A stretch of 64,000 nucleotides of DNA from a virus. Positions within the stretch are counted from its first letter, which is position 1. Every line of letters begins with the position of its first letter. The stretch lies in the IMG/VR virus record IMGVR_UViG_3300034082_001517, positions 4,526 to 68,525 of that record. The stretch is one strand, 5' to 3'. Positions 1 through 64,000 of the stretch are shown in pieces. The notes below the pieces were generated by a model. It was not told the origin of the DNA, did no database searches, and saw nothing but the letters and a program-made list of their open reading frames with translations. The position numbers were made by a program, and so were the translations under genes.

Positions 1-2493
1 TGATGAATTATTCCAATTACTTACATACTCACCATCGGAAGAAAAAGATCCAGCGTTAAATTTAGCAAACATCTCTATTGAGAATTCACCAGTGTGGATT
101 GAACTTGATGTGTTTGAGAAATCATAAGAAGAATGGTAAGGAAGCCGTAGATATGAATTTGATTCAAGTAAAATGCTTCGGCTATCTTTATCAGAGACAA
201 CACCAGATGGCTCTGATATTTTCACACTCCCAATATATATCGCATCATTCCTTCTTGCAGACCTTTCAATTATATTGACATTCGCAGTAGGAGTCCATGA
301 ATTAGATGAAAATGTTAAATAAGATGTTTCACTTTTAACACCAATTTTATCGTTGGCAACCATTGAGTAACATTCTGAAGCAGCAACATAAGACAATGTA
401 CTGTTATATTCTGTACTCAACGATATTGTAAACAATTCACCTGTAATCTTTTGCTCTGTAAAGAATTCAATTCTCAATTCGTAAGGTTGACCTGCCGTTA
501 AATAATACTCGTCTGATGAAATTACAACTTCTGCGTTTGACCCAGAATCAACGACATACCATTTATCAATAATTTTTTCTTTGTTTAAATAAACACGAAC
601 TCCGCCTTTATTAATATCAATAACAATAGCTCTATTACCAGTTTGGTCTGGAACATAGTAGCCATCAAAAACTCCATTGAAGTAACTATCAACCACCGTG
701 TTGGCTATTGATGTAAATTGACCAGATGTATATCTCAACGCATAAGTATTGCTTGTTGATATTTGCTTTGTAGTTGTCGTTAAAGATGGAGCTATGTAGC
801 CCCTGATATCCAAAGCTTTTTCATATGTTGATAAATTGCGATCATTAGCATCAAGCTTAATATCCCTGACCGAATTAAGATCTGTATCTGGTATTTCAAC
901 AAAGCGAGCCCGTAGCGATGTAGAAACAATTCTTGCAGAACTAGCTCTGTCTACGCTTTTCTCATCAAAACCCAAATGCAAAATAGCCCCATCTTTTACA
1001 GATGTTTTTCTAGGATTCAATAAGTATTCTATGTCAGCTCTTGGATAATTTGTCATTAATAATAAATGTTCTACCGCTTCTGCGACTGTAGATTCCTGAA
1101 GTAAGAAACCTTTAGTCACCATTTTTTCATTACCGAACTTACTTCTGTCGGTAAGTGATGCGCTAACAACCATGCTAGATGAGGAGCCCTGCCATTCGTC
1201 AACATAAAACACCCCATACGGAACATATTCAAATATATCAAAAACTATGGCAGCGCCAGCGGTATGAGCTCTACCGATAGTTCCGCCGTAGCCTCGCTGG
1301 ATCACATCAAATGAGTTTCCAGTACCTTTCCTAGCCAATACTCTTTCTTTATTTATTGTTCCATCATCAATAGTTAAAATATAATCATTATTACCACCGC
1401 CTGCAGGGAAGCCTGCAACGCTGTTGACACTCCAGACTGTGGAGGAACTAGTTATTGTATTTGAGAGGACTGCATTAACCACGACATTTGTTGATGGATG
1501 AATCTCCCATCCAGCATAAATATGAACCCTGATATCTTTTTTCATATATTTGCCAAATGAAGACGAGGAATTGAATAAATTAAAATCCTTTTCTGTATTA
1601 TCAAAGCTTAATGATGCTGTTGAGCTTCCAGTTCCAGCAATTGGCAAACTGGTTTCATGGACATCTCTCACCTTAGAAACACCAGAGTCAATAACATAGT
1701 CAGTCATATCAACCTGGTATATTGGAGATACTTCGTTTACCCTTGCGTAATCTAGGGGGTTCTTTGTCGTATAAATAGTTAAGACAATTTTATTAATATC
1801 ATTTGAAGTTACCCCTTCAAGAAAATGCTCGTGATAATATAATTCGTCTGGTATTTCTGCATCCTCATTGTATATTAAGTTTACTGTTTGATTATATGCT
1901 TTAATATTATATGATTTAATTTGACCATTATATTCAGATGTTATAATTTTTAATAGATTGACTTTACGCTCTGTAAAAACATATGTCAAAATAACTGGAT
2001 CAGTAAACCCGTATCCATTAAGCGTAGCATGGGTATTTGACAAACTTTTGGTTGATGACTGATATCCAAATTCGTAATTATCATCCTTATTTGCTGGAAG
2101 ACAATGCCATTGACCATTTGCTGTGATTACTTTGCCATTAATATCTTTTGCATCACACACACCCCATGTAAATGACTGGCGTTCTATGCCATTAATTGAC
2201 TCATTTGGAGTAAAATAAAAATCCCTCTGCCTAGACTGATTAAACTGCACTTCTTTATTTGATAGAGATCTTCCATTGGATAGCATCCCTGTAGCATTAA
2301 GAATTACAGTTGCATTACTTAGTTGCGAGACAGTATAATTACTTGAAGCAATTTCAACATTAGCGTTTTTTTCAATATGCCTGCTGTCCAGCCAATCAAC
2401 TAGGATGAGTGGTTTGATTCTTTGAGAAATCGCAGATGAAGCGGAGTTAAAAGAGTCTGAAATTTGTTTGTCATATAAGCCGTATTGGAGCAT
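1..2493 (-). CDS. Large minor tail / tail-tip (central fibre-hub-like) protein, truncated at window start
   Basis: Not in ORF track because it runs off the edge. ATG at 2491-2493 abuts the stop of the upstream gene and reads MLQYGLYDKQISDSFNSASSAISQRIKPLILVDWLDSRH...; third gene after tape measure. Confidence 0.75.
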   Translation of the reverse strand, partial: MLQYGLYDKQISDSFNSASSAISQRIKPLILVDWLDSRHIEKNANVEIASSNYTVSQLSNATVILNATGMLSNGRSLSNKEVQFNQSRQRDFYFTPNESINGIERQSFTWGVCDAKDINGKVITANGQWHCLPANKDDNYEFGYQSSTKSLSNTHATLNGYGFTDPVILTYVFTERKVNLLKIITSEYNGQIKSYNIKAYNQTVNLIYNEDAEIPDELYYHEHFLEGVTSNDINKIVLTIYTTKNPLDYARVNEVSPIYQVDMTDYVIDSGVSKVRDVHETSLPIAGTGSSTASLSFDNTEKDFNLFNSSSSFGKYMKKDIRVHIYAGWEIHPSTNVVVNAVLSNTITSSSTVWSVNSVAGFPAGGGNNDYILTIDDGTINKERVLARKGTGNSFDVIQRGYGGTIGRAHTAGAAIVFDIFEYVPYGVFYVDEWQGSSSSMVVSASLTDRSKFGNEKMVTKGFLLQESTVAEAVEHLLLMTNYPRADIEYLLNPRKTSVKDGAILHLGFDEKSVDRASSARIVSTSLRARFVEIPDTDLNSVRDIKLDANDRNLSTYEKALDIRGYIAPSLTTTTKQISTSNTYALRYTSGQFTSIANTVVDSYFNGVFDGYYVPDQTGNRAIVIDINKGGVRVYLNKEKIIDKWYVVDSGSNAEVVISSDEYYLTAGQPYELRIEFFTEQKITGELFTISLSTEYNSTLSYVAASECYSMVANDKIGVKSETSYLTFSSNSWTPTANVNIIERSARRNDAIYIGSVKISEPSGVVSDKDSRSILLESNSYLRLPYHSSYDFSNTSSSIHTGEFSIEMFAKFNAGSFSSDGEYVSNWNNSS

Positions 2494-3576
2494 TTAAACT
2501 TCCTCTAAACTTATTGAACAATCCCAAAAATACACACCATTTTCAATATCTCTTCTGATTAAAGTTTCGCTATAATCTTTCACTAATACATTATAACTCG
2601 TTTCAGTGTATGGAGTTGTCCCAGAATCATCTAAATTTATTATTTTAAGAACATGCGATCTGGGGTCGGATGCTATATCCTTTATAAAGTCCCGACCTTT
2701 TTTGCCATCAACAGTTGATGAGTTGGAATTAGGGAGCCAAGACCATGACAAATTAAAAGTCCTTCTTGCAGCCCTAGATGAAGACTTATAGTATCTACTG
2801 GATCGGTTATTCCAGTTCTTTACTTCAGTAAAGATCGGCTCAACACTCATATCAATAGTTCTATTATGATTGGTTATCGGGGACTCGTCCAGCAAAAGGA
2901 AAGTTCTAATTAATGAATCATCAATATTTACAATCCCAGCAATTGCCGATGTAGCAAACTTTACTGCTGTAGCAGATACTGACCCCACATTCTGCAGGAC
3001 TATCTTGATTGTTATTAGAATTAGTTTACCAGCAACTGACAACGATACATTTGAACTTAACGCAGTAGACGCAAAGATTATCTTCCTTGGTATTGCAGAT
3101 AAATTAGACGATACAACCACATTAGCGGCACCACGAGCTGTTTTTACCATAGATGTAACAATTGAAGCCGCCGAGCTTATTGCAGATACAGCCAGTGCTG
3201 TTTTCACTGCTAACGCCGCAACACTTGTTGTGCAATTTATTGCAGATGAAGCATATGCTATTTTTGTACTTGACGCAGTTAGTGAAGAAGTTGCACTAAT
3301 AACAATTAACGCCCCTTCCCTAATATTTGTGCCAACGGTTGCAGTTGCTGATAGTAAGTCAGAAATATTTGCCGAAGCAAGAACCATTCTTGTAGCGGCA
3401 ACTGTTGCCGTTGCATCAGCAGATAAATTTGCCGAAATAGATAACAATCTTATTGCATTAACTGTAACGCTAATATCACCAGCTACCGCAATAGATACTG
3501 CTTCAACATCATCAGCAGTAAAGAAATCTACACCACTATTAAGAGGTTCGCTAAAACTATAGAAACTGTCTGCCAT
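2494..3576 (-). CDS. Minor tail protein (Ala/Ser/Thr-rich repeats + C-terminal distal-tail-like domain)
   Basis: 360 aa; C-terminal domain resembles the 131-aa neighbour (RTFNLSWSWLP...VDGKKGRDF...DYSETLIRRD vs RSFQITWSYLP...VDSKAGRTF...SYSESVIRRD); after TMP. Confidence 0.7.
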   Translation of the reverse strand: MADSFYSFSEPLNSGVDFFTADDVEAVSIAVAGDISVTVNAIRLLSISANLSADATATVAATRMVLASANISDLLSATATVGTNIREGALIVISATSSLTASSTKIAYASSAINCTTSVAALAVKTALAVSAISSAASIVTSMVKTARGAANVVVSSNLSAIPRKIIFASTALSSNVSLSVAGKLILITIKIVLQNVGSVSATAVKFATSAIAGIVNIDDSLIRTFLLLDESPITNHNRTIDMSVEPIFTEVKNWNNRSSRYYKSSSRAARRTFNLSWSWLPNSNSSTVDGKKGRDFIKDIASDPRSHVLKIINLDDSGTTPYTETSYNVLVKDYSETLIRRDIENGVYFWDCSISLEEV

Positions 3577-3578
3577 GT

Positions 3579-3974
3579 TTAGCGCTCCTTCAATGTCAAT
3601 GAGACATCATAATAAGTACAACCAGTTTTTAAATCTCTTCTAATAACCGATTCGCTATAGGAGTCAACATAGCAGGTGTATTCCGTAAGACCAGCGTTCG
3701 GTTCAAGCTCAACTTGGACAGAAGCCGTTGAAGATGTATTTGCCAAGTTAAACAAAAAAGTCCTGCCAGCTTTACTGTCAACTGATTTATCAACTTTGTC
3801 TGGAAGATACGACCAAGTTATTTGAAATGATCTCTTATTAGTTGTGAAGAATCTTCTTCTATGACCAGATGCAAGATCAACATCATTAGCCGCAATCTCT
3901 TCGGTTATAGACAGCTTTCTTCCATGCTCTGTAATAAATGTTCCATTTATTTTGAATAAAGAATTAGTATTCAT
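3579..3974 (-). CDS. Distal tail (Dit-like) protein
   Basis: 131 aa immediately after tape measure, beta-rich, translationally coupled. Confidence 0.65.
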   Translation of the reverse strand: MNTNSLFKINGTFITEHGRKLSITEEIAANDVDLASGHRRRFFTTNKRSFQITWSYLPDKVDKSVDSKAGRTFLFNLANTSSTASVQVELEPNAGLTEYTCYVDSYSESVIRRDLKTGCTYYDVSLTLKER

Positions 3975-6900
3975 TATAGACCTTTATTAATCCCGTTGTA
4001 TGTGCTTACAACTCTGCTTTGCACTCCAGCAGCTTTTTGATTTCTTGGCAAAACTTTTGTGTTGTAGTCTTTCATCATTCCGTTAAACCACTCTGGCTCA
4101 CCAATGAAATTCTCAACAAAGATATTTACATTTTGCGTTGAACTAGACGCAGTTCCAGATTGTGCGTATTGTGGAGCATTAATTCCAGCACCTGGCATGT
4201 TGATTCTAGGAACAGATGGCATGCTCGGCAAGTTTGGCTTTGAAAGCTTATAGTTATTCAATCTTTCTAGCGTGTCAGTGCCAATTCTTTGCACAGCTTT
4301 ATGATTAATAACATATTCCCCTCCGTGCAATATCGCTGGGATACCTTGTTGAACTGGACCGTTTGTCATACCACCAGTACCATACGCCATTCCACCCTTC
4401 ATGTACATTCCAACTTTTCCGCCGCTATACAGAGTAGGAATTTTTGGAAGAGGGATAAAGTCGCTTACCTTCTTTCCTCCAATGAAAGGAAGTGGGATTC
4501 CCAAGATAGTCTTCGGGAATGCGAAATTACCGAGCAGGTCAACAGCCCTGTTGAACAACCCACCGATACTATTAACAACTATCTTGAACGCTTGCGGTAT
4601 TGCTGAAATTGCAGATGAAATGAAATCAATAGCTCCACCAATTACACTCTTGATTGCACCTCCGATCTTAGAAATAATCGGCTCTATAACACCCCATACT
4701 GTGCTGAATGCAGTTTTTAATCCATTCCATACGCCTATTAAATTTTCAATTACAACTTGTATCTTTTCCTTAATGAACCCGCCAATACTGCCAATTACAC
4801 CCATGATGAAATCTTTTGTATTAGTTAGCGCAGCTACAAATAAGTCCCATCCTGCTTTGATTAAGTCAATTGCTAAACCAATTCCACCTGTAATAGCATC
4901 TTTAATAAAATTAAATATCGGCTCAAGGAAAGTCCAAGAAATTTGTATCCCCTGCCATAACAAATCCCATACAAATTTTACATCGTCAATTGCTTGTTTA
5001 ATTACCTTTCCAATAATATCCGCCATCAAGCCAAATATTGGACCTACCAAGTCCCAACCAGCCTTGATACCATCCCACAAGAAACCAAATATTTTCTTTA
5101 GACCTTCAACTTGTGTTGAAATTATATTCCCAACAATGTCCATAATCCAATCAAACACTGGCTTAATAAAATCGTAACCAGCCATAATGCCGTTCCACAG
5201 AAGGCTAAATGCAATTTGTAGTATTTCAACATAAGTCTTAATTACATTTCCAACAGTGTCTGCAATCCAATCAAATACTGGCTTTATAAAATCGTAACCA
5301 CTAGTTATTATTCCCCAGAAAATACTAATTGCATCACCAAGTATTTGGAAAGCGTTTGTTGCAACATAACTAATAACATCCCAAACTTTTGAAAACGCTG
5401 CTCCAATCCATGATGCTACTTTCTTCAAAGTATCCCACAGCAGAGGAATAACAAAACTTAAGTAATCCCAGTACAGAGAAGCAGCTTTTTTCAGCACTCC
5501 CCAGGCTGCACCAAATGCTGTGCCAATCCATGATGATACTTTCTTCATAACTTCCCAAACAACATCAATTGCAGACTTAAACCCATCCCATACGCTTGAG
5601 AGTATTGGACCAAGATTATTTTTTACTGTATCAAATAACCACATAATTGCTTCATACGCTATAACAACTGGTGCGGTAAATATTAACCACAAACTACCAA
5701 TGTTCTCATGCCACCAATCAACAAACCCCTTAACTTTATCATAAATAAAGTCCCATGCTGCAACAGCTACATCTTTAATTATATTAAACGCCCCTACGAG
5801 ACCTCCAACAATAAATTCAGCAAGATCAATAAGGGCACCAACAACTTTCTTAATAACATACCATGTAGATTCAAGAACAATCTTAATTGTCCATGTTGCA
5901 GCAATTGCCGCTACCAAACCAAGCAATGCAGCTAGGCGAGCAAAGAAGACTACAATTGGATTAGAAGCAATAGCCTTGAAAACATCAAACAGAACATTAA
6001 ATACCCCAACAATAATATCAATTGCAATCTTTATTGCACCCACTGCTATATCAATTACTGTATTTAATATTTCAAACGGAAGGGCTATTAACTTAGCTAT
6101 AGCGCCAATACCAATTTCAACTATTGGTGTAGCGATATCAAATATTTTTGAGAAAATATCAATAATAAAACCAGTTACAGAAAACAGTGGACCTTTTATT
6201 TTGTCAAAAATATTTACAATTACGACAACAATACCGCCAGCAAAAGCAACTATTGCGCCAATAGCAATTCCAATAGCAATTCCAATTTTACCCAAAAGTT
6301 CCATTATAGGATCAGCAATAGTCTTAATACCATCCCCGATAGCCCCCCAGAAACCCTTGAACAAGTTAATAAAGCTATCAACGAAGCCCCCGATGTTATC
6401 TTTTAGGGCATTAAATCCATCAACAAAGAAAGAAATGATTTTCTTAAAGGTATCTTCAACAATTCCACCAATTGCACCCCAAACATCTTTCATGAAATCT
6501 AAAGCATTTTGTACAAAATTTTTGACAGCATCAAGTGAATTACTTACCCCTGTCTTTATTCCATCCCATACGAAACCAATAACGGTTCCAAGCGCTTCCC
6601 AAGCGGCTATGAAAGCGCCATTAACAAAATCTCTAAATCCTTTAACCTTGATATAAAGATAAATGAATAATCCAATAACTATTCCGACTGCAGCGACTAT
6701 GGCTGCTGCCCCTATTGATACCGTTAAGAGCGCACCAGCAATAACGCCCATAACAGTTGATATAAATCCAAACACTGCTTGCAGTACAAAAAATCCAGCA
6801 ATAGCGCCAACTGCTCCTAATATTGCAGTCTTAACAGCACCTAATTGATCAGCCAAGCCAATAGCAGCATCTTTAATTCCGCCAAAGAAACCGCCGCCAG

Positions 6901-9900
6901 ATTTCTCGGTACCACTATCGCTAACAGGCGGGGTAATCTTATTTCTGTCAGCCAGCCCCCTACCTCTTCTGATTTCAAATCTATCATAAGCAGACGGAAC
7001 ATAGGAAGCCTCACCAGGAAGAGCACCGCCAGCTGGCTTCTTTGCCTCATCTCCACCACCACCAGATTGTTGCTCTCTGCTTACTTCAATCAAATTGATA
7101 TCTGAAGCGATTTGCTTTATTTCATCAAACAATCCCGTCATGTATTTCTTAACATCTTCTAGACCAGCAAGCGCAGGTCCAAATATTGAAGCAAAATCAG
7201 CTTCAGAAGTAGCTTCAAATATTTTCTTAAAATCATTCCAAAGAGTACCCTTTAGCCCAACAAGTTCTCGCTTTAGAGAATTAACCATTTCAATTAGAGC
7301 AAGACCAGCAGCTTCAACCCATAAGTTTGCTGGGATAATCCCTGAAATATCTGCAGTCACTGCAGAACTCCAAGGAGTTACGAATTGTGCAATTATTCCA
7401 TCATTGAATGCAGTTTTAAAAGCATCTGGCAATCCAGTAGCCAGCATGTATGCAGCACCAAGTATTGATGTTGAATTAGCTGTTCCGTTCGCTGCACCAA
7501 ACTTAGATTGCGCCTCAGCGACTAACGCATCCATTGATACAGTGAACATACCGATTGATGAGTCAGTGTTATCTCTAATTGCAGTTGGTAACGCCAGCAT
7601 TGAGGTTGAGAATGTACTTGTTATTGCGTCAGAGAATGTTTGAGATGCACCGCCTAATCTTGAAAGCAGAGTTTTAAATTCATCTTCAGTAGAGAAACCG
7701 ACAGTTTTAATCTTTTCAATTTGATCATCAAAATCTCTAAACATTTTTTCATATTCTTTAGCAAGCAGGTCTTTCTCTCTTGCTATTACAGCCAAAGCTT
7801 TATCTCGCTGTTCCCCTTGTAGAGTTTTGAGCCTAGAAAGGTCTAAGTCTTTCTCTTCCTTAACCGACTCGGATTTTGATTTCTGACTTGCTAAATCAAG
7901 TGAACGAACATCTTCGGTTCTACCCTCATAGACGGCAACTTTCCTTTCTCTTAAGTAATTTTCTTGATCAAGAGCTCTTGTCTTGATAAGCAATCTCTTC
8001 TTTTCTTCATATTCAATCTTGTCAGTTAGTCTTTCTTCTGCATCAGCAAGTTCCTGGATAGCATCAGCTTGATTATCAAATGCTTCCAGTGCTTTATCTC
8101 TTTGATCCTCCAATCCCCTCTTAAGGGAATCTACATATTTATCAACCGCTGCGTCAGCTTTGCCAAAGAAGCCATCAGTAAATGTCTTCTTAATATCTTG
8201 CATTTTCTTCATCATTCCCTTAGCAGCAGCAGCGCCAAGAGCTTCACCACCAGATTTTGCAACATCTGCGTTTTTCTTTAAAGATTCCTGTATTGCTGTT
8301 TTCAAACCATCTGGATCACCAGCGGTGCTGGCGAGTGCTTTATTAATTCCTTGACCTATCTTTTTGGCATAAGATTTATCAATTGAATCCATTCCCTTTC
8401 TAATAAAACCAGCCATCCCACTAGCTGCCGAACCCATGCCATTAGCAACTGACTTACCAACACCAGAAGCCCACTTATCAATTTCAGCGTCACTCTTTGT
8501 TAGAGCTTTTGATGCTGCAAAACCAGCAAGTGAAAGACCTACCAAGGCAGCGCCAGCTGTTGCAATTGCCGCACCCATGCCGAAGAATGGGATTAACGCT
8601 ATTCCTATTCCAGTTATGATAGATCCAAAGAACAGACCAACTTCCATCCCAAATTTCCCAATAAGATTAAGCATCTTTATGCTTGCTTTTGCAACCGCTC
8701 CGATTACAGTGCCAATAATTCCACCCATGTGTGGAAGTAATTTAGAAAGACCATCAAACAACTTCGCCATAACATTAAGACCTTCGTAAAGCAAGCTTTG
8801 GAAGAATGCAGACATGTTCTTGCCAGCGCTTCCGTCTTGACGCATTGCTCCACGAATTGCTCTACCGAGCAAGATAAATCTATTGACCAATCTTATAATG
8901 ACTGGACCCAAAGTATTCTTTACAAACCTTTGACCAGCGCCCTGGGCAAAATTATTAAATGCTTGCGATACAGACTTGAATGCCCGTGCCATAATATATA
9001 GGGCTCCAGCGGTTTTCTGTGTTTGGTTTGTAGCACCAGTAAATCCACCAAACGCATTTATGATATCCAGAATTGGATTTGCAAGTGCAAGGATGGCTCC
9101 CTTAACCAATACAATTCCTTCTTTAAACAACTTTAAAGCCGCTGAGTTATTAGTAGTCCCTCTCTTCAATTGAATAAAGATTGCAGTAATAAGCAAAACC
9201 ACTGGGGCTATCAAGAACAGAGCAGCGTTAAGTTTTATCACGATAGCTACAACACTCAATACTGATTTCAAAATCCCGCTAAATGCAGCCTGTATTCCAG
9301 CACTAAGACCTGTAAAGGCATTTAACCCGACCAATGATTTTCGCAAGAGACTTGTTCCAGCAGTAAGACCGCCGATGGCTGCTTTCGCAGATGCCAGTCG
9401 TGCCCCTGTGTTGGCGAATATGTTTAAGTGTGCAATTCCTACCCTTAAAGACTTAACAAATGTCATCATTCCAGCAGTCAACATGAAGGTCCAAGCCTTT
9501 GTTAATTTACTTCTTTGCAAACTAATAAGGAATGCTTTCATTTCTACATTAACAGTTGAACCTAATATCTTACCCAGTTTTCCAAAAGCCCACGCCATAT
9601 CACCTGTGATAGTCTTAGTTACAAGACCAGCGGCACCCATTGATTTAATTGTTGTGATTGTTGCATTGTTTATAGCATTAAATACTCTAACCGCTCCAGC
9701 AGACTTTCTAAAACCATCTGCTAACATGTCAGCCGTTGAGCCTACAACCTTTAATCCACCAGTCATGGCTCTAACAGCATTAACAGCATACGATGAAGCT
9801 ACGGCACGACCAACAGCGTTAAACGACTTTACGGCTGCTGTAGCAGTAACATGCATTGCCTTTGGCAGAACATTACTAAACATACTGCCCAACTTAGCTA

Positions 9901-12900
9901 CACCCTTAGTAACATCATCTATCTTTGATTTAATACCAGAAAAAGCAGTTACTTTTGGTATTGCAGCGGCAGGTGGTGTTGGCAAGGCTGGACCAAATAC
10001 TGGTCTAGTCATTGGGACAGCAGAAGTTGCGCCAACAGTTCTGCGTGGATCTATACCCGTAATTCTTCTAAGCTTTGCCGCCCTTACATCATCAATCGCC
10101 CCGCCATCATCAAGTATTTTCTTACGAACTACTCCAAGTGTTTTTCTTCGTGAAGCCCTCATAACCAATGGATCGGTGTATGGAGCCAAACCACTTCTCG
10201 CTGAAGCGAGCCTTGCTGAATCTCTTGCCTTGTCGGTTATATTTATTTTCAACTTGTCGGCTGAAATTATTTTACCTTGGAATATGTTTGGACCTTGAAA
10301 GAAGTTTGGTCCTTTAAAGAAGTTGGCAAGAGACTTGTCAAAACTAACAGCCAATTCACCAAGCTTTTTAATAACTCCGCTATCTGTAGGAGCAATTTTC
10401 ATTCCAGCAGGAAGACTGCCTACATTAACCTTCCGACTTGCACTAGGTGCTTTTGGTATTGGGGCTCCTGTTGGCGTTGGATAAAACGGTGCCGCTGCTG
10501 CCGCCGCTGCTGGTGCCACTTTTGCTGGTTTTGTTGTTACTGGTATTGATGCTGCCTTTAATGAATCAGTCATAACCGTGCTGGCTTTAGCAAGGTCAGT
10601 CAATCTCTTGGACGCATTTTTAGTTGCAATTTCTAATTTCTTCTTAGCCTCAACAAGAGCACTATTTTGAGCCCCCAGACCATTCTTTATGGTAGCCGCT
10701 TCTCTCTTTAGAAGTTCTGCTTTTGCTTTTTCAAGAGTATTAAGGCTACTACGAACTCCATCTCTAGCCTTTACTAAACTTGTCCCAGATTTTGTCGCTA
10801 ATTGCTCAGCTGTATACGATGAAATTAATGCGTCAATTGCTGCAACATTCTTAAATTTTGCACCAGCCAACAGGGCGTTGGCTTTTTGCATAAGCTCTTC
10901 GCCTCTCTTAGACATTACGATTGTTGCAGCTGATGCATTAGTTGCTGCTGTCTTTACCTCTGTTGCAGTACTGGACGCTGTAGTTACTGTTTTATCTTTC
11001 ACTTCCGCCGTTGTTGCTGCTTGAGTCGCCCCTGTATTTTCTGCCTGTGCTACTGTATTAGCCTCAGTTGCAACAATGTTCTTTGTTACCGCTGGGGTTG
11101 TAGATGGAGGTGTCTCTGGCTTCTCTCCAAGTACTCTGTTTAATATTTCATCGTTTTGGTTACGACTTGCCGTTGCTGCTGCATCCCTAGCTGTCTTCCT
11201 GGTATTTGGCTGCCCAGTCCTTTCTGATTCGCTTGACTTTACAGCCTTTCTAGCATTGTTAAACCTTCTTTGTTGAACTTCTTCTGCAAGCGCTTTTATT
11301 CTTGCTGACACCCCTCCCCCAGTAAGGGATGTCATGGATTTTATTGGTTCCCCCTTTATCTGCCCCTTTACACCAGCTAAGGCGAAAGTTCCTGAACCAA
11401 CAGCGTCAATTAAAATATTGTTAGATGAACTAATCAAATCAGTGGTGTTCTTGAGTATCTTAGCAACACTTCCATTTGTTCCTTTAAACAACATTCCCAG
11501 TTTGGCTTTTGCTGCTGCGACATAACCAGATTTGCCGCCGCTATGAATTTCTGGAGTTTTGGCTATAGTGTGAAGAATATCTTGAACTTGTCTATCCAGA
11601 CCCGCCTTGATGGTTTTTGCTGTTGCCTCATCCACTTGGGTGTTTAATAAATTAAAACCAGATTTAAGAACATTTCCAGTACCCTTAGGAGGTTTTGCAG
11701 CAACTGTTGCTTTAGCAACTTGGCGAATAATATCTTTTTCTACTTTGCTAAATTTTGCAATTGGAAGCTGGTCTACTAAATCATCAATTGATTTATCAAC
11801 CAAGGTTGATATTTTAACCAACCCGCTCTTGACTGCCTGAGCGGCTCCCTTTCCTACTCCAGCCCCTGTTGGTAAATCCCCCATGCCTCCAGAAATTATT
11901 TTTCTGATTGGTTGTACAGTTCTACCGCCAGGACCAGAAGGAGATAGTACTTCTCTTTGTCTTGCAAAAGCTTTTGCAAGTTTCTCTCTAGCCGAAATTT
12001 TTGCAGGCGAAACATCTTTTTTCATATCTGCAAGTTCTGCTACAAGCTCGTCACCGCCATTTTCAATTCCTTTATAAAACTCTGTTAGACCGCCAACAAC
12101 TTTTTTATTTTTTAATATTGCGGCTTCAGCGGCTGGATCAAATTCATCTGATGTTGGGAGATATTTAGTTAAATCAACACCCTTTCTTTCAGCCATCCGT
12201 CTAGCGGTTTCTTTTTTAACTTTTTTTAATTCCGCAGCAGTTGCTTTTCTGTTACCATCGCTTCCCGAAAGGTTTACATCTGCATCAAGAATGTCATCTG
12301 CCGTTTCAGACAAGCGAGATTTCAAATCTCTTATAATATTTTCGTCAGTAGAATCTAATATTTTTTGAGTTAATTTTTCTATTTCAAGATCATGTAATAT
12401 TTTTGCCCTAATGTCTTTGGGAAGAACAACAGGGGAGCCTTTTTGACTTACAACCCTATCCATCCCGCCAACACGATCTGAGAATTCATTTGCATATCTA
12501 ATTGGGTTATCTGGTCCAATGCCAGACCCGCTTGCTGTTCTACCACTAGTTAAGTTCTGAATTGCCATTTCTTCTCGCATCAGATTGCTTTCAGTGGTAA
12601 GTAATTGAGATGTTGCTTTTGATGCAGGAACTAATTTTTCGTGAATTGCGGATTTAGCCAGCAACAGCTCTTCTTGGAGAGCACTTATTTGCTTTTTATA
12701 GGTACCGCCAAGTTGTCTAGCAACATCAGTTCCTTGTTTTTCTACAATCTTCAAGTTAGATTTTGCTTCAGCCAAACTCTTTTCTATTGCTGCAATTTCA
12801 GCTTTAGGTCTTGTCGTGTATACCTCTTCAACGCCAGGAGGAGGAACAATACCTGGAGCGCTATCTGCAATGTTCCCAGATATAGCGTTAGCTAAAGTCT

Positions 12901-15900
12901 GAGCATCTCTAACTTTTCTCGCTGCTTTTGCGGCTTTTGCAGCATCATATTTACTTACCCCAGATACATCAGCTACCCCTTGTAGCATCTGGCTACGAGA
13001 ATTTAACAACGAACTTTTTTGTGTTGCGCCCAATTTCTGACCAGATACAGAAGGAGTTAATCTATCCGTTAATAATTGATCAACTATAGGGAGATATGCA
13101 GGTTTTTTAATGCTTGGTGCGTTCCTTGCTGCATCACCAAATATCTTGTACTTGCCCCTATCAATTCTGCCTAGTGGTGTTGTAGATTTCTTTTCAAACT
13201 CCTTTGTAAGATTTTTAAAGAAGTCTGTTTTAGCTTTCTTGGTAAGTGCAATTTCTCTATCAACAGTTCTGATGAAATCATATTCTTCAGGTAATTGTTG
13301 ACCAGCCGCTGTAAAGAAATCAGTAATTTCCTTATAGGTGAGTATTACCTTAGCTCCTTGACCAGTCGCAACTTTTGCTGTCTTTGTAGCGACTTTAGCA
13401 GCCTTGCCAGCACCCTTCGCCGCATTTTCAACTGCTGCAGTTGCACCCGCAGAAGCTTCTGTTAGAGCGCCAACCGTTCCTTCTACTGCAGCGACTGTAT
13501 TTTTGGCAACAGTTTCTACTGCTTTCTTAACTTCAGCTGCAGCACTCTTAGGTGCTTTAACTTTAACTGTTGGTGTTTTTGGTGTTACTACCTTTGGTGT
13601 TTTTGGTACTACAGGTTCTGGCACCGTTACTACTGGTGTTTCCACAGGTACTACGGGTGGAGCACGAGGTGCCCGTGGTGTTCTAGTGCGAGCGGGTTTT
13701 GGAACTTCAGCAACTGCCTTATTAAATTCTTCAACAGAAGTACCGAGTGCTTCCAATTGAGCTTTAGCTTCAGCCGCAGCTCTTTCTACGGTTGCGACAA
13801 CTGGGGCTCCAATTGTTGCAGCCGAAGGGATAGGCAATCTTCCTGGAAACAAAGAACCTTGTGGATGCATGATGGTAGGTGGAGGAGGAATGTAATTCGG
13901 TACGGTTGGCAAAGGAAACATTCCACGAGGATTCGGTTTGTGTATGTATGATGAAGGCGTAATCGGTGCGCCCGTTGGTGTTGGGTAAAGCGGGGCTGGC
14001 GTAGTAATCGGTGCGCCTGTTGGCGTTGGGTAGAGCGGTGCTGGTGTTCCACCACTTGTTGGTGATTTTGGAGTGCGTGATCCAGGGGTCGTACCAGGAG
14101 TTGTACCAGGGGCTCCACCACCAAATTTATTACCCACAAATGTATTATTTTGAAAGACCGTTCCTTTTAATGTTTTAGCAATTGTTTTAGCAGTTTTATC
14201 TACAGCGTCAGCAGAAGCTTTTGCAATCTTCGCAGGAACATCATTCATATCTGTTACAAGAGATGCTATTAACTCTTGGGTGTTGGGTAAGCCAAGTTTA
14301 TCTGCACCACGCAATGTAGACTTAATAGATGCTAGGCTGTTAGGATCAGGCATCCCTCCTCGCTCTATCAATTCCCGAACTGGCTGATCAACCCCAGACA
14401 AATCAGGAGTCATTTTCCTACGACCTCGGAGTGTCGGACTGTATCCCGCCTTAGTTGGGTCTTGTGACAGCAGGGCTTGATCCCCATATTGGACCATTGA
14501 ATTAAAGCCCTTCGTCATTTTTGGATCAATTATGATATCCGCTATGTCCATTAACTGAGATTTAACACCCTTTAATGATGCAAACAATCCGTTGGTTGAC
14601 ATAAACATCCTGCCAAATCCTTTAATAGCTCCGCCAAATAAAGCTTTAAATGTATTTGATAATAGGCTAACCATTGGAATTATTAATGCAAGCCCCATAA
14701 AAGCACCAATAAACTTCCTAGTTGTTACACTCAGCCCTTTGAAAAAATCTTCTATTTTCTGAACAACAGGAAGGATTGCTTTGACGACCACATCTACTAT
14801 TGGAACAATTGCACGACCAAGACCCATGACTGATTCTCTTAATGTATCAAACCTCGTGGCGGCTGTATCAATTGACAATTGAAGTTCAATCTCCATTTGC
14901 TTACCAGCATATGCAGCTCCACCAACCGCTTCCATAAAGAATCCTTTTCCAGATTCCGTTCCAACTTTAGCGAGAAAGTCTTTAGTATCGCTGAAAAGAC
15001 TACCAAGACTATCCGTAGCTTCTTTTTGAGCATCTTGAATTACTACTGCTCTTTTAGAATAAACACCATTCACTTTCTCTACTGAATCTTTATTTAAATT
15101 TGTTAGATCTAATATTTTCTTTAAACTGACCTCTTCCATTCCATTAGCTTTTAATCTAAAATTAACTTTATCTTCTAATTCTTTAGCTATAGCATTTTCG
15201 GCACTCCCAGTTGTTTCAAGTGCTTTTTGAAATTGAGCAAACTGCCTAATAGAAGTTTCCATTCTTGGACCCTGCCTAACACCAAACAGTCTTGCAAATA
15301 ATTCCAAAGTTCCTTGCTCGCCTTTTATAGAGAGCAATGAATTAAAGCCATCAACTAATTTTTGAATATTTTCCATTCCAACACCCGCAGAGTATTCAAA
15401 CTCTTCACCTAATGCGCTATTTAGTTCTCTAACAATTCCAGTATTTTGTTTTGTCATGGCAACCATTCTTTGCAATGAAACCTTAATGGAGTTTGCAGAA
15501 GCACCAACTTGGAAACCAGCAGCGACCATTGGAGCCAACATGGCTGCCGTGGAGCTCATTGATAGTCCAAAAGAAGTGGCGGCGGCAGACATTTCAGGGA
15601 ACGCATCTGCAATATCTTTCAAGGAAAGCGTTGTTTTATTTTCCATTAAGTTAAATATCGCAAGCTGACCACGAAGCTGCTCAATGGTGTCGCTCATTTG
15701 CTCAACATTTGTTATGTCAAAAACGAATCCTTGTTGCTCCGCCGAGTCTCTTTTAACTCTCAAAATATTTTGATAAATAGATTGAATAAACTGTTGAGAT
15801 TGACCAATATCAAGATTACCAAGTTTTTCCAATTGAACTGTCAACAGTGCTAAATCAGTAATTGCATTTGTTGGAACACCCAATTCAGCAAAGTCACCAG

Positions 15901-16618
15901 CAAGGGCTTGAACTAAAATTCTTGAAGTACCAAATTTTCTAGTAATTTGATCTAGCGCTGGGTTAAGTCCATCAACAGCTTTTCTTGCCGCAATAATCGC
16001 CTCTTCTCCAGTTCCAAATCCGTCAGATATTAATTTTGTTAGACGAACTTGCTCTCTTTCTAATCTTGTATAACTAAAAAATGCAGTTCTGAATATACCA
16101 ATTAATGGCAAGGTAACATTTCTTGCCATCTGCATACCAACTCTTTGACTTTGAATACCAGACTGTTGTAGTCTTTTACCAAAGGACTCAATAGCATTTG
16201 ATTTCATCGTCTTATTTAAAGTACCAACGGATGAATTCATTGAATTGAGATGGCTGGCTGTTTGAGCATACGATGAACTTAACGAGGAAGTCATTTTACC
16301 GCTAGCAGTAACCTTCTTTTGCGCCGCATCTAGGGCAAGAAGTGATGCTGTATTCTGACGCACCATTGAATTAGATAGAGCCAGCTCTTTACGATATATA
16401 GCAATGGATGACCCCAAAACGCCAACACTAGATCTTGTTGCTTTTAAAACCGAATTTAACTGAGTCTGAACATTAGTATTTTGTATTGCACTTTGAGATA
16501 ATTGAAGTAGTTGCTGTGATAGACCGCCAACACCTGCCGCCAATGCAGAAACGGACTCAGCGCCAGTGACGCTTGCATCAATTCCTATTTTTGCCGTGAG
16601 ATCACCAGTGTCTGACAT
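3974..16618 (-). CDS. Tape measure protein (4214 aa)
   Basis: N-terminal TP901-type TMP-like region, hydrophobic segments, C-terminal aromatic-spaced repeats, C-terminal GGM...LHGGEYVIN motif; follows tail chaperones. Confidence 0.93.
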   Translation of the reverse strand: MSDTGDLTAKIGIDASVTGAESVSALAAGVGGLSQQLLQLSQSAIQNTNVQTQLNSVLKATRSSVGVLGSSIAIYRKELALSNSMVRQNTASLLALDAAQKKVTASGKMTSSLSSSYAQTASHLNSMNSSVGTLNKTMKSNAIESFGKRLQQSGIQSQRVGMQMARNVTLPLIGIFRTAFFSYTRLEREQVRLTKLISDGFGTGEEAIIAARKAVDGLNPALDQITRKFGTSRILVQALAGDFAELGVPTNAITDLALLTVQLEKLGNLDIGQSQQFIQSIYQNILRVKRDSAEQQGFVFDITNVEQMSDTIEQLRGQLAIFNLMENKTTLSLKDIADAFPEMSAAATSFGLSMSSTAAMLAPMVAAGFQVGASANSIKVSLQRMVAMTKQNTGIVRELNSALGEEFEYSAGVGMENIQKLVDGFNSLLSIKGEQGTLELFARLFGVRQGPRMETSIRQFAQFQKALETTGSAENAIAKELEDKVNFRLKANGMEEVSLKKILDLTNLNKDSVEKVNGVYSKRAVVIQDAQKEATDSLGSLFSDTKDFLAKVGTESGKGFFMEAVGGAAYAGKQMEIELQLSIDTAATRFDTLRESVMGLGRAIVPIVDVVVKAILPVVQKIEDFFKGLSVTTRKFIGAFMGLALIIPMVSLLSNTFKALFGGAIKGFGRMFMSTNGLFASLKGVKSQLMDIADIIIDPKMTKGFNSMVQYGDQALLSQDPTKAGYSPTLRGRRKMTPDLSGVDQPVRELIERGGMPDPNSLASIKSTLRGADKLGLPNTQELIASLVTDMNDVPAKIAKASADAVDKTAKTIAKTLKGTVFQNNTFVGNKFGGGAPGTTPGTTPGSRTPKSPTSGGTPAPLYPTPTGAPITTPAPLYPTPTGAPITPSSYIHKPNPRGMFPLPTVPNYIPPPPTIMHPQGSLFPGRLPIPSAATIGAPVVATVERAAAEAKAQLEALGTSVEEFNKAVAEVPKPARTRTPRAPRAPPVVPVETPVVTVPEPVVPKTPKVVTPKTPTVKVKAPKSAAAEVKKAVETVAKNTVAAVEGTVGALTEASAGATAAVENAAKGAGKAAKVATKTAKVATGQGAKVILTYKEITDFFTAAGQQLPEEYDFIRTVDREIALTKKAKTDFFKNLTKEFEKKSTTPLGRIDRGKYKIFGDAARNAPSIKKPAYLPIVDQLLTDRLTPSVSGQKLGATQKSSLLNSRSQMLQGVADVSGVSKYDAAKAAKAARKVRDAQTLANAISGNIADSAPGIVPPPGVEEVYTTRPKAEIAAIEKSLAEAKSNLKIVEKQGTDVARQLGGTYKKQISALQEELLLAKSAIHEKLVPASKATSQLLTTESNLMREEMAIQNLTSGRTASGSGIGPDNPIRYANEFSDRVGGMDRVVSQKGSPVVLPKDIRAKILHDLEIEKLTQKILDSTDENIIRDLKSRLSETADDILDADVNLSGSDGNRKATAAELKKVKKETARRMAERKGVDLTKYLPTSDEFDPAAEAAILKNKKVVGGLTEFYKGIENGGDELVAELADMKKDVSPAKISAREKLAKAFARQREVLSPSGPGGRTVQPIRKIISGGMGDLPTGAGVGKGAAQAVKSGLVKISTLVDKSIDDLVDQLPIAKFSKVEKDIIRQVAKATVAAKPPKGTGNVLKSGFNLLNTQVDEATAKTIKAGLDRQVQDILHTIAKTPEIHSGGKSGYVAAAKAKLGMLFKGTNGSVAKILKNTTDLISSSNNILIDAVGSGTFALAGVKGQIKGEPIKSMTSLTGGGVSARIKALAEEVQQRRFNNARKAVKSSESERTGQPNTRKTARDAAATASRNQNDEILNRVLGEKPETPPSTTPAVTKNIVATEANTVAQAENTGATQAATTAEVKDKTVTTASSTATEVKTAATNASAATIVMSKRGEELMQKANALLAGAKFKNVAAIDALISSYTAEQLATKSGTSLVKARDGVRSSLNTLEKAKAELLKREAATIKNGLGAQNSALVEAKKKLEIATKNASKRLTDLAKASTVMTDSLKAASIPVTTKPAKVAPAAAAAAAPFYPTPTGAPIPKAPSASRKVNVGSLPAGMKIAPTDSGVIKKLGELAVSFDKSLANFFKGPNFFQGPNIFQGKIISADKLKINITDKARDSARLASARSGLAPYTDPLVMRASRRKTLGVVRKKILDDGGAIDDVRAAKLRRITGIDPRRTVGATSAVPMTRPVFGPALPTPPAAAIPKVTAFSGIKSKIDDVTKGVAKLGSMFSNVLPKAMHVTATAAVKSFNAVGRAVASSYAVNAVRAMTGGLKVVGSTADMLADGFRKSAGAVRVFNAINNATITTIKSMGAAGLVTKTITGDMAWAFGKLGKILGSTVNVEMKAFLISLQRSKLTKAWTFMLTAGMMTFVKSLRVGIAHLNIFANTGARLASAKAAIGGLTAGTSLLRKSLVGLNAFTGLSAGIQAAFSGILKSVLSVVAIVIKLNAALFLIAPVVLLITAIFIQLKRGTTNNSAALKLFKEGIVLVKGAILALANPILDIINAFGGFTGATNQTQKTAGALYIMARAFKSVSQAFNNFAQGAGQRFVKNTLGPVIIRLVNRFILLGRAIRGAMRQDGSAGKNMSAFFQSLLYEGLNVMAKLFDGLSKLLPHMGGIIGTVIGAVAKASIKMLNLIGKFGMEVGLFFGSIITGIGIALIPFFGMGAAIATAGAALVGLSLAGFAASKALTKSDAEIDKWASGVGKSVANGMGSAASGMAGFIRKGMDSIDKSYAKKIGQGINKALASTAGDPDGLKTAIQESLKKNADVAKSGGEALGAAAAKGMMKKMQDIKKTFTDGFFGKADAAVDKYVDSLKRGLEDQRDKALEAFDNQADAIQELADAEERLTDKIEYEEKKRLLIKTRALDQENYLRERKVAVYEGRTEDVRSLDLASQKSKSESVKEEKDLDLSRLKTLQGEQRDKALAVIAREKDLLAKEYEKMFRDFDDQIEKIKTVGFSTEDEFKTLLSRLGGASQTFSDAITSTFSTSMLALPTAIRDNTDSSIGMFTVSMDALVAEAQSKFGAANGTANSTSILGAAYMLATGLPDAFKTAFNDGIIAQFVTPWSSAVTADISGIIPANLWVEAAGLALIEMVNSLKRELVGLKGTLWNDFKKIFEATSEADFASIFGPALAGLEDVKKYMTGLFDEIKQIASDINLIEVSREQQSGGGGDEAKKPAGGALPGEASYVPSAYDRFEIRRGRGLADRNKITPPVSDSGTEKSGGGFFGGIKDAAIGLADQLGAVKTAILGAVGAIAGFFVLQAVFGFISTVMGVIAGALLTVSIGAAAIVAAVGIVIGLFIYLYIKVKGFRDFVNGAFIAAWEALGTVIGFVWDGIKTGVSNSLDAVKNFVQNALDFMKDVWGAIGGIVEDTFKKIISFFVDGFNALKDNIGGFVDSFINLFKGFWGAIGDGIKTIADPIMELLGKIGIAIGIAIGAIVAFAGGIVVVIVNIFDKIKGPLFSVTGFIIDIFSKIFDIATPIVEIGIGAIAKLIALPFEILNTVIDIAVGAIKIAIDIIVGVFNVLFDVFKAIASNPIVVFFARLAALLGLVAAIAATWTIKIVLESTWYVIKKVVGALIDLAEFIVGGLVGAFNIIKDVAVAAWDFIYDKVKGFVDWWHENIGSLWLIFTAPVVIAYEAIMWLFDTVKNNLGPILSSVWDGFKSAIDVVWEVMKKVSSWIGTAFGAAWGVLKKAASLYWDYLSFVIPLLWDTLKKVASWIGAAFSKVWDVISYVATNAFQILGDAISIFWGIITSGYDFIKPVFDWIADTVGNVIKTYVEILQIAFSLLWNGIMAGYDFIKPVFDWIMDIVGNIISTQVEGLKKIFGFLWDGIKAGWDLVGPIFGLMADIIGKVIKQAIDDVKFVWDLLWQGIQISWTFLEPIFNFIKDAITGGIGLAIDLIKAGWDLFVAALTNTKDFIMGVIGSIGGFIKEKIQVVIENLIGVWNGLKTAFSTVWGVIEPIISKIGGAIKSVIGGAIDFISSAISAIPQAFKIVVNSIGGLFNRAVDLLGNFAFPKTILGIPLPFIGGKKVSDFIPLPKIPTLYSGGKVGMYMKGGMAYGTGGMTNGPVQQGIPAILHGGEYVINHKAVQRIGTDTLERLNNYKLSKPNLPSMPSVPRINMPGAGINAPQYAQSGTASSSTQNVNIFVENFIGEPEWFNGMMKDYNTKVLPRNQKAAGVQSRVVSTYNGINKGL
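13959..14045. repeat. 45-bp tandem repeat (x2) encoding PAPLYPTPTGAPIT in TMP; third diverged copy near 10459-10495
   Basis: gtaatcggtgcgcc starts at 13959 and 14004. Confidence 0.85.
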
Positions 16619-16739
16619 AATTCATCCAATTATAAGTATCGCATATTAGGACAATTAAAGCAACGAATAATGATTCATTTTTTTTTATTTTAACTGTTGT
16701 CAATTAATTATACATAGACTATGCGTAAAAAATATCACT

Positions 16740-17089
16740 TTATGATTCATTAGTTTCTACGGGCGTAACTTTAACTTGCTCATAACCCATACCGAAACTC
16801 ATCTGTTGAATTTCATGAACAGGAGTTGCAACAAGAGGAGCTGGGTCGTACCAGTCATCATCAAAATCTACTTCCGCACCCTGAGCAGCAGCAGCTATCT
16901 TCATAGCTACGCTTGTTTCAAACATTGCAGCTCTATACAATAGAAATAATTCATTTAATGTCAAACTGGATTCAAGCTCAGAGAAGTTTATCCATGCGCC
17001 AGTTCTAACAAAAACTTCAGATTCGTATTTTAGAAGAGGGAGATCTTCCCATGATTGGTCAGATGAACCAGCCCCCTCTTCGCCTAGAA
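16740..17089 (-). CDS. Tail assembly chaperone, frameshift extension (GT-like C-terminal part)
   Basis: The -1 frame is open from the end of the upstream chaperone (LLGEEGAGSSDQSWEDLPLLKYESEVFVRTGAWINFSELESSLTLNELFLLYRAAM...) to the stop at 16740. Confidence 0.75.
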
Positions 17090-17389
17090 GGAAGGGTCTG
17101 ATCCCATTGCTGCTGCCATCAGTTCACCGAATGAACGAAGGTCAAGCACATCTTCAAGTTTTTCTTTATTATTACCCAATTCAGGGTCAACTGCTGCCAA
17201 AGCAATTCCTGCGGCTTCAACCATGATGTCAATATCTTCATCATTCAAGGTATCTTCGCTCTTCAGGTCTTTAACAACTTTCATAAACTTTCTAAGATTA
17301 CGAATAGTCAAAGGCTTAATTGTTCTTGTCTTACCATCAGCAAACATAATTTCTGTGCCTGCTGTAATATCTTTATTTTTATCGCTCAA
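17084..17389 (-). CDS. Tail assembly chaperone (G-like)
   Basis: 101 aa between major tail and TMP; IKPLTIR motif; ends GAC CCT TCC TTC TAG. Confidence 0.85.
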   Translation of the reverse strand: MSDKNKDITAGTEIMFADGKTRTIKPLTIRNLRKFMKVVKDLKSEDTLNDEDIDIMVEAAGIALAAVDPELGNNKEKLEDVLDLRSFGELMAAAMGSDPSF

Positions 17390-17426
17390 AATATTCCATC
17401 CTTGTGTCTAGTTCCAAAGGGTTTCG

Positions 17427-17466
17427 CCCCTCAAACATTAAGTTTATCACAAAATGTAGAGGGGCG
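17427..17466. terminator. Stem-loop downstream of major tail gene, enclosing a -10-like TGATAAACT (minus strand)
   Basis: cgcccctc-aaacatt ... aatgt-a-gaggggcg inverted repeat. Confidence 0.5.
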
Positions 17467-17498
17467 TTGCCTTTAAATAAATTATTTTTCTGTATTAA

Positions 17499-18080
17499 TT
17501 ATGCGGTTTGATCAACGATCTTGCCGTACTCATAACCAGTATCTGCTACTGTTGGCAAAATTCTAAAGCCAACTGTAAACATTGTTGCTTCTGCACGCTT
17601 CATGCTGATTGAGGATGATTCCATTGAAATCGCACGCTTTGTGTAGAATGAACGGGTAAGAGTTGAACCTGCTGTTGAGCCAGGTGCTGTACCTGTCACA
17701 ACCAAGCCCTTCTCGTATGGGATTACTCCCTGTGCACCGAACAAGAATGTCTTTGTGTTTGCGCCATCATTGTTAGCAATGATGTCATCTCCACCAGTGG
17801 TGTTATCGTAGTTCCAAGCAAGTGCGAGGTTATTAAGTGTACCCTCCGCAAGTGTTGTCTTAACCATAACTTTAACCTTTGATTGAATTACTTTAGCTGC
17901 ATCGCCAAATTGATCAATCTCAATGTCAACCATGTCTGGTTCCCACGAAATTTCCAAACCGTTTTGTGTTGCACCAATGTCAGCAAAGTTGTTCATTGCT
18001 GCGATGGTTGTTGCGTTAGCGTTGGTACCCAATTTAAGGGTTGCCTCGCCAACAATAATGTTAGAAACATTAACTGCCAT
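17499..18080 (-). CDS. Major tail (tube) protein
   Basis: 193 aa; NIIVGEA...IGATQNGLEISWEP...EIDQ motifs typical of siphovirus tube proteins; AGGAGG RBS. Confidence 0.88.
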   Translation of the reverse strand: MAVNVSNIIVGEATLKLGTNANATTIAAMNNFADIGATQNGLEISWEPDMVDIEIDQFGDAAKVIQSKVKVMVKTTLAEGTLNNLALAWNYDNTTGGDDIIANNDGANTKTFLFGAQGVIPYEKGLVVTGTAPGSTAGSTLTRSFYTKRAISMESSSISMKRAEATMFTVGFRILPTVADTGYEYGKIVDQTA

Positions 18081-18091
18081 ATTACTTCCTC

Positions 18092-18289
18092 CTATTTATC
18101 CAGGCGGAATATCTTCCTGCCCTTCTTGTCTCGCCATTTGGCGATCCTATCTATATCTTTAGTACGGATCTCGCCTTGACGATTTCCAATACCCAGACCT
18201 TTATTCCATTCAAACTCGTAAACAGTGTCACGAAGCTTGACTACATAACCAGAACTTTTACCAATGTATGTTATTGTACTATACTCCAT
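18092..18289 (-). CDS. Small hypothetical protein
   Basis: 65 aa, preceded by TGG-TAAAAT 8 nt upstream of ATG. Confidence 0.65.
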   Translation of the reverse strand: MEYSTITYIGKSSGYVVKLRDTVYEFEWNKGLGIGNRQGEIRTKDIDRIAKWRDKKGRKIFRLDK

Positions 18290-18313
18290 ATCTTATTATT
18301 TTACCACACTTCA

Positions 18314-18724
18314 CTAAACATTGTAGATTTTAAAGTCTAAATTCATTCTATACCAGCCTTCTTTTTCCAAAGGAGCGGATAGATTAGCCCCTGTTTGGTA
18401 TGAAGACAATATCCTGGAGTTTGACCCAGTAATCCCACCAGCTTTAGCGACTTGATCACCTTTGCTTAAAATATACAAAAACCTTTCAGCAAGCTGGAAT
18501 AGCCTATCAGCATTTGTATCAAAAATACAATAACGAATGTTATCTTTCCGTACCCAATGCGCCTCAACAGATGGGACCATTGGCTGGTAATAGTAAATAA
18601 CAAAAGGGGCAGTTTCTCCATTGGTAGCAACCACTGGGAAGAAGTTCATAGTTTTACCAGCAATGTTTGCCAAAGTTGCATCGGCAATTAATGCTGTGTT
18701 GATGTCATAGACACTAAGCGCCAT
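18314..18724 (-). CDS. Tail terminator-like protein
   Basis: 136 aa, APFVIY motif, position before major tail. Confidence 0.7.
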   Translation of the reverse strand: MALSVYDINTALIADATLANIAGKTMNFFPVVATNGETAPFVIYYYQPMVPSVEAHWVRKDNIRYCIFDTNADRLFQLAERFLYILSKGDQVAKAGGITGSNSRILSSYQTGANLSAPLEKEGWYRMNLDFKIYNV

Positions 18725-19052
18725 ATGTAACCCCCATATTTCTAGATACTGCAGTTTTTATATTCTCTAGAACATTGGATGACATTGACTCAACCATGAC
18801 AGAGAACTGCTCTCCCGTGGAGTTTTCAAAATGATACATCTCTCCAACATTAAATATGACATCAATGCTTTCTCCACTACGGATGGATGGCTCTACATTT
18901 TCAAAAATATCCCCATATTGATCAACAACATCACTCATAATGGTAGATTCACTTGCCATAATCCCCTCTGCAACTCCTGACTCAATGTCCATAGGAATTC
19001 TTTCCAACCTAGCAAGTAATAACGATACTTGATCACTTACATTTACTTTCAT
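18714..19052 (-). CDS. Putative neck/tail-completion protein
   Basis: 112 aa in head-tail connector block; synteny only. Confidence 0.55.
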   Translation of the reverse strand: MKVNVSDQVSLLLARLERIPMDIESGVAEGIMASESTIMSDVVDQYGDIFENVEPSIRSGESIDVIFNVGEMYHFENSTGEQFSVMVESMSSNVLENIKTAVSRNMGVTYGA

Positions 19053-19441
19053 TATTCTCCCTCCACAACTCTTCTTAGAGAAACTTTAACAGAATGTTTT
19101 CTGCCCGAAAAAGAAAAATTAGGCTGGATTCCAATAATTTCAAAAGTATCACTATCTATTAAGTTTGAATAACGATCAACAATATTTTTAACTCTATTGC
19201 TGTATGTAATGTATTCTGCATATTTAGCAGGGACAATTAATTCATACTTCGGTAAGTTGTCTTGATATGGAGCAACCCTTCTTTCACTGGTGTTATTCGC
19301 TTCAAGTGGCGCTTGGAATTGTCCAGGAATTGTTGCAAGCATTGTGAATGCGGCAACTTTCTGCCCAGCGGCGCTAGTTGTTATTGTCTTTTGATAGACA
19401 TCACATTTATGAGTGAATCTTAAATAAGAACCATTTGACAT
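19052..19441 (-). CDS. Head closure / stopper protein (SPP1 gp16-like)
   Basis: 129 aa beta-rich, after adaptor. Confidence 0.65.
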   Translation of the reverse strand: MSNGSYLRFTHKCDVYQKTITTSAAGQKVAAFTMLATIPGQFQAPLEANNTSERRVAPYQDNLPKYELIVPAKYAEYITYSNRVKNIVDRYSNLIDSDTFEIIGIQPNFSFSGRKHSVKVSLRRVVEGE

Positions 19442-20367
19442 TAGACCACATAATCCATAATAAACAATGTGTAGTCCATCAACAAAACATCTGCATCAAT
19501 ATTTCCAGTTGATTCATAGAAGTTATCACTTGTTTGAATTTTTAAAATATCCATATCTGCGGAGTGGATGCCATGCCTTCTGTATTCAGAATCATTATTC
19601 ATCATGTCTTCAAGCAACAAATCCGCTGCCTGCTCAATATTATTAGGAACAAATTGCCAGCCGAAGCTGCCCTCAATCTTGTAAGAATCAGCAGCGTTAA
19701 ATTTGTTTGTCGTAATGACTGTTTGAACGCTATCCAGCATTGATCGCTTAAACTGAATATAGTATGTACTTCCAAAGCTGTGCGGTTCCTTTGCTTTCTC
19801 TATAGCGGTGTAGGATGCATCTGAAGAATCATACAGGATGGCTTCATCGCTCATCCCCAGATTTAAAGTAACCTTCGTTAAATCTACAATTGGGTAAGGC
19901 AAATGTAAGGTTTTCTTATTTGTTCCAGGAATTTCAATATACTTTGTCGGATAATAGTCAAATTGTTGACCGCAAAATGTGTTAATGATATTTCTTACTT
20001 TCTTTTCCATTTTATCAAACTTGTCATACCAGTCATCTTCCAGTTCGGGATGATCCTCAAAGAAGTCATCAGCCGTGATATAAGGGGTGTAGACATTTAT
20101 ATATTGCGATTTTGTATAGGAAGTGCCAGAGACAGTATATGTAAAATCAGCACGATGCCTACCCGCTGAGTTCAGAACATAATGACCAGATGCCAACTGT
20201 CCATAAGTGATTGTGTAAACACCTGCCGAAGATCTAGTCGCTGCAGTTGGTCCGCTTACAAGCGAACCGAACTCATGGTACAAACTTACAGAGACCGCAT
20301 TTGAAGTTGGGTCAGAAGGAAGGGTTAAAGTAAGTGTCTTACTTGTATCTAATTTTACATCATCCAT
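19441..20367 (-). CDS. Head-to-tail adaptor with N-terminal Ig-like domain
   Basis: IINTFCGQQF...GSFGWQFVPNNIEQAADLL...TGNIDADVLL adaptor motifs; start taken at ATG 20365-67, 8 nt after TGA-TATAAT (track start 20376). Confidence 0.75.
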   Translation of the reverse strand: MDDVKLDTSKTLTLTLPSDPTSNAVSVSLYHEFGSLVSGPTAATRSSAGVYTITYGQLASGHYVLNSAGRHRADFTYTVSGTSYTKSQYINVYTPYITADDFFEDHPELEDDWYDKFDKMEKKVRNIINTFCGQQFDYYPTKYIEIPGTNKKTLHLPYPIVDLTKVTLNLGMSDEAILYDSSDASYTAIEKAKEPHSFGSTYYIQFKRSMLDSVQTVITTNKFNAADSYKIEGSFGWQFVPNNIEQAADLLLEDMMNNDSEYRRHGIHSADMDILKIQTSDNFYESTGNIDADVLLMDYTLFIMDYVV

Positions 20368-20402
20368 AATACTCAATTATATCAGAGAAGGTATTCTAAG
20401 CC

Positions 20403-20624
20403 TTAGAATGTCTGCATTGCTACAGACACCTCAATATCACTGACTAATGTATTTAAATTAGACATATCAATTGCCCCGCTGATGTCAAAGGACACAATGG
20501 TGTTGCTTAAGTCTTTATAAAACAAAACACCATCAGCATAATTAATAGCAATTTCACCATATTCCAAAGTAGCTGGAGCCTGCGATGTCGTGCCTGAATT
20601 CTTTATTTTTATGACATTAGCCAT
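20403..20624 (-). CDS. Small fibre-associated protein (Mtd-N-like domain)
   Basis: IKIKNS...APATLEYGEIAINYADGVLFYK, similar to the N-terminus of the neighbouring fibre. Confidence 0.65.
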   Translation of the reverse strand: MANVIKIKNSGTTSQAPATLEYGEIAINYADGVLFYKDLSNTIVSFDISGAIDMSNLNTLVSDIEVSVAMQTF

Positions 20625-20639
20625 TTATGACTCCTATAC

Positions 20640-21830
20640 TTAGAAAGTACCACCATCAATAGTAGCAGTATTCGCAGCAAGCGCTGCCAATTGAGAGCTA
20701 TAGGCTTGAACATCTGTACCAATTGCAAGACCTAATGCAGTTCTTGCATTACCAGCAGTTGTTGAACCAGTACCACCGTAAGCGATAGCTACAGCAGTTC
20801 CTTGCCATACACCAGTACCAATTGTTCCTACAGATGTAAGACTTGAGGTAACGACACTTGAAGCCAAAGTTGTATTTGAAAGTATTGCTGAACCGCCAAT
20901 ATAAAATGACTTACCAGCGACAATATTAAAATGCTCAGAAGATGTCCAAGCGTCTGTAGCGTCAATCCAGTTAAGTGTCTTATCTGTTGCGCCAAGAATT
21001 GTAATACCAGCACCATCCGCTGTAACATCTGTTGGTGTCGCAACATTGGCAAGAACAATATTCTTATCTTCAACAACCAGTGTTGCTGTATTAAGAGTTG
21101 TTGTATTACCATTAACAACTAAATCCCCAGAGACTGTAAGGTTATTTGAAATAGTGACATTGGCTGGAAGACTTAGTGTGACAGCTCCTACACCAGAGTT
21201 GGAAACTGCGATTTCATTCGCCGTCCCTGTCAAACCAGTTACAAGGTTTGTAGCTCTATCACTAACTTGTGAAGCAGTGATTGAAATAGTTGTATTTGCA
21301 GCGGCAGTTAAACGACCTTGTGCATCAACAGTGAATGTTGCAACAGATCCAGCTGCACCATAATTGGCTGCTGTAACCGCTGTGTTGTCAAGGTTAATGG
21401 TAATTGTATCGGTTGCCCCAGCAGTTGCTGTAAGACCTGTACCACCTGAAATTGTCAGGGTATCACCAGATGTAATTGTCTGACTTGTACCGCCATCGCC
21501 AGCAAGGGTGAATGTTGTTGTAGCATTAGATACAGCACCATCAACATAAAGCTTAGTAGCTGCATGACCGTTTGCGGTTGGAGTTGCAACAATTACTGTA
21601 CCAGTAAATGTTTTGTTACCAGTGATTGTTTGATCACCAGACAAGGTGATAAAAGCACCAAGACCACCGATTGCTTCAACAGTAGTTGCAGTTCCACCTG
21701 CGCCACCAGTTCCTTTACCGTAGTAAAGAATATTATCTACTTCGTTAAATGCTAATTCTGCATTCTCCAAACTTGTAGGTGCACCAGCATTACCAGTTGC
21801 CCTTCTTTTAATTCTCAATGTATTAGCCAT
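20640..21830 (-). CDS. Virion fibre protein (Mtd-N-like head + beta-repeat shaft)
   Basis: LRIKRR...LENAELAFNEVDNILYYG; Thr/Gly/Ala-rich; ends IDGGTF. Confidence 0.75.
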   Translation of the reverse strand: MANTLRIKRRATGNAGAPTSLENAELAFNEVDNILYYGKGTGGAGGTATTVEAIGGLGAFITLSGDQTITGNKTFTGTVIVATPTANGHAATKLYVDGAVSNATTTFTLAGDGGTSQTITSGDTLTISGGTGLTATAGATDTITINLDNTAVTAANYGAAGSVATFTVDAQGRLTAAANTTISITASQVSDRATNLVTGLTGTANEIAVSNSGVGAVTLSLPANVTISNNLTVSGDLVVNGNTTTLNTATLVVEDKNIVLANVATPTDVTADGAGITILGATDKTLNWIDATDAWTSSEHFNIVAGKSFYIGGSAILSNTTLASSVVTSSLTSVGTIGTGVWQGTAVAIAYGGTGSTTAGNARTALGLAIGTDVQAYSSQLAALAANTATIDGGTF

Positions 21831-22102
21831 TAGTAGTTTCCTCCATCCATTAATAGATTTGCTGCGCTATGAACATGATCTGCCCTAGCTGCTAGCACAC
21901 TTACACCTATAACCCCTGCCCGAGCAATGTCGGCAGGAGTAGTATCTGCAAAAGATAAACTTGCTAAGTTTAATGTTGCTGGTGCTGATGTGAGCACCGT
22001 AGTATCGTTTGTTTGTATTGTTACCGCTGTAATTTCAGATGCAACAGTAACAGAAGTTATGTCACCACTACTAACCTGAACGGTTGTAGTTTCCGCTGGC
22101 AT
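21830..22102 (-). CDS. Small virion/fibre protein
   Basis: 90 aa, AARADHVH motif, ends MDGGNY. Confidence 0.6.
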   Translation of the reverse strand: MPAETTTVQVSSGDITSVTVASEITAVTIQTNDTTVLTSAPATLNLASLSFADTTPADIARAGVIGVSVLAARADHVHSAANLLMDGGNY

Positions 22103-22434
22103 TATCTACTTACCTCTCCAACAACTATACAAGACCCCGTAATTAGTGTTGTAATAGTAGCGCCATTAGTTTCTTGAAAATCATAAACATAAGTTCCAGA
22201 TGCTATGTTTGCAGTAGATGCTGCTGTTAAAGACAGGACAACAATGCCATTTGCGGCATTGGTAAGGGTTGATGTAAAAGTAGCACTAATTGTGTCAGAA
22301 TTCCTTTTCCTTCTAATTTGACCAGTATAAGTTCTACTTGTAATATTCACATTTGCATTGGCGCTATCTTTTATACGCAATTCATGCGCATAAGTGTCGC
22401 CTTGATAAATACTAATATCTCTAGTTGCAGCCAT
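22102..22434 (-). CDS. Beta-sandwich virion accessory protein
   Basis: IYQGDT...GIVVLSLTAASTA...YVYD...G pattern common in phage structural modules. Confidence 0.65.
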   Translation of the reverse strand: MAATRDISIYQGDTYAHELRIKDSANANVNITSRTYTGQIRRKRNSDTISATFTSTLTNAANGIVVLSLTAASTANIASGTYVYDFQETNGATITTLITGSCIVVGEVSR

Positions 22435-22465
22435 AATACCTCTCTAAGATTTTATCTTAAATTGG

Positions 22466-23305
22466 TTATGCTAGCAATGCAGCCCAAGTCGGTTGATCAA
22501 TTTGACCCGTTACTGGAATGTTTCTTGCTTTCTGAAATTGCTCAATAAGGTCTTGAGTTTTTTGACCAAAATCACCATCAGGTTTGCAAGGGTAGCCATT
22601 CTTTTCTAAAAGCCTTTGAGCTTCTTTGATAAAAAGACCTTTTTGACCCAACCGTAAAACAGGCTTGCCTTTTGCTTCCTCAACATTTGCTTTTGGTGCT
22701 GCAACTTTTGCTTCAGCAGCGGCTTTTTGTTCCGCTACAGTTCCAAACATCCCCACTGGTTTTGGATTGCGAGCAACATATTCTTGTACAGCAGCAGTTG
22801 GGTTATCCCCAGATACATAACGAATGTGCCAAGGCTCTGAAGGAACAACTTCCCAACTCCACCCAAACTTTTCAACATTTGCAATCAACCAATTCATCCT
22901 TTTCTTTTCAGAGGCGTTAGCAATATCAACAGCCAAGCCGAGATTATGCTGAGACTTACCAGGTGTTGCAAGCATTGCCATACCTTTCTTCAAATACCAA
23001 GTCTTACCTTCAAATTCTTTTGTTGAACCAGTACCAGTATCTTGAAGGCTATAGCGAGTTAAAAATCCAGCCTTTTGGCTGTCATAACTGCGATATAAAT
23101 CACCGCTGCTCGTGGGAGTAAGTTCTACGCCAGCAGCTTTTGCAGCCTCAACCATTGCATTCCAAGCATCTGCTGCAAGATAAAATAATTTTCCACCCGT
23201 TGAGATGTCTCGCAACAAACTTGGGTGCAACTTACCTGGCTCTACACTTTTTAATGCAGCAGGCATTTTAACGGGAACAATATAATCCCATTCAACTTTA
23301 GCCAT
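22466..23305 (-). CDS. Endolysin: M15 (VanY-like) peptidase + C-terminal peptidoglycan-binding domain
   Basis: YRS, PGKSQHNLGLAVD, EPWH zinc motifs; LRLG...DGDFG..T...FQ...TG PG-binding motif. Confidence 0.9.
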   Translation of the reverse strand: MAKVEWDYIVPVKMPAALKSVEPGKLHPSLLRDISTGGKLFYLAADAWNAMVEAAKAAGVELTPTSSGDLYRSYDSQKAGFLTRYSLQDTGTGSTKEFEGKTWYLKKGMAMLATPGKSQHNLGLAVDIANASEKKRMNWLIANVEKFGWSWEVVPSEPWHIRYVSGDNPTAAVQEYVARNPKPVGMFGTVAEQKAAAEAKVAAPKANVEEAKGKPVLRLGQKGLFIKEAQRLLEKNGYPCKPDGDFGQKTQDLIEQFQKARNIPVTGQIDQPTWAALLA

Positions 23306-23544
23306 TATTTATCTCCTCCAACTTTCCTATTAAATACAGCATCAATTTCTGCTATAGATAGTTTACCATCATCCAGGAAGGCTCGTGAGAGTCCTTCTAC
23401 AACAACAGCTACTCCAGCAATGCCCGCCATAAAACAAGCTTTCCATAAAGGCACATCGGCTATAGCGCCAGCTCCGATAACACCGAGAGCTGACGCAGAG
23501 AAAGTAGCCAGTATTCTAAAAAGAATATTCTGTATTTGTTTCAC
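23305..23544 (-). CDS. Holin-like membrane protein
   Basis: 79 aa, two TM segments, adjacent to endolysin. Confidence 0.7.
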   Translation of the reverse strand: MKQIQNILFRILATFSASALGVIGAGAIADVPLWKACFMAGIAGVAVVVEGLSRAFLDDGKLSIAEIDAVFNRKVGGDK

Positions 23545-23571
23545 TTAAACTCCTAAATTATTTTAAAGGGA

Positions 23572-23769
23572 TTATTTTCCCCGACCAAAAGCAGGATCGT
23601 TTGGATTCAACCAACGCATGATTACAGGTGCAAGAGCAGCAACTCCAGCAGTACCGATAGCTTTCAAATCATGATTACCTGTCATATAAACTGCGAGTCC
23701 AGCTCCAATAAAGGATCTTGCCCAAGACGCAACCATTTTCTTATTATTCTCATTTAACAAAGTAGACAA
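23572..23769 (-). CDS. Holin-like membrane protein
   Basis: SWARSF...APVIMRWLNPNDPAFG actinophage holin-type motif; TTG start after AGGAGG. Confidence 0.75.
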   Translation of the reverse strand: MSTLLNENNKKMVASWARSFIGAGLAVYMTGNHDLKAIGTAGVAALAPVIMRWLNPNDPAFGRGK

Positions 23770-23821
23770 AAGACCACCTCCTTGCCCCAACGGGCGATAC
23801 TACATTATATCGTAACTATTA

Positions 23822-23989
23822 TTATTCATCATCCTTCTTGATCATTTGACCAACAAGATGAATTACAGCAGCAATTACTGTGATTTTAATTGCAGAATTA
23901 AGCGTTGGACCAGACAGAGTAATAAATACCATAAAAGATCCAGATAAAGTCCATGTTAAATCATGCATTTCTTTTAACAATTTTTTCAT
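23822..23989 (-). CDS. Small membrane protein (55 aa)
   Basis: MKKLLKEMHDLTWTLSGSFMVFITLSG...; ATGA overlap with the stop of the 657-aa gene. Confidence 0.65.
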   Translation of the reverse strand: MKKLLKEMHDLTWTLSGSFMVFITLSGPTLNSAIKITVIAAVIHLVGQMIKKDDE

Positions 23990-25959
23990 TTTATTCTCCT
24001 CCGAGGCTGACCCTTACGCCTATTAATTTTAGATGATTTTCCATTATCGGGCATACCGCCCCCACCAGCAGGTGAGCCTCCACTTCCACCCGATGACCCA
24101 CCAGATAGTGGTGCAGCGCCAGCAGCAGTTGTAAGTGTTGTAGCGATTGCAGTTACAGCAACAAATGTTCTTCTTACCCCAACATTAATGCCTGAATCAG
24201 TCGGGACATATATATCAAACACCCCTTCAAATATATTAAGTTCTTCTTCAAATGCCTCTTTCACTTCCGTAGGAGCGTCTACAAGAGCTTGTGAAATTGC
24301 AAGACCATCTTCTGCTGTAACTTCAGAAACTACAATCACATCAAAGACTTCAGTTGCTTGAGATCCATCAATGCTTTCAAGCACTTTGGGGCTTGTTGCT
24401 AATTCAGTTGCTTGATCAGCAGAAACACCGCCATCTTGACTGATAACTAAATCAACTACTTGCGAAACTTGATCCGAACTAATTGTATCCGATTCCAAAA
24501 CATCAACTACCGCAGTAAATGCTTCTTGTGTGAGAGGCTGTTCAAGCACAGCCGTAAAGGTTGTAACCAATACCTCATCAGATACTTCCTCATCAAAGAT
24601 AGCCGTAATAACCGCTGTAAGTTCTTCAATGGATACAGGTTGCGAAAGTACATCCTCGGCAAGAGAAATAGTTTCTGCATCAGATAAGTCCCCGTCAAAA
24701 GCCGCAGTAAACACTGCTGTCAATTCTGCTGATGAAAGGTCGGAACTTAACAAGTTTTCAACAATTGCACCCATCTCTTCTACACTTGCTTCCTCACTAA
24801 AGACAGTATCCATTACAATTGTAAGTTCTTCACCCGAAAGACTAGAACTCAGCAAACTGACAAGGACTTCAGACACCTGCTCTGTATCAGATGTATCGGT
24901 AAGTACGGCATCCATCACCGCAGTAAATTGTTCAGTAGAAAGGTCTGCGTCCAAGATATTATCAAGTGCAGCCGTTATTTCTTCTGTTGAAGCGTCAGCT
25001 GTAAAGGTGTCTTCAAGGATATTCGTTAATACCGCATCCGATATAACCTCACCGACAGAAGGTAGCGTTATATCTGTATCAACAGTAATGTCTGTATCAG
25101 GCACACTGGTGTTCGGAACAACTTCTTCAGGAATTGAGCTTGTGGTTTCAGCAGGTGTTTCTACAACAACAGGCTCGGGATCTGGAATTGCAACTGTCGT
25201 AGGCTCTGGAGACACCTCCACAGGAGCCTCTGGGAGCGTTTCTGGTGTACTTATAACCTCAACCGTGGTTGCTGGAGCCTCTGGTGTAATTATAACAACT
25301 ACCGCTGTTGTTTCTGGGATTACTACGGTTGTTGTTTCTGGGATTACTACGGTTGTTGTTGTTTCTGGGATGGTGCTTGTTGTTGTAGTCGTGGTTGTAG
25401 TCGTGGTTGTAGTAGTAGAGGTAGTCGTAGTGGTAGTAGAAGTTGTTGTAGTTGATTCAACAATACCATTCCATAAAGATAAATTGCTAATTGTAAGATG
25501 ACCAGGTTGACAGCAGGTATCTATTGAGTATTGGCGAAATGTAAAGATGTCGCCTTCTTCAACAGGCACAGACAAGGTTCCCGATGAAGTGTTGACTTGT
25601 GTAATCAGCGTGTAAACCCCGTTGATACCGTACTGCGGTGGGTCATATACCCAACCGTCATTCGTTTGATATGACCAAGTAAAATCAAGGGTTGCTAGAT
25701 CATCAGGGATTGTGGTTTCAATTTTGACCCAATGCGCTCCCCCACAAGGTGATCCTTGCGGTGCTAATTGGTTATCAGGACCATGTAAAGTTATGGCGTT
25801 GTCTACGACTTCAATGTAACCACCACAGTTTTGTGATTGACTATATGCCCACTCGCCAAGCGCATCGGCTTTAACAGAGTACGGTGTTGGAAAAAACCAA
25901 GCGAAAATAAGTGCGGGCAAAATTACCCAGGAACCTTTTCTGAACCTAATGTTTTTCAC
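23986..25959 (-). CDS. Exported, membrane-anchored protein with Thr/Pro/Glu stalk and acidic helical repeats
   Basis: Signal peptide ending VKA; Cys-containing beta domain; poly-Thr; approx. 19-aa acidic repeats; C-terminal hydrophobic segment and basic tail. Confidence 0.8.
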   Translation of the reverse strand: MKNIRFRKGSWVILPALIFAWFFPTPYSVKADALGEWAYSQSQNCGGYIEVVDNAITLHGPDNQLAPQGSPCGGAHWVKIETTIPDDLATLDFTWSYQTNDGWVYDPPQYGINGVYTLITQVNTSSGTLSVPVEEGDIFTFRQYSIDTCCQPGHLTISNLSLWNGIVESTTTTSTTTTTTSTTTTTTTTTTTTTSTIPETTTTVVIPETTTVVIPETTAVVVIITPEAPATTVEVISTPETLPEAPVEVSPEPTTVAIPDPEPVVVETPAETTSSIPEEVVPNTSVPDTDITVDTDITLPSVGEVISDAVLTNILEDTFTADASTEEITAALDNILDADLSTEQFTAVMDAVLTDTSDTEQVSEVLVSLLSSSLSGEELTIVMDTVFSEEASVEEMGAIVENLLSSDLSSAELTAVFTAAFDGDLSDAETISLAEDVLSQPVSIEELTAVITAIFDEEVSDEVLVTTFTAVLEQPLTQEAFTAVVDVLESDTISSDQVSQVVDLVISQDGGVSADQATELATSPKVLESIDGSQATEVFDVIVVSEVTAEDGLAISQALVDAPTEVKEAFEEELNIFEGVFDIYVPTDSGINVGVRRTFVAVTAIATTLTTAAGAAPLSGGSSGGSGGSPAGGGGMPDNGKSSKINRRKGQPRRRIK

Positions 25960-26051
25960 ATATAGATTATAGTTTATATATGATTAATTAGAAAATATAC
26001 TTTTAACCCTATGGACTAATAACATTATAAATGTTATTCCGAAAGGACACA

Positions 26052-26345
26052 TTAGTTAAACCACCACCAATGTTTAAGAATAGATAAAGAAGCAAGAATT
26101 ACCCATAGAACATTAAAAAGAATAATTGTGGGAAGTGTCTTTTTCGTAGATGTCCAGATTAAAGCAACGCTGGAGATGATGGCAAAGATGTAGAGCCACC
26201 AAAACTGTTTGCCGAATAAAAGACCAGGAAAGATAATTGCAATCTTTGTGGAAAATCCCCAAGCCTCTACGGTATTCACTCTTGTCCAGTAGTCCCTGGA
26301 GGACATTGTTTTAATAGCTGAAATAATTTTATTAGAAAACATCAA
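26052..26345 (-). CDS. Small membrane protein
   Basis: 97 aa, approx. 3 TM segments. Confidence 0.7.
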   Translation of the reverse strand: MMFSNKIISAIKTMSSRDYWTRVNTVEAWGFSTKIAIIFPGLLFGKQFWWLYIFAIISSVALIWTSTKKTLPTIILFNVLWVILASLSILKHWWWFN

Positions 26346-27021
26346 AAAGATCTTTTGGTCGTTGAGTATCTATCTTTGATTTTAACCACAAATTAAACTG
26401 TTCTGACATATCAGGAATGTTGGACGGTCTTTCTTGAGCAAAAACATCTCCCTTCAAGTATCTATACAAGTGCATGTCGGGAAGTTGATTGATCTCACTT
26501 ACAATATCTTCAGGAATATCCAAAAGCTCCAGTGAATACTTTGAGTACTCAGCCATTATTTCCCTATTGTTAAATGGCTCTTCGTACACAGACGACCACT
26601 CAAGCATGTTCTTAAAGAGCTCCTGCATTGTTCTAGCACACCATAATCTAGCCTTGTCTTTTGTTGCTTCATAACTACTATCAAAATAAGTAAATTTAGT
26701 AGCGGAAGAAATTGCCTTCGTCTCTGGAACCTCAATATAGATGATATAAAAATGAGGAGAATAGTCAAGCACTATTTGATAAGTCTGTAAGTGGGAAACG
26801 GTAGGTATCCAATCAACACCGAATGGAAACTCAGAATCCTCTTGCCAAAGCAATGCTTGTGGACCGTAACCTCCTGAGTCGCAACGAAACATTGAATCTT
26901 CTAGACCAGTTGAATTGACAAACATACCTTTAGTCAAGACAAATAAACCTTGTTGGTCATTTTGTCCAATTACTTTTAAAAAATTAGAATAATCTATCGG
27001 TTCCATATTTTCCTCCACCAT
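26332..27021 (-). CDS. Hypothetical protein
   Basis: 229-aa ORF in operon with overlapping neighbours. Confidence 0.7.
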   Translation of the reverse strand: MVEENMEPIDYSNFLKVIGQNDQQGLFVLTKGMFVNSTGLEDSMFRCDSGGYGPQALLWQEDSEFPFGVDWIPTVSHLQTYQIVLDYSPHFYIIYIEVPETKAISSATKFTYFDSSYEATKDKARLWCARTMQELFKNMLEWSSVYEEPFNNREIMAEYSKYSLELLDIPEDIVSEINQLPDMHLYRYLKGDVFAQERPSNIPDMSEQFNLWLKSKIDTQRPKDLFDVF

Positions 27022-27827
27022 TTTTTATTTAATAGGTCTTTTTCTATTTTACCATCTACGACACGCCTATTTTGCCTATATGGTTTTGCCGTTGATGAAC
27101 CCGATGGGAATACTGGACCCGCATTAAACCCTCTACTTGCTACAAATCGTGTCCAAGAAGAATCTTCAAACTTTACCGTTGGTGTGCCATATTTTCTTTC
27201 AAATGGAATCAAATGTAATACTGGTGTTCCATATTTTATTGTAAATTCTTTGTCAGTTTTAATATTTAAAACAAGATTCATGATGTGATAAAAATCCGTG
27301 TGAACAACTGCGGGTATAACATCGTAGTTTAAGTTTGGCTCAAACAAAACGGGAAGCACCAATGTAGACCAACCTGGTGCTGTAATAAATGACCACGGGT
27401 TAACAATCTTAGGATAGCAAGAGTCCTCTATTTTTCTTACATCAGTCATTGGGCATACTCCAGTTTGACCAAAACCAAAAGATTGCACAGCAAATACTTC
27501 TTCACCTTGGTTCCCTACTTTGATCTGGTCTAAGTTAACATTCCACCTTCTGTCAGTGCTTGGGTCTGGAGAAAAAACGGCGTTTGTCCACATTGGAACC
27601 GTTATCCCCACATTTAAAAAATCCTGTGTCCCCGCACATCCTCTTATAGAGCCTGCATACTTACCAATATTACGAAACCACTTTGGAGTATTTGAAATAG
27701 TATTTGCGTAAGGTTTTCCTTGTTCTTCCATCATACTTGGATGTTGCGGCACTATAAGAATTTCCCCTGCTTTTGGTTTTTTCAAATGCTCGTAGTTCTT
27801 ATTTTTTATTGAGCGAAACTTAATCAT
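26994..27827 (-). CDS. dUTPase-like-fold hypothetical protein of phage oxygenase clusters
   Basis: PKWF...CAG..D...NPWSFITAPGWS...VVHTD...IKYGTPVLHLIPF motif pattern. Confidence 0.65.
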   Translation of the reverse strand: MIKFRSIKNKNYEHLKKPKAGEILIVPQHPSMMEEQGKPYANTISNTPKWFRNIGKYAGSIRGCAGTQDFLNVGITVPMWTNAVFSPDPSTDRRWNVNLDQIKVGNQGEEVFAVQSFGFGQTGVCPMTDVRKIEDSCYPKIVNPWSFITAPGWSTLVLPVLFEPNLNYDVIPAVVHTDFYHIMNLVLNIKTDKEFTIKYGTPVLHLIPFERKYGTPTVKFEDSSWTRFVASRGFNAGPVFPSGSSTAKPYRQNRRVVDGKIEKDLLNKKWWRKIWNR

Positions 27828-29295
27828 TATAAAGCTCCTTCAATGATTGAGCATGGTCAACAGTTTCGTGGTCAAACCTTGCTAGCATAACATTAGACAT
27901 ATGTTGAGCAACTTTTCCTCTAATACTTAATCTCTCAAGCAAAGTAGAAGATGAATTGCGATTTAGGACATTCTGCCCTTGAGCAACATGTATTAGGTGT
28001 GCTGGCAAAAAGAGTTCTCCATTAGTAAATGAAACATCTTCACGCATGGGGAGTCTTTCGCTCCAAAGCGCTAACAACTCCTCAAGAGTAGGGTTGATAG
28101 GCATTTCTGAAACTGCTCTCCAAAATGGAGTATCAGCACGATCTGAGACATAGTGTAAACGAATCATTGTTAAGACATTATCCATCATTAAGTTTATTCT
28201 CTTATTATAAAACTTCTGCATGTGCTGATTATTTTCATTATATGAAGCCAGATTTCCTACCAAGTTTATAACTTGTTGGATCGTAGTACCAATACTGGTT
28301 GCCTCAAGCGGTTCAACAAAAGCAGAGGCTAAACCTACGGCGCAACAATTTTTTACCCATGTTTGCTCAAGATGACCTGCATCAAATTTAAAAGTCTTAT
28401 GAGCACCAACTGTGTAGTTAGTTACTACCTGTACTTCATTAATTGCTTCTTCTTCTGTAATAAAGTCAGATGCAAACACATAGCCGTTACCTCTTCTTTG
28501 CTGTGTGGGAATTTCCCATATCCACCCAGCAGATGCGGCTCTTGCCCTTGTGTATGGTCTTATCTCTCCACTTGGGTCTGATTCTGTTGGAAAAGCAATT
28601 GCTGAATCTACAAGCAGATACTTGCTAAAAGAGTTCCACTTTGCTGCACCTAGTTTTGTCATTAAAAGTCTTTTAAGCCCAGTTGCGTCAATCCAAAAGT
28701 CAGCTTCTAATGTTGCTGTATTTTCAAGGACAATAGACTCTATGTTTCCATTTTCTACATTTAATGTTATATCTTTTACTTCTGCATCAATAATTTTAAT
28801 CCTTCTTTCAAAACAAAGTTTCTCAAAAAAAGCATTAAGTTTCATTGTGTCAAAATGATATTGGTTTGTATTGTTATGCAAATTGTGTTTACGAATTCTG
28901 TTTTTTAGAAAACCATCTGTAGTCATTGCGGTTGTTAAGAATTGGTTTTTTTCTATAAATCCTGCGTACAAACCAAAGTTATTCCAATTGAAACCCGAAT
29001 CATCACCACCCACACTGTGAAAGTAGTCTGAGTTCTTAGTGTGCCAATTTTCAAAACGAATACCATATTTATGGGTAGCATCCGTTTGTGTTAACAAATC
29101 ATGCAATGGAATTTCACATAACTCCATAAACTTCTTCCAGTGCTCTGTACTGCCCTCCCCCACCCCGATTATTCCTATCTTTGATGAAGAAACAATAGTT
29201 ATATCTGAAGACGGAAAAGCCTGTCTAATGATTATTGCAGCAATCATTCCTGCTGTACCAGACCCAACTATGCCTATAGAGAAGTTGTTACTCAT
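27820..29295 (-). CDS. Flavin-dependent tryptophan halogenase family protein
   Basis: GSGTAG FAD motif, GVGEGS, catalytic-Lys context ATHKYGI, WIWEIP, FVEPLEATSI; start at MSNNF (ATGA overlap). Confidence 0.92.
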   Translation of the reverse strand: MSNNFSIGIVGSGTAGMIAAIIIRQAFPSSDITIVSSSKIGIIGVGEGSTEHWKKFMELCEIPLHDLLTQTDATHKYGIRFENWHTKNSDYFHSVGGDDSGFNWNNFGLYAGFIEKNQFLTTAMTTDGFLKNRIRKHNLHNNTNQYHFDTMKLNAFFEKLCFERRIKIIDAEVKDITLNVENGNIESIVLENTATLEADFWIDATGLKRLLMTKLGAAKWNSFSKYLLVDSAIAFPTESDPSGEIRPYTRARAASAGWIWEIPTQQRRGNGYVFASDFITEEEAINEVQVVTNYTVGAHKTFKFDAGHLEQTWVKNCCAVGLASAFVEPLEATSIGTTIQQVINLVGNLASYNENNQHMQKFYNKRINLMMDNVLTMIRLHYVSDRADTPFWRAVSEMPINPTLEELLALWSERLPMREDVSFTNGELFLPAHLIHVAQGQNVLNRNSSSTLLERLSIRGKVAQHMSNVMLARFDHETVDHAQSLKELYND

Positions 29296-29864
29296 GCAAA
29301 CCAAGTCACTAATGAGTATTTAACACCATCGTTTACGGGATGTGCTTGATGGTCGTAAGTAAGCCCTGACGGAAATAAAACAACTGAACCTGGAGTAGCC
29401 TCAATTTCTACTTTATGAAAAGGAAATTCCAGCATTCCGCCGCTAGAAGTGTTTTCTAAAATAGCAACTAAACTAAAAAGTCTATTGAATCCTCTACCAG
29501 CATCAAGGTGCGTTCCGTATCTAGCTCCATTTTCGTATCTTAGCATTTGCATAGGTTCATGATACCCGCTTTTTGCCATAAAATACGCAGAGTAATCTAG
29601 AAAGCAATCTTGCAAAGGTAAATAAATATCATTCCTAAACATGTCATATAAGTGATGTGTCTTGTTTGGATTCATAATCCATTGCAAATCACAACCATCT
29701 GATGTTCTATATTCCGTTGCCTCTCCACCAGATCCAATCAAAGATTTCCTCCAAAAAGTTTCTGCTCCTCGCAAACATTCTTTTTCTAATTCTTGGATAA
29801 AATTCTTACCATCAAGGACATCTTGATAAACAGAAATTCCTATTGACTTTTCTTGCAGTTTCAT
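29292..29864 (-). CDS. 2OG-Fe(II) oxygenase (prolyl-4-hydroxylase-like)
   Basis: HLD...GGMLEF...FPS...HQAHPV..GVKYSLVTW; start at MKLQEK. Confidence 0.9.
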   Translation of the reverse strand: MKLQEKSIGISVYQDVLDGKNFIQELEKECLRGAETFWRKSLIGSGGEATEYRTSDGCDLQWIMNPNKTHHLYDMFRNDIYLPLQDCFLDYSAYFMAKSGYHEPMQMLRYENGARYGTHLDAGRGFNRLFSLVAILENTSSGGMLEFPFHKVEIEATPGSVVLFPSGLTYDHQAHPVNDGVKYSLVTWFA

Positions 29865-30280
29865 TAGATTACCTGAAAAGATCTCTCTATGACGCATTCA
29901 TCTTTTGAATAGATTTTAAAAATATATTCGCCAATCAGCTGTGGTCTATACAAAAAACGAAGGTGGTGCTCTTCGTGAATAATCGGAAAAACTTTGTCTT
30001 GATCAATTGAGTCGCTGCTCATAATACAATAATCGTCCTTGTTGAAGTTAATCCAATCATTTGTGTAGTAAATGCATTGAATAAAATTTACTTTAACCGT
30101 TTTTTCAAAAGAGCAAATATTAATTGTTGGTACAAACAATAATTGCACAATTTCTTCATCAAAAGTTATATCATTCATTGATTTACTTTTGCCAATCGTA
30201 ATTGGCAATTGTGTCTGTAGTGATAAACTTTCTGCTTGTGCCATGTCTCCATTAGCAGGGCAGTAAATAACTCTTTGCAT
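29864..30280 (-). CDS. Hypothetical protein
   Basis: 138-aa coupled ORF. Confidence 0.65.
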   Translation of the reverse strand: MQRVIYCPANGDMAQAESLSLQTQLPITIGKSKSMNDITFDEEIVQLLFVPTINICSFEKTVKVNFIQCIYYTNDWINFNKDDYCIMSSDSIDQDKVFPIIHEEHHLRFLYRPQLIGEYIFKIYSKDECVIERSFQVI

Positions 30281-30514
30281 TTACAGACTGCTTAGTTTAT
30301 TATTGATGTTTACCACTCTTTTGCATAGCTCACTTAATTGATATGAATCACCCATCGGTAGAGTTTCGTCTGACTGATAAGTGCTCGGGTCAAAAGTTTC
30401 TGTGTCTATGCCAAGAAAGACGCATAAACGAAAAATGTCAGATAGCGCATTTTTCTTATACATATTTAAAGCATTAACTTTGTCTTGTGCTGAAATTTCA
30501 TTAAAAATTGTCAT
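30281..30514 (-). CDS. Hypothetical protein
   Basis: 77 aa, AGGAG RBS. Confidence 0.65.
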   Translation of the reverse strand: MTIFNEISAQDKVNALNMYKKNALSDIFRLCVFLGIDTETFDPSTYQSDETLPMGDSYQLSELCKRVVNINNKLSSL

Positions 30515-30522
30515 ATTGACTC

Positions 30523-32121
30523 CTATTGGTTTAAAACAACATATGAATAGCCACTAGCAGCCGCATATGTGTCTGTGTCGGCTGTTAGCCCACTCATTGT
30601 ATCATAAGACAAAGCAGTTGGGGTAGTTTCTGTAACGATAATTATACCCCCTCCACCGCCTGCCCCACCTCTTTTGCCAGTCCCCCCTGCGGCTGCTGCT
30701 GGTGCAGCAAGCCCCCCAACACCGTTTGTTCCTGCTGTTCCTGCTGCACCATTTGTCCCTGGAGTTCCTGCTGCGCCTCCAGCAGAATGTTTTTGTGGGT
30801 AGTGAGCATGGACAGGGTTAAAGGATGCCTCTACATGGACATGGGGCTGATATTTGGCATAAGGACCGTGTCCGTGAACAGTGCCCACATAATAATCTAA
30901 AACATTAGTAGCGGCATTGCTGTGACCGTTTGGATGGGTAGTGTCCTGCATATGAGGTGCGTCTGAATGGTAACTGCCATTGTGGTAATGATGAGCATTA
31001 TGCCCATGTGCGTGAAGTGGGTGTGGATGACCTGCATGATATGTTTCTGGTCCAGCGGGATGAACAGTGTGAGAATGAAGTTTATAACTAACATGCCTAT
31101 GCGGGTAATGGTGATGGGAATTTTGGGCTGGGTGATGACCGCCCGTACCTGCTGCGCCTGCTGTAGCACCTGTGCCTGCTACGCCTGCTGTAGCACCTGT
31201 TCCGTTAGCACCTGCTTGACCTGCTGTGCCTGGTGTACCAGCAGAACCAGTGGAGCCTGACCTTCCAAGACTAATTACTCTTCCGCTTCCCTTAACGGTG
31301 TGAGCAACAATTAAAACCAATCCACCTCCAGAACCTGGAGTTCCACCTGCCCCTCCAAGTCCAGGAGTTGCTCCCGTGGCTGTCCCAGGACTTCCTGTTG
31401 TGCCTGCGGCACCGTTTGTACCTGGAGTTCCTGCTGCACCATTTGTTCCTGCTGTAGCATTCAGACTAACATGGGAATGATTATCGCCAATTCCCAAAGT
31501 GTAGTACTGAGTGGATTGATGTGATGCTCCACCAGCGCCCGTGCCTGCTGCGCCTGCTGTAGCACCTGAACCTGCTGTCCCTGCTGTCCCTGCTTTGCCT
31601 GTCCAAGTATCAGAGTCTGTTAATGCAGGAGTGGTTGTCCCTTGGCTTCCTGTTGTGCCTTTAGCACCACCTTTAATAGCAACGACCCCACCTGTAGTTA
31701 CAACCGCACCCGCAATTAAAGAATTTATATGTTTACGATAAGACTCAGGAAGTTGTGTTGCGCTTGGAGTCCCAACGCCACCTCCACCTGTTCCGCCTAC
31801 CGAATAAACAATTGATGATGACGATGTTTCAACACCCGAAATAGTACCAGTAGCAATATCGGAACTTGGTTCTCCAACAACGCCTCCTGTAAATGTTCCC
31901 AGACCTATAGCACCATTTATGGTAAGGGTATTTTTGACAAACACCCGAAATCCATTTGTAAGCAAAAATGCACCACTGTTTATTGTTAAATTGTTGTAAT
32001 ACATGTCTGAAGTAAGAGTGATTGGATTACCAGTAATAATTACATCGCCATCAGACCCATCACCGTACACTGCATTATTGCCAAGCCTTGCAACACTTTT
32101 TTCTATTCTTGAAATTGGCAT
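30523..32121 (-). CDS. Glycine-rich (G-X-X repeat) adhesin/fibre protein with His-rich insertion
   Basis: GTAGTAGSG... triplets flanking a loop of approx. 117 aa with about 30 His; paralog of next gene. Confidence 0.8.
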   Translation of the reverse strand: MPISRIEKSVARLGNNAVYGDGSDGDVIITGNPITLTSDMYYNNLTINSGAFLLTNGFRVFVKNTLTINGAIGLGTFTGGVVGEPSSDIATGTISGVETSSSSIVYSVGGTGGGGVGTPSATQLPESYRKHINSLIAGAVVTTGGVVAIKGGAKGTTGSQGTTTPALTDSDTWTGKAGTAGTAGSGATAGAAGTGAGGASHQSTQYYTLGIGDNHSHVSLNATAGTNGAAGTPGTNGAAGTTGSPGTATGATPGLGGAGGTPGSGGGLVLIVAHTVKGSGRVISLGRSGSTGSAGTPGTAGQAGANGTGATAGVAGTGATAGAAGTGGHHPAQNSHHHYPHRHVSYKLHSHTVHPAGPETYHAGHPHPLHAHGHNAHHYHNGSYHSDAPHMQDTTHPNGHSNAATNVLDYYVGTVHGHGPYAKYQPHVHVEASFNPVHAHYPQKHSAGGAAGTPGTNGAAGTAGTNGVGGLAAPAAAAGGTGKRGGAGGGGGIIIVTETTPTALSYDTMSGLTADTDTYAAASGYSYVVLNQ

Positions 32122-32122
32122 G

Positions 32123-32887
32123 TCACACCTGCGACATGTAGTGGACTGTACCTGCGTTTTGTCCAGTTACATCAGTAGTAATTCCAGCAGCCAATGTTTC
32201 AGCAGAAGATACAACAAGAATTACTCCTCCACCTGCGGGAGCAGTTCCTGGTGCTTTAATATAAGCCGTACCTGTTGCTGGTCCAGAAATATAACGAGCA
32301 GCAACGATAACGATCCCACCACCAGCTTGCCCAGAACCTCCAGCACCACCACGCAAAAATGTAGGACCACCAGATGCAGTAACTGAATAACCAGTTATTG
32401 CCTGACTTGGAATTTTAAAGTAATTAGTTCCGCCAAGGGATGCTAATGGGGCAGTCGCTGCAAAGCCAGTAGCGGAACCACCAAGAGAGTGAGAGACCGC
32501 AGTATTCGCCGCTCCACCTTGTTTAATTGAACCGTCAGTTGCAAACCCTGTAGTGTATCCAATTGTAGAGTTATTCCCCATGAGTTTCAATGCTCCCTTA
32601 ACAAATATCCTATAACCATTAGGCGCAAGGCGAACACTGGCATTAATAGTCAAATCATTAAAATACAAATCTGTTGTCATGGAATAAACATTTGCAGACG
32701 GAACCATGCTTAGAACAGTTGAAGAGCCGTTAAGTACGGCATCGCCATCACTGCCTGTTCCATAAACAGAGTCAACAGATTCGTTGTAATAAGCAACCCA
32801 TACTGAGCCGTCCCATTGCCAACTCTTAGAGCCAACAGTGAAAATCTGGTTTGTGTATGGAGAAGCAGGGAAAGTAATCGCTGTCAT
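32123..32887 (-). CDS. Glycine-rich virion protein, short paralog of 30523-32121
   Basis: Shared VYG.GSDGD, LTIN, NG(Y/F)R(I/V)FVK, GGG(I/L)V.(V/I) motifs; N-terminal FPASP...WQWDG..W domain. Confidence 0.75.
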   Translation of the reverse strand: MTAITFPASPYTNQIFTVGSKSWQWDGSVWVAYYNESVDSVYGTGSDGDAVLNGSSTVLSMVPSANVYSMTTDLYFNDLTINASVRLAPNGYRIFVKGALKLMGNNSTIGYTTGFATDGSIKQGGAANTAVSHSLGGSATGFAATAPLASLGGTNYFKIPSQAITGYSVTASGGPTFLRGGAGGSGQAGGGIVIVAARYISGPATGTAYIKAPGTAPAGGGVILVVSSAETLAAGITTDVTGQNAGTVHYMSQV

Positions 32888-33018
32888 TACTCACCTGTCC
32901 ATTCTTCTGCGATGTTATTTTCAGCAACCTCAGTCCAACCCGATGCAAGTAGGTCGGCGTATTCTTCTTCGGTCATTTCACGAACTTCATCATCTATTTG
33001 TATGTTTGGTCGTGTCAT
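32887..33018 (-). CDS. Small fibre-assembly-like protein (43 aa)
   Basis: MTRPNIQIDDEVREMTEEEYADLLASGW...; REMTEEE motif typically follows fibre genes. Confidence 0.65.
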   Translation of the reverse strand: MTRPNIQIDDEVREMTEEEYADLLASGWTEVAENNIAEEWTGE

Positions 33019-33021
33019 CGG

Positions 33022-34443
33022 TTATGCCTTTCGGTATCCGTACACGGTGATAGTTCCACCAGTCATTGTTCCGCTTGATGCCGTGATTGTAAAGGCTGTG
33101 TATGAAGTAGCGTCATTAAGATAGCCACCAAAGACACCCATTGGATAACTGGTAGATGTGCTAATAGGGTTTGTTCTAAAGACTGTTCGCTTAGTAAGAA
33201 ACGGACTTTCTATTTCGCCTCTGCCCGACAAAGCATTTGTACTGCCATATCCGATGTCTATAAATGCACCATTGTTTGTATTTGTACCCGTTACTGTTGA
33301 GGCTGTGTACCCAACATAAATGCCACCAGCATAGTAGCCCGTTGCCGTTGCACCAAGTGTCAACCGAAGGTTGGCATCGCCACTACCCACGCCGCCACTT
33401 AACTGGATTTGATAGTTGTCGTAAGTAGTAGAAAACGCATTAGAAACAGTCACGCTTGAAACACCTGTGCCGACCGTCTGAGATTTCACATACACCAAGC
33501 CTGAGTTGCCGACAGCAGTACCACCCGACACCTGCTGCCAAGCCGACCCACCATAAACATACTCAAGACTTGTATCTGTTTCATAGACATGTTGACCAGT
33601 CCACGGGGATGATGGGCGGGTAGTAGAAGTTGCTTGGTACGGAGACAGTGTGCCTCCGCCTAATTCAATCCATGCCGAGTTGTAGTAGATAAAAGAAGCA
33701 CCAGTAGATGTATCAAACCAAAGGTCGCCAGCAGACGGAGAAACTGGAGCAGTTGCAGAACTAATTAATCCAGCAGAACCTATATTAGTATATGTTGAAC
33801 CATCATTAGTGAACTGCCATTTATCTGTTGTTTCATCCCAGCGAATAAAAACATTTGTAGAAGTTCCTCGTTCAACTTCAAGACCAGAGTTTAATGTAGG
33901 AGAACCAGTTACACCAGAATTAAGTAGAATAAAACTATCTTCAACATTAAGATTGGCGGTATTAAGAGTAGTTGTATTGCCACTAACAGTTAGATCACCA
34001 GTTACTACAAGATTGTTTGAAATGGTAACATTAGCTGGCAAGCTTATCGTAACAGCTGCGCTTTCAGAACCCGAACCAGATACGGTTATTTGATCTGCAG
34101 TTCCAGCAATCGTAGCAACATAGTTGCCAGTTGTGTCCGTTCCAAGAGCAATAGTTCCACTCAGTGCAACAGTTCCGCTCGCATCAGGAAGACTTACGGT
34201 TCTATCGGCTGTTGGGTCAACAACGGTTAGGATTGTTTCAAAACCATCAGCTGTACTACCTTCAAAATAAATCACATGGGGTTCTGGGAGATAGATGCCA
34301 TGAATAACTGGTGTTTGACCAGTAGCAGTAATAGTTGGTCCATTGATAATTGGAGTAGTAAGAGTTTTATTAGAAAGTGTCTGGGTACTGTCTAAATCAA
34401 CAGAAAGTGTATCGTTAATTAAATCTTTATTGAGATTAGGCAT
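33022..34443 (-). CDS. Tail fibre protein
   Basis: QTLSNKTLTTP, PTADRTVSLPDASGT, GDLWFDT modules; shares a segment with the 20640-21830 fibre. Confidence 0.8.
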   Translation of the reverse strand: MPNLNKDLINDTLSVDLDSTQTLSNKTLTTPIINGPTITATGQTPVIHGIYLPEPHVIYFEGSTADGFETILTVVDPTADRTVSLPDASGTVALSGTIALGTDTTGNYVATIAGTADQITVSGSGSESAAVTISLPANVTISNNLVVTGDLTVSGNTTTLNTANLNVEDSFILLNSGVTGSPTLNSGLEVERGTSTNVFIRWDETTDKWQFTNDGSTYTNIGSAGLISSATAPVSPSAGDLWFDTSTGASFIYYNSAWIELGGGTLSPYQATSTTRPSSPWTGQHVYETDTSLEYVYGGSAWQQVSGGTAVGNSGLVYVKSQTVGTGVSSVTVSNAFSTTYDNYQIQLSGGVGSGDANLRLTLGATATGYYAGGIYVGYTASTVTGTNTNNGAFIDIGYGSTNALSGRGEIESPFLTKRTVFRTNPISTSTSYPMGVFGGYLNDATSYTAFTITASSGTMTGGTITVYGYRKA

Positions 34444-34768
34444 ATTCTACACCGCTAATTGTAAATGTCACAGCGTTAGCTGTTACTTGATCTACATAGA
34501 TTTTACTATTAGCAGGTATAACTACTGATGTATTATAATACACAACATTATTTGCTAATACAGTAACATTGCTTACCACCTTGTTATTAGCCGCAGCTGT
34601 TGCTGCACCAACAAGAATGTGAATGCTGCATACAGCATTGGAAGAAGTTGTATTGCAAAGATTAATGTTTTTAATAATTGAATAATTACCAACTGTATTT
34701 GCTGTTGTATAAGCATCTGTAGCAGAACCACTACCAATATAGAAACTTTTTGGCGTTAAATTAGCCAT
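34436..34768 (-). CDS. Virion accessory protein
   Basis: MANLTPK...IIKNINLCN...FTISGVE; beta-sandwich type. Confidence 0.65.
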   Translation of the reverse strand: MANLTPKSFYIGSGSATDAYTTANTVGNYSIIKNINLCNTTSSNAVCSIHILVGAATAAANNKVVSNVTVLANNVVYYNTSVVIPANSKIYVDQVTANAVTFTISGVEYA

Positions 34769-34769
34769 A

Positions 34770-35111
34770 TTATACCCCCATCCAGACAAGAACTTCATTG
34801 TCATATGTCGTTGTATTCATATCTTGAATAACAGCTGCATCAAGGACATGATCTACAAATGAACCAGAAATGTGAGCATTGGCAACTGTTCCGTCATACC
34901 CTCTTTCAGAAACAGTAAGGGTATTGCTTGCTCTTGAAGAGATTAAAACTTTTTCTTCTGAAGTGTTACCACGATCCAAAACAATTACAAATGGGTTAGC
35001 ACCACTTGGATATGTTGAACCGTCAACAACTGAGATGGAAGAAGCACTATTGCTGATGTTGGCAGAAAGAGTTGTCCTCAAGACCGCACCGCTAAATTCT
35101 CTTCTCAGCAT
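34770..35111 (-). CDS. Virion accessory protein
   Basis: TTLSANIS...EEKV...LTVSERGYDGTVANAH motif. Confidence 0.65.
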   Translation of the reverse strand: MLRREFSGAVLRTTLSANISNSASSISVVDGSTYPSGANPFVIVLDRGNTSEEKVLISSRASNTLTVSERGYDGTVANAHISGSFVDHVLDAAVIQDMNTTTYDNEVLVWMGV

Positions 35112-35120
35112 ACTAATCTC

Positions 35121-35504
35121 CTAGTCAATGCTGATATCAAGATCGCCTGTTGCGATTCTTAGAGTATCCCCAGCATCTGTTGTTTTGTTCGTTGTAAGGG
35201 TTCCCCACAATAGTAAGTTCCCAGATGTAATTGCATCAAAAATACCAATAGCTACAGTTGTAGCCGCAGGCATTCCCGTAAAGTCAATATTCGCACTATT
35301 GGATGTTGCACCACTAGATGCAGCAGCAAAAGTTGCAGGCTGTCTAGCATACGAACCGCCAGTTACTTGTGTTCCACCGCCTGTATCATCTGGAGCAACT
35401 GTGTACAAAGCAACATAAACAGTGGTTGGCATAGTATATGCGGTTGTGCCTAGAAAGTGATCAAGTAATTCGTTCTCTAGATAGTTTGAAAGATTCCCTG
35501 CCAT
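35121..35504 (-). CDS. Virion structural protein
   Basis: LSNYLENELLDH...YVALYT...GGSYARQ...GNLL widespread phage structural family. Confidence 0.75.
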   Translation of the reverse strand: MAGNLSNYLENELLDHFLGTTAYTMPTTVYVALYTVAPDDTGGGTQVTGGSYARQPATFAAASSGATSNSANIDFTGMPAATTVAIGIFDAITSGNLLLWGTLTTNKTTDAGDTLRIATGDLDISID

Positions 35505-35507
35505 AAA

Positions 35508-35873
35508 TTAGCCCTCCAAGTTATTATAATACATTTCCTTTTCTTCGTCATTAGCTAATCTGAAATTAGAAAGTCTTAAAAGTAAATTTGCTTCCGCAAA
35601 AGAGACTTCCCTCATTGGGGATTCTCTTGTAAACCTAATTCCTGTTCCCGTTGTATAACCCATTCCACTTTCAAAATAAATTACAAGGGATTCAGTATCG
35701 CTAGAAATGTTCGCCAATTCAACAGGGCGCTCCGTTTCTTTTCCGTCATCAACCAAGCCATCATTATCACCATCAGTAGGGATTACTTCTTTTTTAACTG
35801 CAGCCTTCTTGGCTGGAGCCTTCTTGCGAGGGGCTGCTGTTTCAGTTGTAACTACATTATCTCTGTTTACCAT
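35508..35873 (-). CDS. Hypothetical head-associated protein
   Basis: 121 aa after MCP; KKAPAKK basic stretch, DGDNDGLVDD acidic loop. Confidence 0.6.
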   Translation of the reverse strand: MVNRDNVVTTETAAPRKKAPAKKAAVKKEVIPTDGDNDGLVDDGKETERPVELANISSDTESLVIYFESGMGYTTGTGIRFTRESPMREVSFAEANLLLRLSNFRLANDEEKEMYYNNLEG

Positions 35874-35912
35874 AAACCATCCTATTCTATAGATTCTTAT
35901 ATCCAGTATAAC

Positions 35913-35959
35913 ATGAGAGAGGGTGGAGGGTGATTACTCACACTCCACCCTTTCTACAT
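35913..35959 (-). terminator. Stem-loop after major capsid gene
   Basis: agagggtggag ... ctccaccctttct inverted repeat. Confidence 0.65.
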
Positions 35960-35971
35960 TAATTATTTATA

Positions 35972-37018
35972 TTAAAGAGTGCGCAGTTTGACATTCTTTG
36001 CAAGAACATAAGACTCAAGGTTCTCAATGTTGTTTGCAACACGCATAAACTGTGTGTACTCAATTGTGTCAGTCTTTGGTTGGAACTGACGGTAGAGGGT
36101 GATGTCACGGTGGATACCAATAACTCTATTGTTTGGGAATGTTAATTCAACATAACCATGTGAACCAGCAGCGGCTGAATAGTCACCCGAAACTGTTTCT
36201 GGCATGAGTGGAATTTCCACCAATGGAATACCATAAGGAGAAATTCCAGTAGCACCTGGACCACCGTTTGCACGGATTGAACCATTCAAGAATGCTTGCT
36301 CACCATATGTTGATGCTGGGGCTGCTGCTCCAGATGTTGCGGCTGTTGCCGAGTTAGGATTCTGCAAGCTGAAAGATGTGTCTTGCACAACTGCCGAGCC
36401 TGTGAAGAATCGCAATTCGTTACGGCGTTGCAAATACTTGCTTGGCATGTTACGAAGAACTCTGTCGTAGGTTGCACGGGAAACATTGTTTCCTGCTTCA
36501 TCAATAACAGTTGCACCTGCAAGAGCTAACTTGCTGAAACCATCAAGAGCCTTCAAAAGACCATTGTTGGATGATGTGTTACCATTAATCAAAAGATCGT
36601 CAAGATCGTTTGCTGTTTGGCGAGCCATCATTTGTGCAAGGTGATCTTCTAACGAAGCACCCTCAATGTTATCCTCAAGCGACTCTGTGCTCAATTCCCA
36701 ATCCAAACGAAGCTTTACGCTGTTCAACGAAACTTTAGAAAAAGTTACCGCTGCGTTTGAACCAGTGTCACTGGCTTCTGTTGCTTTTGCCATAATTCTT
36801 GTACCGACTGACACCTTGTCAATGTCAACCTGAGGTGTACGCATGCGCACAACTCTTGAACTTTGCATCAAAGTTGATTGATCTACTACGAAATCAATAA
36901 AACGATTTGACTGTTCTGCATTAAGGAGACCACCGATAGAGCTTACACCGCTACCCGAGTTCACCACTGCCGTTGTTACTTCATTAGCTTTTGCTAAAAT
37001 TTCATTTTGTGTTGCCAT
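35972..37018 (-). CDS. Major capsid protein (HK97 fold)
   Basis: GGLLNAEQSNRFID...ELSTESLEDNIEG...ANDLDDLLINGN...LDGF; follows protease/scaffold. Confidence 0.92.
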   Translation of the reverse strand: MATQNEILAKANEVTTAVVNSGSGVSSIGGLLNAEQSNRFIDFVVDQSTLMQSSRVVRMRTPQVDIDKVSVGTRIMAKATEASDTGSNAAVTFSKVSLNSVKLRLDWELSTESLEDNIEGASLEDHLAQMMARQTANDLDDLLINGNTSSNNGLLKALDGFSKLALAGATVIDEAGNNVSRATYDRVLRNMPSKYLQRRNELRFFTGSAVVQDTSFSLQNPNSATAATSGAAAPASTYGEQAFLNGSIRANGGPGATGISPYGIPLVEIPLMPETVSGDYSAAAGSHGYVELTFPNNRVIGIHRDITLYRQFQPKTDTIEYTQFMRVANNIENLESYVLAKNVKLRTL

Positions 37019-37032
37019 ATGATGATCCTCCC

Positions 37033-38661
37033 TTATGACCTATAACCCAAAGAGCTAATTAACTCTTGTGGTAAATACATATTGCTCCAGAATGACTTTG
37101 GTGCGGACTTAACAAGCTCCTCACCATCTTCATCATCTTCTGGGTCAACGCTTTTCTTAACAGCTCCTGCTTGAGCGAATTCCTCAACCTTTGCTGTTTG
37201 AACCTCTAAGGCTTTCTCAGTTGTCTCCAACTTCTCAGCCAATTCAATTTTCTGATCCTCAACGCTCTTTGTTACAGCCTCAATTTTAGCATCAACATTC
37301 GCTTCTACTTCTTGTTTAAATGAAGTTGCGAAGTCGGTAAGCTTTTGATCAATGACTGAACCAAGGGCTTCTTTAAGAACTTCAATATCCATATCTTGTT
37401 CCTCCACTTGTTCAACAATCACATCCGCTTCTGTTGAAGCTTCTGTATCCTGCTCGGACTTTTCTAGTCCTAAATTATCAATTGGACCTACCCAATTAAT
37501 AAACTTCTTAATAAATGACATCTTGTTATCTGTCAAAGAATTATCCATAGGGATTACACTATCATATTTTTCTAAATTTTGCAATTCCTTATCAACATTA
37601 ATTTCACAATTACATGATTTTTCTACTTCCATAACAATCTCCTCGTATAATTCATCCAAGAGCATATCAATAATATCATTATCAACATTATCAGTTGCCA
37701 TTGTAAAATCTTCTTCAATTGATTCTGCATAACCCGAACTCTCAATAATGTCTAGCAGAGAATCAAGTAAGGAGTTATCAAAATCATTTTCCGAAACACT
37801 CTTCTTCTTAGTGTTGGCATACCTTTCCAACAACCTACGACCTTTGGCTGCAAGAGCAGCGGCATCTGAAGAGTTCTGTGGAACTGGCTCACCCCATGCG
37901 GCGGCAGAAAGGGCTAAGCGACTAGGCTCGCCATTTGGCTTCTTCATTGGTCCAGAAGGGTTGGTGAAAAATCTTGTTAAGAAAGAACCTTTGCGGCGCA
38001 TTTTCTCTGGGGTATTGGCGGCTCCACGAACACCTGGCTTTAAGTTTGCGCCCTCTGTTTGTTTAAAGTGCCTTCTACCAGCAGCAGTCAATCCACCCTT
38101 TGGATCCTTTAATGGCTGTTTTGCTTTTTCAATCTGGCAATCCAAGTCGCAATCAAGAGCGTAATTCAAATCCCCAACATTGTTCATTTTTACCAAATCA
38201 ATTACTGCCATAGCATTTGCTGGGTTATCTACTAAACTTAACTCACCAAGATCGTATTCTTTAATAATAGAAATTGGTCTGCCATTATGCATCTTGCCTT
38301 CCATGACTTCTTTCTTTGTAATCCGACCACCGATTGAAAAGGCACGAAGTGTTCCATCAAGAACTTTTTGCCAAGTAGCCTCGGCACCTTTGGAGATATA
38401 AGCTTCCACTTGAATAGCGTTATACTCTTGACCATCCTCGCCTTTTAACTTTAAAGGTTTGTAACTAATGGCTTTTCCAACAGCAATAGGGGCATGCATT
38501 TCACGAATGTTGCCTTGCCAGTTTTTAAAAGCAATCTCTGATGCTGCAAAATCAACAATATCATTAGACTTATCAACATTGTCAGCTGTAGCAACACCGC
38601 ATACAATGCGCTGCTCTGTCTTAATCATTGTGATTGGAAATGAAAAATTAAGATTGTCCAT
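37033..38661 (-). CDS. Prohead (capsid maturation) protease fused to scaffold, with inserted basic domain
   Basis: IREMH, AFSIGG, ELSLVDNPAN protease motifs; C-terminal acidic coiled coil. Confidence 0.88.
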   Translation of the reverse strand: MDNLNFSFPITMIKTEQRIVCGVATADNVDKSNDIVDFAASEIAFKNWQGNIREMHAPIAVGKAISYKPLKLKGEDGQEYNAIQVEAYISKGAEATWQKVLDGTLRAFSIGGRITKKEVMEGKMHNGRPISIIKEYDLGELSLVDNPANAMAVIDLVKMNNVGDLNYALDCDLDCQIEKAKQPLKDPKGGLTAAGRRHFKQTEGANLKPGVRGAANTPEKMRRKGSFLTRFFTNPSGPMKKPNGEPSRLALSAAAWGEPVPQNSSDAAALAAKGRRLLERYANTKKKSVSENDFDNSLLDSLLDIIESSGYAESIEEDFTMATDNVDNDIIDMLLDELYEEIVMEVEKSCNCEINVDKELQNLEKYDSVIPMDNSLTDNKMSFIKKFINWVGPIDNLGLEKSEQDTEASTEADVIVEQVEEQDMDIEVLKEALGSVIDQKLTDFATSFKQEVEANVDAKIEAVTKSVEDQKIELAEKLETTEKALEVQTAKVEEFAQAGAVKKSVDPEDDEDGEELVKSAPKSFWSNMYLPQELISSLGYRS

Positions 38662-38707
38662 AAAGATAGTGAACCCTAGTATAATACATTATTATAATGC
38701 AAGCAAA

Positions 38708-38983
38708 TTATGCAACTGCATATACAGCAAGTGTAACGGCTGCTGTCATAACTTGAAAACTTGTAAAATCACCTTCAACTTCAACATAACCGCCACCGCT
38801 ATTAATTGCTGGAATCACCACTTGATGTGGACCACCATTTAACTTAACCGTAGCATTTGTTGTAGCATGGGTATTATAAAAATGTATGCATTTAGTGTGA
38901 CCATTAGTAGATACAACGCCCGATGCGCCGCTCGTACTAGTCACCGCTGTATTGGAAAAAATAATTCCAGCTCCGTAACTCAT
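38708..38983 (-). CDS. Small head-module protein
   Basis: 91 aa, starts at TTG overlapping portal stop. Confidence 0.65.
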   Translation of the reverse strand: MSYGAGIIFSNTAVTSTSGASGVVSTNGHTKCIHFYNTHATTNATVKLNGGPHQVVIPAINSGGGYVEVEGDFTSFQVMTAAVTLAVYAVA

Positions 38984-40590
38984 TAAGAACCTCCTGTGGT
39001 ATCTTGTACTTCACCTCTCTCCGCCTGATCCCCAGAAGCTCTTGGGTCACTAGACCCTTGACGAGTATCTGATATTGCATTTCTTGGCTGAGAGGAAATA
39101 TTATTAGAATTTCCTGCTGGCGCTCCTGGTCCAGCGGATTCTTTTTTAATCTTTGTTGGGAAAGGCAATGGTTCATCACCATCTGTTCTTTCTGGCAATC
39201 CAAGCTGTTGACGAACTTCGTTTGGAGCAATAACTTCCGTTCTCAAATATCTATCATTGATTTTTGATTGAATGTCTTCATCAATCAAGTCAATGCGCTT
39301 GAATTGTAATACAACCATATCGCTGAATTCAGCAATGACACGATTCAATCTTTTTTCAACAACCGATTGATCTGGACCAATCACTTGTGTTTTAAATGTT
39401 TTATCAGCATCCCTAGAGACCGCAAGGTTGGCATTATCGTACACACCAACTTTAGGAGCAGGAACTCTGTTTGCGACAAGAATTTCATCTCGGTTTGATT
39501 TACGATATTTATCAAATGATGAATCCTGAATTCCAGCTTCCAATTTTTCAAATCTAATATCACTATCCGAGCCAAGCGAGGCTGGGATTGGAATAACCAA
39601 AGTTCCGTGATTGCGACCCTTAACTTCTTTTCTAAAATAATTAATTAATTCCTGTTTTGATTTATTGCTTAACTTTGCGCCTTTAAGAATAATTGCATAA
39701 CGAGGAATTGCTTTGTTTTCAAAGTAATCAATATTATATTCCTTTGCAAACTTATCCCCAACAATTGCAGCGGCAGCAGAAACTGCAGAAGGAATACCGT
39801 AGTAAGTATTCTTAGGGGAATAAGTCTTGAAATGAATAATCTCATTTGGATTTGAATCAGTATTAATTGGGTCTTCTGTTTCTAAATCTTGAAAGTTTCT
39901 AAAGAATACGGCAGAGATCTTATTACTCCTAGCAATCTGTACATAACCATCTCTTTTACGGCGAACACGCATTAGTGTTCCAGGAATATGACCAATATAA
40001 CCAATCTCGCCAGCATTGTTTCTACCGATCTCCATGTATCCGTTACCAATGGTTAAGACATCTTGCCAAATCTTAATCATTGTTTCGTTAAAAGTTTCTT
40101 CTTTGTTAGTGTTTTCAAAAATGTCTTCAAGCTTTTGTTTTTCATCTTGAATAGACTTCCTTACTCTTGCCAATCTTTCTGGCTCGCCAGCAGCTTTCTC
40201 TAATCTTCTTTTAGCTTTAATAGTTTCAACAAACTCAAAACCAAGACCAACAGTGTTCATTACTCTTGCAGCAATTGAAGCATTATGGATAGCACTAGAA
40301 TCATAAAGACCAGCAAGCGTATCTAAATCGTATGGAGGGTTTACAATATCATAAAGACTATAACCATCCAGCATTTCAGGGTCAATGTACTTACTAGCTA
40401 CACCGTCTATGCCTTCAAATTTTTTTGCAAGTTTTGAAACTTTCCTTTTCATTTTTGGTGAAAGACTAGAATAAGAAACTTTTGCAAACGGGTCATCATT
40501 AGTTGGAGATGAATCAAATCCAAAATATGTTAAATCATCAATTTCTTCTTCAACAGCTTGATCAATCATATGTGTTGTTTTATTTTCCAT
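38983..40590 (-). CDS. Portal protein
   Basis: GNGYMEI, NEIIHF, YYGIP, YFENKAIP, NEVRQQLGLP portal motifs. Confidence 0.92.
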   Translation of the reverse strand: MENKTTHMIDQAVEEEIDDLTYFGFDSSPTNDDPFAKVSYSSLSPKMKRKVSKLAKKFEGIDGVASKYIDPEMLDGYSLYDIVNPPYDLDTLAGLYDSSAIHNASIAARVMNTVGLGFEFVETIKAKRRLEKAAGEPERLARVRKSIQDEKQKLEDIFENTNKEETFNETMIKIWQDVLTIGNGYMEIGRNNAGEIGYIGHIPGTLMRVRRKRDGYVQIARSNKISAVFFRNFQDLETEDPINTDSNPNEIIHFKTYSPKNTYYGIPSAVSAAAAIVGDKFAKEYNIDYFENKAIPRYAIILKGAKLSNKSKQELINYFRKEVKGRNHGTLVIPIPASLGSDSDIRFEKLEAGIQDSSFDKYRKSNRDEILVANRVPAPKVGVYDNANLAVSRDADKTFKTQVIGPDQSVVEKRLNRVIAEFSDMVVLQFKRIDLIDEDIQSKINDRYLRTEVIAPNEVRQQLGLPERTDGDEPLPFPTKIKKESAGPGAPAGNSNNISSQPRNAISDTRQGSSDPRASGDQAERGEVQDTTGGS

Positions 40591-40909
40591 TTTTCCTCAA
40601 TCCGTCAAAAGCGTCTTCCAATGGGTCTGGAATCAGACCATCATGAAATCTTGCAACTTGATCATCTCTCTCTGAACCAGAAATTTTTCTAGCCCCATGT
40701 ACCCAAGCCAATTCACCTTCTTCACTGCCAGTCCAGTATTTTGCAGCAGCCTCAACTCTTGATTCAACATTCTTGTCACCAATAAAACCTTCTGCAGATA
40801 AATAACCATCACCATCAGACAAAGGTTGTCCGTTTGGCATTATCCAAATGCAAACCCCAAATGTTCTGTCTGGAACCCAGATGCGTTTATTTTTAATAAT
40901 ATCGGACAT
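40580..40909 (-). CDS. Conserved hypothetical protein upstream of portal
   Basis: 109 aa; TATACT 7 nt upstream of ATG. Confidence 0.7.
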   Translation of the reverse strand: MSDIIKNKRIWVPDRTFGVCIWIMPNGQPLSDGDGYLSAEGFIGDKNVESRVEAAAKYWTGSEEGELAWVHGARKISGSERDDQVARFHDGLIPDPLEDAFDGLRKNGK

Positions 40910-40973
40910 ATGTTTCAGTATACACCAATTTTAATGAAATAGGGATTATTGTTGTACACAAATTGTTGAATAG

Positions 40974-42902
40974 TTACTTAATAGGGCATGCGCCTGTCGC
41001 ACAATCATCCAAATCAATATCCAAGTTGGCAGCGTTTTGATGAATTGGAGTTGAAAAGTCTAATTTAGAGAACACTTTATCGTATTGATCTTTAGTGATC
41101 TCTTCATACGGAGGTAGAGGAAAGTTGTGGTCAACATGCAACAAGAAAGATACTGACTTAACAGATGAGTCGTAATTGTTAGACAACCACTCTTTCACCG
41201 CTGGCAATTCTTCTTTACGATAATAAACCGTTACAGATACTGCGTTATCCGCCCAGATTGTTTGCATCTTCTTAACCCACTCTAATTGCTCAAGAGCAGT
41301 CATGTTTGCAACCAGAATTGAATTGTCTGGAGATTTGCACGGAAACTCCACAACATACCTTGTGTGGTCTTCCCTGCCATCCAAGCCCATATCCCATGTA
41401 ACTTTATAACCACGCTTACGGCATGCATCCACTAGTGGGTCAACAGAGCTAAACCTAACCCTGCGAATATAATACGGAGCAAAGGCTGGATGGATTCCAG
41501 GAGTCACACCTGGAAGCAGTGAAAGCGTACCTGACGGCTGAACCGTTGTTAAACGAACAGATTGGTTCCAACCACGCTCTTTGCTATAGAACGCATCAAA
41601 ATCTTTTAAGAACTCATAGGTTTGAGATAGCCAACCAATTTGCTGCTCAGTGCATTGCAGAATCCCAGTAATTGATTGCCCAAGTCGGGTATTCTTTCTA
41701 ACAATGTTTGTTGTTTTCTCATAAGGGTATGATAACTGAGTTATCTGTTTTTGAATCAAGTACAGAAGTTTTGATATCTCTAACAACTGCCCGAGACTTT
41801 CAACATTTGGCAAAAAGATAGTTGCAAGGTTACATGACTCACCATCGGCAAGAGCAATCTCTGCACATGGGTTAAATCCCTCAATAGATGAATCTAGGGA
41901 CTTTTCACCCAATCTTCCGTATGTTCTTGCAAGTTTGCGATTAACAAGACCATAAGGTTCCCCTGTTCCGTCATACCCCTTCCAGAGTTCGGGCAGGATC
42001 TCTTCATAAGAATCTGCATAGATGCTATTGTTGCTATTTGCTCTCCATGCTGGAACATTGCCAGATCCCCAATTCTTTGCCTTAAGGAAAAGAATATCAT
42101 CAGGATCACCAATAGCAATTTGCGCAGAACGGCGTGATGAGCCAGAAACAACAATACGCCCAATAATATTACAAATATCTAACACATCAATTGAACGAAG
42201 TTTTTTACCAACACGGTTGTCTAGAACTTTACAAATGTCTGCGATGCCATCAACTAAAGCTCCAGAACCAGAAGCTGTCCCACCAAAAGTCTTAAGTGGT
42301 GTTCCAAACTCACGAATCAAAATAGTTGAGTATGTAAAAGATTTGCCATTTTTGAAATATGACTCAAGCACTTTATGGAGCAATTCTCGCCAGCCCTGCC
42401 TTGAGTCTGGAACAATGAAGTCTGCGTCATTTGTACGCTCGGCTGTAATTGAACCAACCAACTTAACTTTAGGCAATTCGTGGATCTTGGATCTCTCTAC
42501 AGAAAAACCAACTCCACCACCCAGCATGAGGTAATCAAACAACATTTCAAAATCTTCAATTTTCTCAATATTTGTATAAAAACAATTATTCAATGAAGTA
42601 CCTGAGAACTGCTTTACAAGAGGCGTACCGAGTTGCCAAAGGGCTCTGCCAGACACTGCGCATCGTAGATTGAACATATGATCAAATAAATTCTCTGCGT
42701 CTTCCTTGGAGAAAGGAACTCCAATATCAACAGCCCCTTCTATAATCCTCTGAATGGTTTGAACCCACGATTCAGTTTGGTCTGTACCTTCAATTTTACG
42801 GCTATATGTCCTAAGGAATACAACCTCCCCAAGACCGCCAAAACCCCAAGGTGGAGTTTTAGATCCATAGCTAGCAATAAATTCAGGTGACAATAAAGAC
42901 AT
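40974..42902 (-). CDS. nrdJ: Class II (adenosylcobalamin-dependent) ribonucleotide reductase, monomeric type
   Basis: SGRALWQLG, LNNC, GGGVG, NPCAEI.L...ESCNL, TTVQPSGT, C-terminal CATGACPIK. Confidence 0.93.
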   Translation of the reverse strand: MSLLSPEFIASYGSKTPPWGFGGLGEVVFLRTYSRKIEGTDQTESWVQTIQRIIEGAVDIGVPFSKEDAENLFDHMFNLRCAVSGRALWQLGTPLVKQFSGTSLNNCFYTNIEKIEDFEMLFDYLMLGGGVGFSVERSKIHELPKVKLVGSITAERTNDADFIVPDSRQGWRELLHKVLESYFKNGKSFTYSTILIREFGTPLKTFGGTASGSGALVDGIADICKVLDNRVGKKLRSIDVLDICNIIGRIVVSGSSRRSAQIAIGDPDDILFLKAKNWGSGNVPAWRANSNNSIYADSYEEILPELWKGYDGTGEPYGLVNRKLARTYGRLGEKSLDSSIEGFNPCAEIALADGESCNLATIFLPNVESLGQLLEISKLLYLIQKQITQLSYPYEKTTNIVRKNTRLGQSITGILQCTEQQIGWLSQTYEFLKDFDAFYSKERGWNQSVRLTTVQPSGTLSLLPGVTPGIHPAFAPYYIRRVRFSSVDPLVDACRKRGYKVTWDMGLDGREDHTRYVVEFPCKSPDNSILVANMTALEQLEWVKKMQTIWADNAVSVTVYYRKEELPAVKEWLSNNYDSSVKSVSFLLHVDHNFPLPPYEEITKDQYDKVFSKLDFSTPIHQNAANLDIDLDDCATGACPIK

Positions 42903-42973
42903 TCAATACCTCCAAAAGTAAGATTACAATGATATCTGCTAGATGAACTAGCCGCAATGAAAAATGCTTAGGT

Positions 42974-43987
42974 CTAAACTAAAGAATTTTCATAAAACTT
43001 GATTCTATCAAGTATCTTATCAGCAACACTGGACCAAGAGTGCTCAGCGTGTAAAATTTTTGCTGATTGAATTGTATATTTTTTGAATTCATCATATTCA
43101 GAAACAACATGTGTCATAAGATCCATCAAGTCATTCAAGTCAGGATACGCCCACAATCCAGTATCTTCACCGTAATGATGATTATTCCAATCAGCGCTAG
43201 CCATTGTGCAATTGAGCGGTATTGAATATTTTGCAAAATCCCTGCAACCTGTTGCATTACTTACAATAGTTGGCATACCCGTGCAAATTGCTTCAAATGG
43301 AATCATTCCAAAACCTTCACCGCTTGTTGGGTAAACCAAACAATGGCATTTGTGATATAGCCTAACCAGATCCTCTGTTGACAGATTTTCTGGAATACCT
43401 ATGATCTGAGGATGCTGAGTAGCTGGAACTAAACTTCCATTAATATAAACTTCTGCATAGCAGTATTTATTATATTTTAAGACGAGCTTAAAATTCAAAT
43501 CATCTTCGTAAAGCTCCAAGAATGCATCTACTGCCATCTGAGCATTTTTTCTTTTGCTATCTCCACCAACATGAAGAAAATTAAATGTGTCGGTTATTTC
43601 ACGATCAATGATTTTAAAGTCATCTGAAATTCCATGAGGTATTACATGGATGTTGTGATGAACATTGTTTTGCACATAGACTTCTTTAACGAACGAAGAT
43701 GTCGCCCAGATTTCATCACACTGTTGCATATTGTGCAACCAACCAGGTGGTACCTTAGTTGACTCCCAAGGGGTATAGCCAATCTTGTAATCATTATTTA
43801 ATTGATAATAGTGAGGCTGACAGAAGTTGATATGAAACGGGAAATCTGTTCTGTTGTAGAATACGCCAACATCTTTTTCTTTTAAAGCGTTAATGATGCT
43901 GATTGCAGCATTACTGTAACCTTGACTGTACCAAGGCTCACCATTAATATCCATACTACCTGGACTAAACCAACTGATTTTTTTCAT
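42974..43987 (-). CDS. Glycosyltransferase, GT-B/family 4-like
   Basis: YTPWEST, PHG, RKN, EGFGMIPFEAICTGMP. Confidence 0.88.
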   Translation of the reverse strand: MKKISWFSPGSMDINGEPWYSQGYSNAAISIINALKEKDVGVFYNRTDFPFHINFCQPHYYQLNNDYKIGYTPWESTKVPPGWLHNMQQCDEIWATSSFVKEVYVQNNVHHNIHVIPHGISDDFKIIDREITDTFNFLHVGGDSKRKNAQMAVDAFLELYEDDLNFKLVLKYNKYCYAEVYINGSLVPATQHPQIIGIPENLSTEDLVRLYHKCHCLVYPTSGEGFGMIPFEAICTGMPTIVSNATGCRDFAKYSIPLNCTMASADWNNHHYGEDTGLWAYPDLNDLMDLMTHVVSEYDEFKKYTIQSAKILHAEHSWSSVADKILDRIKFYENSLV

Positions 43988-43992
43988 AAAAG

Positions 43993-44244
43993 TTATTTGC
44001 GCTTTCGTCTAGGTGTTTTCTTAACTTCTTCTATTGGATCATTGAAGTCTAAACATACTACACCATTATCCATTAATTTTTCTGCATTTTCTTTAGAAAT
44101 TTCACAGGTAACTGGGGTGTGCGTAAACATACATTTTGAGGCGGCTATATAATAATTATCCATCTTAACTATGGAGATGAAATCGCAATCAACAATAGCT
44201 GCCCCGCTGCATTCGTCAGATTCAACAATTCCAACTATTTTCAT
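43993..44244 (-). CDS. Hypothetical protein
   Basis: 83 aa; TGG-TATACT 6 nt before ATG. Confidence 0.65.
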   Translation of the reverse strand: MKIVGIVESDECSGAAIVDCDFISIVKMDNYYIAASKCMFTHTPVTCEISKENAEKLMDNGVVCLDFNDPIEEVKKTPRRKRK

Positions 44245-44450
44245 AAATTTAGTATACCACCTTCAGGATTATACCCCGTATGCTATGAATGCTTGGTATA
44301 CATAAGTGTATATAGTTTATATAGTATATGTGTTTGCTAAGTACACCAGCACGCTTTGCATGCGTAGCATACCACATCGTTTAAAAAAAATTCCTACAAA
44401 AAACAATTTTCTTGAGATTTTCTAAAAAAAGTATGAGATAATGACTTATC

Positions 44451-44639
44451 ATGTTTACTAACTTCATTGTTTATTTCCTATATCTATCTTTAAACGCAAT
44501 ACTGCTACGCTTTGCTATCCTCTGGGGGTTTGATACGGATATTGGTTTAAGATCAGGAATGTTGCTTACATTAATTATTAGTATGTATATAGTGCTTCAT
44601 CGTAAATCACAAGATAGCAGCAATGTATCAATTAAATGA
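44451..44639 (+). CDS. Small membrane protein
   Basis: 62 aa, two hydrophobic segments. Confidence 0.55.
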   Translation: MFTNFIVYFLYLSLNAILLRFAILWGFDTDIGLRSGMLLTLIISMYIVLHRKSQDSSNVSIK

Positions 44640-45030
44640 AATTAACTTTGATTATCTAAAGAACAAGAAAGTATTAGTTCTTAGCGATACATCTTATCCT
44701 TATGACTATGTAGTAAACTTCTTAAATAATTTAAAAGACTCTCAGGTTTATATTTATATATGCCCAGCAACAACTTCAAGATTTGTTAAGCTTTGGATGA
44801 AACTTTTTTTAAACAAAAAAGTTAACATTATTAAAGACAAACATTATAAATTATTTTTTAAAGATAAAATTGATGACTATGAAATTGTACTTATTTTTGG
44901 CAAAGTGAAAAATACAGAACAAATTATGCTAAAATCGCTGCTAAGAAATATGCTAATATCATATAAAGACATTACAATTGTTAGCAATAAAGGAATTGAC
45001 TGCGATGAGAATTATACCATACGAAGGTGA
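44623..45030 (+). CDS. Hypothetical protein
   Basis: 135-aa AT-rich ORF. Confidence 0.6.
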   Translation: MYQLNEINFDYLKNKKVLVLSDTSYPYDYVVNFLNNLKDSQVYIYICPATTSRFVKLWMKLFLNKKVNIIKDKHYKLFFKDKIDDYEIVLIFGKVKNTEQIMLKSLLRNMLISYKDITIVSNKGIDCDENYTIRR

Positions 45031-45274
45031 GAGCAATTTAGAGGACATAGAGAGCCTGTCTATTGTGATTAAAACTGTTCCTTTTGAAAACAGCTATGTC
45101 CCAGCTTTTTTTATACAAAGTCCTGGTGACGATTACCCAATGACGCTTGATGAAATGAATGCTCTTATGGATGGCGTAGAAATAGCACGGTCATCTTTAG
45201 ACCATATTATTAATTACTTATTAAGAGAGAGCTTTACTAAAGAAGATAGGAAGAAAGAAGAAGGAGATTTTTAA
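45005..45274 (+). CDS. Hypothetical protein
   Basis: Start taken at MRIIPY after AAAGGA. Confidence 0.65.
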   Translation: MRIIPYEGESNLEDIESLSIVIKTVPFENSYVPAFFIQSPGDDYPMTLDEMNALMDGVEIARSSLDHIINYLLRESFTKEDRKKEEGDF

Positions 45275-45561
45275 TGCTACTTGGTGGTCTTAAGAAAGAC
45301 TTTCCCTACCCCGAAAAACTATGTCCGTATTGCAACTGGAAACTGGTACCAGTTAATGCTATCCATTGGCAAGAAGATATATACCAGTATAAAGCTTTAT
45401 ACCTGGATAACAACCCAGATTGTAGCGCTTACGATGAAGGCGCAAGGCTTGCTTACGCTAGGATATATTATACATCGGAAGATGCTTTTCACTATTTTAG
45501 AGATGTAAAAATGCCAGTTCAAAGATGGACTCAAGAGGATCTCTATTCGGTATATGAATAA
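45274..45561 (+). CDS. Hypothetical protein with CPYC motif
   Basis: 95 aa, AGGAG RBS, coupled. Confidence 0.65.
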   Translation: MLLGGLKKDFPYPEKLCPYCNWKLVPVNAIHWQEDIYQYKALYLDNNPDCSAYDEGARLAYARIYYTSEDAFHYFRDVKMPVQRWTQEDLYSVYE

Positions 45562-45580
45562 TCTGCTACAATAGTAGATC

Positions 45581-46612
45581 ATGCCAATTCGTTCATGCTC
45601 CGATGGGGATAAACCAGGATACAAGTGGGGGGATAGCGGTAAGTGCTATCTATACACCGCTGGCGATGAAAAATCTATGGAAGCCGCAAAGATGAAAGCC
45701 CAAATGCAGGGCGTTGCTGCACGGGCAAATGGCTATGAAGAAAAGGCTAACGAAGTAACTACTAGCTCAATGGGTTCTGGTATTAAGAATCCGCAACGGG
45801 GCTATGGTTCAAAAAAGAAAAAGAAATTTGTTGATGATATTCAAAAAAGCTTAACGCAATGGTTTGGGGAAAGATGGGTTGATATTTCAAGACCAAAATC
45901 TGGCGGTGGGTTTGAGCCATGTGGTAGAGCAGATGCCGAGTCAGGCAAGTATCCAAAGTGCGTACCAGCCGCTCGTGCTGCCAGAATGACACCTGCACAG
46001 ATTGCATCCGCTGTTAGGCGTAAGCGCACAGCAGAGTCATCACAGACTAGGCAGGGCAAAAAGCCTATTAATGTTTCAACAGATGTTAAAAAAGCATCTC
46101 GTAATGTTCCAACAAACCCAGAATTATATGCCAGAGTGAAAGCTGCGGCTAAAGCAAAATTTGATGTTTACCCTTCAGCCTATGCTAATGCATGGCTTGT
46201 CCGTGAATATAAAAAACGAGGCGGCGGCTACAGGGTTGTGAATAAGTCAGAAGAATATGTAAACAAGATTGCGGATGACCTTGATGAACAGGAAGCAGTG
46301 TTGGCTGATATGTTGATTGCAATTACCCTTCGGTACGGTAAATTTAACGAAGATGAGACTGGGGTGTGGGCTGGCTATGATAGCCCCGAAGAAAATGATG
46401 TTAAAGACATTGGGGTTAAATGTTCAAATTGCGTTCTTTACGAGGGCAATGGTGTTTGTAAGATTATTGCTCAGAAAGTAGAGGATGAAGGTAAATGCAG
46501 ATTTGCGATCATTCCAGACGGTGTTGTTGAAGATGACCCTGAAGAGGAGATGGACGATGAAGAGTCCATGATTGATTATTTAAAAAACAAGGTAATAGAA
46601 TTATTTTTATGA
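45581..46612 (+). CDS. Multi-module basic protein, probable head-internal polyprotein
   Basis: Modules GYKWG..GKCY, WFGERWVD...CGR...YPKCVP, LYARVKAAAKAKFDVYPSAYANAW, CSNC...C...C separated by K-A/K-S junctions. Confidence 0.7.
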   Translation: MPIRSCSDGDKPGYKWGDSGKCYLYTAGDEKSMEAAKMKAQMQGVAARANGYEEKANEVTTSSMGSGIKNPQRGYGSKKKKKFVDDIQKSLTQWFGERWVDISRPKSGGGFEPCGRADAESGKYPKCVPAARAARMTPAQIASAVRRKRTAESSQTRQGKKPINVSTDVKKASRNVPTNPELYARVKAAAKAKFDVYPSAYANAWLVREYKKRGGGYRVVNKSEEYVNKIADDLDEQEAVLADMLIAITLRYGKFNEDETGVWAGYDSPEENDVKDIGVKCSNCVLYEGNGVCKIIAQKVEDEGKCRFAIIPDGVVEDDPEEEMDDEESMIDYLKNKVIELFL

Positions 46613-46649
46613 TATGCTATTAGGTATATCTAAAATACAAGGAGAATAC

Positions 46650-47063
46650 ATGAATTATATTAAAGTTCCAGTAGACAATGCAGAAGCAATGATCAATCAG
46701 CATTCTTTTCTAAAGAAGAAGAATGACGATATGGCTAAAGCCGCTTTTGCTCAAATGAAAGAATTTGTTGAAACAGCATCGTATCATCAGAGTCAAATTG
46801 ACATGTTAAGTAAGGCAGTTAAAGATGTAACATTTATGTTAAACACCAAACCAGCCGCATCCCTTGCAGGTAGCGATACTGGATCAACAGGTGAGGGCAG
46901 TTCTTCATCCACCCCTGTAAGCAATTTTGTTGATGACGGGAAAGAGGAAAAAGTTACTGTTCGCAAAGCAGACTTGATTAATTCACTCAAGGCTCACGAA
47001 GCCGCCTATGGCACATTTGACATTGATGTTGATGTAATTGCCAGCTTTTTGATGGCAAAGTAA
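46650..47063 (+). CDS. Hypothetical protein
   Basis: Start at MNYIKV after AGGAGA. Confidence 0.7.
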   Translation: MNYIKVPVDNAEAMINQHSFLKKKNDDMAKAAFAQMKEFVETASYHQSQIDMLSKAVKDVTFMLNTKPAASLAGSDTGSTGEGSSSSTPVSNFVDDGKEEKVTVRKADLINSLKAHEAAYGTFDIDVDVIASFLMAK

Positions 47064-47067
47064 ACAC

Positions 47068-47280
47068 ATGGAAGCTATTGCTGTAGCGGTAGTTGCCGCA
47101 GTAGGCGTTGTTCTGGCTGCCCTCGTACAAGCGGGCAGAAAAGAAAATAAGTCGGATCATGGCGTTGTTGCTGACTTACTCAGGGGTTTGCATTCAGATG
47201 TTAAGAATGTGGATAGTAAGCTTGAAGGTCATATTAAACAACATGGCGATTTAAAAAAACCAGCAACTGTTAAAAAATAA
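47068..47280 (+). CDS. Small membrane protein (N-terminal TM + coiled coil)
   Basis: 70 aa, AVAVVAAVGVVLAALV...H. Confidence 0.7.
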   Translation: MEAIAVAVVAAVGVVLAALVQAGRKENKSDHGVVADLLRGLHSDVKNVDSKLEGHIKQHGDLKKPATVKK

Positions 47281-47284
47281 TTTT

Positions 47285-47348
47285 AAGGGCGTTTCTTGAT
47301 TTATGATATTCCGAAAGGTTATTATAGATACGAGGAGCGCCCTTTTTA
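47285..47348 (+). terminator. Long intrinsic terminator hairpin with GAAA loop
   Basis: aagggcgtttcttg...ccGAAAgg...cgaggagcgccctt followed by T-run. Confidence 0.75.
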
Positions 47349-47432
47349 TATTCTCCAAAAGAATTTCTAAAAACGAGGAGTTTTCTTTTCTAAAAATGGT
47401 AAGATCTATTTAACACCTACAAAAGAGGGGCT

Positions 47433-47888
47433 ATGGCAGAAGAACTTTTAGAAGACGAAGATAATGATTTTACTCGGACACCTGATTTCCATAAGATTCA
47501 TCAAAAACTAATTTCATTGGTTAATCCCGACAATCACCGTGCGGCTTCATCGGTAATCTATGGTCATTATAAAAACTGGTCCCCAGTTAAGACTATGAAG
47601 TATTATAATGTTTCAGAAAATGAATATGAGCAATATGCTGGTATGTTTAACTTTAAAGAAAGGATGGTGAAACAAATGACTGGAAGAAAATCAAAGCAAG
47701 ATAATATTGTTAATTTCTTGAATGGAAATGTTGGAAAGGTTGTTACCCCTGTGCAATTAGCAACAGATGTACAAATCTCGCTCCCAACATTCTATAATTT
47801 CTATAATGCCAATCGTGGTTACTTTAAAAAAGTAAAGCGTGGGCATTTTGAAATTCTTAATCCAAAAGAAGAACGAGTAAGTATTTAA
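47433..47888 (+). CDS. Putative DNA-binding protein (C-terminal HTH/winged-helix-like)
   Basis: TPVQLATDVQISLPTFYNF...FKKVKRGHFEI. Confidence 0.6.
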   Translation: MAEELLEDEDNDFTRTPDFHKIHQKLISLVNPDNHRAASSVIYGHYKNWSPVKTMKYYNVSENEYEQYAGMFNFKERMVKQMTGRKSKQDNIVNFLNGNVGKVVTPVQLATDVQISLPTFYNFYNANRGYFKKVKRGHFEILNPKEERVSI

Positions 47889-47906
47889 TTATGGCTGGGG
47901 TGGGAT

Positions 47907-48698
47907 ATGATCTTATTTAGAAATCTAGATATTGGTGATATCCCACCTACCCCATCAAACTTGCTTGAGACTTTTGATACAAAGAAAGCAAGCTCATTGT
48001 TATTGGAATACGCTAAGAGCTTTGGTCATCCAATTGGATATCTGCAAGAACAGCGTGGACAAATTGTTCAAAACATTTTTCCAATCAGAAGGCAGGCTGA
48101 GCATCAGATATCTTCATCGTCTAAAGTAAATTTAGAACTACACACGGAAACAGCATTTCATGCATATATTCCAGATTACTTATTATTGCTATGTTTGCGT
48201 GGTGACAGTAATGCTGGTACAACATATTCCCTACTGTCGGATATTTTAAAAGACATACATGTTGGCATTGTAGAAATATTAAAAAAGAATTTATTTAAAA
48301 CATCCATTGATGATAGTTTTAGATTAAATGGAGAAGATGACTACTTTACAACCGTTCCAGTAATCAGCAGGGACATTAATAATAGATACATTATGAAATA
48401 TGATAGAACAGTTATGACTGGGATAACTACAGAGGCTCAAATGGCTTTAAATGTTTTTACCAAGGCTATTGAACGAAACACGCAGACTGTTTTTTTAAAA
48501 GCTGGAGATTTGCTGGTTTTGGATAACAACATTACTGTTCATGGAAGAACTGCATTTGAAGCAAGATATGATGGGACTGACAGATGGGTGCAAAGGGTTG
48601 TTGTGCGTAAAGAAATTAATTCTATAAAAAACAAAACAACTTGTCCGTCAACTGGGTATACTGTAATTACCAAATATAAGGAGGATGACAGTGAGTGA
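47907..48698 (+). CDS. Clavaminate-synthase-like (TauD family) Fe(II)/2OG dioxygenase
   Basis: QISSSS..LELHTETAF..PDYLLLLCLR, GDLLVLDN...HGR..F...YDGTDRW.QR. Confidence 0.9.
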   Translation: MILFRNLDIGDIPPTPSNLLETFDTKKASSLLLEYAKSFGHPIGYLQEQRGQIVQNIFPIRRQAEHQISSSSKVNLELHTETAFHAYIPDYLLLLCLRGDSNAGTTYSLLSDILKDIHVGIVEILKKNLFKTSIDDSFRLNGEDDYFTTVPVISRDINNRYIMKYDRTVMTGITTEAQMALNVFTKAIERNTQTVFLKAGDLLVLDNNITVHGRTAFEARYDGTDRWVQRVVVRKEINSIKNKTTCPSTGYTVITKYKEDDSE

Positions 48699-49014
48699 CA
48701 ATAATTTCTATGATGATGAATTCAACTATGCAATTTTCAGGGAAGAAGTTAAAGAACACAAGATAAATAATCTTTTGGCAGAAAACAGGTTACTCAAGGA
48801 TCTTATTCAAGAAGCCCTGCCAGTTGTTATGGAGGCGTTCTCCGAAGAAGTGTACTCCGCAGGCTGGATGTACGATCTTGATATTTTTGCTCCAAAAGAA
48901 GATCCGCTAATTGGTAAGATGGCAAAAGTTCTTGGAGAAATTCCATTTTGGAACAACGGAGACTTGGACTGGAGAGTTTACCCAGGCGAGAGGGATTTTG
49001 ATGACAAAGCCTAG
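48685..49014 (+). CDS. Hypothetical protein
   Basis: 109 aa, SEEVYSAGW motif. Confidence 0.65.
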   Translation: MTVSDNNFYDDEFNYAIFREEVKEHKINNLLAENRLLKDLIQEALPVVMEAFSEEVYSAGWMYDLDIFAPKEDPLIGKMAKVLGEIPFWNNGDLDWRVYPGERDFDDKA

Positions 49015-49480
49015 TGTAGTCGTTGCGCCTATGGATGCATGGGTGGTTCGTTATGTTAATAAGCTAAAGAACATGATGGGGCTTTCTCATTGGACAATTC
49101 TTATGCAGACTAAACCATCTAGCCCCGATGCTCTTGGTGAAACAGAAGTTGTTCACGGTCAGCACCTAGCAAAGATGTATCTTCACAAAGATTTTAGGAA
49201 AGATACCGCAACAGACTTTCGTGCAACAGTTGTTCATGAGTTGCTGCATTGCCACATGGCTCACTTATCAGAAGTTGTTTCAGAAATTTTACAAGTAGAA
49301 GATGACGATCTAAAAGGTAAAGCAATTTTGAAAACAACAGTTAATGTTTTGGATTATGAAATTGAGCGGATCATTGATGCTATTTCAGAATCTTTGGGTA
49401 AGTGGATGCCTCTACCAGATATGCCGAAAGAAAGAGTTGTAAAGAAAGTTGCTAAAAAGAAAGTAGTAAAAAAGAAATGA
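49001..49480 (+). CDS. Zincin-like (HExxH) metallopeptidase-fold protein
   Basis: VVHELLHCH; start taken at MTKPSV. Confidence 0.7.
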   Translation: MTKPSVVVAPMDAWVVRYVNKLKNMMGLSHWTILMQTKPSSPDALGETEVVHGQHLAKMYLHKDFRKDTATDFRATVVHELLHCHMAHLSEVVSEILQVEDDDLKGKAILKTTVNVLDYEIERIIDAISESLGKWMPLPDMPKERVVKKVAKKKVVKKK

Positions 49481-49482
49481 AC

Positions 49483-49564
49483 GCTCTTATGGTGAAATCG
49501 GCAAACACGGAGGGCTTAAAACCCTTGACCGAAAGGTTTCTGGGTTCAAGTCCCAGTGAGAGCA
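49483..49564 (+). tRNA. trnL: tRNA-Leu (anticodon TAA)
   Basis: GCTCTTA/TGAGAGC acceptor, GAGGG-CTTAAAA-CCCTT anticodon arm, long variable arm, GGTTCAAGTCC T-arm; no encoded CCA. Confidence 0.9.
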
Positions 49565-49578
49565 CAAAGGTATAAGCA

Positions 49579-50178
49579 ATGCAAGTTCCAGATAACATGG
49601 TTAAACATGTAGAGAAAATATTTGAAGGTGAATATGATATTGCATATCAAAATTCAAATCCAATAATTTTAGACATTGGCGGGAATATTGGTGGTTTTTC
49701 TTTATGGGCTAATAAGCGTTGGACTAATTCAAAAATATATGCATATGAACCAATTAAAAATAATTTTAATCTATTAAAAGAAAATACAAAAGACATGGAC
49801 AATATTGTAATATCAAATGTTGCAATAGGATCAAAAGAAGAAACTAGAAGAATGTACTACGGAGCCCACAATATTGGTGAATGCAGTTTTGAGCATGGGC
49901 TTGAACAAATTGAAGATGGCGAAGATGTTTCTGTAATGCCAGCAAGTTTACTTCCAAAAGCAGACATTGTAAAAATTGATACAGAAGGCGCTGAAATTGA
50001 AATTTTAGAAAATATGATCATCAAACCCGATTTGTATTTAATTGAATTTCACTCAGCCTATAATAGACGCAGAATAGATAATATCTTGCACGACTATACT
50101 TTGCTATCCGCAGACATCAAGAACCCTAATTATGGTATTGTTAAGTATGCATTGTCTAGCAGTGTAAGGTATGCATAA
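49579..50178 (+). CDS. FkbM family SAM-dependent methyltransferase
   Basis: ILDIGGNIG, AYEP, VKIDTEGAE. Confidence 0.88.
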   Translation: MQVPDNMVKHVEKIFEGEYDIAYQNSNPIILDIGGNIGGFSLWANKRWTNSKIYAYEPIKNNFNLLKENTKDMDNIVISNVAIGSKEETRRMYYGAHNIGECSFEHGLEQIEDGEDVSVMPASLLPKADIVKIDTEGAEIEILENMIIKPDLYLIEFHSAYNRRRIDNILHDYTLLSADIKNPNYGIVKYALSSSVRYA

Positions 50179-50180
50179 AC

Positions 50181-50252
50181 GCCCCTTTAGCTCAGTGGTA
50201 GAGCACCTCACTTGTAATGAGGTGGTCCTCGGTTCAATCCCGAGAGGGGGCT
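50181..50252 (+). tRNA. trnT: tRNA-Thr (anticodon TGT)
   Basis: GCCCCTT/GGGGGC acceptor, TAGCTCAGTGGTAGAGC D-arm, CCTCA-CTTGTAA-TGAGG, GGTTCAATCC. Confidence 0.93.
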
Positions 50253-50265
50253 CTTAGGAGGTATA

Positions 50266-50346
50266 ATGTCAAAACAAGATAAAATTACGCATGCAGTGTA
50301 TTTCACACTTCACGCAATTACAATTGCTATACTGTTAATTAAGTAA
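50266..50346 (+). CDS. 26-aa hydrophobic micropeptide between tRNAs
   Basis: AGGAGG RBS; MSKQDKITHAVYFTLHAITIAILLIK. Confidence 0.5.
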   Translation: MSKQDKITHAVYFTLHAITIAILLIK

Positions 50347-50351
50347 TACTC

Positions 50352-50427
50352 TGGCGAGTAGCTCAGTTGGCAGAGCAACGGACTGTTAATCCGTGGGTCG
50401 TAGGTTCAAACCCTACCTCGCCAGCCA
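50352..50427 (+). tRNA. trnN: tRNA-Asn (anticodon GTT)
   Basis: TGGCGAG/CTCGCCA acceptor, ACGGA-CTGTTAA-TCCGT, GGTTCAAACC, encoded CCA. Confidence 0.93.
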
Positions 50428-50993
50428 TGAAAATTATAGATAACTTTATTTCTGTAGAACAGCAAGATGAGTTGTTGGACTATGTTGGCTCCAATCAATT
50501 TGTTTGGCGTTTACATCCAACGAATATCAACTCTGGTGGTAAGCCGTGGGCTCATGCACCTGTTCAACTTACCCATCATTTATTTATGCATGATGAGAAA
50601 GCCGCTTCCCCACATTTAAAAATCATTCGTCCATTGTTTGATGCAATTGTTCGGGAGTGTGGAGATATTACATTATTTCGGGCTAAGGCTAATTTAACAT
50701 CCCCATGCCCACCGTACAGTTCATACGAGCCCCACACTCCACATGTTGATCTAGGGTATGACGATGGAACAAAGATTGATCATATGGTTTGCGTATATTA
50801 CATTAATGAATCTGATGGTCCAACAATATTTTTTGATAAAGATTGGAATGAAGAAGACATTGTGTATCCTAAAAAGGGTAGGGCTATTATATTTGATGGG
50901 AACACCCTTCATGCGGGTTCCAGTCCTGTACAATATCCATTTAGAATGGTAATGAACATAGACTTTAGACAAGGAGTGGGGCAAATCCCATAA
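50427..50993 (+). CDS. 2OG-Fe(II) oxygenase-like protein
   Basis: MKIIDNF start; PHVD...YYINESDGPT...PKKGR..FDG..LHAG...R; track start (50367) lies inside the tRNA. Confidence 0.82.
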   Translation: MKIIDNFISVEQQDELLDYVGSNQFVWRLHPTNINSGGKPWAHAPVQLTHHLFMHDEKAASPHLKIIRPLFDAIVRECGDITLFRAKANLTSPCPPYSSYEPHTPHVDLGYDDGTKIDHMVCVYYINESDGPTIFFDKDWNEEDIVYPKKGRAIIFDGNTLHAGSSPVQYPFRMVMNIDFRQGVGQIP

Positions 50994-51000
50994 AAACAAT

Positions 51001-51660
51001 ATGCCAGAGTTAAATGCTTCTATTCCCCCAATTGAATGTTATGTCCGTGGTAACTTTTTGCGTAATCAATTAGATAGCCATGACTTGAAGTTTCCTTGTG
51101 TTATTTTTGGAGTTGCTTCCATTCCCGACAGAGCGCCCGTATTTCATTTTCTAATGGAAGATGGCGGTGTTTGGTGGAGAGCCCCTATAAATGCTTTCTG
51201 CGCCTCTCTAGACAGTCCTGAAGTGGATCTACATGACCTTGTGATGTGGAATAGCTTTTCATCGCATATCACCGTTACCACCTTCCAACATATGAAGGGT
51301 ATGGCAATGACTTATATTGATCGTCATGCCAATAAGGTAAATGGCAAGTATCTATTCACTTTGGATTGGCATTCTCCCGACATTAACACTTTGGATGCAG
51401 GTTATTCGGTTAACCCAGGTCAGCACAAGTGCGGGCATGTGATTCAAAGGGCTGATGGTAACTTTGCTATCCAGCCAAACAATCGGGTGAGATTATGGGA
51501 TCCTTCATATACAACCAAGAAAGATAAACCTCTTATTGAAAGGTTGATTAATCAAAAGATTTGGGATGTTGAAGATGGGGAGAAATGGCTTACATCGGAT
51601 GATGACCGATATGATTATGATGTAGTGGCGCAAAAAGATACTAACAAGGATTTGAGGTAG
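51001..51660 (+). CDS. Conserved phage hypothetical protein
   Basis: PELNASIP...YLFTLDW...HKCGH...GNFAIQPNNR motif family. Confidence 0.75.
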   Translation: MPELNASIPPIECYVRGNFLRNQLDSHDLKFPCVIFGVASIPDRAPVFHFLMEDGGVWWRAPINAFCASLDSPEVDLHDLVMWNSFSSHITVTTFQHMKGMAMTYIDRHANKVNGKYLFTLDWHSPDINTLDAGYSVNPGQHKCGHVIQRADGNFAIQPNNRVRLWDPSYTTKKDKPLIERLINQKIWDVEDGEKWLTSDDDRYDYDVVAQKDTNKDLR

Positions 51661-51665
51661 TTTCC

Positions 51666-51794
51666 GTGATGTGGGTGTGGTGGATGACCGAGTTGGTTTT
51701 TATTTACTTTATGGAAGTTTCCCGTTATCTTGCCATTGGCGCTGTTTTGTTTGTCGTGGCGGAAATCGTACTAAGACGGAACGCTAAGTCTTAA
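51666..51794 (+). CDS. Possible small membrane protein (42 aa)
   Basis: GAGGT then GTG; hydrophobic; fills gap. Confidence 0.35.
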   Translation: MMWVWWMTELVFIYFMEVSRYLAIGAVLFVVAEIVLRRNAKS

Positions 51795-52196
51795 TTACTT
51801 CTTGTTGCGCTTGGCAAGGAGGGCATCAAAGTCTTTGATTTTGGTTTCGCCCATGTATCCCCATGCGTAGCCTTCTTCAATGAGTTGTTCGTTCAAGGAT
51901 TTGGCGGCTCCATCCAAATATACCCAGCCCAAGATACGCCCGTACTTTTCGGTGCTATCGGGGAGCTCTGTTTTTATAACAACTGTTTTGGCGGAATCTA
52001 TCGCCTTTTTGATTTTATCTTTCACTTCAAGCCCCAGAGCCTTCTCTCGCAGGTCTTTGGTGCGTGACTCGGGAGTATCTATTCCAGCCAGTCGGACTCG
52101 TTGTGCGTAAGAGATGTTAAAGCCTAAATCAATATCAACATCAATTGTGTCACCATCTACTACCTTGGTTACTTTCTTAATGTTATACTCGTACAT
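51795..52196 (-). CDS. Thermonuclease (SNase-like) family protein
   Basis: VVDGDT, VRLAGIDTPE, EKYGRILG, LIEEGYA. Confidence 0.92.
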   Translation of the reverse strand: MYEYNIKKVTKVVDGDTIDVDIDLGFNISYAQRVRLAGIDTPESRTKDLREKALGLEVKDKIKKAIDSAKTVVIKTELPDSTEKYGRILGWVYLDGAAKSLNEQLIEEGYAWGYMGETKIKDFDALLAKRNKK

Positions 52197-52250
52197 CTTT
52201 ATATTATATCACAGGTGGCGAAAAATGATTGTAGTAACAAGTTTGTGGCA

Positions 52251-52496
52251 TTAAGGTTCAATGAAGATGCATTCGCCAGGACATTCCTCGGCGGCTTCAA
52301 TCACATCTTCCAACCGATCATCGGCAAAAGATGCTAAACCAGCTGCGCCTTCGGGGTTTCCCACAGAGGAGGCAAAAATTTTGTCTCCTTCTCGTACATA
52401 TGCTAAACCATCGGGCATCATCGTAAACACATCGGGAGCTATCTCTGCGCACAATCCATCTCCAGTGCATAAGTCTTGATCAATCCAAACTCTCAT
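52251..52496 (-). CDS. Ferredoxin (actinobacterial single-cluster type)
   Basis: CTGDGLCAEIAPDVF...EECPGECI (CxxDxxC...CP). Confidence 0.92.
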   Translation of the reverse strand: MRVWIDQDLCTGDGLCAEIAPDVFTMMPDGLAYVREGDKIFASSVGNPEGAAGLASFADDRLEDVIEAAEECPGECIFIEP

Positions 52497-52532
52497 ATAG
52501 GAAGTATACCATTTTTACGCTATACTGTATAA

Positions 52533-52721
52533 ATGCCACAGTACAACTATCGCTGCCCTAATGGGCATACCTACGAAGAAGTAAGATCTATTCTGGAAGA
52601 TCAGAAAACAAAAGATTGTCCCGAATGCGGAGCTGTGCTCAAACAATCGTATTCCCCGCCTGGAATTCAATTCAACGGGCATGGCTTCTACCGCAACACC
52701 CGAAGCAATTCTAAGAAATAA
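52533..52721 (+). CDS. FmdB-like zinc ribbon protein
   Basis: MPQYNYRCPNGH...CPECG...IQFNGHGFY. Confidence 0.85.
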   Translation: MPQYNYRCPNGHTYEEVRSILEDQKTKDCPECGAVLKQSYSPPGIQFNGHGFYRNTRSNSKK

Positions 52722-52799
52722 TAATACACCCATACATTATTATTATGAGACAAATAATTCTCTCTCTATACTAGGAGAGGCAGCGAAAGCTAACCTTAG

Positions 52800-52868
52800 G
52801 ACCGTTATAGGTGCAGATGCCTCTGGACTAATCACCCAGGGGCATGTGCATGTTTAGCGGTCTTTTTT
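52800..52868 (+). terminator. Long hairpin + U-tract (terminator or 3' end of a small RNA)
   Basis: gaccgtta..tgca.atgcctctgg / ccaggggcat.tgca..tagcggtc then tttttt. Confidence 0.65.
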
Positions 52869-53151
52869 ATTCCCCCAAACTTTCTATCTAGTACATTACC
52901 CGCACCGAACCATCCCATCCCAAATTTTAGTACATATTTTATGAGTGTTACTTTACTTTTTTTTGCCATATGAGAATCCTGTGTCGTGTAGGGTCAATAC
53001 ATGACGGTGGTTCAACGATGCGCTTAGCTCAAGTTGAACAACCGATTGTTGGGGTTGGTGATGTATTTATATTGAATACACATTTGCGCTCATCCTGTAA
53101 GGTTATGGATGTCGGCAAGGTGCCCAGCCACAGCGACAGAAAGGGACTGCC

Positions 53152-53400
53152 GTGTCAACGACAGCCTGCAAGTCATTCGCAATCACGGTTGCGAGAGCGT
53201 TAGAGAGTGCCAAGTCCTACGAGACTGGTGAGACAGACAATCTTTACACAAACTTCCGTGTGAGCGAGAACTTTGACATCCTTTCAATCCGTTCCCTTGC
53301 CAATGAGGCACAGGGCTTGTTGGATGAACTGAGCAACCTTGTTGAAGGTTGCAAGGCTCAAGCCTGCACGATTGAACAGATGGCAAAGGACTTGATGTAA
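53152..53400 (+). CDS. Cassette 1 ORF a, hypothetical
   Basis: GTG after GAAAGGGA, 82 aa. Confidence 0.7.
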   Translation: MSTTACKSFAITVARALESAKSYETGETDNLYTNFRVSENFDILSIRSLANEAQGLLDELSNLVEGCKAQACTIEQMAKDLM

Positions 53401-53446
53401 GACCCGTCAGGGCTTTATTCCTACAACACATGAAAGGGGGTGAATA

Positions 53447-53536
53447 ATGGATATCAACATTGACCCGCTTACGGCAATGATGGTCATGGTGATCTGGGGC
53501 GCAGTCACCATGATCAGGGAGTACCTACGCAAGTAA
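53447..53536 (+). CDS. Cassette 1 ORF b, 29-aa membrane peptide
   Basis: AAAGGGGG RBS; MDINIDPLTAMMVMVIWGAVTMIREYLRK. Confidence 0.55.
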   Translation: MDINIDPLTAMMVMVIWGAVTMIREYLRK

Positions 53537-53795
53537 GCAGAGAGGGGAGGGGCTTCGGCTCCTCCCCTTTTTTTATGCCCGAACACCAAAGACCCAGGGC
53601 AGGCAGGACACAGTTGTTGAGTATGCGCTCACTACACGCTCACAATGTTTGGTGGGCGACAGTGCGCCTAGCTCAAGTTGCACTCCAATCATCAGGGTAT
53701 GCGGTCATATTCATATTGAATACACATTCCTTCTCATTATGTAAGGTAATGGATGTCGGTAAGAGTGCCAAGTCACAACGACAAGGAGCAAGGTA

Positions 53796-54089
53796 ATGGA
53801 TGAATACGGATTAGTCCTAATGCTTATGGCATTTGGAATACTGTGTTGTCTGTCGGGGTATGCGTTTGGATACGCCGAGCGAGACAATGCGATTGAATCA
53901 GCCCGTGATCGTGCTTACGATGAATGGCTTGAGACCAAGTACACTCCCTATGAGATTGCTACAGGTGCCGCAGATGATGAGGCATATACAGACTGGAGCG
54001 GTTGGACTGGTCTTGGTTACAAGCGTTCTCGTGAGGAACTGGATCAAATGTGGAAAGACCTTGAGACCTCAACGGAAAGGGGTAAATAA
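53796..54089 (+). CDS. Cassette 2 ORF, N-terminally anchored membrane protein
   Basis: AGGAG RBS, TM segment at N-terminus. Confidence 0.75.
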   Translation: MDEYGLVLMLMAFGILCCLSGYAFGYAERDNAIESARDRAYDEWLETKYTPYEIATGAADDEAYTDWSGWTGLGYKRSREELDQMWKDLETSTERGK

Positions 54090-54376
54090 CGAATAACTAA
54101 ACCCAACCAGCGAGCGTGTGGTGTGTCCCCTCCGACACATCACACGCTCACTTTTTTTTGCCCCGAACACCATGCACACAGCACAGGTAGGTCTCAGAGT
54201 TTAACATACACTCAGCCTACACATGCTGTGCTTGGTGGACTACGGTGCGCTTAGCTCAAGTTGTACTCCAATGATAAGGTGATGCGGGTAGATTTACATT
54301 GAATACATATTCTTACTTACTCTGTAAGGTAGTAGATGTCGGAACAAACCTAACCCCGATAGAGAGGATAACCATT

Positions 54377-54643
54377 ATGGAATTTTCCCTAATACTTGGT
54401 TCCTTCTACGCTTACACTAATGGTCATATGTATGAGATTTACTCTACATACGCTGATGACGGTGTGTGCGTGTATGTAGCGTGGTGCTATACAACAACCT
54501 CAGACCGTGTGGTTGAGGGTACAGTAGAGCGTTACGAGACAGACAGCCTGCGTTCAGCGAAAGCGTGGTGCAGGAAGTACGACAGGAAGCGCCAGGCTCA
54601 CTTGCTGGAGAAACAGCAGGACAGGTATCGTATCTACAACTGA
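54377..54643 (+). CDS. Cassette 3 ORF, hypothetical (88 aa)
   Basis: ATG after GAGAGGA; SLRSAKAWC motif. Confidence 0.7.
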   Translation: MEFSLILGSFYAYTNGHMYEIYSTYADDGVCVYVAWCYTTTSDRVVEGTVERYETDSLRSAKAWCRKYDRKRQAHLLEKQQDRYRIYN

Positions 54644-54906
54644 TACGAACAATCAAACCCTCACCTTCGGGTGGGGGTTTTTTTGTTGCCCGAACACCCA
54701 ACACACAGCACACATAGGTCTCAGAGTTTTAATATGCACTCAACGCACACATGCTGTGGGGTGGTGGGCAACGGTGCGCCTAGCTCAAGTTGCACTCCAG
54801 CGATCAGGGGATGCACACGATTTCATATTGAATACATATTCTCTCACACTCTGTAAGGTATTGAGTGTCGGTAAGAGTGCCAAGTCACAACGACAAGGGG
54901 AATACA

Positions 54907-55203
54907 ATGAAACAGCAAAGCAAGGCGCAAGCACGGGCTAAGCAAAGCCGTGAGCAGGTACAAGCCAACAAGCGTATCAAGGCTGTCAATGCCGATATGC
55001 GCAATGGCGATACCGTAATGACACTGGGCGAGCAATTGGCAATGCTCACCGATAAGTACGAGCAGGCATTGAGCAAGAACGGAAGCAATCACCCATCAAC
55101 ACAAGGGCTCTTGTTCCTTGTTCGTTCCTACTCAAGCACTATCCAGAACCAGACAACGGATAAAGCCAAAGCCGAAGCCAAAGCAAACACAATCGCTCAA
55201 TAG
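54907..55203 (+). CDS. Cassette 4 ORF, basic helical protein (98 aa)
   Basis: ATG after AAGGGG. Confidence 0.7.
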   Translation: MKQQSKAQARAKQSREQVQANKRIKAVNADMRNGDTVMTLGEQLAMLTDKYEQALSKNGSNHPSTQGLLFLVRSYSSTIQNQTTDKAKAEAKANTIAQ

Positions 55204-55480
55204 CGACTATCCACCCCCAATAATACAAATCAACCCCTTGCCTTCGGGCAGGGGGTTTTTTTGTGCCCCGAACACCACCATCTCAGGACGCATAGATCTC
55301 AGGGTTTAATATGCACTCAACGCACACAAGATACGGTGGTGGGCAACGGTGCGCATAGCTCAAGTTGCACTCCAGCGATAAGGATATGATGATGCTTTTA
55401 TATTGAATACATATTCTCACTCACTTGGTAAGGTGTTATCTGTCGGCAAGGTGCCAAGTCACAGCGATAAGGGGTAAGCA

Positions 55481-55714
55481 ATGAGAACAGTAATTAGCAT
55501 TCCCACCGAGCAATGCCCACTCTGTAGCAAGATGGGTGAGATCACTATGGATCTCGGAGTGTGGGAGATCGGCGTAGTCAAGCGTGCGCAAGGGGAATAT
55601 ATCCAAGATGCATTCCCCGCACTCTCGGCAGGGGAGCGTGAACAACTTATGACAGGCATTCATTCAGAGTGCTGGGATAAGGAATTTGCAGGCACCGAAG
55701 AGGAAGGCGAATAA
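55481..55714 (+). CDS. Cassette 5 ORF a, zinc-binding actinophage-type protein
   Basis: CPLC...IQDAFP.LS..EREQLMTGIHSECWD. Confidence 0.75.
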   Translation: MRTVISIPTEQCPLCSKMGEITMDLGVWEIGVVKRAQGEYIQDAFPALSAGEREQLMTGIHSECWDKEFAGTEEEGE

Positions 55715-55959
55715 TGTCGCTTAGCCAAGAGGTGCTGTACGAGATCCTGCACGCCGTAGCCTCGCTACGCATTCCTAAAGTAGACGGGGTAATCCTTGAC
55801 GCTCTCAAGGTGCCTGATGAGATACTGAAGGAAGGCGGTGTAAGGTGCAGGTATTACAAGCGCATGGTGGAGCGTGATATACATAATCACCCCGCCATCA
55901 AGCCAGTATCTGTCCATTGGACAGCGCACGGTGATTGCTTTCTACGGAAAGCAGTTTGA
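55714..55959 (+). CDS. Cassette 5 ORF b, hypothetical
   Basis: TAATG coupling, 81 aa. Confidence 0.7.
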   Translation: MSLSQEVLYEILHAVASLRIPKVDGVILDALKVPDEILKEGGVRCRYYKRMVERDIHNHPAIKPVSVHWTAHGDCFLRKAV

Positions 55960-56219
55960 AAAATTCCCTCCCGAGCCGAAAGGCTTGGGGGGGTTTTTTT
56001 TGCCCGTACTCCGACCAGACAGCACGCAACAGTAAACCATATTGAATACATGCTCACTACACATGCTATGAGGGTGGTGGGCAACGGTGCGCATAGCTCA
56101 AGTTGCACTCCAGCAATAAGGATAATATGATATAAACATATTGAATACATATTCTCGCTCATATTGTAAGGTATTGAGTGTCGGTACAGCGCCAAGTCGC
56201 AACGACAAGGGAGAAGCAA

Positions 56220-56486
56220 ATGCGTAAAGTAAAGGCAGGTTCAGTCAATGTAATCAAGCGTGGTCGTGCTAAGCGTCACGATCAGTATCTAATTGACTGT
56301 GTGAACGCTGTAACCAATGCGACAGATGTAATGGTCACAGAGTGTCGTATCCCTAATACCGTTGTAGATAAAGGGCGTATTCGTGCCCGTATCGCAAGGG
56401 CGCAAGGGTCAACCAAACTAAGTATCCAATTCCACTTGGATAAAGGCAAACTTATCCCCGTGCTAAGCAAGAAGCGCACTAAGTAA
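56220..56486 (+). CDS. Cassette 6 ORF, divergent KRGR-family protein (88 aa)
   Basis: MRKVKAGSVNVIKRGR...; ATG after AAGGGAG. Confidence 0.75.
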   Translation: MRKVKAGSVNVIKRGRAKRHDQYLIDCVNAVTNATDVMVTECRIPNTVVDKGRIRARIARAQGSTKLSIQFHLDKGKLIPVLSKKRTK

Positions 56487-56790
56487 CCAAGTCGCTTCCC
56501 CAAGCAGTCCCCTCAAGCCGAAAGGCTTGGGGGGATTTTTTTTTGCCCGAACACCGACCACACAGCACACAGCGATGCCCAATGTTGAATACACGCTCAC
56601 CATACATGCTATGAGGGTGGTGGGCAACGGTGCGCCTAGCTCAAGTTGCACTCCAGCAGTAAGGGGATGATGACATATTTATATTGAATACATATTCTCT
56701 TTACATATGTAATGTAATGAGTGTTGGTGAGCGCCTAATTGCTCACATTCCGTGAGCGATGGCTAAAAACTCATCGCAAGGGAAAAGCCA

Positions 56791-57099
56791 ATGAGTAAGA
56801 AAATAAATCTAAGCCAAGTCACAAACTTGGTCAAGCGTGGCAGACAAGCCATTATTGACCTCGCTCTAGTTGCCGATATCCAGGCGCTAGACCCAGCGAT
56901 TGAGGGTGACGCATTCATCTACGAGGACGCACAAGGCGACACCAGCGATGAGGATTTTCCAAATTGGAAAAACACTTGGCGAGGTCGTGTCGCAAAAGCA
57001 GGCGAGGCTTGCGACCGTGAATGCTCCATTCTGTGGACTACAGAGGGAGAGATGGTGGTATCACTCAAGCCTGTCAAGGGCAAGCGCAAGCGCAAGTAG
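56791..57099 (+). CDS. Cassette 7 ORF, KRGR-family paralog 1
   Basis: NLVKRGRQA...KNTWRGRVAKA...SLKPVKGKRKRK. Confidence 0.85.
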   Translation: MSKKINLSQVTNLVKRGRQAIIDLALVADIQALDPAIEGDAFIYEDAQGDTSDEDFPNWKNTWRGRVAKAGEACDRECSILWTTEGEMVVSLKPVKGKRKRK

Positions 57100-57419
57100 T
57101 GAGACCATAGTGAGGTAAAGAGTTACCTTGCCAAACTAACCCCATAAGCCTTATGGCTTGTGGGGTTTTTTTGGGTGGTGTTCTCGCTGGCTAGTCGCCC
57201 AGAGAACACCACCTTGCAGAGAGTCCCTATGCTCACAAATTTAATACACATTTCCTATCCCGACACATGGCGGTTGGGCAACGGTGCGATTAGCTCAAGT
57301 TGCACTACCGCCGTAAGGGAAGTATAGGGACTTTATATTGAATACAAATTCTGATGACATAGGTATAGTTATTGATGTCGGTATAAACGCCAAGTCGTAT
57401 CCGATAAAGGATAACTACA

Positions 57420-57722
57420 ATGAAAGTCAATCTAAACGAATTGACCAATTTGGTCAAGCGTGGCAGGCAGGCAATCCTTGATATGAATCTTGTTGCAGAG
57501 ATTCAGACCATTGATCCAGCAATCATTGGTGATGCAATCATCTATGATCTTGCACAAGGTGATCCAAGTGATGAAGACTTTGCCAATCACAAGAACACTT
57601 GGCGTGGGCGTGTTGCCCGCAGTGCCGAGTATCTCGGCGTTGATTGCTCGGTCAATTGGACAACCGAAGGCGAGATGATCGTCTCGCTCAAGCCCGTCAA
57701 GGCTAAGCGCAACCGCAAGTAG
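57420..57722 (+). CDS. Cassette 8 ORF, KRGR-family paralog 2
   Basis: Clearly homologous to 56791-57099. Confidence 0.85.
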   Translation: MKVNLNELTNLVKRGRQAILDMNLVAEIQTIDPAIIGDAIIYDLAQGDPSDEDFANHKNTWRGRVARSAEYLGVDCSVNWTTEGEMIVSLKPVKAKRNRK

Positions 57723-58032
57723 TTAGTGCCCCGCAAGCCCAATGAATACAAGAGCCCCGTGAGCCTTAGTGCTCACGGGGCTTTCTTGGCGGTTGTTCTC
57801 GCTGGCTATACGCCCAGAGAACAACCGCCGCTTAGAGTCACACCTGATCTCATGTTTAGTACACAATTCCCAATCACAATACACGGCTGTGGTTCAACGG
57901 TGCGCCTAGCTCAAGTTGAACAACAGCCAATTGGGAAATAGAGGAGAAATATATTGAATACATATTCTCACTTACTTGTTACTATGTATTTGTGGGTAAC
58001 AATGCCAAGTCATATCCCATAAAGGAAATACA

Positions 58033-58341
58033 ATGACCCTTAAAGTCAATTTGAGCGAAATCACCAATTTGGTGAAGCGTGGCAGGCAGGCTGTCATAGA
58101 TCAGGCGTTACTTGCCGACATTATGTCATTAGACGCTAATGTTGCTGGCGATGCCTTTATTTATGCCGATGCCCAAGGCGACCCAACAGACGATGAATTT
58201 GTTAATCACAAAAATTCATGGCGTGGGCGTGTTGCCAAGGCTGGCGAAGCGTGTGACCGTGACTGCTCCATTTTGTGGACTACAGCAGGCGAAATGGTCG
58301 TATCGCTCAAGCCAGTAAAGGCGAAGCGCAACCGTAAGTAA
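58033..58341 (+). CDS. Cassette 9 ORF, KRGR-family paralog 3
   Basis: Approx. 75% identical to 56791-57099 by manual count (26 differences in 102 aa). Confidence 0.85.
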   Translation: MTLKVNLSEITNLVKRGRQAVIDQALLADIMSLDANVAGDAFIYADAQGDPTDDEFVNHKNSWRGRVAKAGEACDRDCSILWTTAGEMVVSLKPVKAKRNRK

Positions 58342-59222
58342 TTCCCCCGTTAGGTAATAGAGACAAACCCCATATGCCATAAGGCGTATGGGGTTTTTCT
58401 TTACGGGTGTTCTCGCTGGCTATTCGCCCAGAGAACACCCGTTTTGTCTATGCCAATGCGATTAGATATTTAATACAAATTCTCAATCTCTATTCATGTA
58501 AATGGCGGGTGGTCCAAATAGAAATGTATTTGTATTTGTACACCCGCCAAAATTTATATGTTTATATCTGCGTTTTTAATAATGTTACTAATCATACACA
58601 TGTTTATACCTATACAATCAGAAATGTATTTACAATTAACAATGAGGAGGTCGGGGTTATCATAGGGGCTGGGATAGCGGATGCGATTCTCTATATCTGT
58701 CGGGGCAAATTACAACTGTGTAATCAATGCGTATATCAGTATGTATACAGAACCATTTAACCCCCGATAAATCTGTACTAAAATCGCTGGAGATTAGCGG
58801 CTGTAAAAAGACCTATTAAAAGGGGGTTGATTAGTTATATCTATGTATCTATCCTCCTAGTAAGGACTGATATAGGTTATTTCGTATAGCGAATCATAGG
58901 GGGTCTCTAATTATGAGCTTTTTTGCCCCGTTTTGTTCAATTGTTGACCAATTTAGTCGTATATTATTATATTTATGCCTATTTTTATTTATTTATTACC
59001 CTAATTTTAGGCAAAAAAAAGCCCAAGAATAGCTATGTTTAGGGCTATTCCTGGACTCTTATTCTGTGATATATCAGCTAAATATTAATATCGTACACCA
59101 CATATATTGATAATATATGAACGATATTGGAACGCTTTACTTACTAATGCTAATAGTTTTCAGCTATTTCCTTCTAATAATCTTTCAGCTATTTCTCTCT
59201 ATAATTATTTCAATCTATATTT

Positions 59223-59546
59223 TTATCTATTAAACATATCTATTATCTGGGCATTCAATTCTTCCTGTGTATCTGCCAATGGGTTTGTTCCAGAGTCAAA
59301 CATACTCTTTACTACTTCATATGAATACTTATCTTGATTACTAGGATGACTTAATACTCCTTCAACCCGATTTTTTATGAAACGAAGAAATTCATTAACA
59401 ATATCATTGGCTGTAATCTTATCTTCCATCTCCAGATCAGAGTTACTAATCAACTCTTTCAGCCACCTACCACCAAAGATTAGGTTAAAAACTTCTTCTG
59501 GATTCAAATCATTATATTCATCATTGCTCATATTTATCCTTACCAT
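59223..59546 (-). CDS. Hypothetical protein
   Basis: Acidic ORF, probable start at MSNDEY after AAGGA. Confidence 0.6.
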   Translation of the reverse strand: MVRINMSNDEYNDLNPEEVFNLIFGGRWLKELISNSDLEMEDKITANDIVNEFLRFIKNRVEGVLSHPSNQDKYSYEVVKSMFDSGTNPLADTQEELNAQIIDMFNR

Positions 59547-59654
59547 TAATATAGGGTTGTATTGGGATAATTGTTTTGCTTAATTCTTCTCTAAGCTTAT
59601 CAAAATTGTATTCATACATCATCTCTTCATCCGATATACATTCGCCATAATATA

Positions 59655-59876
59655 TCATCCTACCAACCTTTCTAATTTTATTTTGCAATCCAAATAAGCC
59701 AAAGTTCTATTATGTGCTTGGATATTTAAAATGGTTAACAAAGATACATTCTCTTCATTAGACTTATCAGTTTCGTCTATCCTTTTCTCAATGACTTGAA
59801 TTTCTCTTTCAAGACGAAGAATGTCTTGTTCAATTTCATCCTTCACAGTCATGTCCATAAGCAGCCTCCTCTTCAT
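59655..59876 (-). CDS. Hypothetical coiled-coil protein
   Basis: ORF track; probable start slightly downstream. Confidence 0.55.
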   Translation of the reverse strand: MKRRLLMDMTVKDEIEQDILRLEREIQVIEKRIDETDKSNEENVSLLTILNIQAHNRTLAYLDCKIKLERLVG

Positions 59877-60000
59877 TTAACATTTTGTCACATTCATAAC
59901 AGATATCATAAAAGAATTCACCAGTTTCTGGATCTTGCATTACTCTTACAGCATCTAATTTTACTGGAATCATCCTATCCTTATTATCTTCGTATTTCAT
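59836..60000 (-). CDS. Possible small Zn-binding protein (54 aa)
   Basis: MKYEDNKD...CYEC...GHDCEG; ATGA overlap with upstream stop. Confidence 0.5.
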   Translation of the reverse strand: MKYEDNKDRMIPVKLDAVRVMQDPETGEFFYDICYECDKMLNEEEAAYGHDCEG

Positions 60001-60266
60001 AATGTTGGGCTCCAATCATTTGTTTCGTGTCCATGTCCATATGTAGTATTTACAAAATCTTCATATAAATCCCTTTTATACTCCGCAATCAATAACCTAA
60101 GGTTATTTAAAATGCCATTGATACTGTCATAATCAGGGTGAGAAGTAACCATATATCCCATAACAGAATGCTGTAAATCCTCAATAAATCCCTTAATTAA
60201 AACAATACCACTTTCCATTTGTTCTAAAGTAAGATCCATATATTCTCCATGTTTATCAATAGCCAT
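59997..60266 (-). CDS. Hypothetical protein
   Basis: 89 aa, AAAGGGA RBS. Confidence 0.65.
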   Translation of the reverse strand: MAIDKHGEYMDLTLEQMESGIVLIKGFIEDLQHSVMGYMVTSHPDYDSINGILNNLRLLIAEYKRDLYEDFVNTTYGHGHETNDWSPTL

Positions 60267-60269
60267 AAC

Positions 60270-60401
60270 TTAATCCCTTTCCCAATGCCGATGAATATGT
60301 CTTTTATTTTCTCCAGGGTAATCATATTTATCTACACTTCTCTTGGTATGCCAATGAAGTCCAATGTATAACCCTAGGAACAATGCTAATACCATTCTCA
60401 T
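60270..60401 (-). CDS. Possible small membrane protein (43 aa)
   Basis: MRMVLALFLGLYIGLHW...; ATGA overlap. Confidence 0.45.
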   Translation of the reverse strand: MRMVLALFLGLYIGLHWHTKRSVDKYDYPGENKRHIHRHWERD

Positions 60402-60721
60402 ATATCCCTCCCTTCTGCTTTTGAATAGTTTTCTCTTTCAATAATAAAGAAGAACCCTCTTGAAACAATTAGCTTTTGATGCAACACACAGCAATGATCT
60501 TTGTTATACTGACTCTTAACCGTATTGCAGCCAATAAAACAACAAATCCCTGTATGAATTTTGGTATGATCAAAACCTATTTCAATTAAGCACTTCTCCG
60601 TTCTTCTATTTCTAGCTTGAGTTCTTTCTCCTTTAACTCTCCCTTTATAATCTGGGTTTAATTTCTTCATTTCTTGTTTTCTTTGATGCGCTCTCTTATG
60701 TCTATCTGTATAAGTTGACAT
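60398..60721 (-). CDS. Basic Cys/His protein (putative Zn finger)
   Basis: CCFIGC...CCVLH. Confidence 0.6.
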   Translation of the reverse strand: MSTYTDRHKRAHQRKQEMKKLNPDYKGRVKGERTQARNRRTEKCLIEIGFDHTKIHTGICCFIGCNTVKSQYNKDHCCVLHQKLIVSRGFFFIIERENYSKAEGRDI

Positions 60722-60749
60722 ACCCCAATCCTTTCAAATAGGTTACTTA

Positions 60750-61376
60750 TTAGTCTACTAAGGCTTCTTTCTTAATATAGAAAGGCTCTTTATTGTGATC
60801 GCACAAACCAATTTCTTCATTTAATATTCTGGTCAATACATTTACTGCAGAAAGATAATCAATAGAAGTGAAATCAACACACAAATCACCACTATCCCAC
60901 TCTTCTCCGTATTCAGTTGCTTCATCTATTGTTTCATAATCACCTTCAAGTTTAAATTCATACCTATCTGGTTCATTAACCATCAACCATTTCCAAATAC
61001 ATGAATCAGCATTGTAATAAATGTTTCTTCCTTCGTCATAAGAAAAGCCTAAGAAATCATTTGACTCTGTTTCAAACTGACGAACAAAGTCAATAGTATC
61101 GTCACCTGCTAACCATTCAGGAGCTTTCCAGTTATTAACTATTGCTGTAGCAAACCCAGCAATACAACCCATAGATGTACAATTGAAAATATCAGTACCC
61201 ACAATCATATTCTTTACTTGATCTGCCCTATATGTACTTGCTAATTCACCATGTTCAAATACATTTTCAACTTTATACTCTTCGTCAAATTTACCAATGA
61301 ATGTGCTCATGTTAAATTTTGTCGCACCATCAATCTTAATGGCATCAATTACTCTTTGTAAGTTTTCCTTATTCAT
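60750..61376 (-). CDS. Hypothetical protein, paralog of 62430-63059
   Basis: FNMS.F...FNCTSMGCIAGFATA. Confidence 0.8.
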   Translation of the reverse strand: MNKENLQRVIDAIKIDGATKFNMSTFIGKFDEEYKVENVFEHGELASTYRADQVKNMIVGTDIFNCTSMGCIAGFATAIVNNWKAPEWLAGDDTIDFVRQFETESNDFLGFSYDEGRNIYYNADSCIWKWLMVNEPDRYEFKLEGDYETIDEATEYGEEWDSGDLCVDFTSIDYLSAVNVLTRILNEEIGLCDHNKEPFYIKKEALVD

Positions 61377-61377
61377 G

Positions 61378-61950
61378 TTATTTCCCTGCCTTTTCTTGTT
61401 TATTGTTTGGATAGTCTCTATTATACGAATCTGAAATCTTATATGCTTTAATCAGATCTTCAACAACAATATCAGTACTGTCTTTATCTAATCTAAAAGA
61501 ATCGTCTAAAGGACAGATTAATTTATAATCAGTTACAGCAAATACCTTTTGCCAATCTTTAGGTTCATTGGCATCATGAATTCTTTGTGCAAAAGAAAGC
61601 ATAGCCATACTCTTATCTGTTTTATTCCAATTAGGAGTTGATTCATTAACAGCGTCTAATACTTCATCATCAACTGCTGTTTTACCCTCTATATCTGGAT
61701 CATAAAGATTATCCAAAATAAGCCAACCAATGGCACATTTTGTGTCTGTCTTAGTTTTTACATCCATACCACGATAAGCACAATCATCATCATTTATGAC
61801 AATATCATCGCCTGTATCTTCGTCATATTCATACGCAAGTAACCTTGATTTCATATTCTGTTTTATAAGGTTTTTTGCAATATGACGCAAAGCTTGTCCG
61901 TCATTAGTTATTTCAGATAAATCTTTCTTTAATTGTTCTAGTGTTTCCAT
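61378..61950 (-). CDS. Hypothetical protein (CAYR...KCAIG...Q.IHD family)
   Basis: Motif family frequent in large phages. Confidence 0.75.
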   Translation of the reverse strand: METLEQLKKDLSEITNDGQALRHIAKNLIKQNMKSRLLAYEYDEDTGDDIVINDDDCAYRGMDVKTKTDTKCAIGWLILDNLYDPDIEGKTAVDDEVLDAVNESTPNWNKTDKSMAMLSFAQRIHDANEPKDWQKVFAVTDYKLICPLDDSFRLDKDSTDIVVEDLIKAYKISDSYNRDYPNNKQEKAGK

Positions 61951-62017
61951 ATTAAAAGCCCTCCATTTGGGTCTGTAATCGTTTATAATCGTTTATAAAT
62001 GTTAAATGCTAGATAGT

Positions 62018-62239
62018 TCACTCATTTGGGAAAATATAAAAGGCAGTGTCCATTTCTTTATCCATTGCAAAGAAACAACCTGGACCATTACCTTCTTCAT
62101 CTTGTGAGGGATAGATAATTGAACCATCATCTAATACCAAACAAACAGAGTTATAAGGACTATTATCCCAACCCTCTTTCTCAATTACTTTCTTATTAAG
62201 TGATCTTACATCAACAATTTTTCTTCCAATTACTTCCAT
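62018..62239 (-). CDS. Hypothetical protein
   Basis: IGRKIVDVR...PSQDEEGNGPG. Confidence 0.75.
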   Translation of the reverse strand: MEVIGRKIVDVRSLNKKVIEKEGWDNSPYNSVCLVLDDGSIIYPSQDEEGNGPGCFFAMDKEMDTAFYIFPNE

Positions 62240-62433
62240 TATTTATTCTCCTTTAGGTGGTCTTGATATTCTAGATGTATCCATCTCCAATACTTATCCA
62301 ATTCTCCTTCGCTAGCTTCAGAAAAATCTGGACCATTAGATACTTTATATTGGAAATTTAAAAGAATATCGGCGTAATCATCATCACAACCGAGTGCATC
62401 TTTAACCATTCCCCTCCAATATGGATTACTCAT
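62239..62433 (-). CDS. Hypothetical protein
   Basis: 64 aa, PDFSE motif, coupled. Confidence 0.65.
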   Translation of the reverse strand: MSNPYWRGMVKDALGCDDDYADILLNFQYKVSNGPDFSEASEGELDKYWRWIHLEYQDHLKENK

Positions 62434-63059
62434 GACACTACCGCTTCTTTCTTGATATAATAAGGTTGTTGCATTTCATCACAAGCCAAACCAATTTCTT
62501 CATTAAAGATTCTAGTTAAAACATCCACTGCAGTAAGATAATCAATGGTATGAAAGTTTGCGTATAGATCTCTATCATCCCATTCAATCTCACAATCATT
62601 TGCGTCTTGCATTGTTTCATAATCTTCCAATTCTAGATTTGGATATCTTTCTGCTTCATGATGCATTAGCCATTTCCAAATACTATTATCATCTCCGAAG
62701 AAAAGATTCTTAGCCTCAGCAGTACTTAATCCTAAGTAATTAGCAGCTTCATTTTCAAATTGATATAGATGACCTGAAGGATCATCTTTTCTCATCCAGT
62801 CAGGAGTTTTCCAATCATTAGCCAATGCTGTAGCAAAACCAGCAATACAACCCATTGAGGTACAATTAAACAAATCAGTACCTTCATGTATAACCCTAAC
62901 TCTACTTACAGGGAATGTATGAGCTAATTCATCATTTTCAAATACGCTTATATGATCATCTTCATATTCAAGCTTTCCGACAAATACACTCATATTAAAT
63001 TTCTTTGCACCATCAAATTTAATGGCATCAATTACTTTCCGCATATTATCTTTGTTCAT
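62430..63059 (-). CDS. Hypothetical protein, paralog of 60750-61376
   Basis: Same length and motifs, AAGGAG RBS. Confidence 0.8.
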   Translation of the reverse strand: MNKDNMRKVIDAIKFDGAKKFNMSVFVGKLEYEDDHISVFENDELAHTFPVSRVRVIHEGTDLFNCTSMGCIAGFATALANDWKTPDWMRKDDPSGHLYQFENEAANYLGLSTAEAKNLFFGDDNSIWKWLMHHEAERYPNLELEDYETMQDANDCEIEWDDRDLYANFHTIDYLTAVDVLTRIFNEEIGLACDEMQQPYYIKKEAVVS

Positions 63060-63202
63060 TTTAACTCCTTATAGTTTCCGTTTGTTGTTTCTTTTAGGTT
63101 GGTATAAATAATAACTTGACCTTCATTATCTTCATCAAGTGAACAATGAGGCATAAGTTTTTCTAACTTACTGCGTAACTGATTTCCATCTATTTTATTC
63201 AT
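63056..63202 (-). CDS. Small hypothetical protein (48 aa)
   Basis: MNKIDGNQLR...DEDNEGQVIIYTNL; overlaps neighbours in coupled fashion. Confidence 0.6.
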   Translation of the reverse strand: MNKIDGNQLRSKLEKLMPHCSLDEDNEGQVIIYTNLKETTNGNYKELK

Positions 63203-63449
63203 TCTCACTCCATCCATTATATTCAGTTATTGTTTCTACAATTATGTCGTATATTAATCCTTGGTAATGCTCAGTCATATCATCAAACTCTAATACAACC
63301 TTATTCCAAGCTTCTTCTGTTACTTTATTATCTTCATCTGAATTAGTTTGGTTTTCAAATAGTTCTTTACTCCACCAAGCAATACAAATTTCTTCATCTT
63401 GGTCTGAATAAGACTTAAGCATTTTAATTGCTTCTTTTACTGTTGTCAT
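63195..63449 (-). CDS. Hypothetical protein
   Basis: 84 aa acidic. Confidence 0.7.
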   Translation of the reverse strand: MTTVKEAIKMLKSYSDQDEEICIAWWSKELFENQTNSDEDNKVTEEAWNKVVLEFDDMTEHYQGLIYDIIVETITEYNGWSENE

Positions 63450-63787
63450 ACTTGTTCCAGTTTGAACGCATTGCTTTCACGCAATTGATCAAGAACTTTA
63501 ACCCAATTACTATTGTTATTGTGTACAAGATCTTCAAAGTCTTTTTCAATTTTTTCTCCTAGTCCTAATGTTGTAAGTTCTTTAATGAATTCAAAGAACT
63601 CAGGTTTGTTGATTTCAAAATGAGAAATTTTACCTGTAATTGGATTTCTTACATAGACGAATTGCTCATTCTTACACGGAATTAATAAACTATATGTACT
63701 ATTAACTGTTGCTTGAATCAAAAGTTGTGCTTCTGTCTTAGCATCTTTCTTAGCTTCAAATTTCTTAGGTACTTTACGAGTTGCCAT
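63446..63787 (-). CDS. Hypothetical protein
   Basis: 113 aa, AGGAG RBS. Confidence 0.7.
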   Translation of the reverse strand: MATRKVPKKFEAKKDAKTEAQLLIQATVNSTYSLLIPCKNEQFVYVRNPITGKISHFEINKPEFFEFIKELTTLGLGEKIEKDFEDLVHNNNSNWVKVLDQLRESNAFKLEQV

Positions 63788-63800
63788 ATCTACTTCTCCT

Positions 63801-63998
63801 CTAGTCGGTTTGTAATTCTACTTCTATATCTTGAATACTCTTAACTAACTGTTCTTCTTGTTGTTTTGTTAAATCTGGATAAAGTTCAAGAAGCATTTCA
63901 ATTGCTTCATCTTCTAATTCATCCTCATCCATTGCACTTGATACCCACGGGTTTATATAAACCGTATGTCTATCAAATACTATATGTGCTGAATACAT
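63801..63998 (-). CDS. Hypothetical acidic protein (may extend beyond window)
   Basis: 65 aa at window edge. Confidence 0.55.
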   Translation of the reverse strand: MYSAHIVFDRHTVYINPWVSSAMDEDELEDEAIEMLLELYPDLTKQQEEQLVKSIQDIEVELQTD

Positions 63999-64000
63999 TG

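What the first reader, a model, noticed from the sequence alone, without database searches (positions are those of the whole stretch)
52990..58550. Array of nine modular expression cassettes built on a shared approx. 250-bp non-coding scaffold: best candidate for an undescribed system
Seen: units recur every approx. 530-740 bp in fixed order: [terminator] - gcccgaacacc or hairpin B - TT(G/T)A(A/G)TAY box - hairpin A (16-nt conserved core) - ATTGAATACA box - TAnnnT - leader hairpin (CCAAGT loop) - SD - 1-2 small ORFs - terminator. Cargo ORFs are unrelated in units 1-5 and paralogous in 6-9. The region is visibly GC-richer than the rest. Known analogues: PeSL promoter/stem-loop cassettes of T4-like phages and the SPO1 host-takeover module, but to my knowledge those do not have three separate covarying hairpin families. 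Inference: a first-expressed host-takeover/anti-defence array whose scaffold gives coordinated regulation and acts as a recombination platform for gaining, losing and duplicating cargo (integron-like, with no integrase in this window).
Basis: partly seen in the sequence, partly recalled or inferred. Interest (0 to 1): 0.92.

Follow-up and report, generated by a model that had tools for sequence, protein, structure and literature searches.

The report
Phage array of modular gene cassettes
A fragment of an uncultured lake phage carries nine small genes or gene pairs, each with its own copy of one promoter-hairpin-terminator scaffold; close relatives carry different genes in the same scaffold, much like the known shuffling cassettes of T4-like phages, but with an extra conserved hairpin of unknown role.

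Summary
Nine units (529-738 bp apart) plus a truncated tenth lie at 52970-58560. Each has a terminator, an upstream box, a roughly 45-nt three-tier hairpin A, an ATTGAATACA box, a TAnnnT hexamer 20 nt later, a leader hairpin, an SD, 1-2 small ORFs and a terminator.

The window is a 51%-complete fragment of a long-tailed lake phage. It has a 4214-aa tape measure. Array-bearing relatives, one of them 100% complete, encode WhiB, so the host is probably an actinobacterium.

Six further arrays in related contigs keep the architecture. Hairpins A and B show compensatory changes. Hairpin A has 45 G-U cells against 8 A-C cells, so it folds as the + strand.

Cargo differs among relatives that are 86-96% identical: cassettes are added, replaced and once moved. 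Four of six breakpoints lie at different scaffold positions. Internal scaffolds cluster by lineage. No integrase, resolvase, HUH transposase, sigma factor or phage RNA polymerase was found in the complete relative.

Best reading: a hyperplastic accessory-gene region of self-contained transcription units, shuffled by homologous recombination. This is a PeSL-like system in a different phage lineage, and it is not integron-like. The promoter class (20-21 nt spacing), the timing of expression and the role of hairpin A remain untested. Verdict: a new variant of a known kind, of moderate interest.

The parts
52970..53151 (+). Unit 1 scaffold. TAGGGT hexamer at 53001-14, about 52987-52992; hairpin A 53001-53050; mini-ORF MYLY ending at the TGA of the box; box ATTGAATACA 53071-53080; TAAGGT 53098-53103; leader hairpin about 53110-53138; SD.
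   Evidence: (R1 48.5 bits)
53152..53536 (+). Unit 1 cargo. ORF 53152-53400 (82 aa, GTG start, family F3) and ORF 53447-53536 (29 aa, hydrophobic, family F7).
   Evidence: no Pfam or PHROG family above noise
53543..53575 (+). Unit 1 terminator: a G+C-rich hairpin followed by a T run.
   Evidence: read; not listed by the scan
53576..53795 (+). Unit 2 scaffold. GCCCGAACACC 53577-53587; upstream box 53617-53630; hairpin A 53645-53694; mini-ORF 53699-53719 (MRSYSY); box 53715-53724; TAAGGT 53742-53747; leader hairpin with CCAAGT loop; SD.
   Evidence: (60.3 bits)
53796..54089 (+). Unit 2 cargo ORF (97 aa, family F9; N-terminal hydrophobic stretch).
   Evidence: weak PriCT_2 match below the cut-off
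54112..54159 (+). Unit 2 terminator (16 pairs plus a T run).
54160..54376 (+). Unit 3 scaffold. Remnant of hairpin B; upstream box 54200-54213; hairpin A 54228-54277; mini-ORF MRVDLH; box 54298-54307; TAAGGT 54325-54330; leader hairpin of another type (loop CCTAACC).
   Evidence: (58.8 bits)
54377..54643 (+). Unit 3 cargo ORF (88 aa, family F4).
   Evidence: no family
54655..54687 (+). Unit 3 terminator.
54688..54906 (+). Unit 4 scaffold. GCCCGAACACC; upstream box 54728-54741; hairpin A 54757-54806; mini-ORF MHTISY; box 54827-54836; TAAGGT 54854-54859; leader hairpin with CCAAGT loop.
   Evidence: (63.1 bits)
54907..55203 (+). Unit 4 cargo ORF (98 aa from the ATG, family F5).
   Evidence: no family
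55232..55264 (+). Unit 4 terminator.
55265..55480 (+). Unit 5 scaffold. Remnant of hairpin B; upstream box 55305-55318; hairpin A 55332-55381; mini-ORF MMMLLY; box 55402-55411; TAAGGT 55429-55434; leader hairpin with CCAAGT loop.
   Evidence: (65.3 bits)
55481..55959 (+). Unit 5 cargo. ORF 55481-55714 (77 aa, family F2, phrog_20898 of unknown function, E 1.9e-9) and overlapping ORF 55714-55959 (81 aa, family F10).
55966..56001 (+). Unit 5 terminator.
56002..56219 (+). Unit 6 scaffold. Variant remnant GCCCGTACTCC; upstream box 56041-56055 (exact ATTGAATACA); hairpin A 56070-56119; 2-codon mini-ORF; box 56140-56149; TAAGGT 56167-56172; leader hairpin with CCAAGT loop.
   Evidence: (63.0 bits)
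56220..56486 (+). Unit 6 cargo ORF (88 aa, distant member of family F1, 28% identical to unit 7).
56506..56545 (+). Unit 6 terminator.
56546..56790 (+). Unit 7 scaffold. GCCCGAACACC; upstream box 56584-56598; hairpin A 56613-56662; mini-ORF MMTYLY; box 56683-56692; TAATGT 56710-56715; long leader with alternative pairings GTGAGC/GCTCAC/GTGAGC (MFE -21.2, z -3.5).
   Evidence: (64.3 bits)
56791..57099 (+). Unit 7 cargo ORF (102 aa, family F1; basic N- and C-terminal ends).
   Evidence: 59 homologues; model pLDDT 82.7; no fold match
57138..57172 (+). Unit 7 terminator.
57173..57419 (+). Unit 8 scaffold. Hairpin B 57174-57213; upstream box 57239-57253; hairpin A 57267-57316; box 57337-57346; TATAGT 57364-57369; leader hairpin with CCAAGT loop; no mini-ORF.
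   Evidence: (64.4 bits)
57420..57722 (+). Unit 8 cargo ORF (100 aa, family F1).
57753..57788 (+). Unit 8 terminator-like hairpin with a weak T tail (TTTCTT).
   Evidence: (listed on the - strand only)
57789..58032 (+). Unit 9 scaffold. Hairpin B 57789-57828; upstream box 57855-57868; hairpin A 57883-57932; box 57953-57962; TACTAT 57980-57985; leader hairpin with CCAAGT loop; no mini-ORF.
   Evidence: (60.0 bits)
58033..58341 (+). Unit 9 cargo ORF (102 aa, family F1).
58365..58396 (+). Unit 9 terminator.
58397..58560 (+). Truncated tenth scaffold. Hairpin B 58403-58442; upstream-box-like ATTTAATACA at 58468; degenerate hairpin 58502-58552 in the place of hairpin A (R1 21.4 bits). It has no promoter box and no cargo, and it marks the right edge of the array.

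Best explanation
What it is. The region is a hyperplastic accessory-gene region of an uncultured freshwater siphovirus, probably one that infects Actinobacteria. It is built from self-contained transcription units.

How each unit is built. A unit starts with an array-specific promoter: a 14-17-nt box, TTGAATACAYATTC, which contains the palindrome GAATA-CA-TATTC, followed 20-21 nt later by a TAnnnT hexamer. I infer that the host RNA polymerase uses this promoter, perhaps with a phage factor. The mRNA is predicted to begin with a stem-loop 4-9 nt after the hexamer. That stem-loop directly abuts an AAGGAG-type ribosome-binding site. One or two small ORFs of unknown function follow, and an intrinsic terminator closes the unit.

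The part upstream of each promoter. This part looks like a second, degenerate copy of the same module. It holds an upstream box 98-102 bp before the promoter box, then hairpin A, then an AAGG-type SD-like motif, and often a 2-8-codon mini-ORF that stops at the TGA inside the promoter box.

How the array changes. Because about 220-250 bp of scaffold is repeated, general homologous recombination and gene conversion between scaffolds add, delete, replace and occasionally move cassettes without breaking their expression signals. Recombination can occur within one genome or between co-occurring strains. This works like the PeSL cassettes of T4-like phages.

Shown and inferred. Shown: the repeats, the terminators, the covariation of the hairpins, the cargo differences among relatives, the scattered breakpoints and the lineage-wise similarity of internal scaffolds. 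Inferred: promoter activity, the transcription start, early timing, the mRNA-stabilising role of the 5' stem-loop and the recombination mechanism.
For: Architecture and repeats.

Promoter. All 45 of 45 units examined in six arrays have a TAnnnT hexamer 20 nt (21 units) or 21 nt (24 units) after TTGAAT; TAAGGT occurs in 22 and TAATGT in 9.

Leader. A stem of 5-12 pairs begins a few nt after the hexamer and ends at the SD in most of 43 units. Its arms vary: TGTCG/CGACA, TGTCAAGG/CCTTGACA, TGCCAAC/GTTGGCA, TGTCAGCG/CGCTGACA.

Hairpin A. In 43 copies, 88.6% of cells pair and 54 cells are changed on both sides. None of 500 shuffles reach this, and slid controls pair in 27-48% of cells. RNAalifold finds the same helices on its own. 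G-U/U-G cells number 45 against 8 A-C/C-A cells.

Hairpin B. In 12 copies, 99.5% of cells pair and 8 pairs show compensatory change.

Same architecture elsewhere. Arrays of this kind are present in L005-L008, L012/L032, L026, L014/L035 and L036/L038 (= G001).

Cargo variation. The window runs F3-F7-F9-F4-F5-F2-F10-F1x4. L005 adds X1 and replaces F4 with X2 and X3. L006 has a Y1+Y2 cassette before F2. In L007 a Y1+F10-like cassette replaces F2+F10. L012 and L026 carry F6, F8 and F11. In G001, F6 lies after the first F1.

Breakpoints lie at different scaffold positions. Internal scaffolds cluster by lineage, whereas the first unit and the hairpin-B units cluster by position.

No site-specific recombinase, sigma factor or T7-type RNA polymerase was found in G000-G004, including the 100%-complete G001.

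Co-occurring variants: contigs of lake DNA runs carry L012-type scaffold sequence beside window-type sequence (table 5c).

The PeSL concept and its evidence were read as passages of PMC2839356 and the abstract of PMC4122927.
Against: Promoter. The conserved box plus hexamer is not a canonical sigma-70 promoter. The 16-18-nt scan finds none of the nine, and overall finds 16 sites against 15.3 expected. Promoter activity is therefore inferred from conservation and position only.

Timing. Nothing shows early expression. In the complete relative the array lies at the end of a 12-kb + strand block that converges on an AT-rich - strand block of small genes, and that block could equally be the early region.

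Hairpin A is not explained by this model. It sits upstream of the inferred promoter and downstream of a terminator, yet it shows strand-specific pairing.

Two of the six breakpoints lie outside any scaffold, and one has 17 nt of filler, so illegitimate events also occur.

Weak points in my analyses. The scaffold tree is a FastTree of 150-nt pieces whose support values I did not inspect. The cargo ORF calls in the relatives come from my own crude ORF rule and include some spurious ORFs.

Host. The inference rests on WhiB genes in relatives G001-G003. G000 itself, at 51% complete, has none. The neighbouring nuclease is closest to cyanophage genes among isolated phages.
Confidence: 0.6

Rival explanations
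1. Hairpin A is a cis-acting RNA element. It could be an operator for a phage protein, a put/nut-like antitermination signal or a processing site. It would act on transcripts that enter each unit from upstream. The array would then also run as one coordinated read-through unit, and the box-plus-hexamer promoters would be only part of the control. This adds to the main reading and does not exclude it.
For: The pairing is strand-specific (45 G-U against 8 A-C cells) and covaries.

An AAGG-type motif follows the hairpin. In the 36 nt before the box TGA, ATG codons fall 31, 1 and 6 times in frames 0, 1 and 2, and 23 of 44 units have an in-frame mini-ORF of 2-8 codons. This suggests that ribosomes see the region.

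The first units of the window, L005 and G001 have a TAGGGT hexamer 10-14 nt before the hairpin base.

The loop sequence is uniform within a lineage and differs between lineages: GCTCAAG in all 9 window copies, GCACAAG in the 7 L012 copies aligned, and TTNA loops in G001. That pattern is what sites read by a co-evolving factor would show.

One 1830-nt contig of an RNA library spans 56629-58446, across three cassettes with their terminators and scaffolds (table 8).
Against: In 42 of 45 units there is no TAnnnT at a suitable distance upstream of hairpin A, and an intrinsic terminator precedes every unit but the first.

The mini-ORF is absent from 21 of 44 units and from all 6 units of G001. The units are paralogues, so the frame counts are not independent.

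The RNA-library contigs may come from contaminating DNA. Their ends coincide with those of DNA contigs at the repeats (56085/56086-56521 in X22 and X23), so they say nothing about transcripts.

No Rfam family matches at E up to 1. No binding protein is identified.
Confidence: 0.3
2. The boxes are operators for a phage-encoded DNA-binding regulator. The promoter box would overlap the promoter and the upstream box would lie about 100 bp away. The regulator would switch all cassettes on or off together, in the manner of a repressor with repeated oriented sites (the 'stoperators' of Cluster A mycobacteriophages, recalled, not looked up) or of an activator working with a -10-only promoter.
For: The box contains a 5+2+5 palindrome, GAATA-CA-TATTC, centred about 30 bp before the start (my reading).

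Two boxes per unit lie in the same orientation, 98-102 bp apart, in 31 of the 36 units whose upstream box scores 10 or more of 14.

Exact copies occur only in the array.

Contigs with closely similar nuclease genes (85-91% identical to the window's nuclease) carry dense TGTAAnnTTACA palindromes in the corresponding region instead. A regulator and its sites that changed specificity together would give this pattern.

WhiB-type regulators are encoded by relatives.
Against: No regulator is identified. The conserved box (about 14-17 nt) reaches beyond the palindrome and is asymmetric. The upstream box may be no more than a decayed copy of the promoter. Nothing was tested at the bench.
Confidence: 0.3
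3. The array is an integron-like platform. Hairpin A, or hairpin B, would be an attC-like folded single-strand recombination site that a dedicated recombinase cuts at a fixed point to capture and excise cassettes.
For: The region is an array of small-gene cassettes separated by a hairpin that keeps its structure and folds as one strand. Units 1 and 9 have arms GTTCAAC...GTTGAAC, which resemble the attC core pattern RYYYAAC...GTTRRRY (the pattern is recalled). Cargo differs among relatives.
Against: The 100%-complete relative G001 and four further records have no tyrosine recombinase, serine recombinase or Y1 HUH transposase.

The AAC/GTT arms are not kept in relatives, which have GCGAT/ATTGC, GATTC/GAATTG and GCGGC/GTTGC.

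Breakpoints are scattered, and only one of six lies at hairpin A.

Every cassette has its own promoter-like site and terminator. The hairpin lies 5' of the gene, not 3' of it.
Confidence: 0.05
4. The scaffold is only the trace of recent tandem duplication and has no function of its own beyond an ordinary promoter and terminator.
For: Internal scaffolds of one lineage are the most alike. GCCCGAACACC is a dead half of hairpin B.
Against: The same architecture persists in lineages whose scaffolds have diverged strongly, such as G001 and L026, and both hairpins show compensatory changes there. The cargo between similar scaffolds is unrelated, so simple duplication of whole units cannot have made units 1-5.
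Confidence: 0.07

Closest known systems
PeSL (promoter-early stem-loop) cassettes of T4-like myoviruses (Arbiol, Comeau and Krisch 2010, PMC2839356, passages read; Comeau et al. 2014, PMC4122927, abstract read)
   Same: Both are composite promoter-plus-terminator motifs repeated between small ORFans in a hyperplastic region. Insertions, deletions and replacements between close relatives end in or beside the motifs. No dedicated recombinase is involved. Homologous recombination between the motifs is proposed as the shuffling mechanism.
   Different: Here the shared scaffold is about 220-250 bp, against roughly 100 bp for PeSL. The promoter-like site is not sigma-70 canonical: a box, then 20-21 nt, then TAnnnT. 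The terminator is separate from the promoter. There are extra conserved parts: an upstream box, the covarying three-tier hairpin A with an SD-like motif and mini-ORF, hairpin B, and a 5'-terminal leader hairpin. The phage is a long-tailed siphovirus, probably of Actinobacteria. Mini-circles and promoter activity are not shown here.
Start-associated sequences and extended SAS (SAS/ESAS) of Cluster K mycobacteriophages (Pope et al. 2011, PMC3203893, passages read)
   Same: Both occur in actinophages. A conserved inverted repeat with a variable spacer lies directly upstream of a conserved translation-start-associated motif, before many genes and in one orientation. The repeat consensus differs between phage subgroups. 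The function is unknown.
   Different: SAS/ESAS are scattered over the genome before particular gene families. They are not in a tandem array, they are not tied to a terminator-promoter scaffold, and they are not linked to cargo shuffling. I did not compare the sequences.
Integron cassette arrays (recalled textbook knowledge; also used as a comparison in PMC2839356)
   Same: Both are tandem arrays of small, variable cassettes separated by a folded, structure-conserved site.
   Different: There is no integrase. The cassettes carry their own promoters and terminators. The hairpin lies upstream of the gene. Breakpoints are not fixed.
Morons of lambdoid phages and the SPO1 host-takeover module (recalled; morons are discussed in PMC2839356)
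   Same: Both are independent promoter-gene-terminator units of small accessory genes in a phage genome.
   Different: Morons do not share a conserved flanking scaffold. The SPO1 module was not compared here with any tool.

Membership tests
PeSL cassettes (T4-like phages) | Composite intergenic motif joining a strong sigma-70-like early promoter to a stem-loop that terminates transcription | tested here: inconclusive
   Intrinsic terminators are present. A conserved box and TAnnnT hexamer are present in 45 of 45 units, but the spacing is 20-21 nt and the 16-18-nt sigma-70 scan misses them. Activity was not measured.
PeSL cassettes (T4-like phages) | Motifs flank ORFans in hyperplastic regions, and indels or replacements between close relatives end at the motifs | tested here: met
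   The cargo has no informative family. L005, L006 and L007 differ from the window by whole cassettes. Four of six breakpoints lie in scaffold parts.
PeSL cassettes (T4-like phages) | Recombination between neighbouring motifs yields mini-circles | not testable with these tools
   Only assembled contigs were available, and they break at the repeats.
PeSL cassettes (T4-like phages) | Host lineage: T4-like myoviruses | tested here: not met
   The phage has a 4214-aa tape measure with PF10145, and its portal is closest to Streptomyces siphoviruses at 44%. This is a different phage lineage, so I file the array as working like PeSL, not as a member.
Integron | An IntI tyrosine recombinase encoded beside the array | tested here: not met
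   PF00589 gives no match in G000 (51% complete) or in G001 (100% complete), G002, G003, G004 and G005. The control rang in 14 of 14 genomes.
Integron | attC sites with conserved AAC...GTT core pairs at the 3' end of promoterless cassettes | tested here: not met
   The AAC/GTT arms are not kept in relatives. The hairpin lies 5' of the gene. Every unit has its own promoter-like site and terminator.
IS200/IS605- or REP/RAYT-type hairpin elements | A Y1 HUH transposase that recognises the hairpins | tested here: not met
   PF01797 gives no match in G000-G004. The control rang in 6 genomes.
Known RNA families (Rfam 15) | A match of any hairpin to a curated covariance model | tested here: not met
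   In 50000-60000 at E up to 1, only two tRNAs reach their gathering score. The sub-threshold hits lie on terminators, not on hairpin A.
SAS/ESAS of Cluster K mycobacteriophages | A 13-bp SAS 3-8 bp before the start codon, with or without a 17-bp imperfect inverted repeat just upstream | not tested
   Only passages of PMC3203893 were read, and the consensus sequences were not compared. The likeness is one of design only.

The most novel reading that the evidence does not exclude
Hairpin A, with its SD-like motif and the mini-ORF that stops inside the promoter box, is a new class of phage cis-regulatory RNA. It would be read by a lineage-specific phage factor; the always-present basic F1 proteins or a phage WhiB are candidates. 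The element would couple read-through, or the stability of incoming transcripts, to firing of the next promoter. The array would then be one co-regulated expression platform that spreads by copying its own scaffold, and not just a row of independent units.
Probability: 0.22. Interest if true: 0.75.

Novelty: new variant of a known kind. Interest (0 to 1): 0.55.

Why it matters
Regulatory-cassette shuffling has so far been documented in print for T4-like myoviruses; my one literature search on this was the PeSL search. If this reading holds, the same mechanism also shapes accessory-gene regions in an abundant, uncultured lineage of large freshwater phages that probably infect Actinobacteria.

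The array offers three things:
- a defined set of small proteins, likely to act on the host, to test;
- a conserved promoter class with unusual spacing;
- a well-supported structured element (hairpin A) with no known family, which could be studied as a regulatory RNA.

The scaffold is also a practical marker for finding hypervariable gene cassettes in metagenomes.

Tried and rejected
N4-like reading. At first the 4214-aa ORF and the hairpins suggested an N4-like phage with hairpin promoters read by a virion RNA polymerase. I rejected this: the giant ORF is a tape measure (PF10145), and no T7/N4-type polymerase domain was found. For that search the control rang in none of the 14 genomes, so the negative result is weak.

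Searches that found nothing useful:
- blastn of the array against isolated phages gave no match, and tblastn of the F1 protein gave no match.
- The hairpin-A core pattern in IMG/VR gave 4 single hits, all without the surrounding architecture, so I take them as chance.
- A looser core pattern in bacterial and archaeal genomes gave at least 120 loci with one match each. By my arithmetic about 500 are expected by chance in 596 Gb. I did not inspect them.
- The F1 profile found no loci in IMG/VR or in genome contigs.

F1 function. The AlphaFold model is confident (pLDDT 82.7), but Foldseek against the PDB gave no match at E <= 0.001. The Atlas gave only unnamed clusters.

Antisense promoter. The - strand of units 2, 4, 6 and 9 reads TTGGC(A/G)-16/17 nt-TACCTT or CATAGT (my reading; the scan lists one of these, at 58008). 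The loops of relatives lack TTGGCA, so it is not conserved and I did not pursue it.

Upstream box as the promoter for hairpin A. Only 3 of 45 units have a TAnnnT at a fitting distance.

Reads. All four runs are stored as contigs. The contigs of DNA and RNA runs break at the repeated scaffolds. The 'skips' and 'goes back' joints mostly have other letters between their sides, or an unknown content there, and short sides of 36-59 nt, and they fit divergent scaffolds of co-occurring relatives. I therefore draw no conclusion from them about excised circles, deletions, transcript ends or expression level. The second RNA run (X24) holds only three short contigs, inside or at the start of cargo ORFs (55640-55894, 56887-57098, 58016-58183). 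The lack of cover elsewhere is no finding. DNA carry-over in the RNA libraries could not be checked, because only one call was allowed.

Supplementary files of the papers were not opened; figures 2-5 and the supplementary tables of the PeSL papers, which hold the motif alignments, could bear on how close the likeness is.

Full report
**What is there**

Between 52970 and 58560 on the + strand, nine units recur with start-to-start spacings of 529-738 nt. One 108-nt repeat family has nine copies, 60-82% identical to the reference copy. The hairpin-A core matches nine times against none expected. ATTGAATACA occurs exactly ten times in the 64-kb window, always inside the array.

Read, each unit has these parts in order:
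- the terminator of the preceding unit;
- either a 40-nt hairpin B (before units 8 and 9, and in a truncated tenth scaffold) or only its 3' half, GCCCGAACACC (units 2-7);
- an upstream box, T(T/G)(T/A)A(A/G)TAY;
- hairpin A;
- an AAGG-type motif, often with a tiny ORF;
- the box ATTGAATACA;
- a TAnnnT hexamer 20 nt after TTGAAT;
- a leader hairpin;
- an SD;
- one or two ORFs of 29-102 aa;
- a G+C-rich hairpin with a T run.

The terminator scan finds 19 sites in 52000-59500 against 5.9 +/- 2.2 expected. Seven of the nine unit ends are listed on the + strand. The region has 47-50% GC, against 30-44% in nearly all other bins. The cargo of units 7-9 is 70-75% identical, that of unit 6 is a 28% relative, and the rest are unrelated to one another.

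**What genome this is**

The window is bases 4526-68525 of a 68,525-bp IMG/VR virus record. The record is linear, and CheckV estimates it as 51% complete. It encodes a 4214-aa tape measure protein (PF10145), a portal, a prohead protease, a ribonucleotide reductase, 2OG-Fe(II) oxygenases and three tRNAs. The portal is closest, at 44% identity, to the portals of 130-kb Streptomyces siphoviruses.

Related records that carry the same kind of array encode WhiB (PF02467): two genes in G001 (108,840 bp, 100% complete), one in G002 and two in G003. Among the 14 control genomes, this family rang only in Corynebacterium. The host is therefore probably an actinobacterium of lakes. This is an inference from relatives: the fragment itself has no WhiB gene. 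The neighbouring nuclease is most like cyanophage genes among isolated phages. The stretch occurs nearly whole in 22 lake-water DNA runs, 7 of which may be sources of the record.

**Relatives**

A profile of the F1 cargo family found 59 metagenomic homologues and five metagenome loci. The nuclease gene next to the array (51795-52196, - strand) and the box pattern brought in IMG/VR loci.

Arrays with the same architecture occur in the following loci:

| Locus | Units |
|---|---|
| L005 | 11 |
| L006 | 5 |
| L007 | 3 |
| L008 | 5 |
| L012 | 8 |
| L032 | 7 |
| L026 | 10-11 |
| L014/L035 | at least 6 (cut by the contig end) |
| L036/L038 = G001 | 6-7 |

In the complete G001, a covariance model of hairpin A hits only the array (contig 57,977-62,029). 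In the window it hits the nine copies, plus weak hits on the degenerate terminal hairpin and, on the - strand, on hairpin B and on the unit-9 copy of hairpin A. The scaffold is thus specific to the array and is not a genome-wide signal.

Contigs whose nuclease is 85-91% identical (L041, L043, L045, L046, L050, L052-L055) carry a different set of motifs in the corresponding place: dense TGTAAnnTTACA palindromes, GGTGTAAC...GTTACACC hairpins and TTTAGTA...CTTTATGG words. One copy of a TTTAGTA...TTTATG word also stands at the left edge of the window's array, near 52926.

**The structured elements**

Hairpin A. 43 copies from six arrays were aligned. It has an outer stem, a G-C pair, a middle stem and a short apical stem. 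For this structure 88.6% of cells pair and 54 cells are changed on both sides. None of 500 shuffles reach these values, and slid controls pair in 27-48% of cells. RNAalifold predicts the same outer and middle helices on its own. Of 588 cells, 476 are Watson-Crick, 45 are G-U or U-G, and only 8 are A-C or C-A. The fold is therefore selected on the + strand as a single strand, either RNA or single-stranded DNA.

The loop is uniform within a lineage and differs between lineages. In G001 the inner helix varies among units, with compensation.

Hairpin B. In 12 copies, 99.5% of cells pair and 8 pairs show compensatory change. The hairpin-A model also scores it on the opposite strand, at 20-40 bits. 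It therefore looks like an inverted, diverged copy of A.

Leader hairpin. It begins 4-9 nt after the hexamer and ends at the SD in most of 43 units. Its arms differ between units. That is the expected place for a 5'-terminal stem-loop of the mRNA. Such stem-loops are known to protect bacterial mRNAs from 5'-end-dependent decay (established knowledge, recalled).

**The promoter-like site**

All 45 of 45 units have a TAnnnT hexamer 20 or 21 nt after TTGAAT. This is not a canonical sigma-70 spacing, and the 16-18-nt scan does not find these sites.

The box contains the palindrome GAATA-CA-TATTC, centred about 30 bp before the expected start. A second, weaker box lies 98-102 bp upstream in 31 of the 36 units where it is recognisable. 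No sigma factor or T7-type polymerase was found in the five records searched; the polymerase search lacks a positive control.

I infer a -10-driven promoter of the host polymerase whose upstream box is read by a factor, either a repressor or an activator. This is not shown.

**The second module**

After hairpin A comes an AAGG-type motif. In 23 of 44 units it is followed by an ATG that opens a 2-8-codon ORF ending at the TGA of TTGAAT. ATGs in this 36-nt stretch fall 31, 1 and 6 times in frames 0, 1 and 2.

Box, hairpin, SD and ATG thus occur twice per scaffold. The upstream copy lacks a -10 hexamer in 42 of 45 units.

The frame bias hints that ribosomes see this stretch, and so that some transcripts cross hairpin A. 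But the units are paralogues, so the counts are not independent. No usable RNA evidence could be obtained: the two RNA libraries that hold parts of the array are stored as contigs, these break at the repeats just as the DNA contigs do, and DNA carry-over cannot be excluded.

**Cargo dynamics**

The order of cargo families is as follows:

| Array | Order of cargo families |
|---|---|
| Window | F3-F7-F9-F4-F5-F2-F10-F1x4 |
| L005 | F3-X1-F7-F9-X2-X3-F5-F2-F10-F1x4 |
| L012 | F3-F7-u-F4-F5-F6-F2-F1x4 |
| L026 | F3-F11-F8-F4-u-F5-F6-F2-F1x4 |
| G001 | F8-F4-F5-F2-F1-F6-F1-F1 |

In L006 a Y1+Y2 cassette, flanked by two unit-5-like scaffolds, precedes F2. In L007 a Y1+F10-like cassette stands where F2+F10 stand in the window. 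There is thus a conserved backbone with gain, loss and replacement of whole cassettes and one change of position.

The ends of homology between the window and L005, L006 and L007 lie at +47, -164, -68 and -155 nt from the nearest promoter box. These positions are, in turn, the leader, a terminator, the base of hairpin A and a terminator T run. Two more lie outside scaffolds: a 530-bp difference between the F3 ORF and the 29-aa ORF, with 17 nt of unrelated filler in the window.

In a tree of 150-nt scaffold pieces, the internal scaffolds of window+L005, of G001 and mostly of L012 group by lineage. First units and hairpin-B units group by position (support values not inspected). That pattern fits gene conversion among internal scaffolds.

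No tyrosine recombinase, serine recombinase or Y1 HUH transposase is encoded in G000-G004.

All this fits homologous recombination between repeated scaffolds, with some illegitimate events. It does not fit site-specific, integron-like capture.

**Cargo function**

None of ten cargo proteins reaches a Pfam cut-off. One matches a PHROG of unknown function. The F1 family is present in three or four copies in every array. It has basic ends and a confident alpha/beta model (pLDDT 82.7), but no structural or named relative. 'Host takeover' or 'anti-defence' is a reasonable guess for small ORFan genes with their own strong signals, but nothing here tests it.

In the complete relative the array ends a 12-kb + strand block and converges on an AT-rich block of small - strand genes. 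Early timing therefore cannot be read from the map.

**Comparison with what is known**

The closest described system is the PeSL cassette of T4-like phages. These are composite promoter-terminator motifs of about 100 bp between ORFans in hyperplastic regions. They mediate insertion, deletion and replacement by homologous recombination and form mini-circles (PMC2839356, passages; PMC4122927, abstract).

The present array works like that but is not a member. It sits in another phage lineage, has another promoter type and a scaffold twice as long, and carries extra conserved structured parts.

The hairpin-plus-SD design recalls the ESAS/SAS of Cluster K mycobacteriophages. Their function is unknown, and their repeat consensus also differs between subgroups (PMC3203893, passages).

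No Rfam family matches. I found no description of this array. The searches behind that statement are the three literature searches and the sequence searches. They do not amount to a full literature review.

**Verdict**

It is wrong about the integron-like mechanism and untested on timing and function.

The finding is a new variant of a known kind. Its most interesting open part is hairpin A: a strand-specific, covarying, array-specific element with an SD-like motif and a mini-ORF that ends inside the promoter box.

Noticed in passing
window 3974-16618 (-): A 4214-aa ORF with a phage minor tail (tape measure) domain. The relative G001 has one of 4375 aa. This implies an exceptionally long tail.
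   Followed up: partly
L041, L043, L045, L046, L050, L052-L055 (region upstream of the nuclease gene): Contigs with 85-91% identical nuclease genes carry another motif system in place of the array: dense TGTAAnnTTACA palindromes, GGTGTAAC...GTTACACC hairpins and TTTAGTA(n)CTTTATGG words, again set between terminators. This may be a parallel regulatory-cassette system with another specificity.
   Followed up: partly
window 58450-59220: A 770-bp AT-rich non-coding stretch where the + strand array and the - strand small-gene block converge. It holds several sigma-70-like matches on both strands. It could be a replication origin, a packaging site or the genome end.
   Followed up: no
window 59223-63787 (-): A block of small ORFs with 31-34% GC. 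In G001 the same kind of block runs for about 24 kb. Two 208/209-aa paralogues lie at 60750-61376 and 62430-63059.
   Followed up: no
window 52832-52969 (-): A 45-aa ORF with an SD-like motif runs divergently from unit 1. The DNA is conserved in L005, L026 and G001. If the ORF is real, its promoter would overlap hairpin A of unit 1.
   Followed up: no
window 53742-53790, 54854-54900, 56167-56215, 57980-58010 (- strand): On the - strand, the conserved leader loop and the hexamer region read TTGGC(A/G)-16/17 nt-TACCTT or CATAGT. This is a better sigma-70-type match than the + strand site. It is not conserved in relatives.
   Followed up: partly
window 56716-56790: The leader of unit 7 is longer and can form alternative pairings, GTGAGC/GCTCAC/GTGAGC, plus a second hairpin (MFE -21.2 kcal/mol, z -3.5). 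It may be an attenuator-like switch.
   Followed up: no
window 49483-50427 (+): Three tRNA genes lie upstream of the array block: Leu-TAA, Thr-TGT and Asn-GTT. L005 differs from the window here: about 2 kb in L005 against 0.7 kb in the window between 49575 and 50263. L005 also lacks the 219-aa ORF at 51001-51660.
   Followed up: no
X22 contig at window 55066-55218 joined to 56516: One lake DNA run holds, at about 8 times the depth of the window-type contigs, a related sequence in which an F5-like gene is followed by a scaffold of the unit-7 type. That would be a strain without the F2/F10 and unit-6 cassettes. The same joint is seen in one RNA-library contig. The sides of the joint are short (37 nt), so this is only a lead.
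   Followed up: no

Follow-up and report, generated by a model that had tools for sequence, protein, structure and literature searches.

A covarying, strand-biased hairpin at a fixed distance upstream of cassette promoters in an uncultured lake phage

Structured repeats placed between small genes are known from several systems. In integrons, attC sites stand behind ORFs that lack promoters, next to the integron integrase, and their conserved boxes are found at the stem foot. REP elements are scattered over the genome, mostly inside transcripts and 5' of the terminator, and are associated with RAYT transposases. Three phage systems also bear comparison, each taken here from the portions of the published accounts that were compared. 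T4-type phages carry PeSLs (promoter-early stem-loops; Arbiol et al. 2010, PMC2839356; Comeau et al. 2014, PMC4122927). The early promoters of phage N4 are hairpins with 5-7 bp stems and 3-nt loops at about -17 to -5 on the template strand, which are read by an injected virion RNA polymerase together with host SSB (PMC4496689). Cluster K mycobacteriophages contain extended start-associated sequences (ESAS; Pope et al. 2011, PMC3203893).

The window analysed here is a 64,000-nt stretch (positions 4,526 to 68,525 of IMG/VR record IMGVR_UViG_3300034082_001517) from an uncultured lake phage of the long-tailed siphovirus type, in which a 4214-aa ORF is the tape measure. A variable island, GC-richer than the remainder, holds a series of cassettes, each with the order hairpin, linker of fixed length and free sequence, lineage-specific box, TAnnnT -10 element (20-21 nt 3' of the box), leader hairpin, ribosome-binding site, small ORFan and intrinsic terminator. 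An initial annotation had singled out the hairpin, termed hairpin A, for its near-invariant 16-nt core, and the repeat count bears this out: GGTGCGCNTAGCTCAA occurs nine times in the window at up to two mismatches (six exact, three with one mismatch), against a mean of 0.09 in shuffled sequence, and 0 of 100 shuffles reach nine. The copies start at 53017, 53661, 54244, 54773, 55348, 56086, 56629, 57283 and 57899, all nine on the + strand, and the core is confined to 53005-57928 of the window. Allowing three substitutions over the whole 68,525-bp record returns the same nine copies and no further ones. The arm sequences first listed for the window copies are correct as written.

53005..53044, + strand: hairpin A u1, 12-nt arms, core 53017-53032, RNA z -3.93, hairpin model 46.5 bits
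53649..53688, + strand: hairpin A u2, core and model match, RNA z -0.59
54232..54271, + strand: hairpin A u3, three mismatches, core and model match, minimum-energy fold is another fold
54761..54800, + strand: hairpin A u4, core match, fold and model match
55336..55375, + strand: hairpin A u5, top model match at 63.2 bits
56074..56113, + strand: hairpin A u6, core match, fold and model match
56617..56656, + strand: hairpin A u7, core match, fold and model match
57269..57312, + strand: hairpin A u8, 14-nt arms, RNA z -3.69, model match
57885..57928, + strand: hairpin A u9, 14-nt arms, RNA z -4.12, model match

Hairpin A spans about 45 nt. Its lower stem, of 12-14 bp, has fixed mismatches and is separated by a small internal loop from an apical stem of 4 bp that ends in a 5-nt loop. 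The core had been taken for a plain loop; it holds an apical mini-hairpin (the 4-bp stem and 5-nt loop) that covaries in relatives. The apex consensus is GC-GNNTA-GC or GC-TTNA-GC, constant inside a lineage while the stems vary, and the apical stem exists in several different complementary versions in lineages L096, L031 and L032. The conserved G.A mismatch is indeed present once in every copy, but at two stem locations rather than one, namely position 8 in u1 and u9 and position 6 in u2-u8. The latter seven copies carry an extra T.T mismatch at stem position 8, a position left unpaired in all 28 of the distinct copies. When folded as isolated RNA, only u1, u8 and u9 are clearly stable (z of -3.9, -3.7 and -4.1), u2-u7 reach z values of -0.2 to -1.5, no better than shuffles, and the minimum-energy fold of u3 differs from hairpin A. 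DNA parameters return the same fold as RNA parameters, so that energies do not discriminate between a DNA and an RNA reading.

The proposal that the arms covary, with pairing kept as sequence changes, holds in two larger alignments. The first comprises 28 distinct copies, drawn from 67 in the window and in close relatives from metagenomes; pairing holds in 75.3% of cells, compared with 27-62% when the partner is slid, and both sides have changed in 6 of 14 pairs. In the second, 31 copies from four lineages, the figures are 79.6% against 30-45%, with both sides changed in 13 of 18 pairs. None of 500 shuffles reaches the covariation score in either alignment. Across these 31 copies, 9 of the 14 lower-stem pairs change sequence with complementarity kept, and the apical stem covaries too. 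Covariation of both stems points to a folded single strand and not a mere duplex motif. The inner 12 pairs include 27 G.T but only 4 A.C, and of 52 promoter-proximal copies 47 (28/31 and 19/21 in two sets) fold better as the + strand; together these argue against a symmetric cruciform. Of the extruded DNA hairpin or cruciform originally suggested, the folded single strand is thus retained and the symmetric cruciform disfavoured.

The hairpin lies 3' of a terminator and 5' of a promoter in every copy, as was first reported, the promoter being a box followed by TAnnnT.

53072..53103, + strand: cassette promoter 1, box beginning TTGAATACA, 20-nt spacer, TAAGGT
53716..53747, + strand: cassette promoter 2, box and TAAGGT
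54299..54330, + strand: cassette promoter 3, box and TAAGGT
54828..54859, + strand: cassette promoter 4, box and TAAGGT
55403..55434, + strand: cassette promoter 5, box and TAAGGT
56141..56172, + strand: cassette promoter 6, box and TAAGGT
56684..56715, + strand: cassette promoter 7, box and TAATGT
57338..57369, + strand: cassette promoter 8, box and TATAGT
57954..57985, + strand: cassette promoter 9, box and TACTAT

The geometry confirms that hairpin and promoter are tied. In 52 of 52 distinct modules the core start lies 54 nt from the box and the box-to-(-10) spacer is 20 nt, with an intervening 24-nt linker that is only 55% identical and contains an invariant GG at a fixed position. Homologous hairpin arrays occur in at least eight phage lineages; across eight of them structure, position and apex motif persist, whereas the linkers, boxes and cassette genes are no longer recognisably alike, and the distance from the apex to the start of the -10 element stays within 71-77 nt. 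It is 74 nt in the window and 76 in L096 and L031 (except for a few window and L031 rows, where a different fold was selected and the figures differ), 74-77 in L032, 74.5 in two of four L033 copies (one is at 71.5 and one has no -10 called), 71-72 in L030, 71.5 in L054 and 72-73 in nine of ten L050 copies (one at 69.5). The terminator-to-hairpin distance, for its part, varies from about 10 to about 70 nt. Hairpin A lies some 130 nt 5' of the start codon and precedes every array promoter: 9/9 in the window, 7/7 in L096, 7/7 in L031 and 8/8 in L032. The first promoter (u1) has its hairpin with no cassette upstream. All nine exact or one-mismatch window copies of box2 lie inside the array, with matches elsewhere at chance level, and a hairpin model run over 1.115 Mb of related phage DNA matches only within arrays.

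Terminator-like sites number 19, against 5.2 expected. One intrinsic terminator ends each cassette, and a strong one stands upstream of the hairpin in every module. A copy of an upstream box, which is optional, may also precede the hairpin.

54655..54680, + strand: intrinsic terminator (example)
54112-54149, 55232-55257, 55966-55993, 56506-56537, 57138-57167 and 58365-58396: other intrinsic terminators
56042..56055, + strand: box1, the upstream box copy, 44 nt 5' of the u6 core, without TAnnnT
56585, 57240 and 58469: further box1 sites
53617, 54200, 54728, 55305 and 57855: weaker box1 sites

No TAnnnT follows the upstream box, which leaves no recognisable promoter to transcribe hairpin A. Having neither promoter nor terminator of its own, the hairpin is not a free-standing small RNA gene, an alternative raised at the outset. 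Nonetheless, the hairpins may be transcribed: a contig from an RNA library (X23 record 15) runs unbroken over 56629-58446 and spans two whole intergenic modules, although such contigs give no strand, ends or level and the library may contain carried-over DNA.

Further hairpins are found in the array.

57173..57214, - strand: inverted hairpin-A-type copy directly 3' of the gene 7 terminator, - strand model match at 21.4 bits, E 0.0011
57787..57830, - strand: inverted copy 3' of the gene 8 terminator, folding at -30.0 and -30.3 kcal/mol on the two strands
58403..58442, - strand: inverted copy 3' of the gene 9 terminator, fold
58504..58548, + strand: terminal hairpin closing the array, model 20.8 bits, E 0.0098

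These three inverted copies and the terminal variant were absent from the earlier list. The copy at 57173-57214 has a perfect stem and a + strand apex of TANNC; those at 57787-57830 and 58403-58442 gave no hairpin model match at E up to 0.05. In each of modules u8-u10, about 100 nt separate a direct copy from an inverted one. The terminal hairpin has hairpin-A-like outer arms, an A+T-rich top and no cassette promoter behind it, and such an element also stands at the array end in L096, L032 and L050. Cassettes themselves are shuffled. Their number and order differ between strains: contig Ga0209596_1001915 (L010 and L016) carries 11 copies compared with nine in the window, and a form without 55220-56516 was found in one DNA run and one RNA-library run. 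Of the 42 clear switch points, 16 map to the promoter, leader or start of the gene, 10 to the stretch just 3' of the terminator, and 8 each to the hairpin's 5' foot and to its right arm or the linker.

Hairpin A thus displays a defined fold, covariation, strand bias, fixed geometry, an exclusive association with one promoter class, and cassettes that shuffle around it. Judged from sequence, it appears to be a real control element of small gene units, for which no description was found in the literature. The reading tentatively preferred here, at somewhat less than even confidence, is that hairpin A is a strand-specific, structure-dependent upstream element of the cassette promoter, in PeSL-like terminator/promoter modules that also shuffle ORFan cassettes. 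It would form the upstream half of a composite promoter and act on it in cis at the DNA level. The acting form would be the gene-sense (non-template) strand in its folded state, with its centre about 85 bp 5' of a start site that is placed from the -10 element only. The folded hairpin would serve as a docking site for a putative trans factor that sets or insulates promoter activity, and the conserved module blocks may also provide the homology through which cassettes are gained, lost and reordered in PeSL-like fashion. A lineage-specific apex amid variable stems is as expected if a putative reader has co-evolved with it. Several points count against this promoter-element reading. Lineages differ by as much as 6 bp in the apex-to-(-10) distance, which exceeds half a helical turn; in the window, six of nine copies are no stabler than shuffles; and to extrude from duplex DNA an imperfect stem of 12 bp topped by 16 nt carries a high energy cost. 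The strand bias likewise counts against a DNA reading, since sense-strand RNA would show the same, and a DNA mechanism must explain an effect on one strand.

The main rival, possible but doubtful, is a sense-strand RNA hairpin within read-through transcripts that pass the upstream terminator, or that escape it by antitermination later in infection. There it would be processed in the manner of an RNase III site, stabilise the RNA or load an RNA-binding factor, and so uncouple successive cassette mRNAs. Covariation of both stems, the greater stability of + strand RNA, the tolerance of G.U-compatible but not A.C changes and the RNA-library contig across two modules all suit such a hairpin, and its roughly 20 bp of total helix with internal mismatches resembles known double-strand RNase substrates. 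Against it stand the terminator before and promoter after the hairpin in every module, the missing TAnnnT promoter upstream, energies that fit DNA equally and library contigs in which DNA is possible. It also leaves unexplained the constant distance to box and -10 in eight lineages across a free linker, and the hairpin at the first promoter.

Alternatively, the hairpin could be a recombination signal for cassette mobility: a folded single strand that a recombinase or nuclease, encoded in the missing half of the genome, reads in attC-like fashion, or a mere preferred crossover point. Each cassette is bracketed by hairpins (one more than the promoters, the terminal one being followed by no promoter), both orientations are represented among the copies, strains differ in cassette content, the hairpin foot takes its share of switch points, and the single-strand bias and fixed unpaired bases recall attC. 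This is nevertheless unlikely: switch points are scattered over several conserved blocks, a pattern that fits ordinary homologous recombination, the conserved sequence is the apex whereas attC is cut at the foot, the record (51% complete) has no match to an integrase or Y1 transposase, and a fixed distance to the -10 would have no reason. Slightly less probable again is a duplex-DNA operator, bound by a dimeric regulator on the two arms or by one protein on the right arm and core, with the hairpin irrelevant. The right arm and core are better conserved than the left arm, the linker GG is invariant, and about -85 is a usual site for upstream activators; yet lower-stem pairs change and stay complementary, the apical stem covaries, and an asymmetry between G.T and A.C is meaningless for duplex DNA. 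Furthermore, modules of one phage differ in arm sequence, so one dimer could not read all of them. Finally, the palindrome might have no function of its own, being inherited with a duplicated module and homogenised by gene conversion. All copies are paralogues in one tandem array and six in the window are thermodynamically unremarkable, but this is very improbable given that structure, position and apex motif are kept over eight lineages despite diverged surroundings.

Among the closest known systems, PeSLs share several features with these arrays, as far as the published accounts compared here go. There too, repeated terminator and promoter modules flank small ORFans in a variable region, and relatives gain, lose and replace cassettes through crossovers within modules. 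The PeSL stem-loop, however, is the terminator itself, whereas here the intrinsic terminator is a separate element and hairpin A, which covaries and is strand-biased, is a further fold whose distance from the -10 is fixed; and PeSLs belong to T4-type myoviruses, in contrast to a siphovirus-type phage with a promoter spacer of 20-21 nt. ESAS, compared by their published description, are likewise imperfect inverted repeats with short spacers, which stand in a single orientation before a gene subset in the non-structural half of actinophage genomes and have a lineage-specific consensus and no assigned function. They differ in lying directly 5' of a 13-bp motif found where translation starts, whereas hairpin A lies 5' of the promoter. 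The models initially put forward, N4 hairpin promoters, attC and REP/HUH substrates, do not fit in their features. Both attC sites and hairpin A are imperfect palindromes that bracket cassettes, with a selected one-strand fold and fixed unpaired bases, but hairpin A is conserved at the apex, its cassettes each possess a promoter and a terminator, and the record, about half complete, yielded no integrase. REP/BIME elements of enterobacteria share the size of about 40 nt, the imperfect palindromes between genes and the occasional opposed pairs; hairpin A differs in being restricted to one array, behind terminators and promoter-locked, with no Y1 transposase match in the record. Unlike the N4 hairpins, it is centred about 74 nt before a host-type -10 and favours the non-template strand, its length of about 45 nt is another difference, no T7-like polymerase was found in the record, and the very large ORF is a tape measure. 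If the DNA-level reading is true, hairpin A would be, as far as the N4 account compared here goes, the second case after N4 of an extruded hairpin of one strand, with a sequence-specific loop, needed for early transcription of a phage.

Hairpin A is a fold of about 45 nt that recurs upstream of each cassette promoter of the array. Its core, GGTGCGCNTAGCTCAA, occurs nine times in the window (0.09 in shuffles), always on the + strand and within 53017-57914, and the whole 68,525-bp record holds no copy beyond these nine. Six are exact and three carry one mismatch, in agreement with the near-invariant 16-nt core of the initial annotation, whose listed arm sequences are also as written there. The fold comprises a lower stem of 12-14 bp, an internal loop, a 4-bp apical stem and a loop of 4-5 nt; its sequence is conserved at the apex and along the inner stem, and varies at the foot. 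The core had been taken for a plain loop, a picture given up here because the relatives show an apical mini-hairpin at this place; the window version of this small stem contains a T.T. A conserved G.A mismatch had also been described: every copy has one, but its stem position differs between copies (8 in u1 and u9, 6 in u2-u8, numbering the nine copies u1-u9), and u2-u8 have an additional T.T mismatch at position 8. Among 28 distinct 48-mers from the window and its close relatives, position 8 is never paired. As isolated RNA, stability is clear only for u1, u8 and u9 (z -3.9, -3.7 and -4.1); the other six copies range from -0.2 to -1.5, and u3 favours a different fold. An E-value search of 52700-59200 against Rfam returned 16 weak matches, all under the gathering score, and left the nine hairpins without a match. 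A tRNA-like element was discarded, as ARAGORN finds none in the array.

Each core copy sits in a repeated intergenic module (10 modules in alignment A1) that runs from an intrinsic terminator through an upstream box copy to hairpin A and a 24-nt linker, and from there through the promoter box ATTGAATACA.ATTC, 20 nt, a TAnnnT hexamer, a leader hairpin and a ribosome-binding site to the gene. The module alignment, the terminator scan (19 terminator-like sites, 5.2 expected) and the box with its hexamer agree in placing hairpin A downstream of a terminator and upstream of a promoter, as first proposed. The cassette genes span 77-102 codons, each with its own promoter and terminator, and neither Pfam nor PHROG assigns them a function.

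The geometry of these modules is rigid. In 52 of 52 distinct modules the core starts 54 nt before the box, across a linker that is only 55% identical, and the spacer from box to hexamer is 20 nt. The hexamers are TAAGGT (28), TATAGT (11), TAATGT (10) and TACTAT (3), and T-A-any-any-any-T with a free interior is characteristic of -10 elements. The box differs in sequence from lineage to lineage; it lies 20-21 nt before the hexamer in nearly all copies (two rows have 17 nt, and in one row no hexamer was called), and the apex precedes the hexamer by 71-77 nt, a few outlying rows excepted. In the window, the distance from apex to the start of the -10 hexamer is 74 nt in the seven copies where the script's fold is hairpin A; for u3 and u6 the script picked another fold, and their core-to-(-10) spacing has the same fixed value. 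The terminator-to-hairpin distance ranges from about 10 nt in three related lineages (L033, L030 and L050) to about 70 nt in the window, and the upstream box copy is missing from some lineages. Within the window the box is confined to the array, and the first promoter has hairpin A even with no cassette before it. Because of this geometry, the array-only box and the hairpin at the first promoter, the hairpin can be assigned to the promoter and not to the preceding terminator. A generic sigma-70 scan was set aside for these promoters, which it misses because of the 20-nt spacer (13 sites, 11.7 expected, promoters not called).

Several other features accompany the modules. The promoter box (53072-57967) is partly palindromic, GAATA..TATTC, with a second copy about 98 nt upstream that has no -10 element, and it may be an operator; its presumed resemblance to arginine-repressor boxes is a lead only, as are presumed resemblances to recombination hotspot (Chi) motifs and mycobacteriophage stoperators. 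A leader mini-ORF in the linker, with an in-frame ATG and a stop inside the box, was considered and dropped: it is present in most modules of the window's clade but in 0 of 7 from lineage L096 and 0 of 8 from L032. A DnaA box was likewise rejected, as a 9-nt consensus has 75 matches in the window (80 expected) and none at a fixed module position. The leader hairpin, about 6 nt after each TAnnnT at the predicted mRNA 5' end (e.g. 54866-54896 and 56179-56208), has by eye an outer stem TGTCGG.../...CGACA, a conserved CCAAGT loop and an inner 3-bp stem that covaries (GTG/CAC, GCG/CGC, ACG/CGT, ATG/CAT). In the first cassette, a 29-codon ORF with its own ribosome-binding site was seen by eye after gene 1 (53448-53537, + strand). 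Just upstream of the array, a 26-bp hairpin of about -42 kcal/mol followed by a T-run (52799-52866, + strand) is near-identical base for base in L032, the loop alone differing; no Rfam match lies over it, and it is a candidate for a very strong terminator or a small RNA.

The element extends well beyond this record. When metagenome contigs were scanned for the pattern, 17 stretches came up, all from strains of the same phage and 11 of them carrying 2-9 copies; together with close relatives the window yields 67 copies, or 28 distinct 48-mers. More distant arrays were reached through an anchor gene (51001-51660) with 598 IMG/VR relatives. Among the best 80 of these 598, L096, L031 and L032 have homologous arrays 1-7 kb downstream of the anchor gene, and L033, L030, L054/L057 and L050 have more diverged ones. 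The element persists in at least eight uncultured lake-phage lineages. In the relatives the apical mini-hairpin has a 4-bp stem in several complementary forms and a 5-nt loop ending in TA, replaced in L032, L033, L050 and L054 by a GC-closed 4-nt loop. Elsewhere, an exact-pattern scan of viral contigs gave no match, a looser one gave four single matches, probably by chance, and a scan of a genome collection gave one single match.

The covariation of the stem, proposed from the window alone, is borne out in two sets of copies. In the 28 distinct copies, 75.3% of cells pair, against 27-62% with a slid partner; both partners had changed in 6 of 14 pairs, and the covariation score was reached by 0 of 500 shuffles, a figure that is not a probability because the copies are related. 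Alignment A3, made with MAFFT from 31 promoter-anchored copies and fitted to no structure, gives 79.6% pairing cells against 30-45% for slid partners, with both partners changed in 13 of 18 pairs, 54 double-change cells and observed values again reached by 0 of 500 shuffles. A + strand z of -2 or lower was obtained for 17 of the relatives' 22 copies. The covariance model built from A3 matches inside arrays only in 1.115 Mb of related phage DNA; alignment A4, which is model-fitted and includes both strands of the palindrome, was excluded from the counts.

The two strands are not equivalent. In the inner 12 pairs, G.T or T.G occupies 27 cells and A.C or C.A only 4; folded as RNA, the + strand is more stable than its complement in 28 of 31 copies, and four further lineages add 19 of 21, which makes the gene-sense (non-template) strand the better folder in 47 of 52 overall. 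In a symmetric cruciform both strands must fold and both kinds of transition would be equally tolerated; a symmetric form of the cruciform suggested earlier is therefore disfavoured, and the gene-sense strand carries the selected fold. DNA parameters predict the same fold (16 copies, z -0.5 to -5.0), so RNA and single-stranded DNA cannot be told apart by folding energy.

The end of the array carries related structures in other settings:
57173-57214, - strand, inverted copy
57787-57830, - strand, inverted copy
58403-58442, - strand, inverted copy
58504-58548, + strand, terminal hairpin that closes the array (outer arms similar, top A+T-rich)
Each inverted copy follows immediately on the terminator of one of the last three cassettes, and relatives have such copies at the same places. 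The three window copies have perfect stems that fold equally on both strands and an apex complementary to that of the direct copies; the covariance model matches one of them, on the - strand. The terminal hairpin has no cassette promoter behind it and is conserved in L096, L032 and L050.

Cassettes are gained, lost and exchanged. One relative contig has 11 hairpin copies against 9 in the window, and a form without 55220-56516 is present in a DNA run and an RNA-library run. Of 1326 module pairs compared, 42 show a clear switch of similarity inside the module: 10 just after the terminator, 8 at the 5' foot of the hairpin, 8 in the right arm or linker and 16 at the promoter, leader or gene start. 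A recombination signal is an improbable reading of hairpin A; a single crossover site was rejected because the switch points are scattered over several blocks. The sole cassette family common to the lineages, always in the last two or three cassettes, is that of three paralogous genes (g7-g9), coding for proteins of 100-102 aa with basic ends:
56791-57099, + strand, g7
57420-57719, + strand, g8
58033-58341, + strand, g9
As a candidate reader of the hairpin, this protein gave nothing below E 0.3 in a PDB sequence profile search; its predicted model is confident (pLDDT 82), finds no Foldseek match at E up to 0.001, and has a best VIA Z of 5.8, inside noise.

The window covers bases 4526-68525 of a 68,525-bp IMG/VR virus record, classed as linear and estimated to be 51% complete. 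Its genes code for a portal, an HK97-type capsid and a prohead protease, and also for a ribonucleotide reductase, a tryptophan halogenase and several 2OG-Fe(II) oxygenases. Among its genes are:
3974-16618, - strand, 4214-aa tape-measure-type protein, with matches to tape-measure families only
27820-29304, tryptophan halogenase (E 3.9e-103)
29292-29897, 2OG-Fe(II) oxygenase-type
47907-48698, 2OG-Fe(II) oxygenase-type
50367-50993, TauD-family dioxygenase
The tail would be exceptionally long if its length scales as in other siphoviruses. The load of tailoring enzymes is unusual for a phage; one of the two oxygenase-type genes scores just below Pfam's cut-off. Three tRNAs, found by ARAGORN, all lie at 49483-50427. 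A DNA search of a phage collection gave no near relative of the record, and its portal is closest to those of Streptomyces phages (about 44% identity). The G+C content is 46-49% in the array stretch 52001-58000 and 33-45% in the rest of the genome, with 35-45% in the structural genes and 33% in the converging minus-strand block at 59-64 kb. An A+T-rich non-coding stretch (58550-59100) separates the end of the array from the converging genes; the region's best generic sigma-70-like matches fall in this stretch, which may represent a terminus, an origin or a genome end. Two minus-strand genes of 208-209 aa (60750-61376 and 62430-63059) look like paralogues by eye, neither with a Pfam match.

Evidence on transcription comes from contigs of four public runs, which show no strand, ends or level. 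One contig from an RNA library, which may hold DNA, covers 56629-58446 and with it two whole modules unbroken, a weak indication that transcription can run over the hairpins. Contig ends were rejected as transcript ends: they fall at the repeated core (55347, 56086, 56629) and are therefore assembly breaks, not RNA ends. The contigs of X23, a public RNA-library run, give no cover at 59351-61486 and are uninformative.

The data show a covarying, strand-biased fold held at fixed geometry and linked exclusively with one promoter class. Tentatively, hairpin A may be a DNA-level, strand-specific upstream promoter element read by a putative factor. A role as DNA is favoured because it alone explains the constant distance to the -10 element and the hairpin at the first promoter, and because no promoter is present that would transcribe the hairpin. 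A hairpin in sense-strand RNA, the simplest account of the strand bias, is a more doubtful alternative and leaves the geometry unexplained. That the element serves as an operator in duplex form is a shade less probable even than the recombination signal, and a lack of any function is the least credible reading of all. The broader proposition, that one widespread freshwater phage group controls a dedicated host-type promoter class via a hairpin extruded from non-template-strand DNA, about 85 bp upstream and read by a protein of phage or host, seems unlikely as a whole.

Small ORFan cassettes at phage genome starts are the usual place of host-takeover and anti-defence genes, and to our knowledge their expression and exchange are known in detail for few model phages only. 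Since the element is structured, strand-specific, promoter-locked and present in at least eight lineages, it points to a control step absent from current promoter models. If it acts as an extruded DNA hairpin, hairpin-dependent transcription would extend beyond N4 to a second, mechanistically different case, one in which rapidly shuffled accessory-gene cassettes could be timed or insulated in a supercoiling-sensitive way. As RNA, the element would be a new phage motif absent from Rfam. DNA or RNA alike, the motif is a practical marker for such variable islands in metagenomes.

A literature search, PeSL supplementary figures aside, found no description of this element, and it lacks defining features of the three systems first suggested for it, the N4 hairpin promoters as far as the available part of PMC4496689 describes them, attC sites and REP elements. 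According to that part, the N4 hairpin sits between about -17 and -5 relative to the start site, has a 5-7 bp stem with a 3-nt loop and functions on the template strand, whereas the apex of hairpin A precedes the -10 hexamer by 74 nt in the window, its stems are 12-14 bp and 4 bp with a 4-5 nt loop, and the non-template strand is favoured in 47 of 52 copies; an N4-type promoter is thus contradicted in position, size and strand. An N4-like virion polymerase was rejected as the giant 4214-aa ORF matches tape-measure families only; a search for a T7-like RNA polymerase (PF00940) gave no match in the 51%-complete record, and none in the control genomes either. In attC sites, conserved boxes lie at the stem foot below a variable top and the cassettes are without promoters, the reverse of the conserved apex and inner stem, variable foot and self-contained cassettes seen here, which speaks against an attC-type substrate. 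REP elements are dispersed genome-wide, whereas hairpin A is array-confined in the window and in the relatives' DNA, and a REP/HUH substrate is not sustained. The 51%-complete record gave no match to a tyrosine integrase (PF00589) or a Y1 (HUH) transposase (PF01797), and WhiB is absent from it.

In behaviour the element is closest to the promoter-early stem-loops (PeSLs) of T4-type phages, as far as the accessible portions of PMC2839356 and PMC4122927 describe them. Both have repeated modules with a host-type promoter and a terminator stem-loop between flanking ORFans, and cassette insertions, deletions and replacements between relatives with crossovers in the modules. PeSLs belong to T4-type myoviruses, where they occupy hyperplastic regions that separate blocks of core genes and are associated with mini-circles, whereas the phage here is long-tailed, with tape-measure, portal and HK97-type capsid matches. 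As an unexplained actinophage repeat, the element is closest to the extended start-associated sequences (ESAS) of Cluster K mycobacteriophages, within what the available text of PMC3203893 covers.

Follow-up and report, generated by a model that had tools for sequence, protein, structure and literature searches.

The locus raises the question of what is served by the short stem-loops standing in front of a series of small genes in an uncultured freshwater phage, and whether a common loop makes them a single motif. The window (the whole analyzed stretch of 64,000 nt) contains an array of nine tandem cassettes, each comprised, in this order, of a terminator, an upstream hairpin (hairpin A), a promoter box, a leader hairpin, a Shine-Dalgarno (SD) sequence and a small orphan ORF. 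The features are as follows.

52985..58400, + strand: whole array of nine tandem cassettes
53071..57985, + strand: nine promoter-like units, defined by the conservation pattern only
53110..53138, + strand: leader hairpin of cassette 1, TGTCG/CGACA and GTG/CAC, loop CCCAGC
53754..53783, + strand: leader hairpin of cassette 2, TGTCG/CGACA and inner stem GTG/CAC, joined by gtaaga and aa, loop CCAAGT
54337..54361, + strand: leader hairpin of cassette 3, stem TGTCGG/CCGATA, loop aacaaaCCTAACc, which contains CCTAAC
54866..54895, + strand: leader hairpin of cassette 4, TGTCG/CGACA and GTG/CAC, joined by gtaaga and aa, loop CCAAGT
55441..55469, + strand: leader hairpin of cassette 5, outer stem TGTCG/CGATA with a G.U pair, GTG/CAC, loop CCAAGT
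56179..56207, + strand: leader hairpin of cassette 6, inner stem GCG/CGC, loop CCAAGT
56722..56778, + strand: three-helix leader of the first KRGR gene, with single-stranded GCCTAAT (MFE -23.8, z-score -2.5)
57376..57406, + strand: leader hairpin of cassette 8, TGTCGG/CCGATA and ACG/CGT, loop CCAAGT
57991..58021, + strand: leader hairpin of cassette 9, TGTGGG/CCCATA and ATG/CAT, loop CCAAGT (z-score -2.1)

In all nine promoter-like units a TAnnnT hexamer, with the same T, A and T in 9/9 cassettes, lies 27 nt past the box ATTGAATACA(Y)ATTCT, which starts at 53071, 53715, 54298, 54827, 55402, 56140, 56683, 57337 and 57953. This conservation suggests that the units are promoters, one being predicted for each gene of the array. 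A simple sigma-70 scan of the window did not call them; the distance from TTGAAT to TAnnnT is 20 nt, vs. 16-18 nt. Every gene of the array is followed by a strong intrinsic terminator, and 17 terminator-like sites were found vs. 4.8 expected. Contigs assembled from RNA libraries are broken at the repeats, and they also span promoters and terminators.

The position of the leader hairpins is fixed. The original prediction listed seven of them, starting about 6 nt after the -10 element and ending just before the SD. All seven are found, six with the CCAAGT loop and one, at 53110, with CCCAGC; each window hairpin starts 5-6 nt past the TAnnnT box and ends 0-2 nt before a purine-rich SD. In the two remaining cassettes (leaders at 54337-54361 and 56722-56778) the equivalent position is taken by structures of another type. 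Cassette 1 has the TAAGGT box at 53098-53103 and a GTG start codon at 53152, and cassette 2 has TAAGGT at 53742-53747 and ATG at 53796. Taken singly, the window hairpins are thermodynamically weak (MFE from -5 to -9 kcal/mol, z-scores from +0.36 to -2.1), the one at 55441-55469 being weak because of its z-score of +0.36, and the plain MFE fold matches the proposed one only partly at 55441, 57376 and 57991.

CCAAGT alone is mildly enriched (52 occurrences vs. 33.3 expected, the largest number in a shuffle being 50), and GCCAAGTC occurs 8 times vs. 1.6 expected, which 0/100 shuffles reach. All eight occurrences, from 53209 to 58011, are on the + strand, six in leaders and two within ORFs (53209, 56813). 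Among the 12 window-type hairpins (6 from the window and 6 from loci L140, L143 and L160), GCCAAGTC is invariant (12/12), while the flanking pairs change. In the MAFFT alignment of these hairpins all 36 cells of the inner 3-bp stem are paired, and 2/3 pairs change on both sides (GC 7/AU 5; CG 6/UA 6), which bears out the compensatory stems initially noted. The outer stem is paired in all hairpins according to the arm lists, its value of only 75% in the alignment arising because MAFFT places the 3' arm of the TGTCGG/CCGATA type one column off.

Such likeness might mean that the hairpin itself does little, being a passenger of a recombination cassette resembling the promoter-early stem-loop (PeSL) units, made uniform by recent gene conversion. 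Indeed, the hairpins of cassettes 2 and 4 are identical and precede unrelated genes, cassettes are gained, lost or swapped between the window and L140, and entire cassettes distinguish close relatives from each other, the breakpoints lying at the leader and the terminator. Gene conversion, however, would homogenise the stems, whereas they differ and stay paired by double changes around a fixed loop; moreover, the hairpin is kept in place across lineages whose leader sequences cannot be aligned. We consider this explanation improbable.

The window, together with 37 related viral and metagenome loci, yielded 122 distinct leaders, in which the general properties of the element were studied. These leaders are interrelated (paralogues, orthologues, and some phages assembled twice), and therefore the shuffle statistics overstate independence: the basal helix, searched for as an uninterrupted helix with the 5' arm 3-10 nt past the TAnnnT box, has a mean length of 7.3 bp vs. 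4.1 bp in mononucleotide shuffles, and is at least 6 bp long in 75% of leaders vs. 19% of shuffles. It starts at or before the 8th nucleotide past the box in 104/122 leaders, and nucleotides 7-10 past the box tend to be T-R-T-C (T in 93, purine in 101, T in 103 and C in 80 of the 122). The folding z-score averages -2.7, with 68% of the leaders below -2 and 97% below 0.

Covariation was measured on MAFFT alignments that had not been fitted to the structure. In the CCTAAC class 128/128 cells pair, with 6/8 pairs changing on both sides, while slid controls give at most 53%; in the GAAAC..AAGTA class 91.7% of cells are paired, vs. at most 47.6% in slid controls, and 4/8 pairs change on both sides. 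The three-helix leader is also kept in relatives through compensatory changes (e.g. in the L141 variant). When arms are swapped between leaders, the control helices have 4.83 bp vs. 5.98 bp observed, a modest difference because the arms of the leaders resemble each other.

The original prediction also held that G.U pairs favour RNA of the plus strand, and the larger set agrees. The helices have on average 5.98 bp with G.U allowed vs. 4.70 bp with A.C allowed, and there are 152 G.T vs. 88 A.C pairs, therefore the strands are not equivalent. The sense fold is more stable than the antisense one in 76/122 leaders (p = 4e-4). Moreover, in most leaders the hairpin ends 0-4 nt ahead of the SD, whose probability of being unpaired is 0.80 in the native leader vs. 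0.49 with the upstream part shuffled; the SD is more open in the native leader in 102/115 cases (p = 1.6e-18).

As had been claimed, CAAGT is also present in hairpin A, where TAGCTCAAGTTG is found 9 times vs. 0.35 expected. Hairpin A immediately follows the preceding terminator and is located upstream of the promoter box, yet it covaries equally well, with many G.U pairs; hence good covariation is not in itself proof of a 5'-terminal RNA. This bears on the possibility that the leader hairpin acts in DNA, as a dyad operator for a repressor at +1 to +30 or as an extruded cruciform tuning the promoter. The hairpin directly abuts the promoter, T-R-T-C is conserved at its base, and hairpin A is a structured element beyond the region predicted to be transcribed. 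Still, the half-sites vary and compensate each other, which a protein operator would not need, the excess of G.T over A.C distinguishes the strands, and loops of 6-16 nt on 5-8-bp stems are poor cruciform formers. A DNA-level element thus seems quite improbable.

The loop is constrained in sequence, in CCAAGT hairpins and elsewhere: GAAA..AAGTA shows little or no variation in 21 hairpins, and CC[ACT]A[AG] is present in 47/87 unique loops vs. 12.6 (maximum 23) in shuffled loops. However, the proposed CCAAGU-loop motif holds only in part. The structured + strand element with a constrained loop stands, and is present in the relatives' leaders as well, but CCAAGU is not the loop that defines it. 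The CCAAGT loop is confined to the lineage of the window (the window, L140, L143 and L160), while the same gene families in other lineages have GAAACnnAAGTA, nCCTAAC, CCTAG, xCCC or complex leaders. In particular, leaders of family F1 have the CCAAGT loop in 2 cases and CCTAAC in 9, and those of family F2 have CCAAGT in 1, xCCC in 5 and GAAAC..AAGTA in 2. Unrelated genes of one genome, on the other hand, share the loop type (6/9 in the window, 7/10 in L140, 8/13 in L159), although some genomes combine three or more types. It is the phage lineage rather than the gene that the loop type follows, and CCAAGU is a lineage marker rather than a family signature.

Comparison of the leader hairpin with Rfam gave no match. 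Related viral and metagenome loci carry the element at the same place, but a covariance model of the commonest class (class I) finds none of the window hairpins above noise: its scores for the window leaders are at most 12 bits, with E about 1 or worse, and the best match of the class-I model R1 (only 12 bits, E about 1) is the hairpin at 54337-54361, inside which the homology between the window and L140 ends. Overall, the leaders are not one sequence family.

A conserved loop on varying stems, whose type follows the phage lineage as expected with a co-evolving phage factor, could be a translational operator: a phage RNA-binding protein would bind the loop beside the ribosome site and switch the early cassettes together, 5' protection being incidental. 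T4 RegA and the coat proteins of RNA phages are comparable translational switches. In lambda N/boxB and in the coat protein/operator pair a short hairpin has its specificity in the loop, the stem only pairs, and related phages have different loops and partners; here, in contrast, the loops are longer, boxA is lacking, the start codon is outside the hairpin, and the partner protein is only putative. The end of the hairpin close to the SD agrees with an operator, and every array is closed by 2-3 basic KRGR paralogues, which have the most elaborate leaders. On the other hand, the SD and the start codon are outside the hairpin and predicted to be open, a genome combining three or more loop types would call for several factors, or for one that tolerates different loops, and the constant spacing from the TAnnnT box is kept though an operator has no need of it. 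Moreover, the ORFs of the array have no match among curated families, no candidate for the binding protein was found, and no nucleic-acid-binding fold is recognisable in the KRGR proteins. The operator as the main function is therefore doubtful, if less so than the explanations above.

Very improbable, in turn, is antitermination of the nut or put type, in which the nascent hairpin, alone or aided by an N-like basic protein, would modify RNA polymerase, and terminators would be read through. The terminator after every gene, promoter-proximal hairpins with lineage-specific loops, and the small, arginine/lysine-rich KRGR proteins would fit it, but nothing downstream needs read-through, the array ending in AT-rich non-coding DNA and converging genes, and each gene has its own predicted promoter. 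The boxA-like 8-nt consensus occurs 32 times vs. 33 expected and is not found in + strand leaders, and the loops have 6-16 nt instead of being 5-nt GNRA-like.

The reading that we prefer, with a probability of about 55%, is that early "ORFan" cassettes of a PeSL-like kind are transcribed with a stem-loop at the 5' terminus of the leader, which would protect the 5' end and keep the ribosome site insulated. The hairpin would be the first part of each early-gene cassette to be transcribed, beginning near the transcription start and reaching the base of the SD. RppH and RNase E require single-stranded 5' ends, so that 5' secondary structure stabilises messages, and RppH of B. subtilis needs at least 2 unpaired nucleotides (PMC3997798). 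The paired 5' end may thus slow 5'-end-dependent decay (by an RppH-type pyrophosphohydrolase, RNase E or RNase J), while the pyrimidine-rich upstream bases, locked in their own helix, would leave the ribosome site single-stranded.

The closest analogues in function are the 5' UTRs of ompA and papA from E. coli and the aprE leader from B. subtilis, as described in PMC3997798: a hairpin at or near the 5' end is followed by a strong ribosome site, pairing counts and the stem sequence does not, and the structure is expected to guard the message against RppH, RNase E or RNase J. In the phage leaders, unlike these, the start site and the stabilising effect are predictions, each genome has 9-13 cassettes with the element, and the loop is constrained in sequence and lineage-specific, which a pure stabiliser would not need to be.

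In organization, the cassettes resemble PeSL units of T4-type phages, which are repeated composites of promoter, stem-loop and terminator, flank small orphan genes, and are points of single-gene gain, loss and swap among related phages (PMC2839356, PMC4122927). The PeSL stem-loop, however, is described there as a terminator or attenuator of upstream transcription, at or before the promoter, whereas here that role falls to a separate canonical terminator, and the leader hairpin, situated past the -10 box and lacking a T run, reaches down to the SD. Moreover, the host type differs, the promoter is not of the sigma-70 consensus, and the phage is a siphovirus. The SAS/ESAS repeats of Cluster K mycobacteriophages, described in PMC3203893, also belong to actinophage-type genomes, lie just upstream of start codons of a subset of non-structural genes, include inverted repeats with a variable spacer, and vary in consensus by sub-lineage. 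Yet ESAS has conserved 17-bp arms and a variable spacer, while in our leaders it is the loop that is conserved and the arms that vary, in a compensatory manner; the 13-bp SAS is absent here, and the element is tied to the promoter box. The host-takeover module of Bacillus phage SPO1 likewise has many small early genes, mostly of unassigned function, adjoining the genome end; the likeness is limited to the gene array, a shared leader hairpin not being part of the available description (PMC6873191).

In the preferred reading, pairing suffices for the stem, while the loop is constrained in sequence and differs among phage lineages. This constraint and lineage specificity suggest that control has a further layer, in which a trans factor particular to each lineage, most likely a phage protein, would read the loop and control the early "host-takeover" messages jointly; probably the loop binds such a factor. 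The promoter-leader unit is also a portable cassette in which small genes come, go and swap, and the leaders represent a design recurring among phages, by which early messages are probably protected and tuned.

The leader hairpin, a stem-loop found between the TAnnnT box and the SD of small viral genes, is real, and the observation extends to a whole clade, while its reading in the original prediction, an RNA motif with a CCAAGU loop acting as a protein-binding operator or a 5'-end stabiliser, is partly supported. In the window these hairpins belong to a row of tandem promoter-gene-terminator cassettes with the following features.

Features of the cassette array (window coordinates unless another locus is named)
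52985-58400, plus strand: cassette array, nine tandem units
Part 1, plus strand: intrinsic terminator, in each of the nine cassettes (17 terminator-like sites versus 4.8 expected)
Part 2, plus strand: hairpin A (TAGCTCAAGTTG), a separate hairpin upstream of the promoter box (9 copies versus 0.35 expected)
53006-53043, 53650-53687, 54233-54270, 54762-54799 and 55337-55374, plus strand: hairpin A, copies 1-5
56075-56112, 56618-56655, 57272-57309 and 57888-57925, plus strand: hairpin A, copies 6-9
Part 3, plus strand: promoter-like box ATTGAATACA(Y)ATTCT
Part 4, plus strand: TAnnnT hexamer, 27 nt from the start of the box, with T, A and T invariant
Parts 5 and 6, plus strand: 5-6 variable bases, then the leader hairpin
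Parts 7 and 8, plus strand: purine-rich ribosome site, then a small ORF without a curated family
56791-57099, 57420-57722 and 58033-58341, plus strand: three KRGR genes, paralogues encoding basic proteins of 100-102 aa, 65-75% identical
57174-57213, 57788-57829 and 58394-58431, plus strand: long hairpins after the KRGR terminators (in the related locus L131, at about 409-446 and 1020-1056)

The ten cassette proteins compared with Pfam and PHROGs gave no match above the curated cut-off, and one cassette ORF matches a PHROG of unknown function. The array promoters were not called by a simple sigma-70 scan. The promoter box (53071-57970, plus strand) holds a dyad, which reads GAATA-CA-TATTC in the window and takes the form GAAT-ACAC-ATTC in relatives. 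The box is conserved far beyond the needs of a -35 element and may additionally bind a regulator; TTGAAT stands 20 nt away from the TAnnnT hexamer. A second, degenerate box (ATTGAATACA, 0-1 mismatch) is seen on the plus strand at 56041, 56584, 57239, 57741 and 58468. In several cassettes it precedes the main box by about 100 nt, and one copy lies past the last cassette; it may be a decayed promoter, since no consistent TAnnnT follows it.

The window is the terminal 64 kb of a 68.5-kb viral record with a completeness rating of about 51%. Its genes include those of a portal, a head protease, a ribonucleotide reductase and a tape measure protein of 4214 residues (3974-16618, minus strand), the last implying a siphovirus tail of exceptional length. 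The best relatives of the portal are Streptomyces phages of 126-134 kb (44% identity), from which we infer, rather than report as a result, an actinobacterial host. These phages may be the same group as cluster BE1, whose members are, in the available part of the source, siphoviruses of more than 130 kb with 11-kb terminal repeats and numerous tRNAs (PMC5764925). The G+C content is 46-49% in the array, 35-45% in the virion-gene part and 33-36% downstream of the array (window 52000-58000 for the array region). About 750 nt of AT-rich sequence lacking a convincing ORF (58440-59200) separate the array from the converging genes. This sequence, the outline of which is kept in the related contigs L085 and L131, might serve as an origin or a packaging site, or mark a repeat boundary.

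All seven hairpins originally described at 53110-58021 are present in the sequence with the same coordinates, stems and loops, and the two remaining cassettes have a different hairpin in the same place (54337-54361 and 56722-56778). The sequence GCCAAGTC occurs eight times versus 1.6 expected, always on the plus strand within the array and in six cases in leaders. Taken singly, the window hairpins are weak (z from +0.36 to -2.1), and in three of them the MFE fold agrees only partly with the proposed one; the window evidence by itself would not settle the case. As to an antisense partner, GCCAAGTC has no match on the minus strand of the window (from a record about half complete), hence no plus-strand RNA of the window carries its 8-nt complement.

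A scan for the promoter box led to a syntenic array in the viral contig L085, L131 and L132 being a second assembly of that phage, and querying with the three KRGR paralogues, aligned, led to 6 viral and 31 metagenome loci. Together with the window, the loci yielded 122 distinct leaders, defined by a promoter box, TAnnnT at the right distance, an SD, a start codon and an ORF. This set is conditioned on promoter context. Paralogues and orthologues are among its members, and certain phages are present in two assemblies, so independence is overstated in the leader statistics. Neither DNA searches, near or distant, nor the KRGR protein search found a match among 50,697 isolate phage records, and motif scans of viral contigs gave a single chance match each for the hairpin A core with TAGCTC and for TGTCGG..GCCAAGTC. 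Nothing relevant was found in the literature on leader hairpins of freshwater phage early genes.

Two side observations concern these relatives. L131 and L132 form one 38.7-kb viral contig, both ends of which meet within one array cassette, so that this assembly is circularly permuted or collapsed at repeats. In Streptomyces phage LukeCage, a distant relative in culture (locus L170), the left terminal region (800-11500, minus-strand genes) is also a row of small genes, whose spacers of about 110 bp carry recurring motifs of promoter-like and GC-rich terminator type; inspected by eye, the leaders there look short and hairpin-free.

Compared with dinucleotide shuffles, the 122 leaders fold with a mean z of -2.7, 68% of them being below -2 and 97% below 0. 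The basal helix, sought as an uninterrupted one with its 5' arm 3-10 nt past the TAnnnT box, has a mean length of 7.3 bp versus 4.1 bp in mononucleotide shuffles, and reaches at least 6 bp in 75% versus 19%. It starts no later than the eighth nucleotide after TAnnnT in 104 of the 122 leaders (counted from the box and not from a mapped start site). Nucleotides 7-10 after TAnnnT are T-R-T-C, with a purine as the eighth nucleotide in 101 of the 122 leaders. The assembled RNA contigs of two metatranscriptome runs break off at repeats and run across promoters and terminators as well; from them neither a start site nor transcription of the array can be read.

Covariation was scored on MAFFT alignments built without structure fitting. 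As had been proposed, the stems are compensatory, with pairing kept through double changes in three loop classes.

Pairing and double changes in leader stems
CCTAAC class: 16 sequences, 128 of 128 cells paired (slid controls at most 53%), 6 of 8 pairs changed on both sides
GAAAC..AAGTA class: 21 sequences, 91.7% of cells paired (slid controls at most 47.6%), 4 of 8 pairs changed on both sides
Window type, inner stem: 12 sequences, 36 of 36 cells paired, 2 of 3 pairs changed on both sides

The outer stem of the window type scores 75%, only because the 3' arm of one sub-type is one column off. The preference for plus-strand RNA, also part of the original prediction, is seen in 152 G.T versus 88 A.C oppositions. 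Helices average 5.98 bp with G.U allowed versus 4.70 bp with A.C allowed, and in 76 of the 122 leaders the sense strand, compared with the antisense, forms the more stable fold. An operator read at the DNA level was weighed as an explanation of these repeats. In Cluster K mycobacteriophages, the available part of the source describes a conserved 13-bp start-associated sequence (SAS) and, as ESAS, 17-bp inverted repeats with conserved arms (PMC3203893). Unlike SAS, the stretch between the leader hairpin and the start codon has only the SD purines recurring, and unlike the ESAS portrayed there, the leader hairpin has varying arms and a conserved loop, which is the opposite pattern.

The role of CCAAGU as the signature of the motif was not borne out, several loop classes being present among relatives: the window type, a 12-nt GAAACnnAAGTA loop, loops of 12-14 nt with CCTAAC, CCTAG loops, short C-rich loops, and three-helix leaders on KRGR genes. 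Each class keeps its loop fixed, or almost fixed, beside varying stems (GCCAAGTC, GAAA..AAGTA, CCT.A), and 47 of 87 unique loops, versus 12.6 among shuffled loops, have the loose core CC[ACT]A[AG]. The loop class tracks the phage lineage and not the gene: one gene family has different classes across lineages, and unrelated genes of one genome have a common class.

A covariance model of the commonest class (GAAAC..AAGTA), run on the window with filters off, gave its best match at 54332-54367 (12 bits, E 0.96), against 8.9 bits (E 8) for the hairpin at 57376; the remaining window leaders had no match at E <= 10. The model finds no window hairpin above noise and so shows no homology between loop classes; the leaders are thus united by place and architecture and not by alignable sequence. 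In Rfam 15, gathering thresholds returned only three tRNAs for the whole window. At E <= 1, region 52900-58500 had 12 sub-threshold matches, eleven on terminators and their flanks and one within an ORF, so that the Rfam comparison suggested at the outset left the leader hairpins without a match even at this level.

The favoured reading is a 5'-terminal leader stem-loop that would shield the 5' end of the message and keep the ribosome site open, and the loop would be a lineage-specific handle for a putative trans factor. Protection of the 5' end is proposed because the distance to the TAnnnT box is fixed, whatever the hairpin size, and because RppH and RNase E, as presented in the available text of the source, require single-stranded 5' ends (PMC3997798). 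As in 5'-terminal stabilising stem-loops, it is the pairing that is kept in the leader hairpins, and not the stem sequence. The predicted unpaired probability of the ribosome site is 0.80 in native leaders versus 0.49 with the upstream part shuffled. The trans factor is proposed because of the loop constraint and the lineage pattern.

An operator as the main role of the hairpin was weighed against this. Like operators of the coat-protein/RegA type, leader hairpins keep a single-stranded sequence determinant while the stems vary; as for overlap of the operator with the ribosome site, the leader hairpin adjoins but excludes the SD, for which an open state is predicted. Antitermination would assign the leaders to lambda-type nut sites, where a conserved boxA-like element stands beside a hairpin with a 5-nt loop. 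Unlike these, leader loops have 6-16 nt, and the boxA consensus occurs 32 times versus 33 expected and never in plus-strand leaders. Nor are there genes past the terminators that need read-through, since opposite-strand genes follow after AT-rich non-coding DNA. Antitermination is therefore disfavoured, having neither a target downstream of the array nor a boxA-like element.

Hairpin A, judged from its alignment, is also a genuine structure with covariation. Among 65 copies taken from eight arrays, 5 of 11 predicted pairs are kept through double changes (one of them being UA in 35, GC in 21 and CG in 7 copies), G.U pairs are numerous, and it covaries no less well than the leader hairpin. It lies upstream of the promoter box, the copy in locus L159 beginning about 12 nt past the T run of the previous terminator. 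Because hairpin A covaries and yet precedes the promoter box, either read-through transcripts matter or the promoter model is incomplete. By eye, the loop of the long hairpin in L131 contains an exact reverse complement of 15 nt of the hairpin A core, and the long hairpins of the window show a weaker likeness to hairpin A (GCG.CTAGC). The long hairpin after KRGR genes may be hairpin A copied in inverted orientation, or else an element that pairs with hairpin A.

The KRGR genes close every array in all relatives, and BLAST clustering joins an 88-aa protein (56220-56486) to their products. For these proteins no known family or recognisable fold was found: the AlphaFold2 model (pLDDT 82.5) had no Foldseek match to PDB at E <= 0.001, its best VIA-align Z of 5.4 is inside the stated background of the tool, and ESM Atlas gave only unnamed, mostly viral clusters (up to 0.89). 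Inside the first KRGR gene, over the codons of a conserved N-terminal motif, CCAAGT-cacaa-ACTTGG makes a perfect 6-bp hairpin (56813-56830, plus strand); the paralogues have other palindromes at the matching position.

The closest relative of the window array, locus L140, is 94% identical over 3.9 kb. It has an extra cassette (4362-4893) absent from the window, and its segment 5818-6601 replaces window 54346-54648, with one breakpoint inside the leader hairpin and the other at the terminator. Arrays agree in their gene-family order, with insertions of single cassettes on a conserved backbone. A passive recombination linker was weighed as an explanation of the hairpin in this connection. Such gene exchange is reported for the PeSL cassettes of T4-type phages in the available parts of two sources (PMC2839356; PMC4122927). 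As far as these go, the arrays are alike in having repeated units of promoter and stem-loop/terminator between small orphan genes (nine units here), and in that individual genes are gained, lost or replaced between relatives at breakpoints lying within the repeats. Unlike the leader hairpin, which sits between the -10 box and the SD and lacks a T run, the PeSL stem-loop is, in the available part of PMC2839356, a terminator or attenuator at or before the promoter. An actinophage-like example is added to the promoter/hairpin cassette arrays in which phages shuffle small genes.

A further-reaching and, taken as a whole, rather unlikely extension of 5' protection with a loop-reading factor is that the loops are an 'address code' of the lineage (CCAAGU here, GAAACnnAAGUA or CCUAAC elsewhere), read by the RNA-binding regulator of each lineage, so that a host-takeover regulon would be stabilised and later shut off post-transcriptionally, and the same RNA circuit would include hairpin A along with its putative inverted copies downstream of the KRGR genes. 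If so, an uncultured actinophage-like clade would have a regulon of one factor and many leaders, co-evolving as N and boxB do and acting via message stability or translation.

If the proposed role of the leaders is true, they would be a clean RNA motif family absent from Rfam and a handle for finding the putative loop-reading factor, and would supply natural 5' stabiliser/insulator parts for use in high-GC Gram-positive hosts. An uncultured freshwater phage clade of about 135 kb, with a portal distantly like that of Streptomyces BE-cluster phages, would then control its early genes by a compact, portable promoter-leader unit with rules readable from sequence: the stem need only pair, the loop gives the lineage identity, and the distance to the promoter is fixed.
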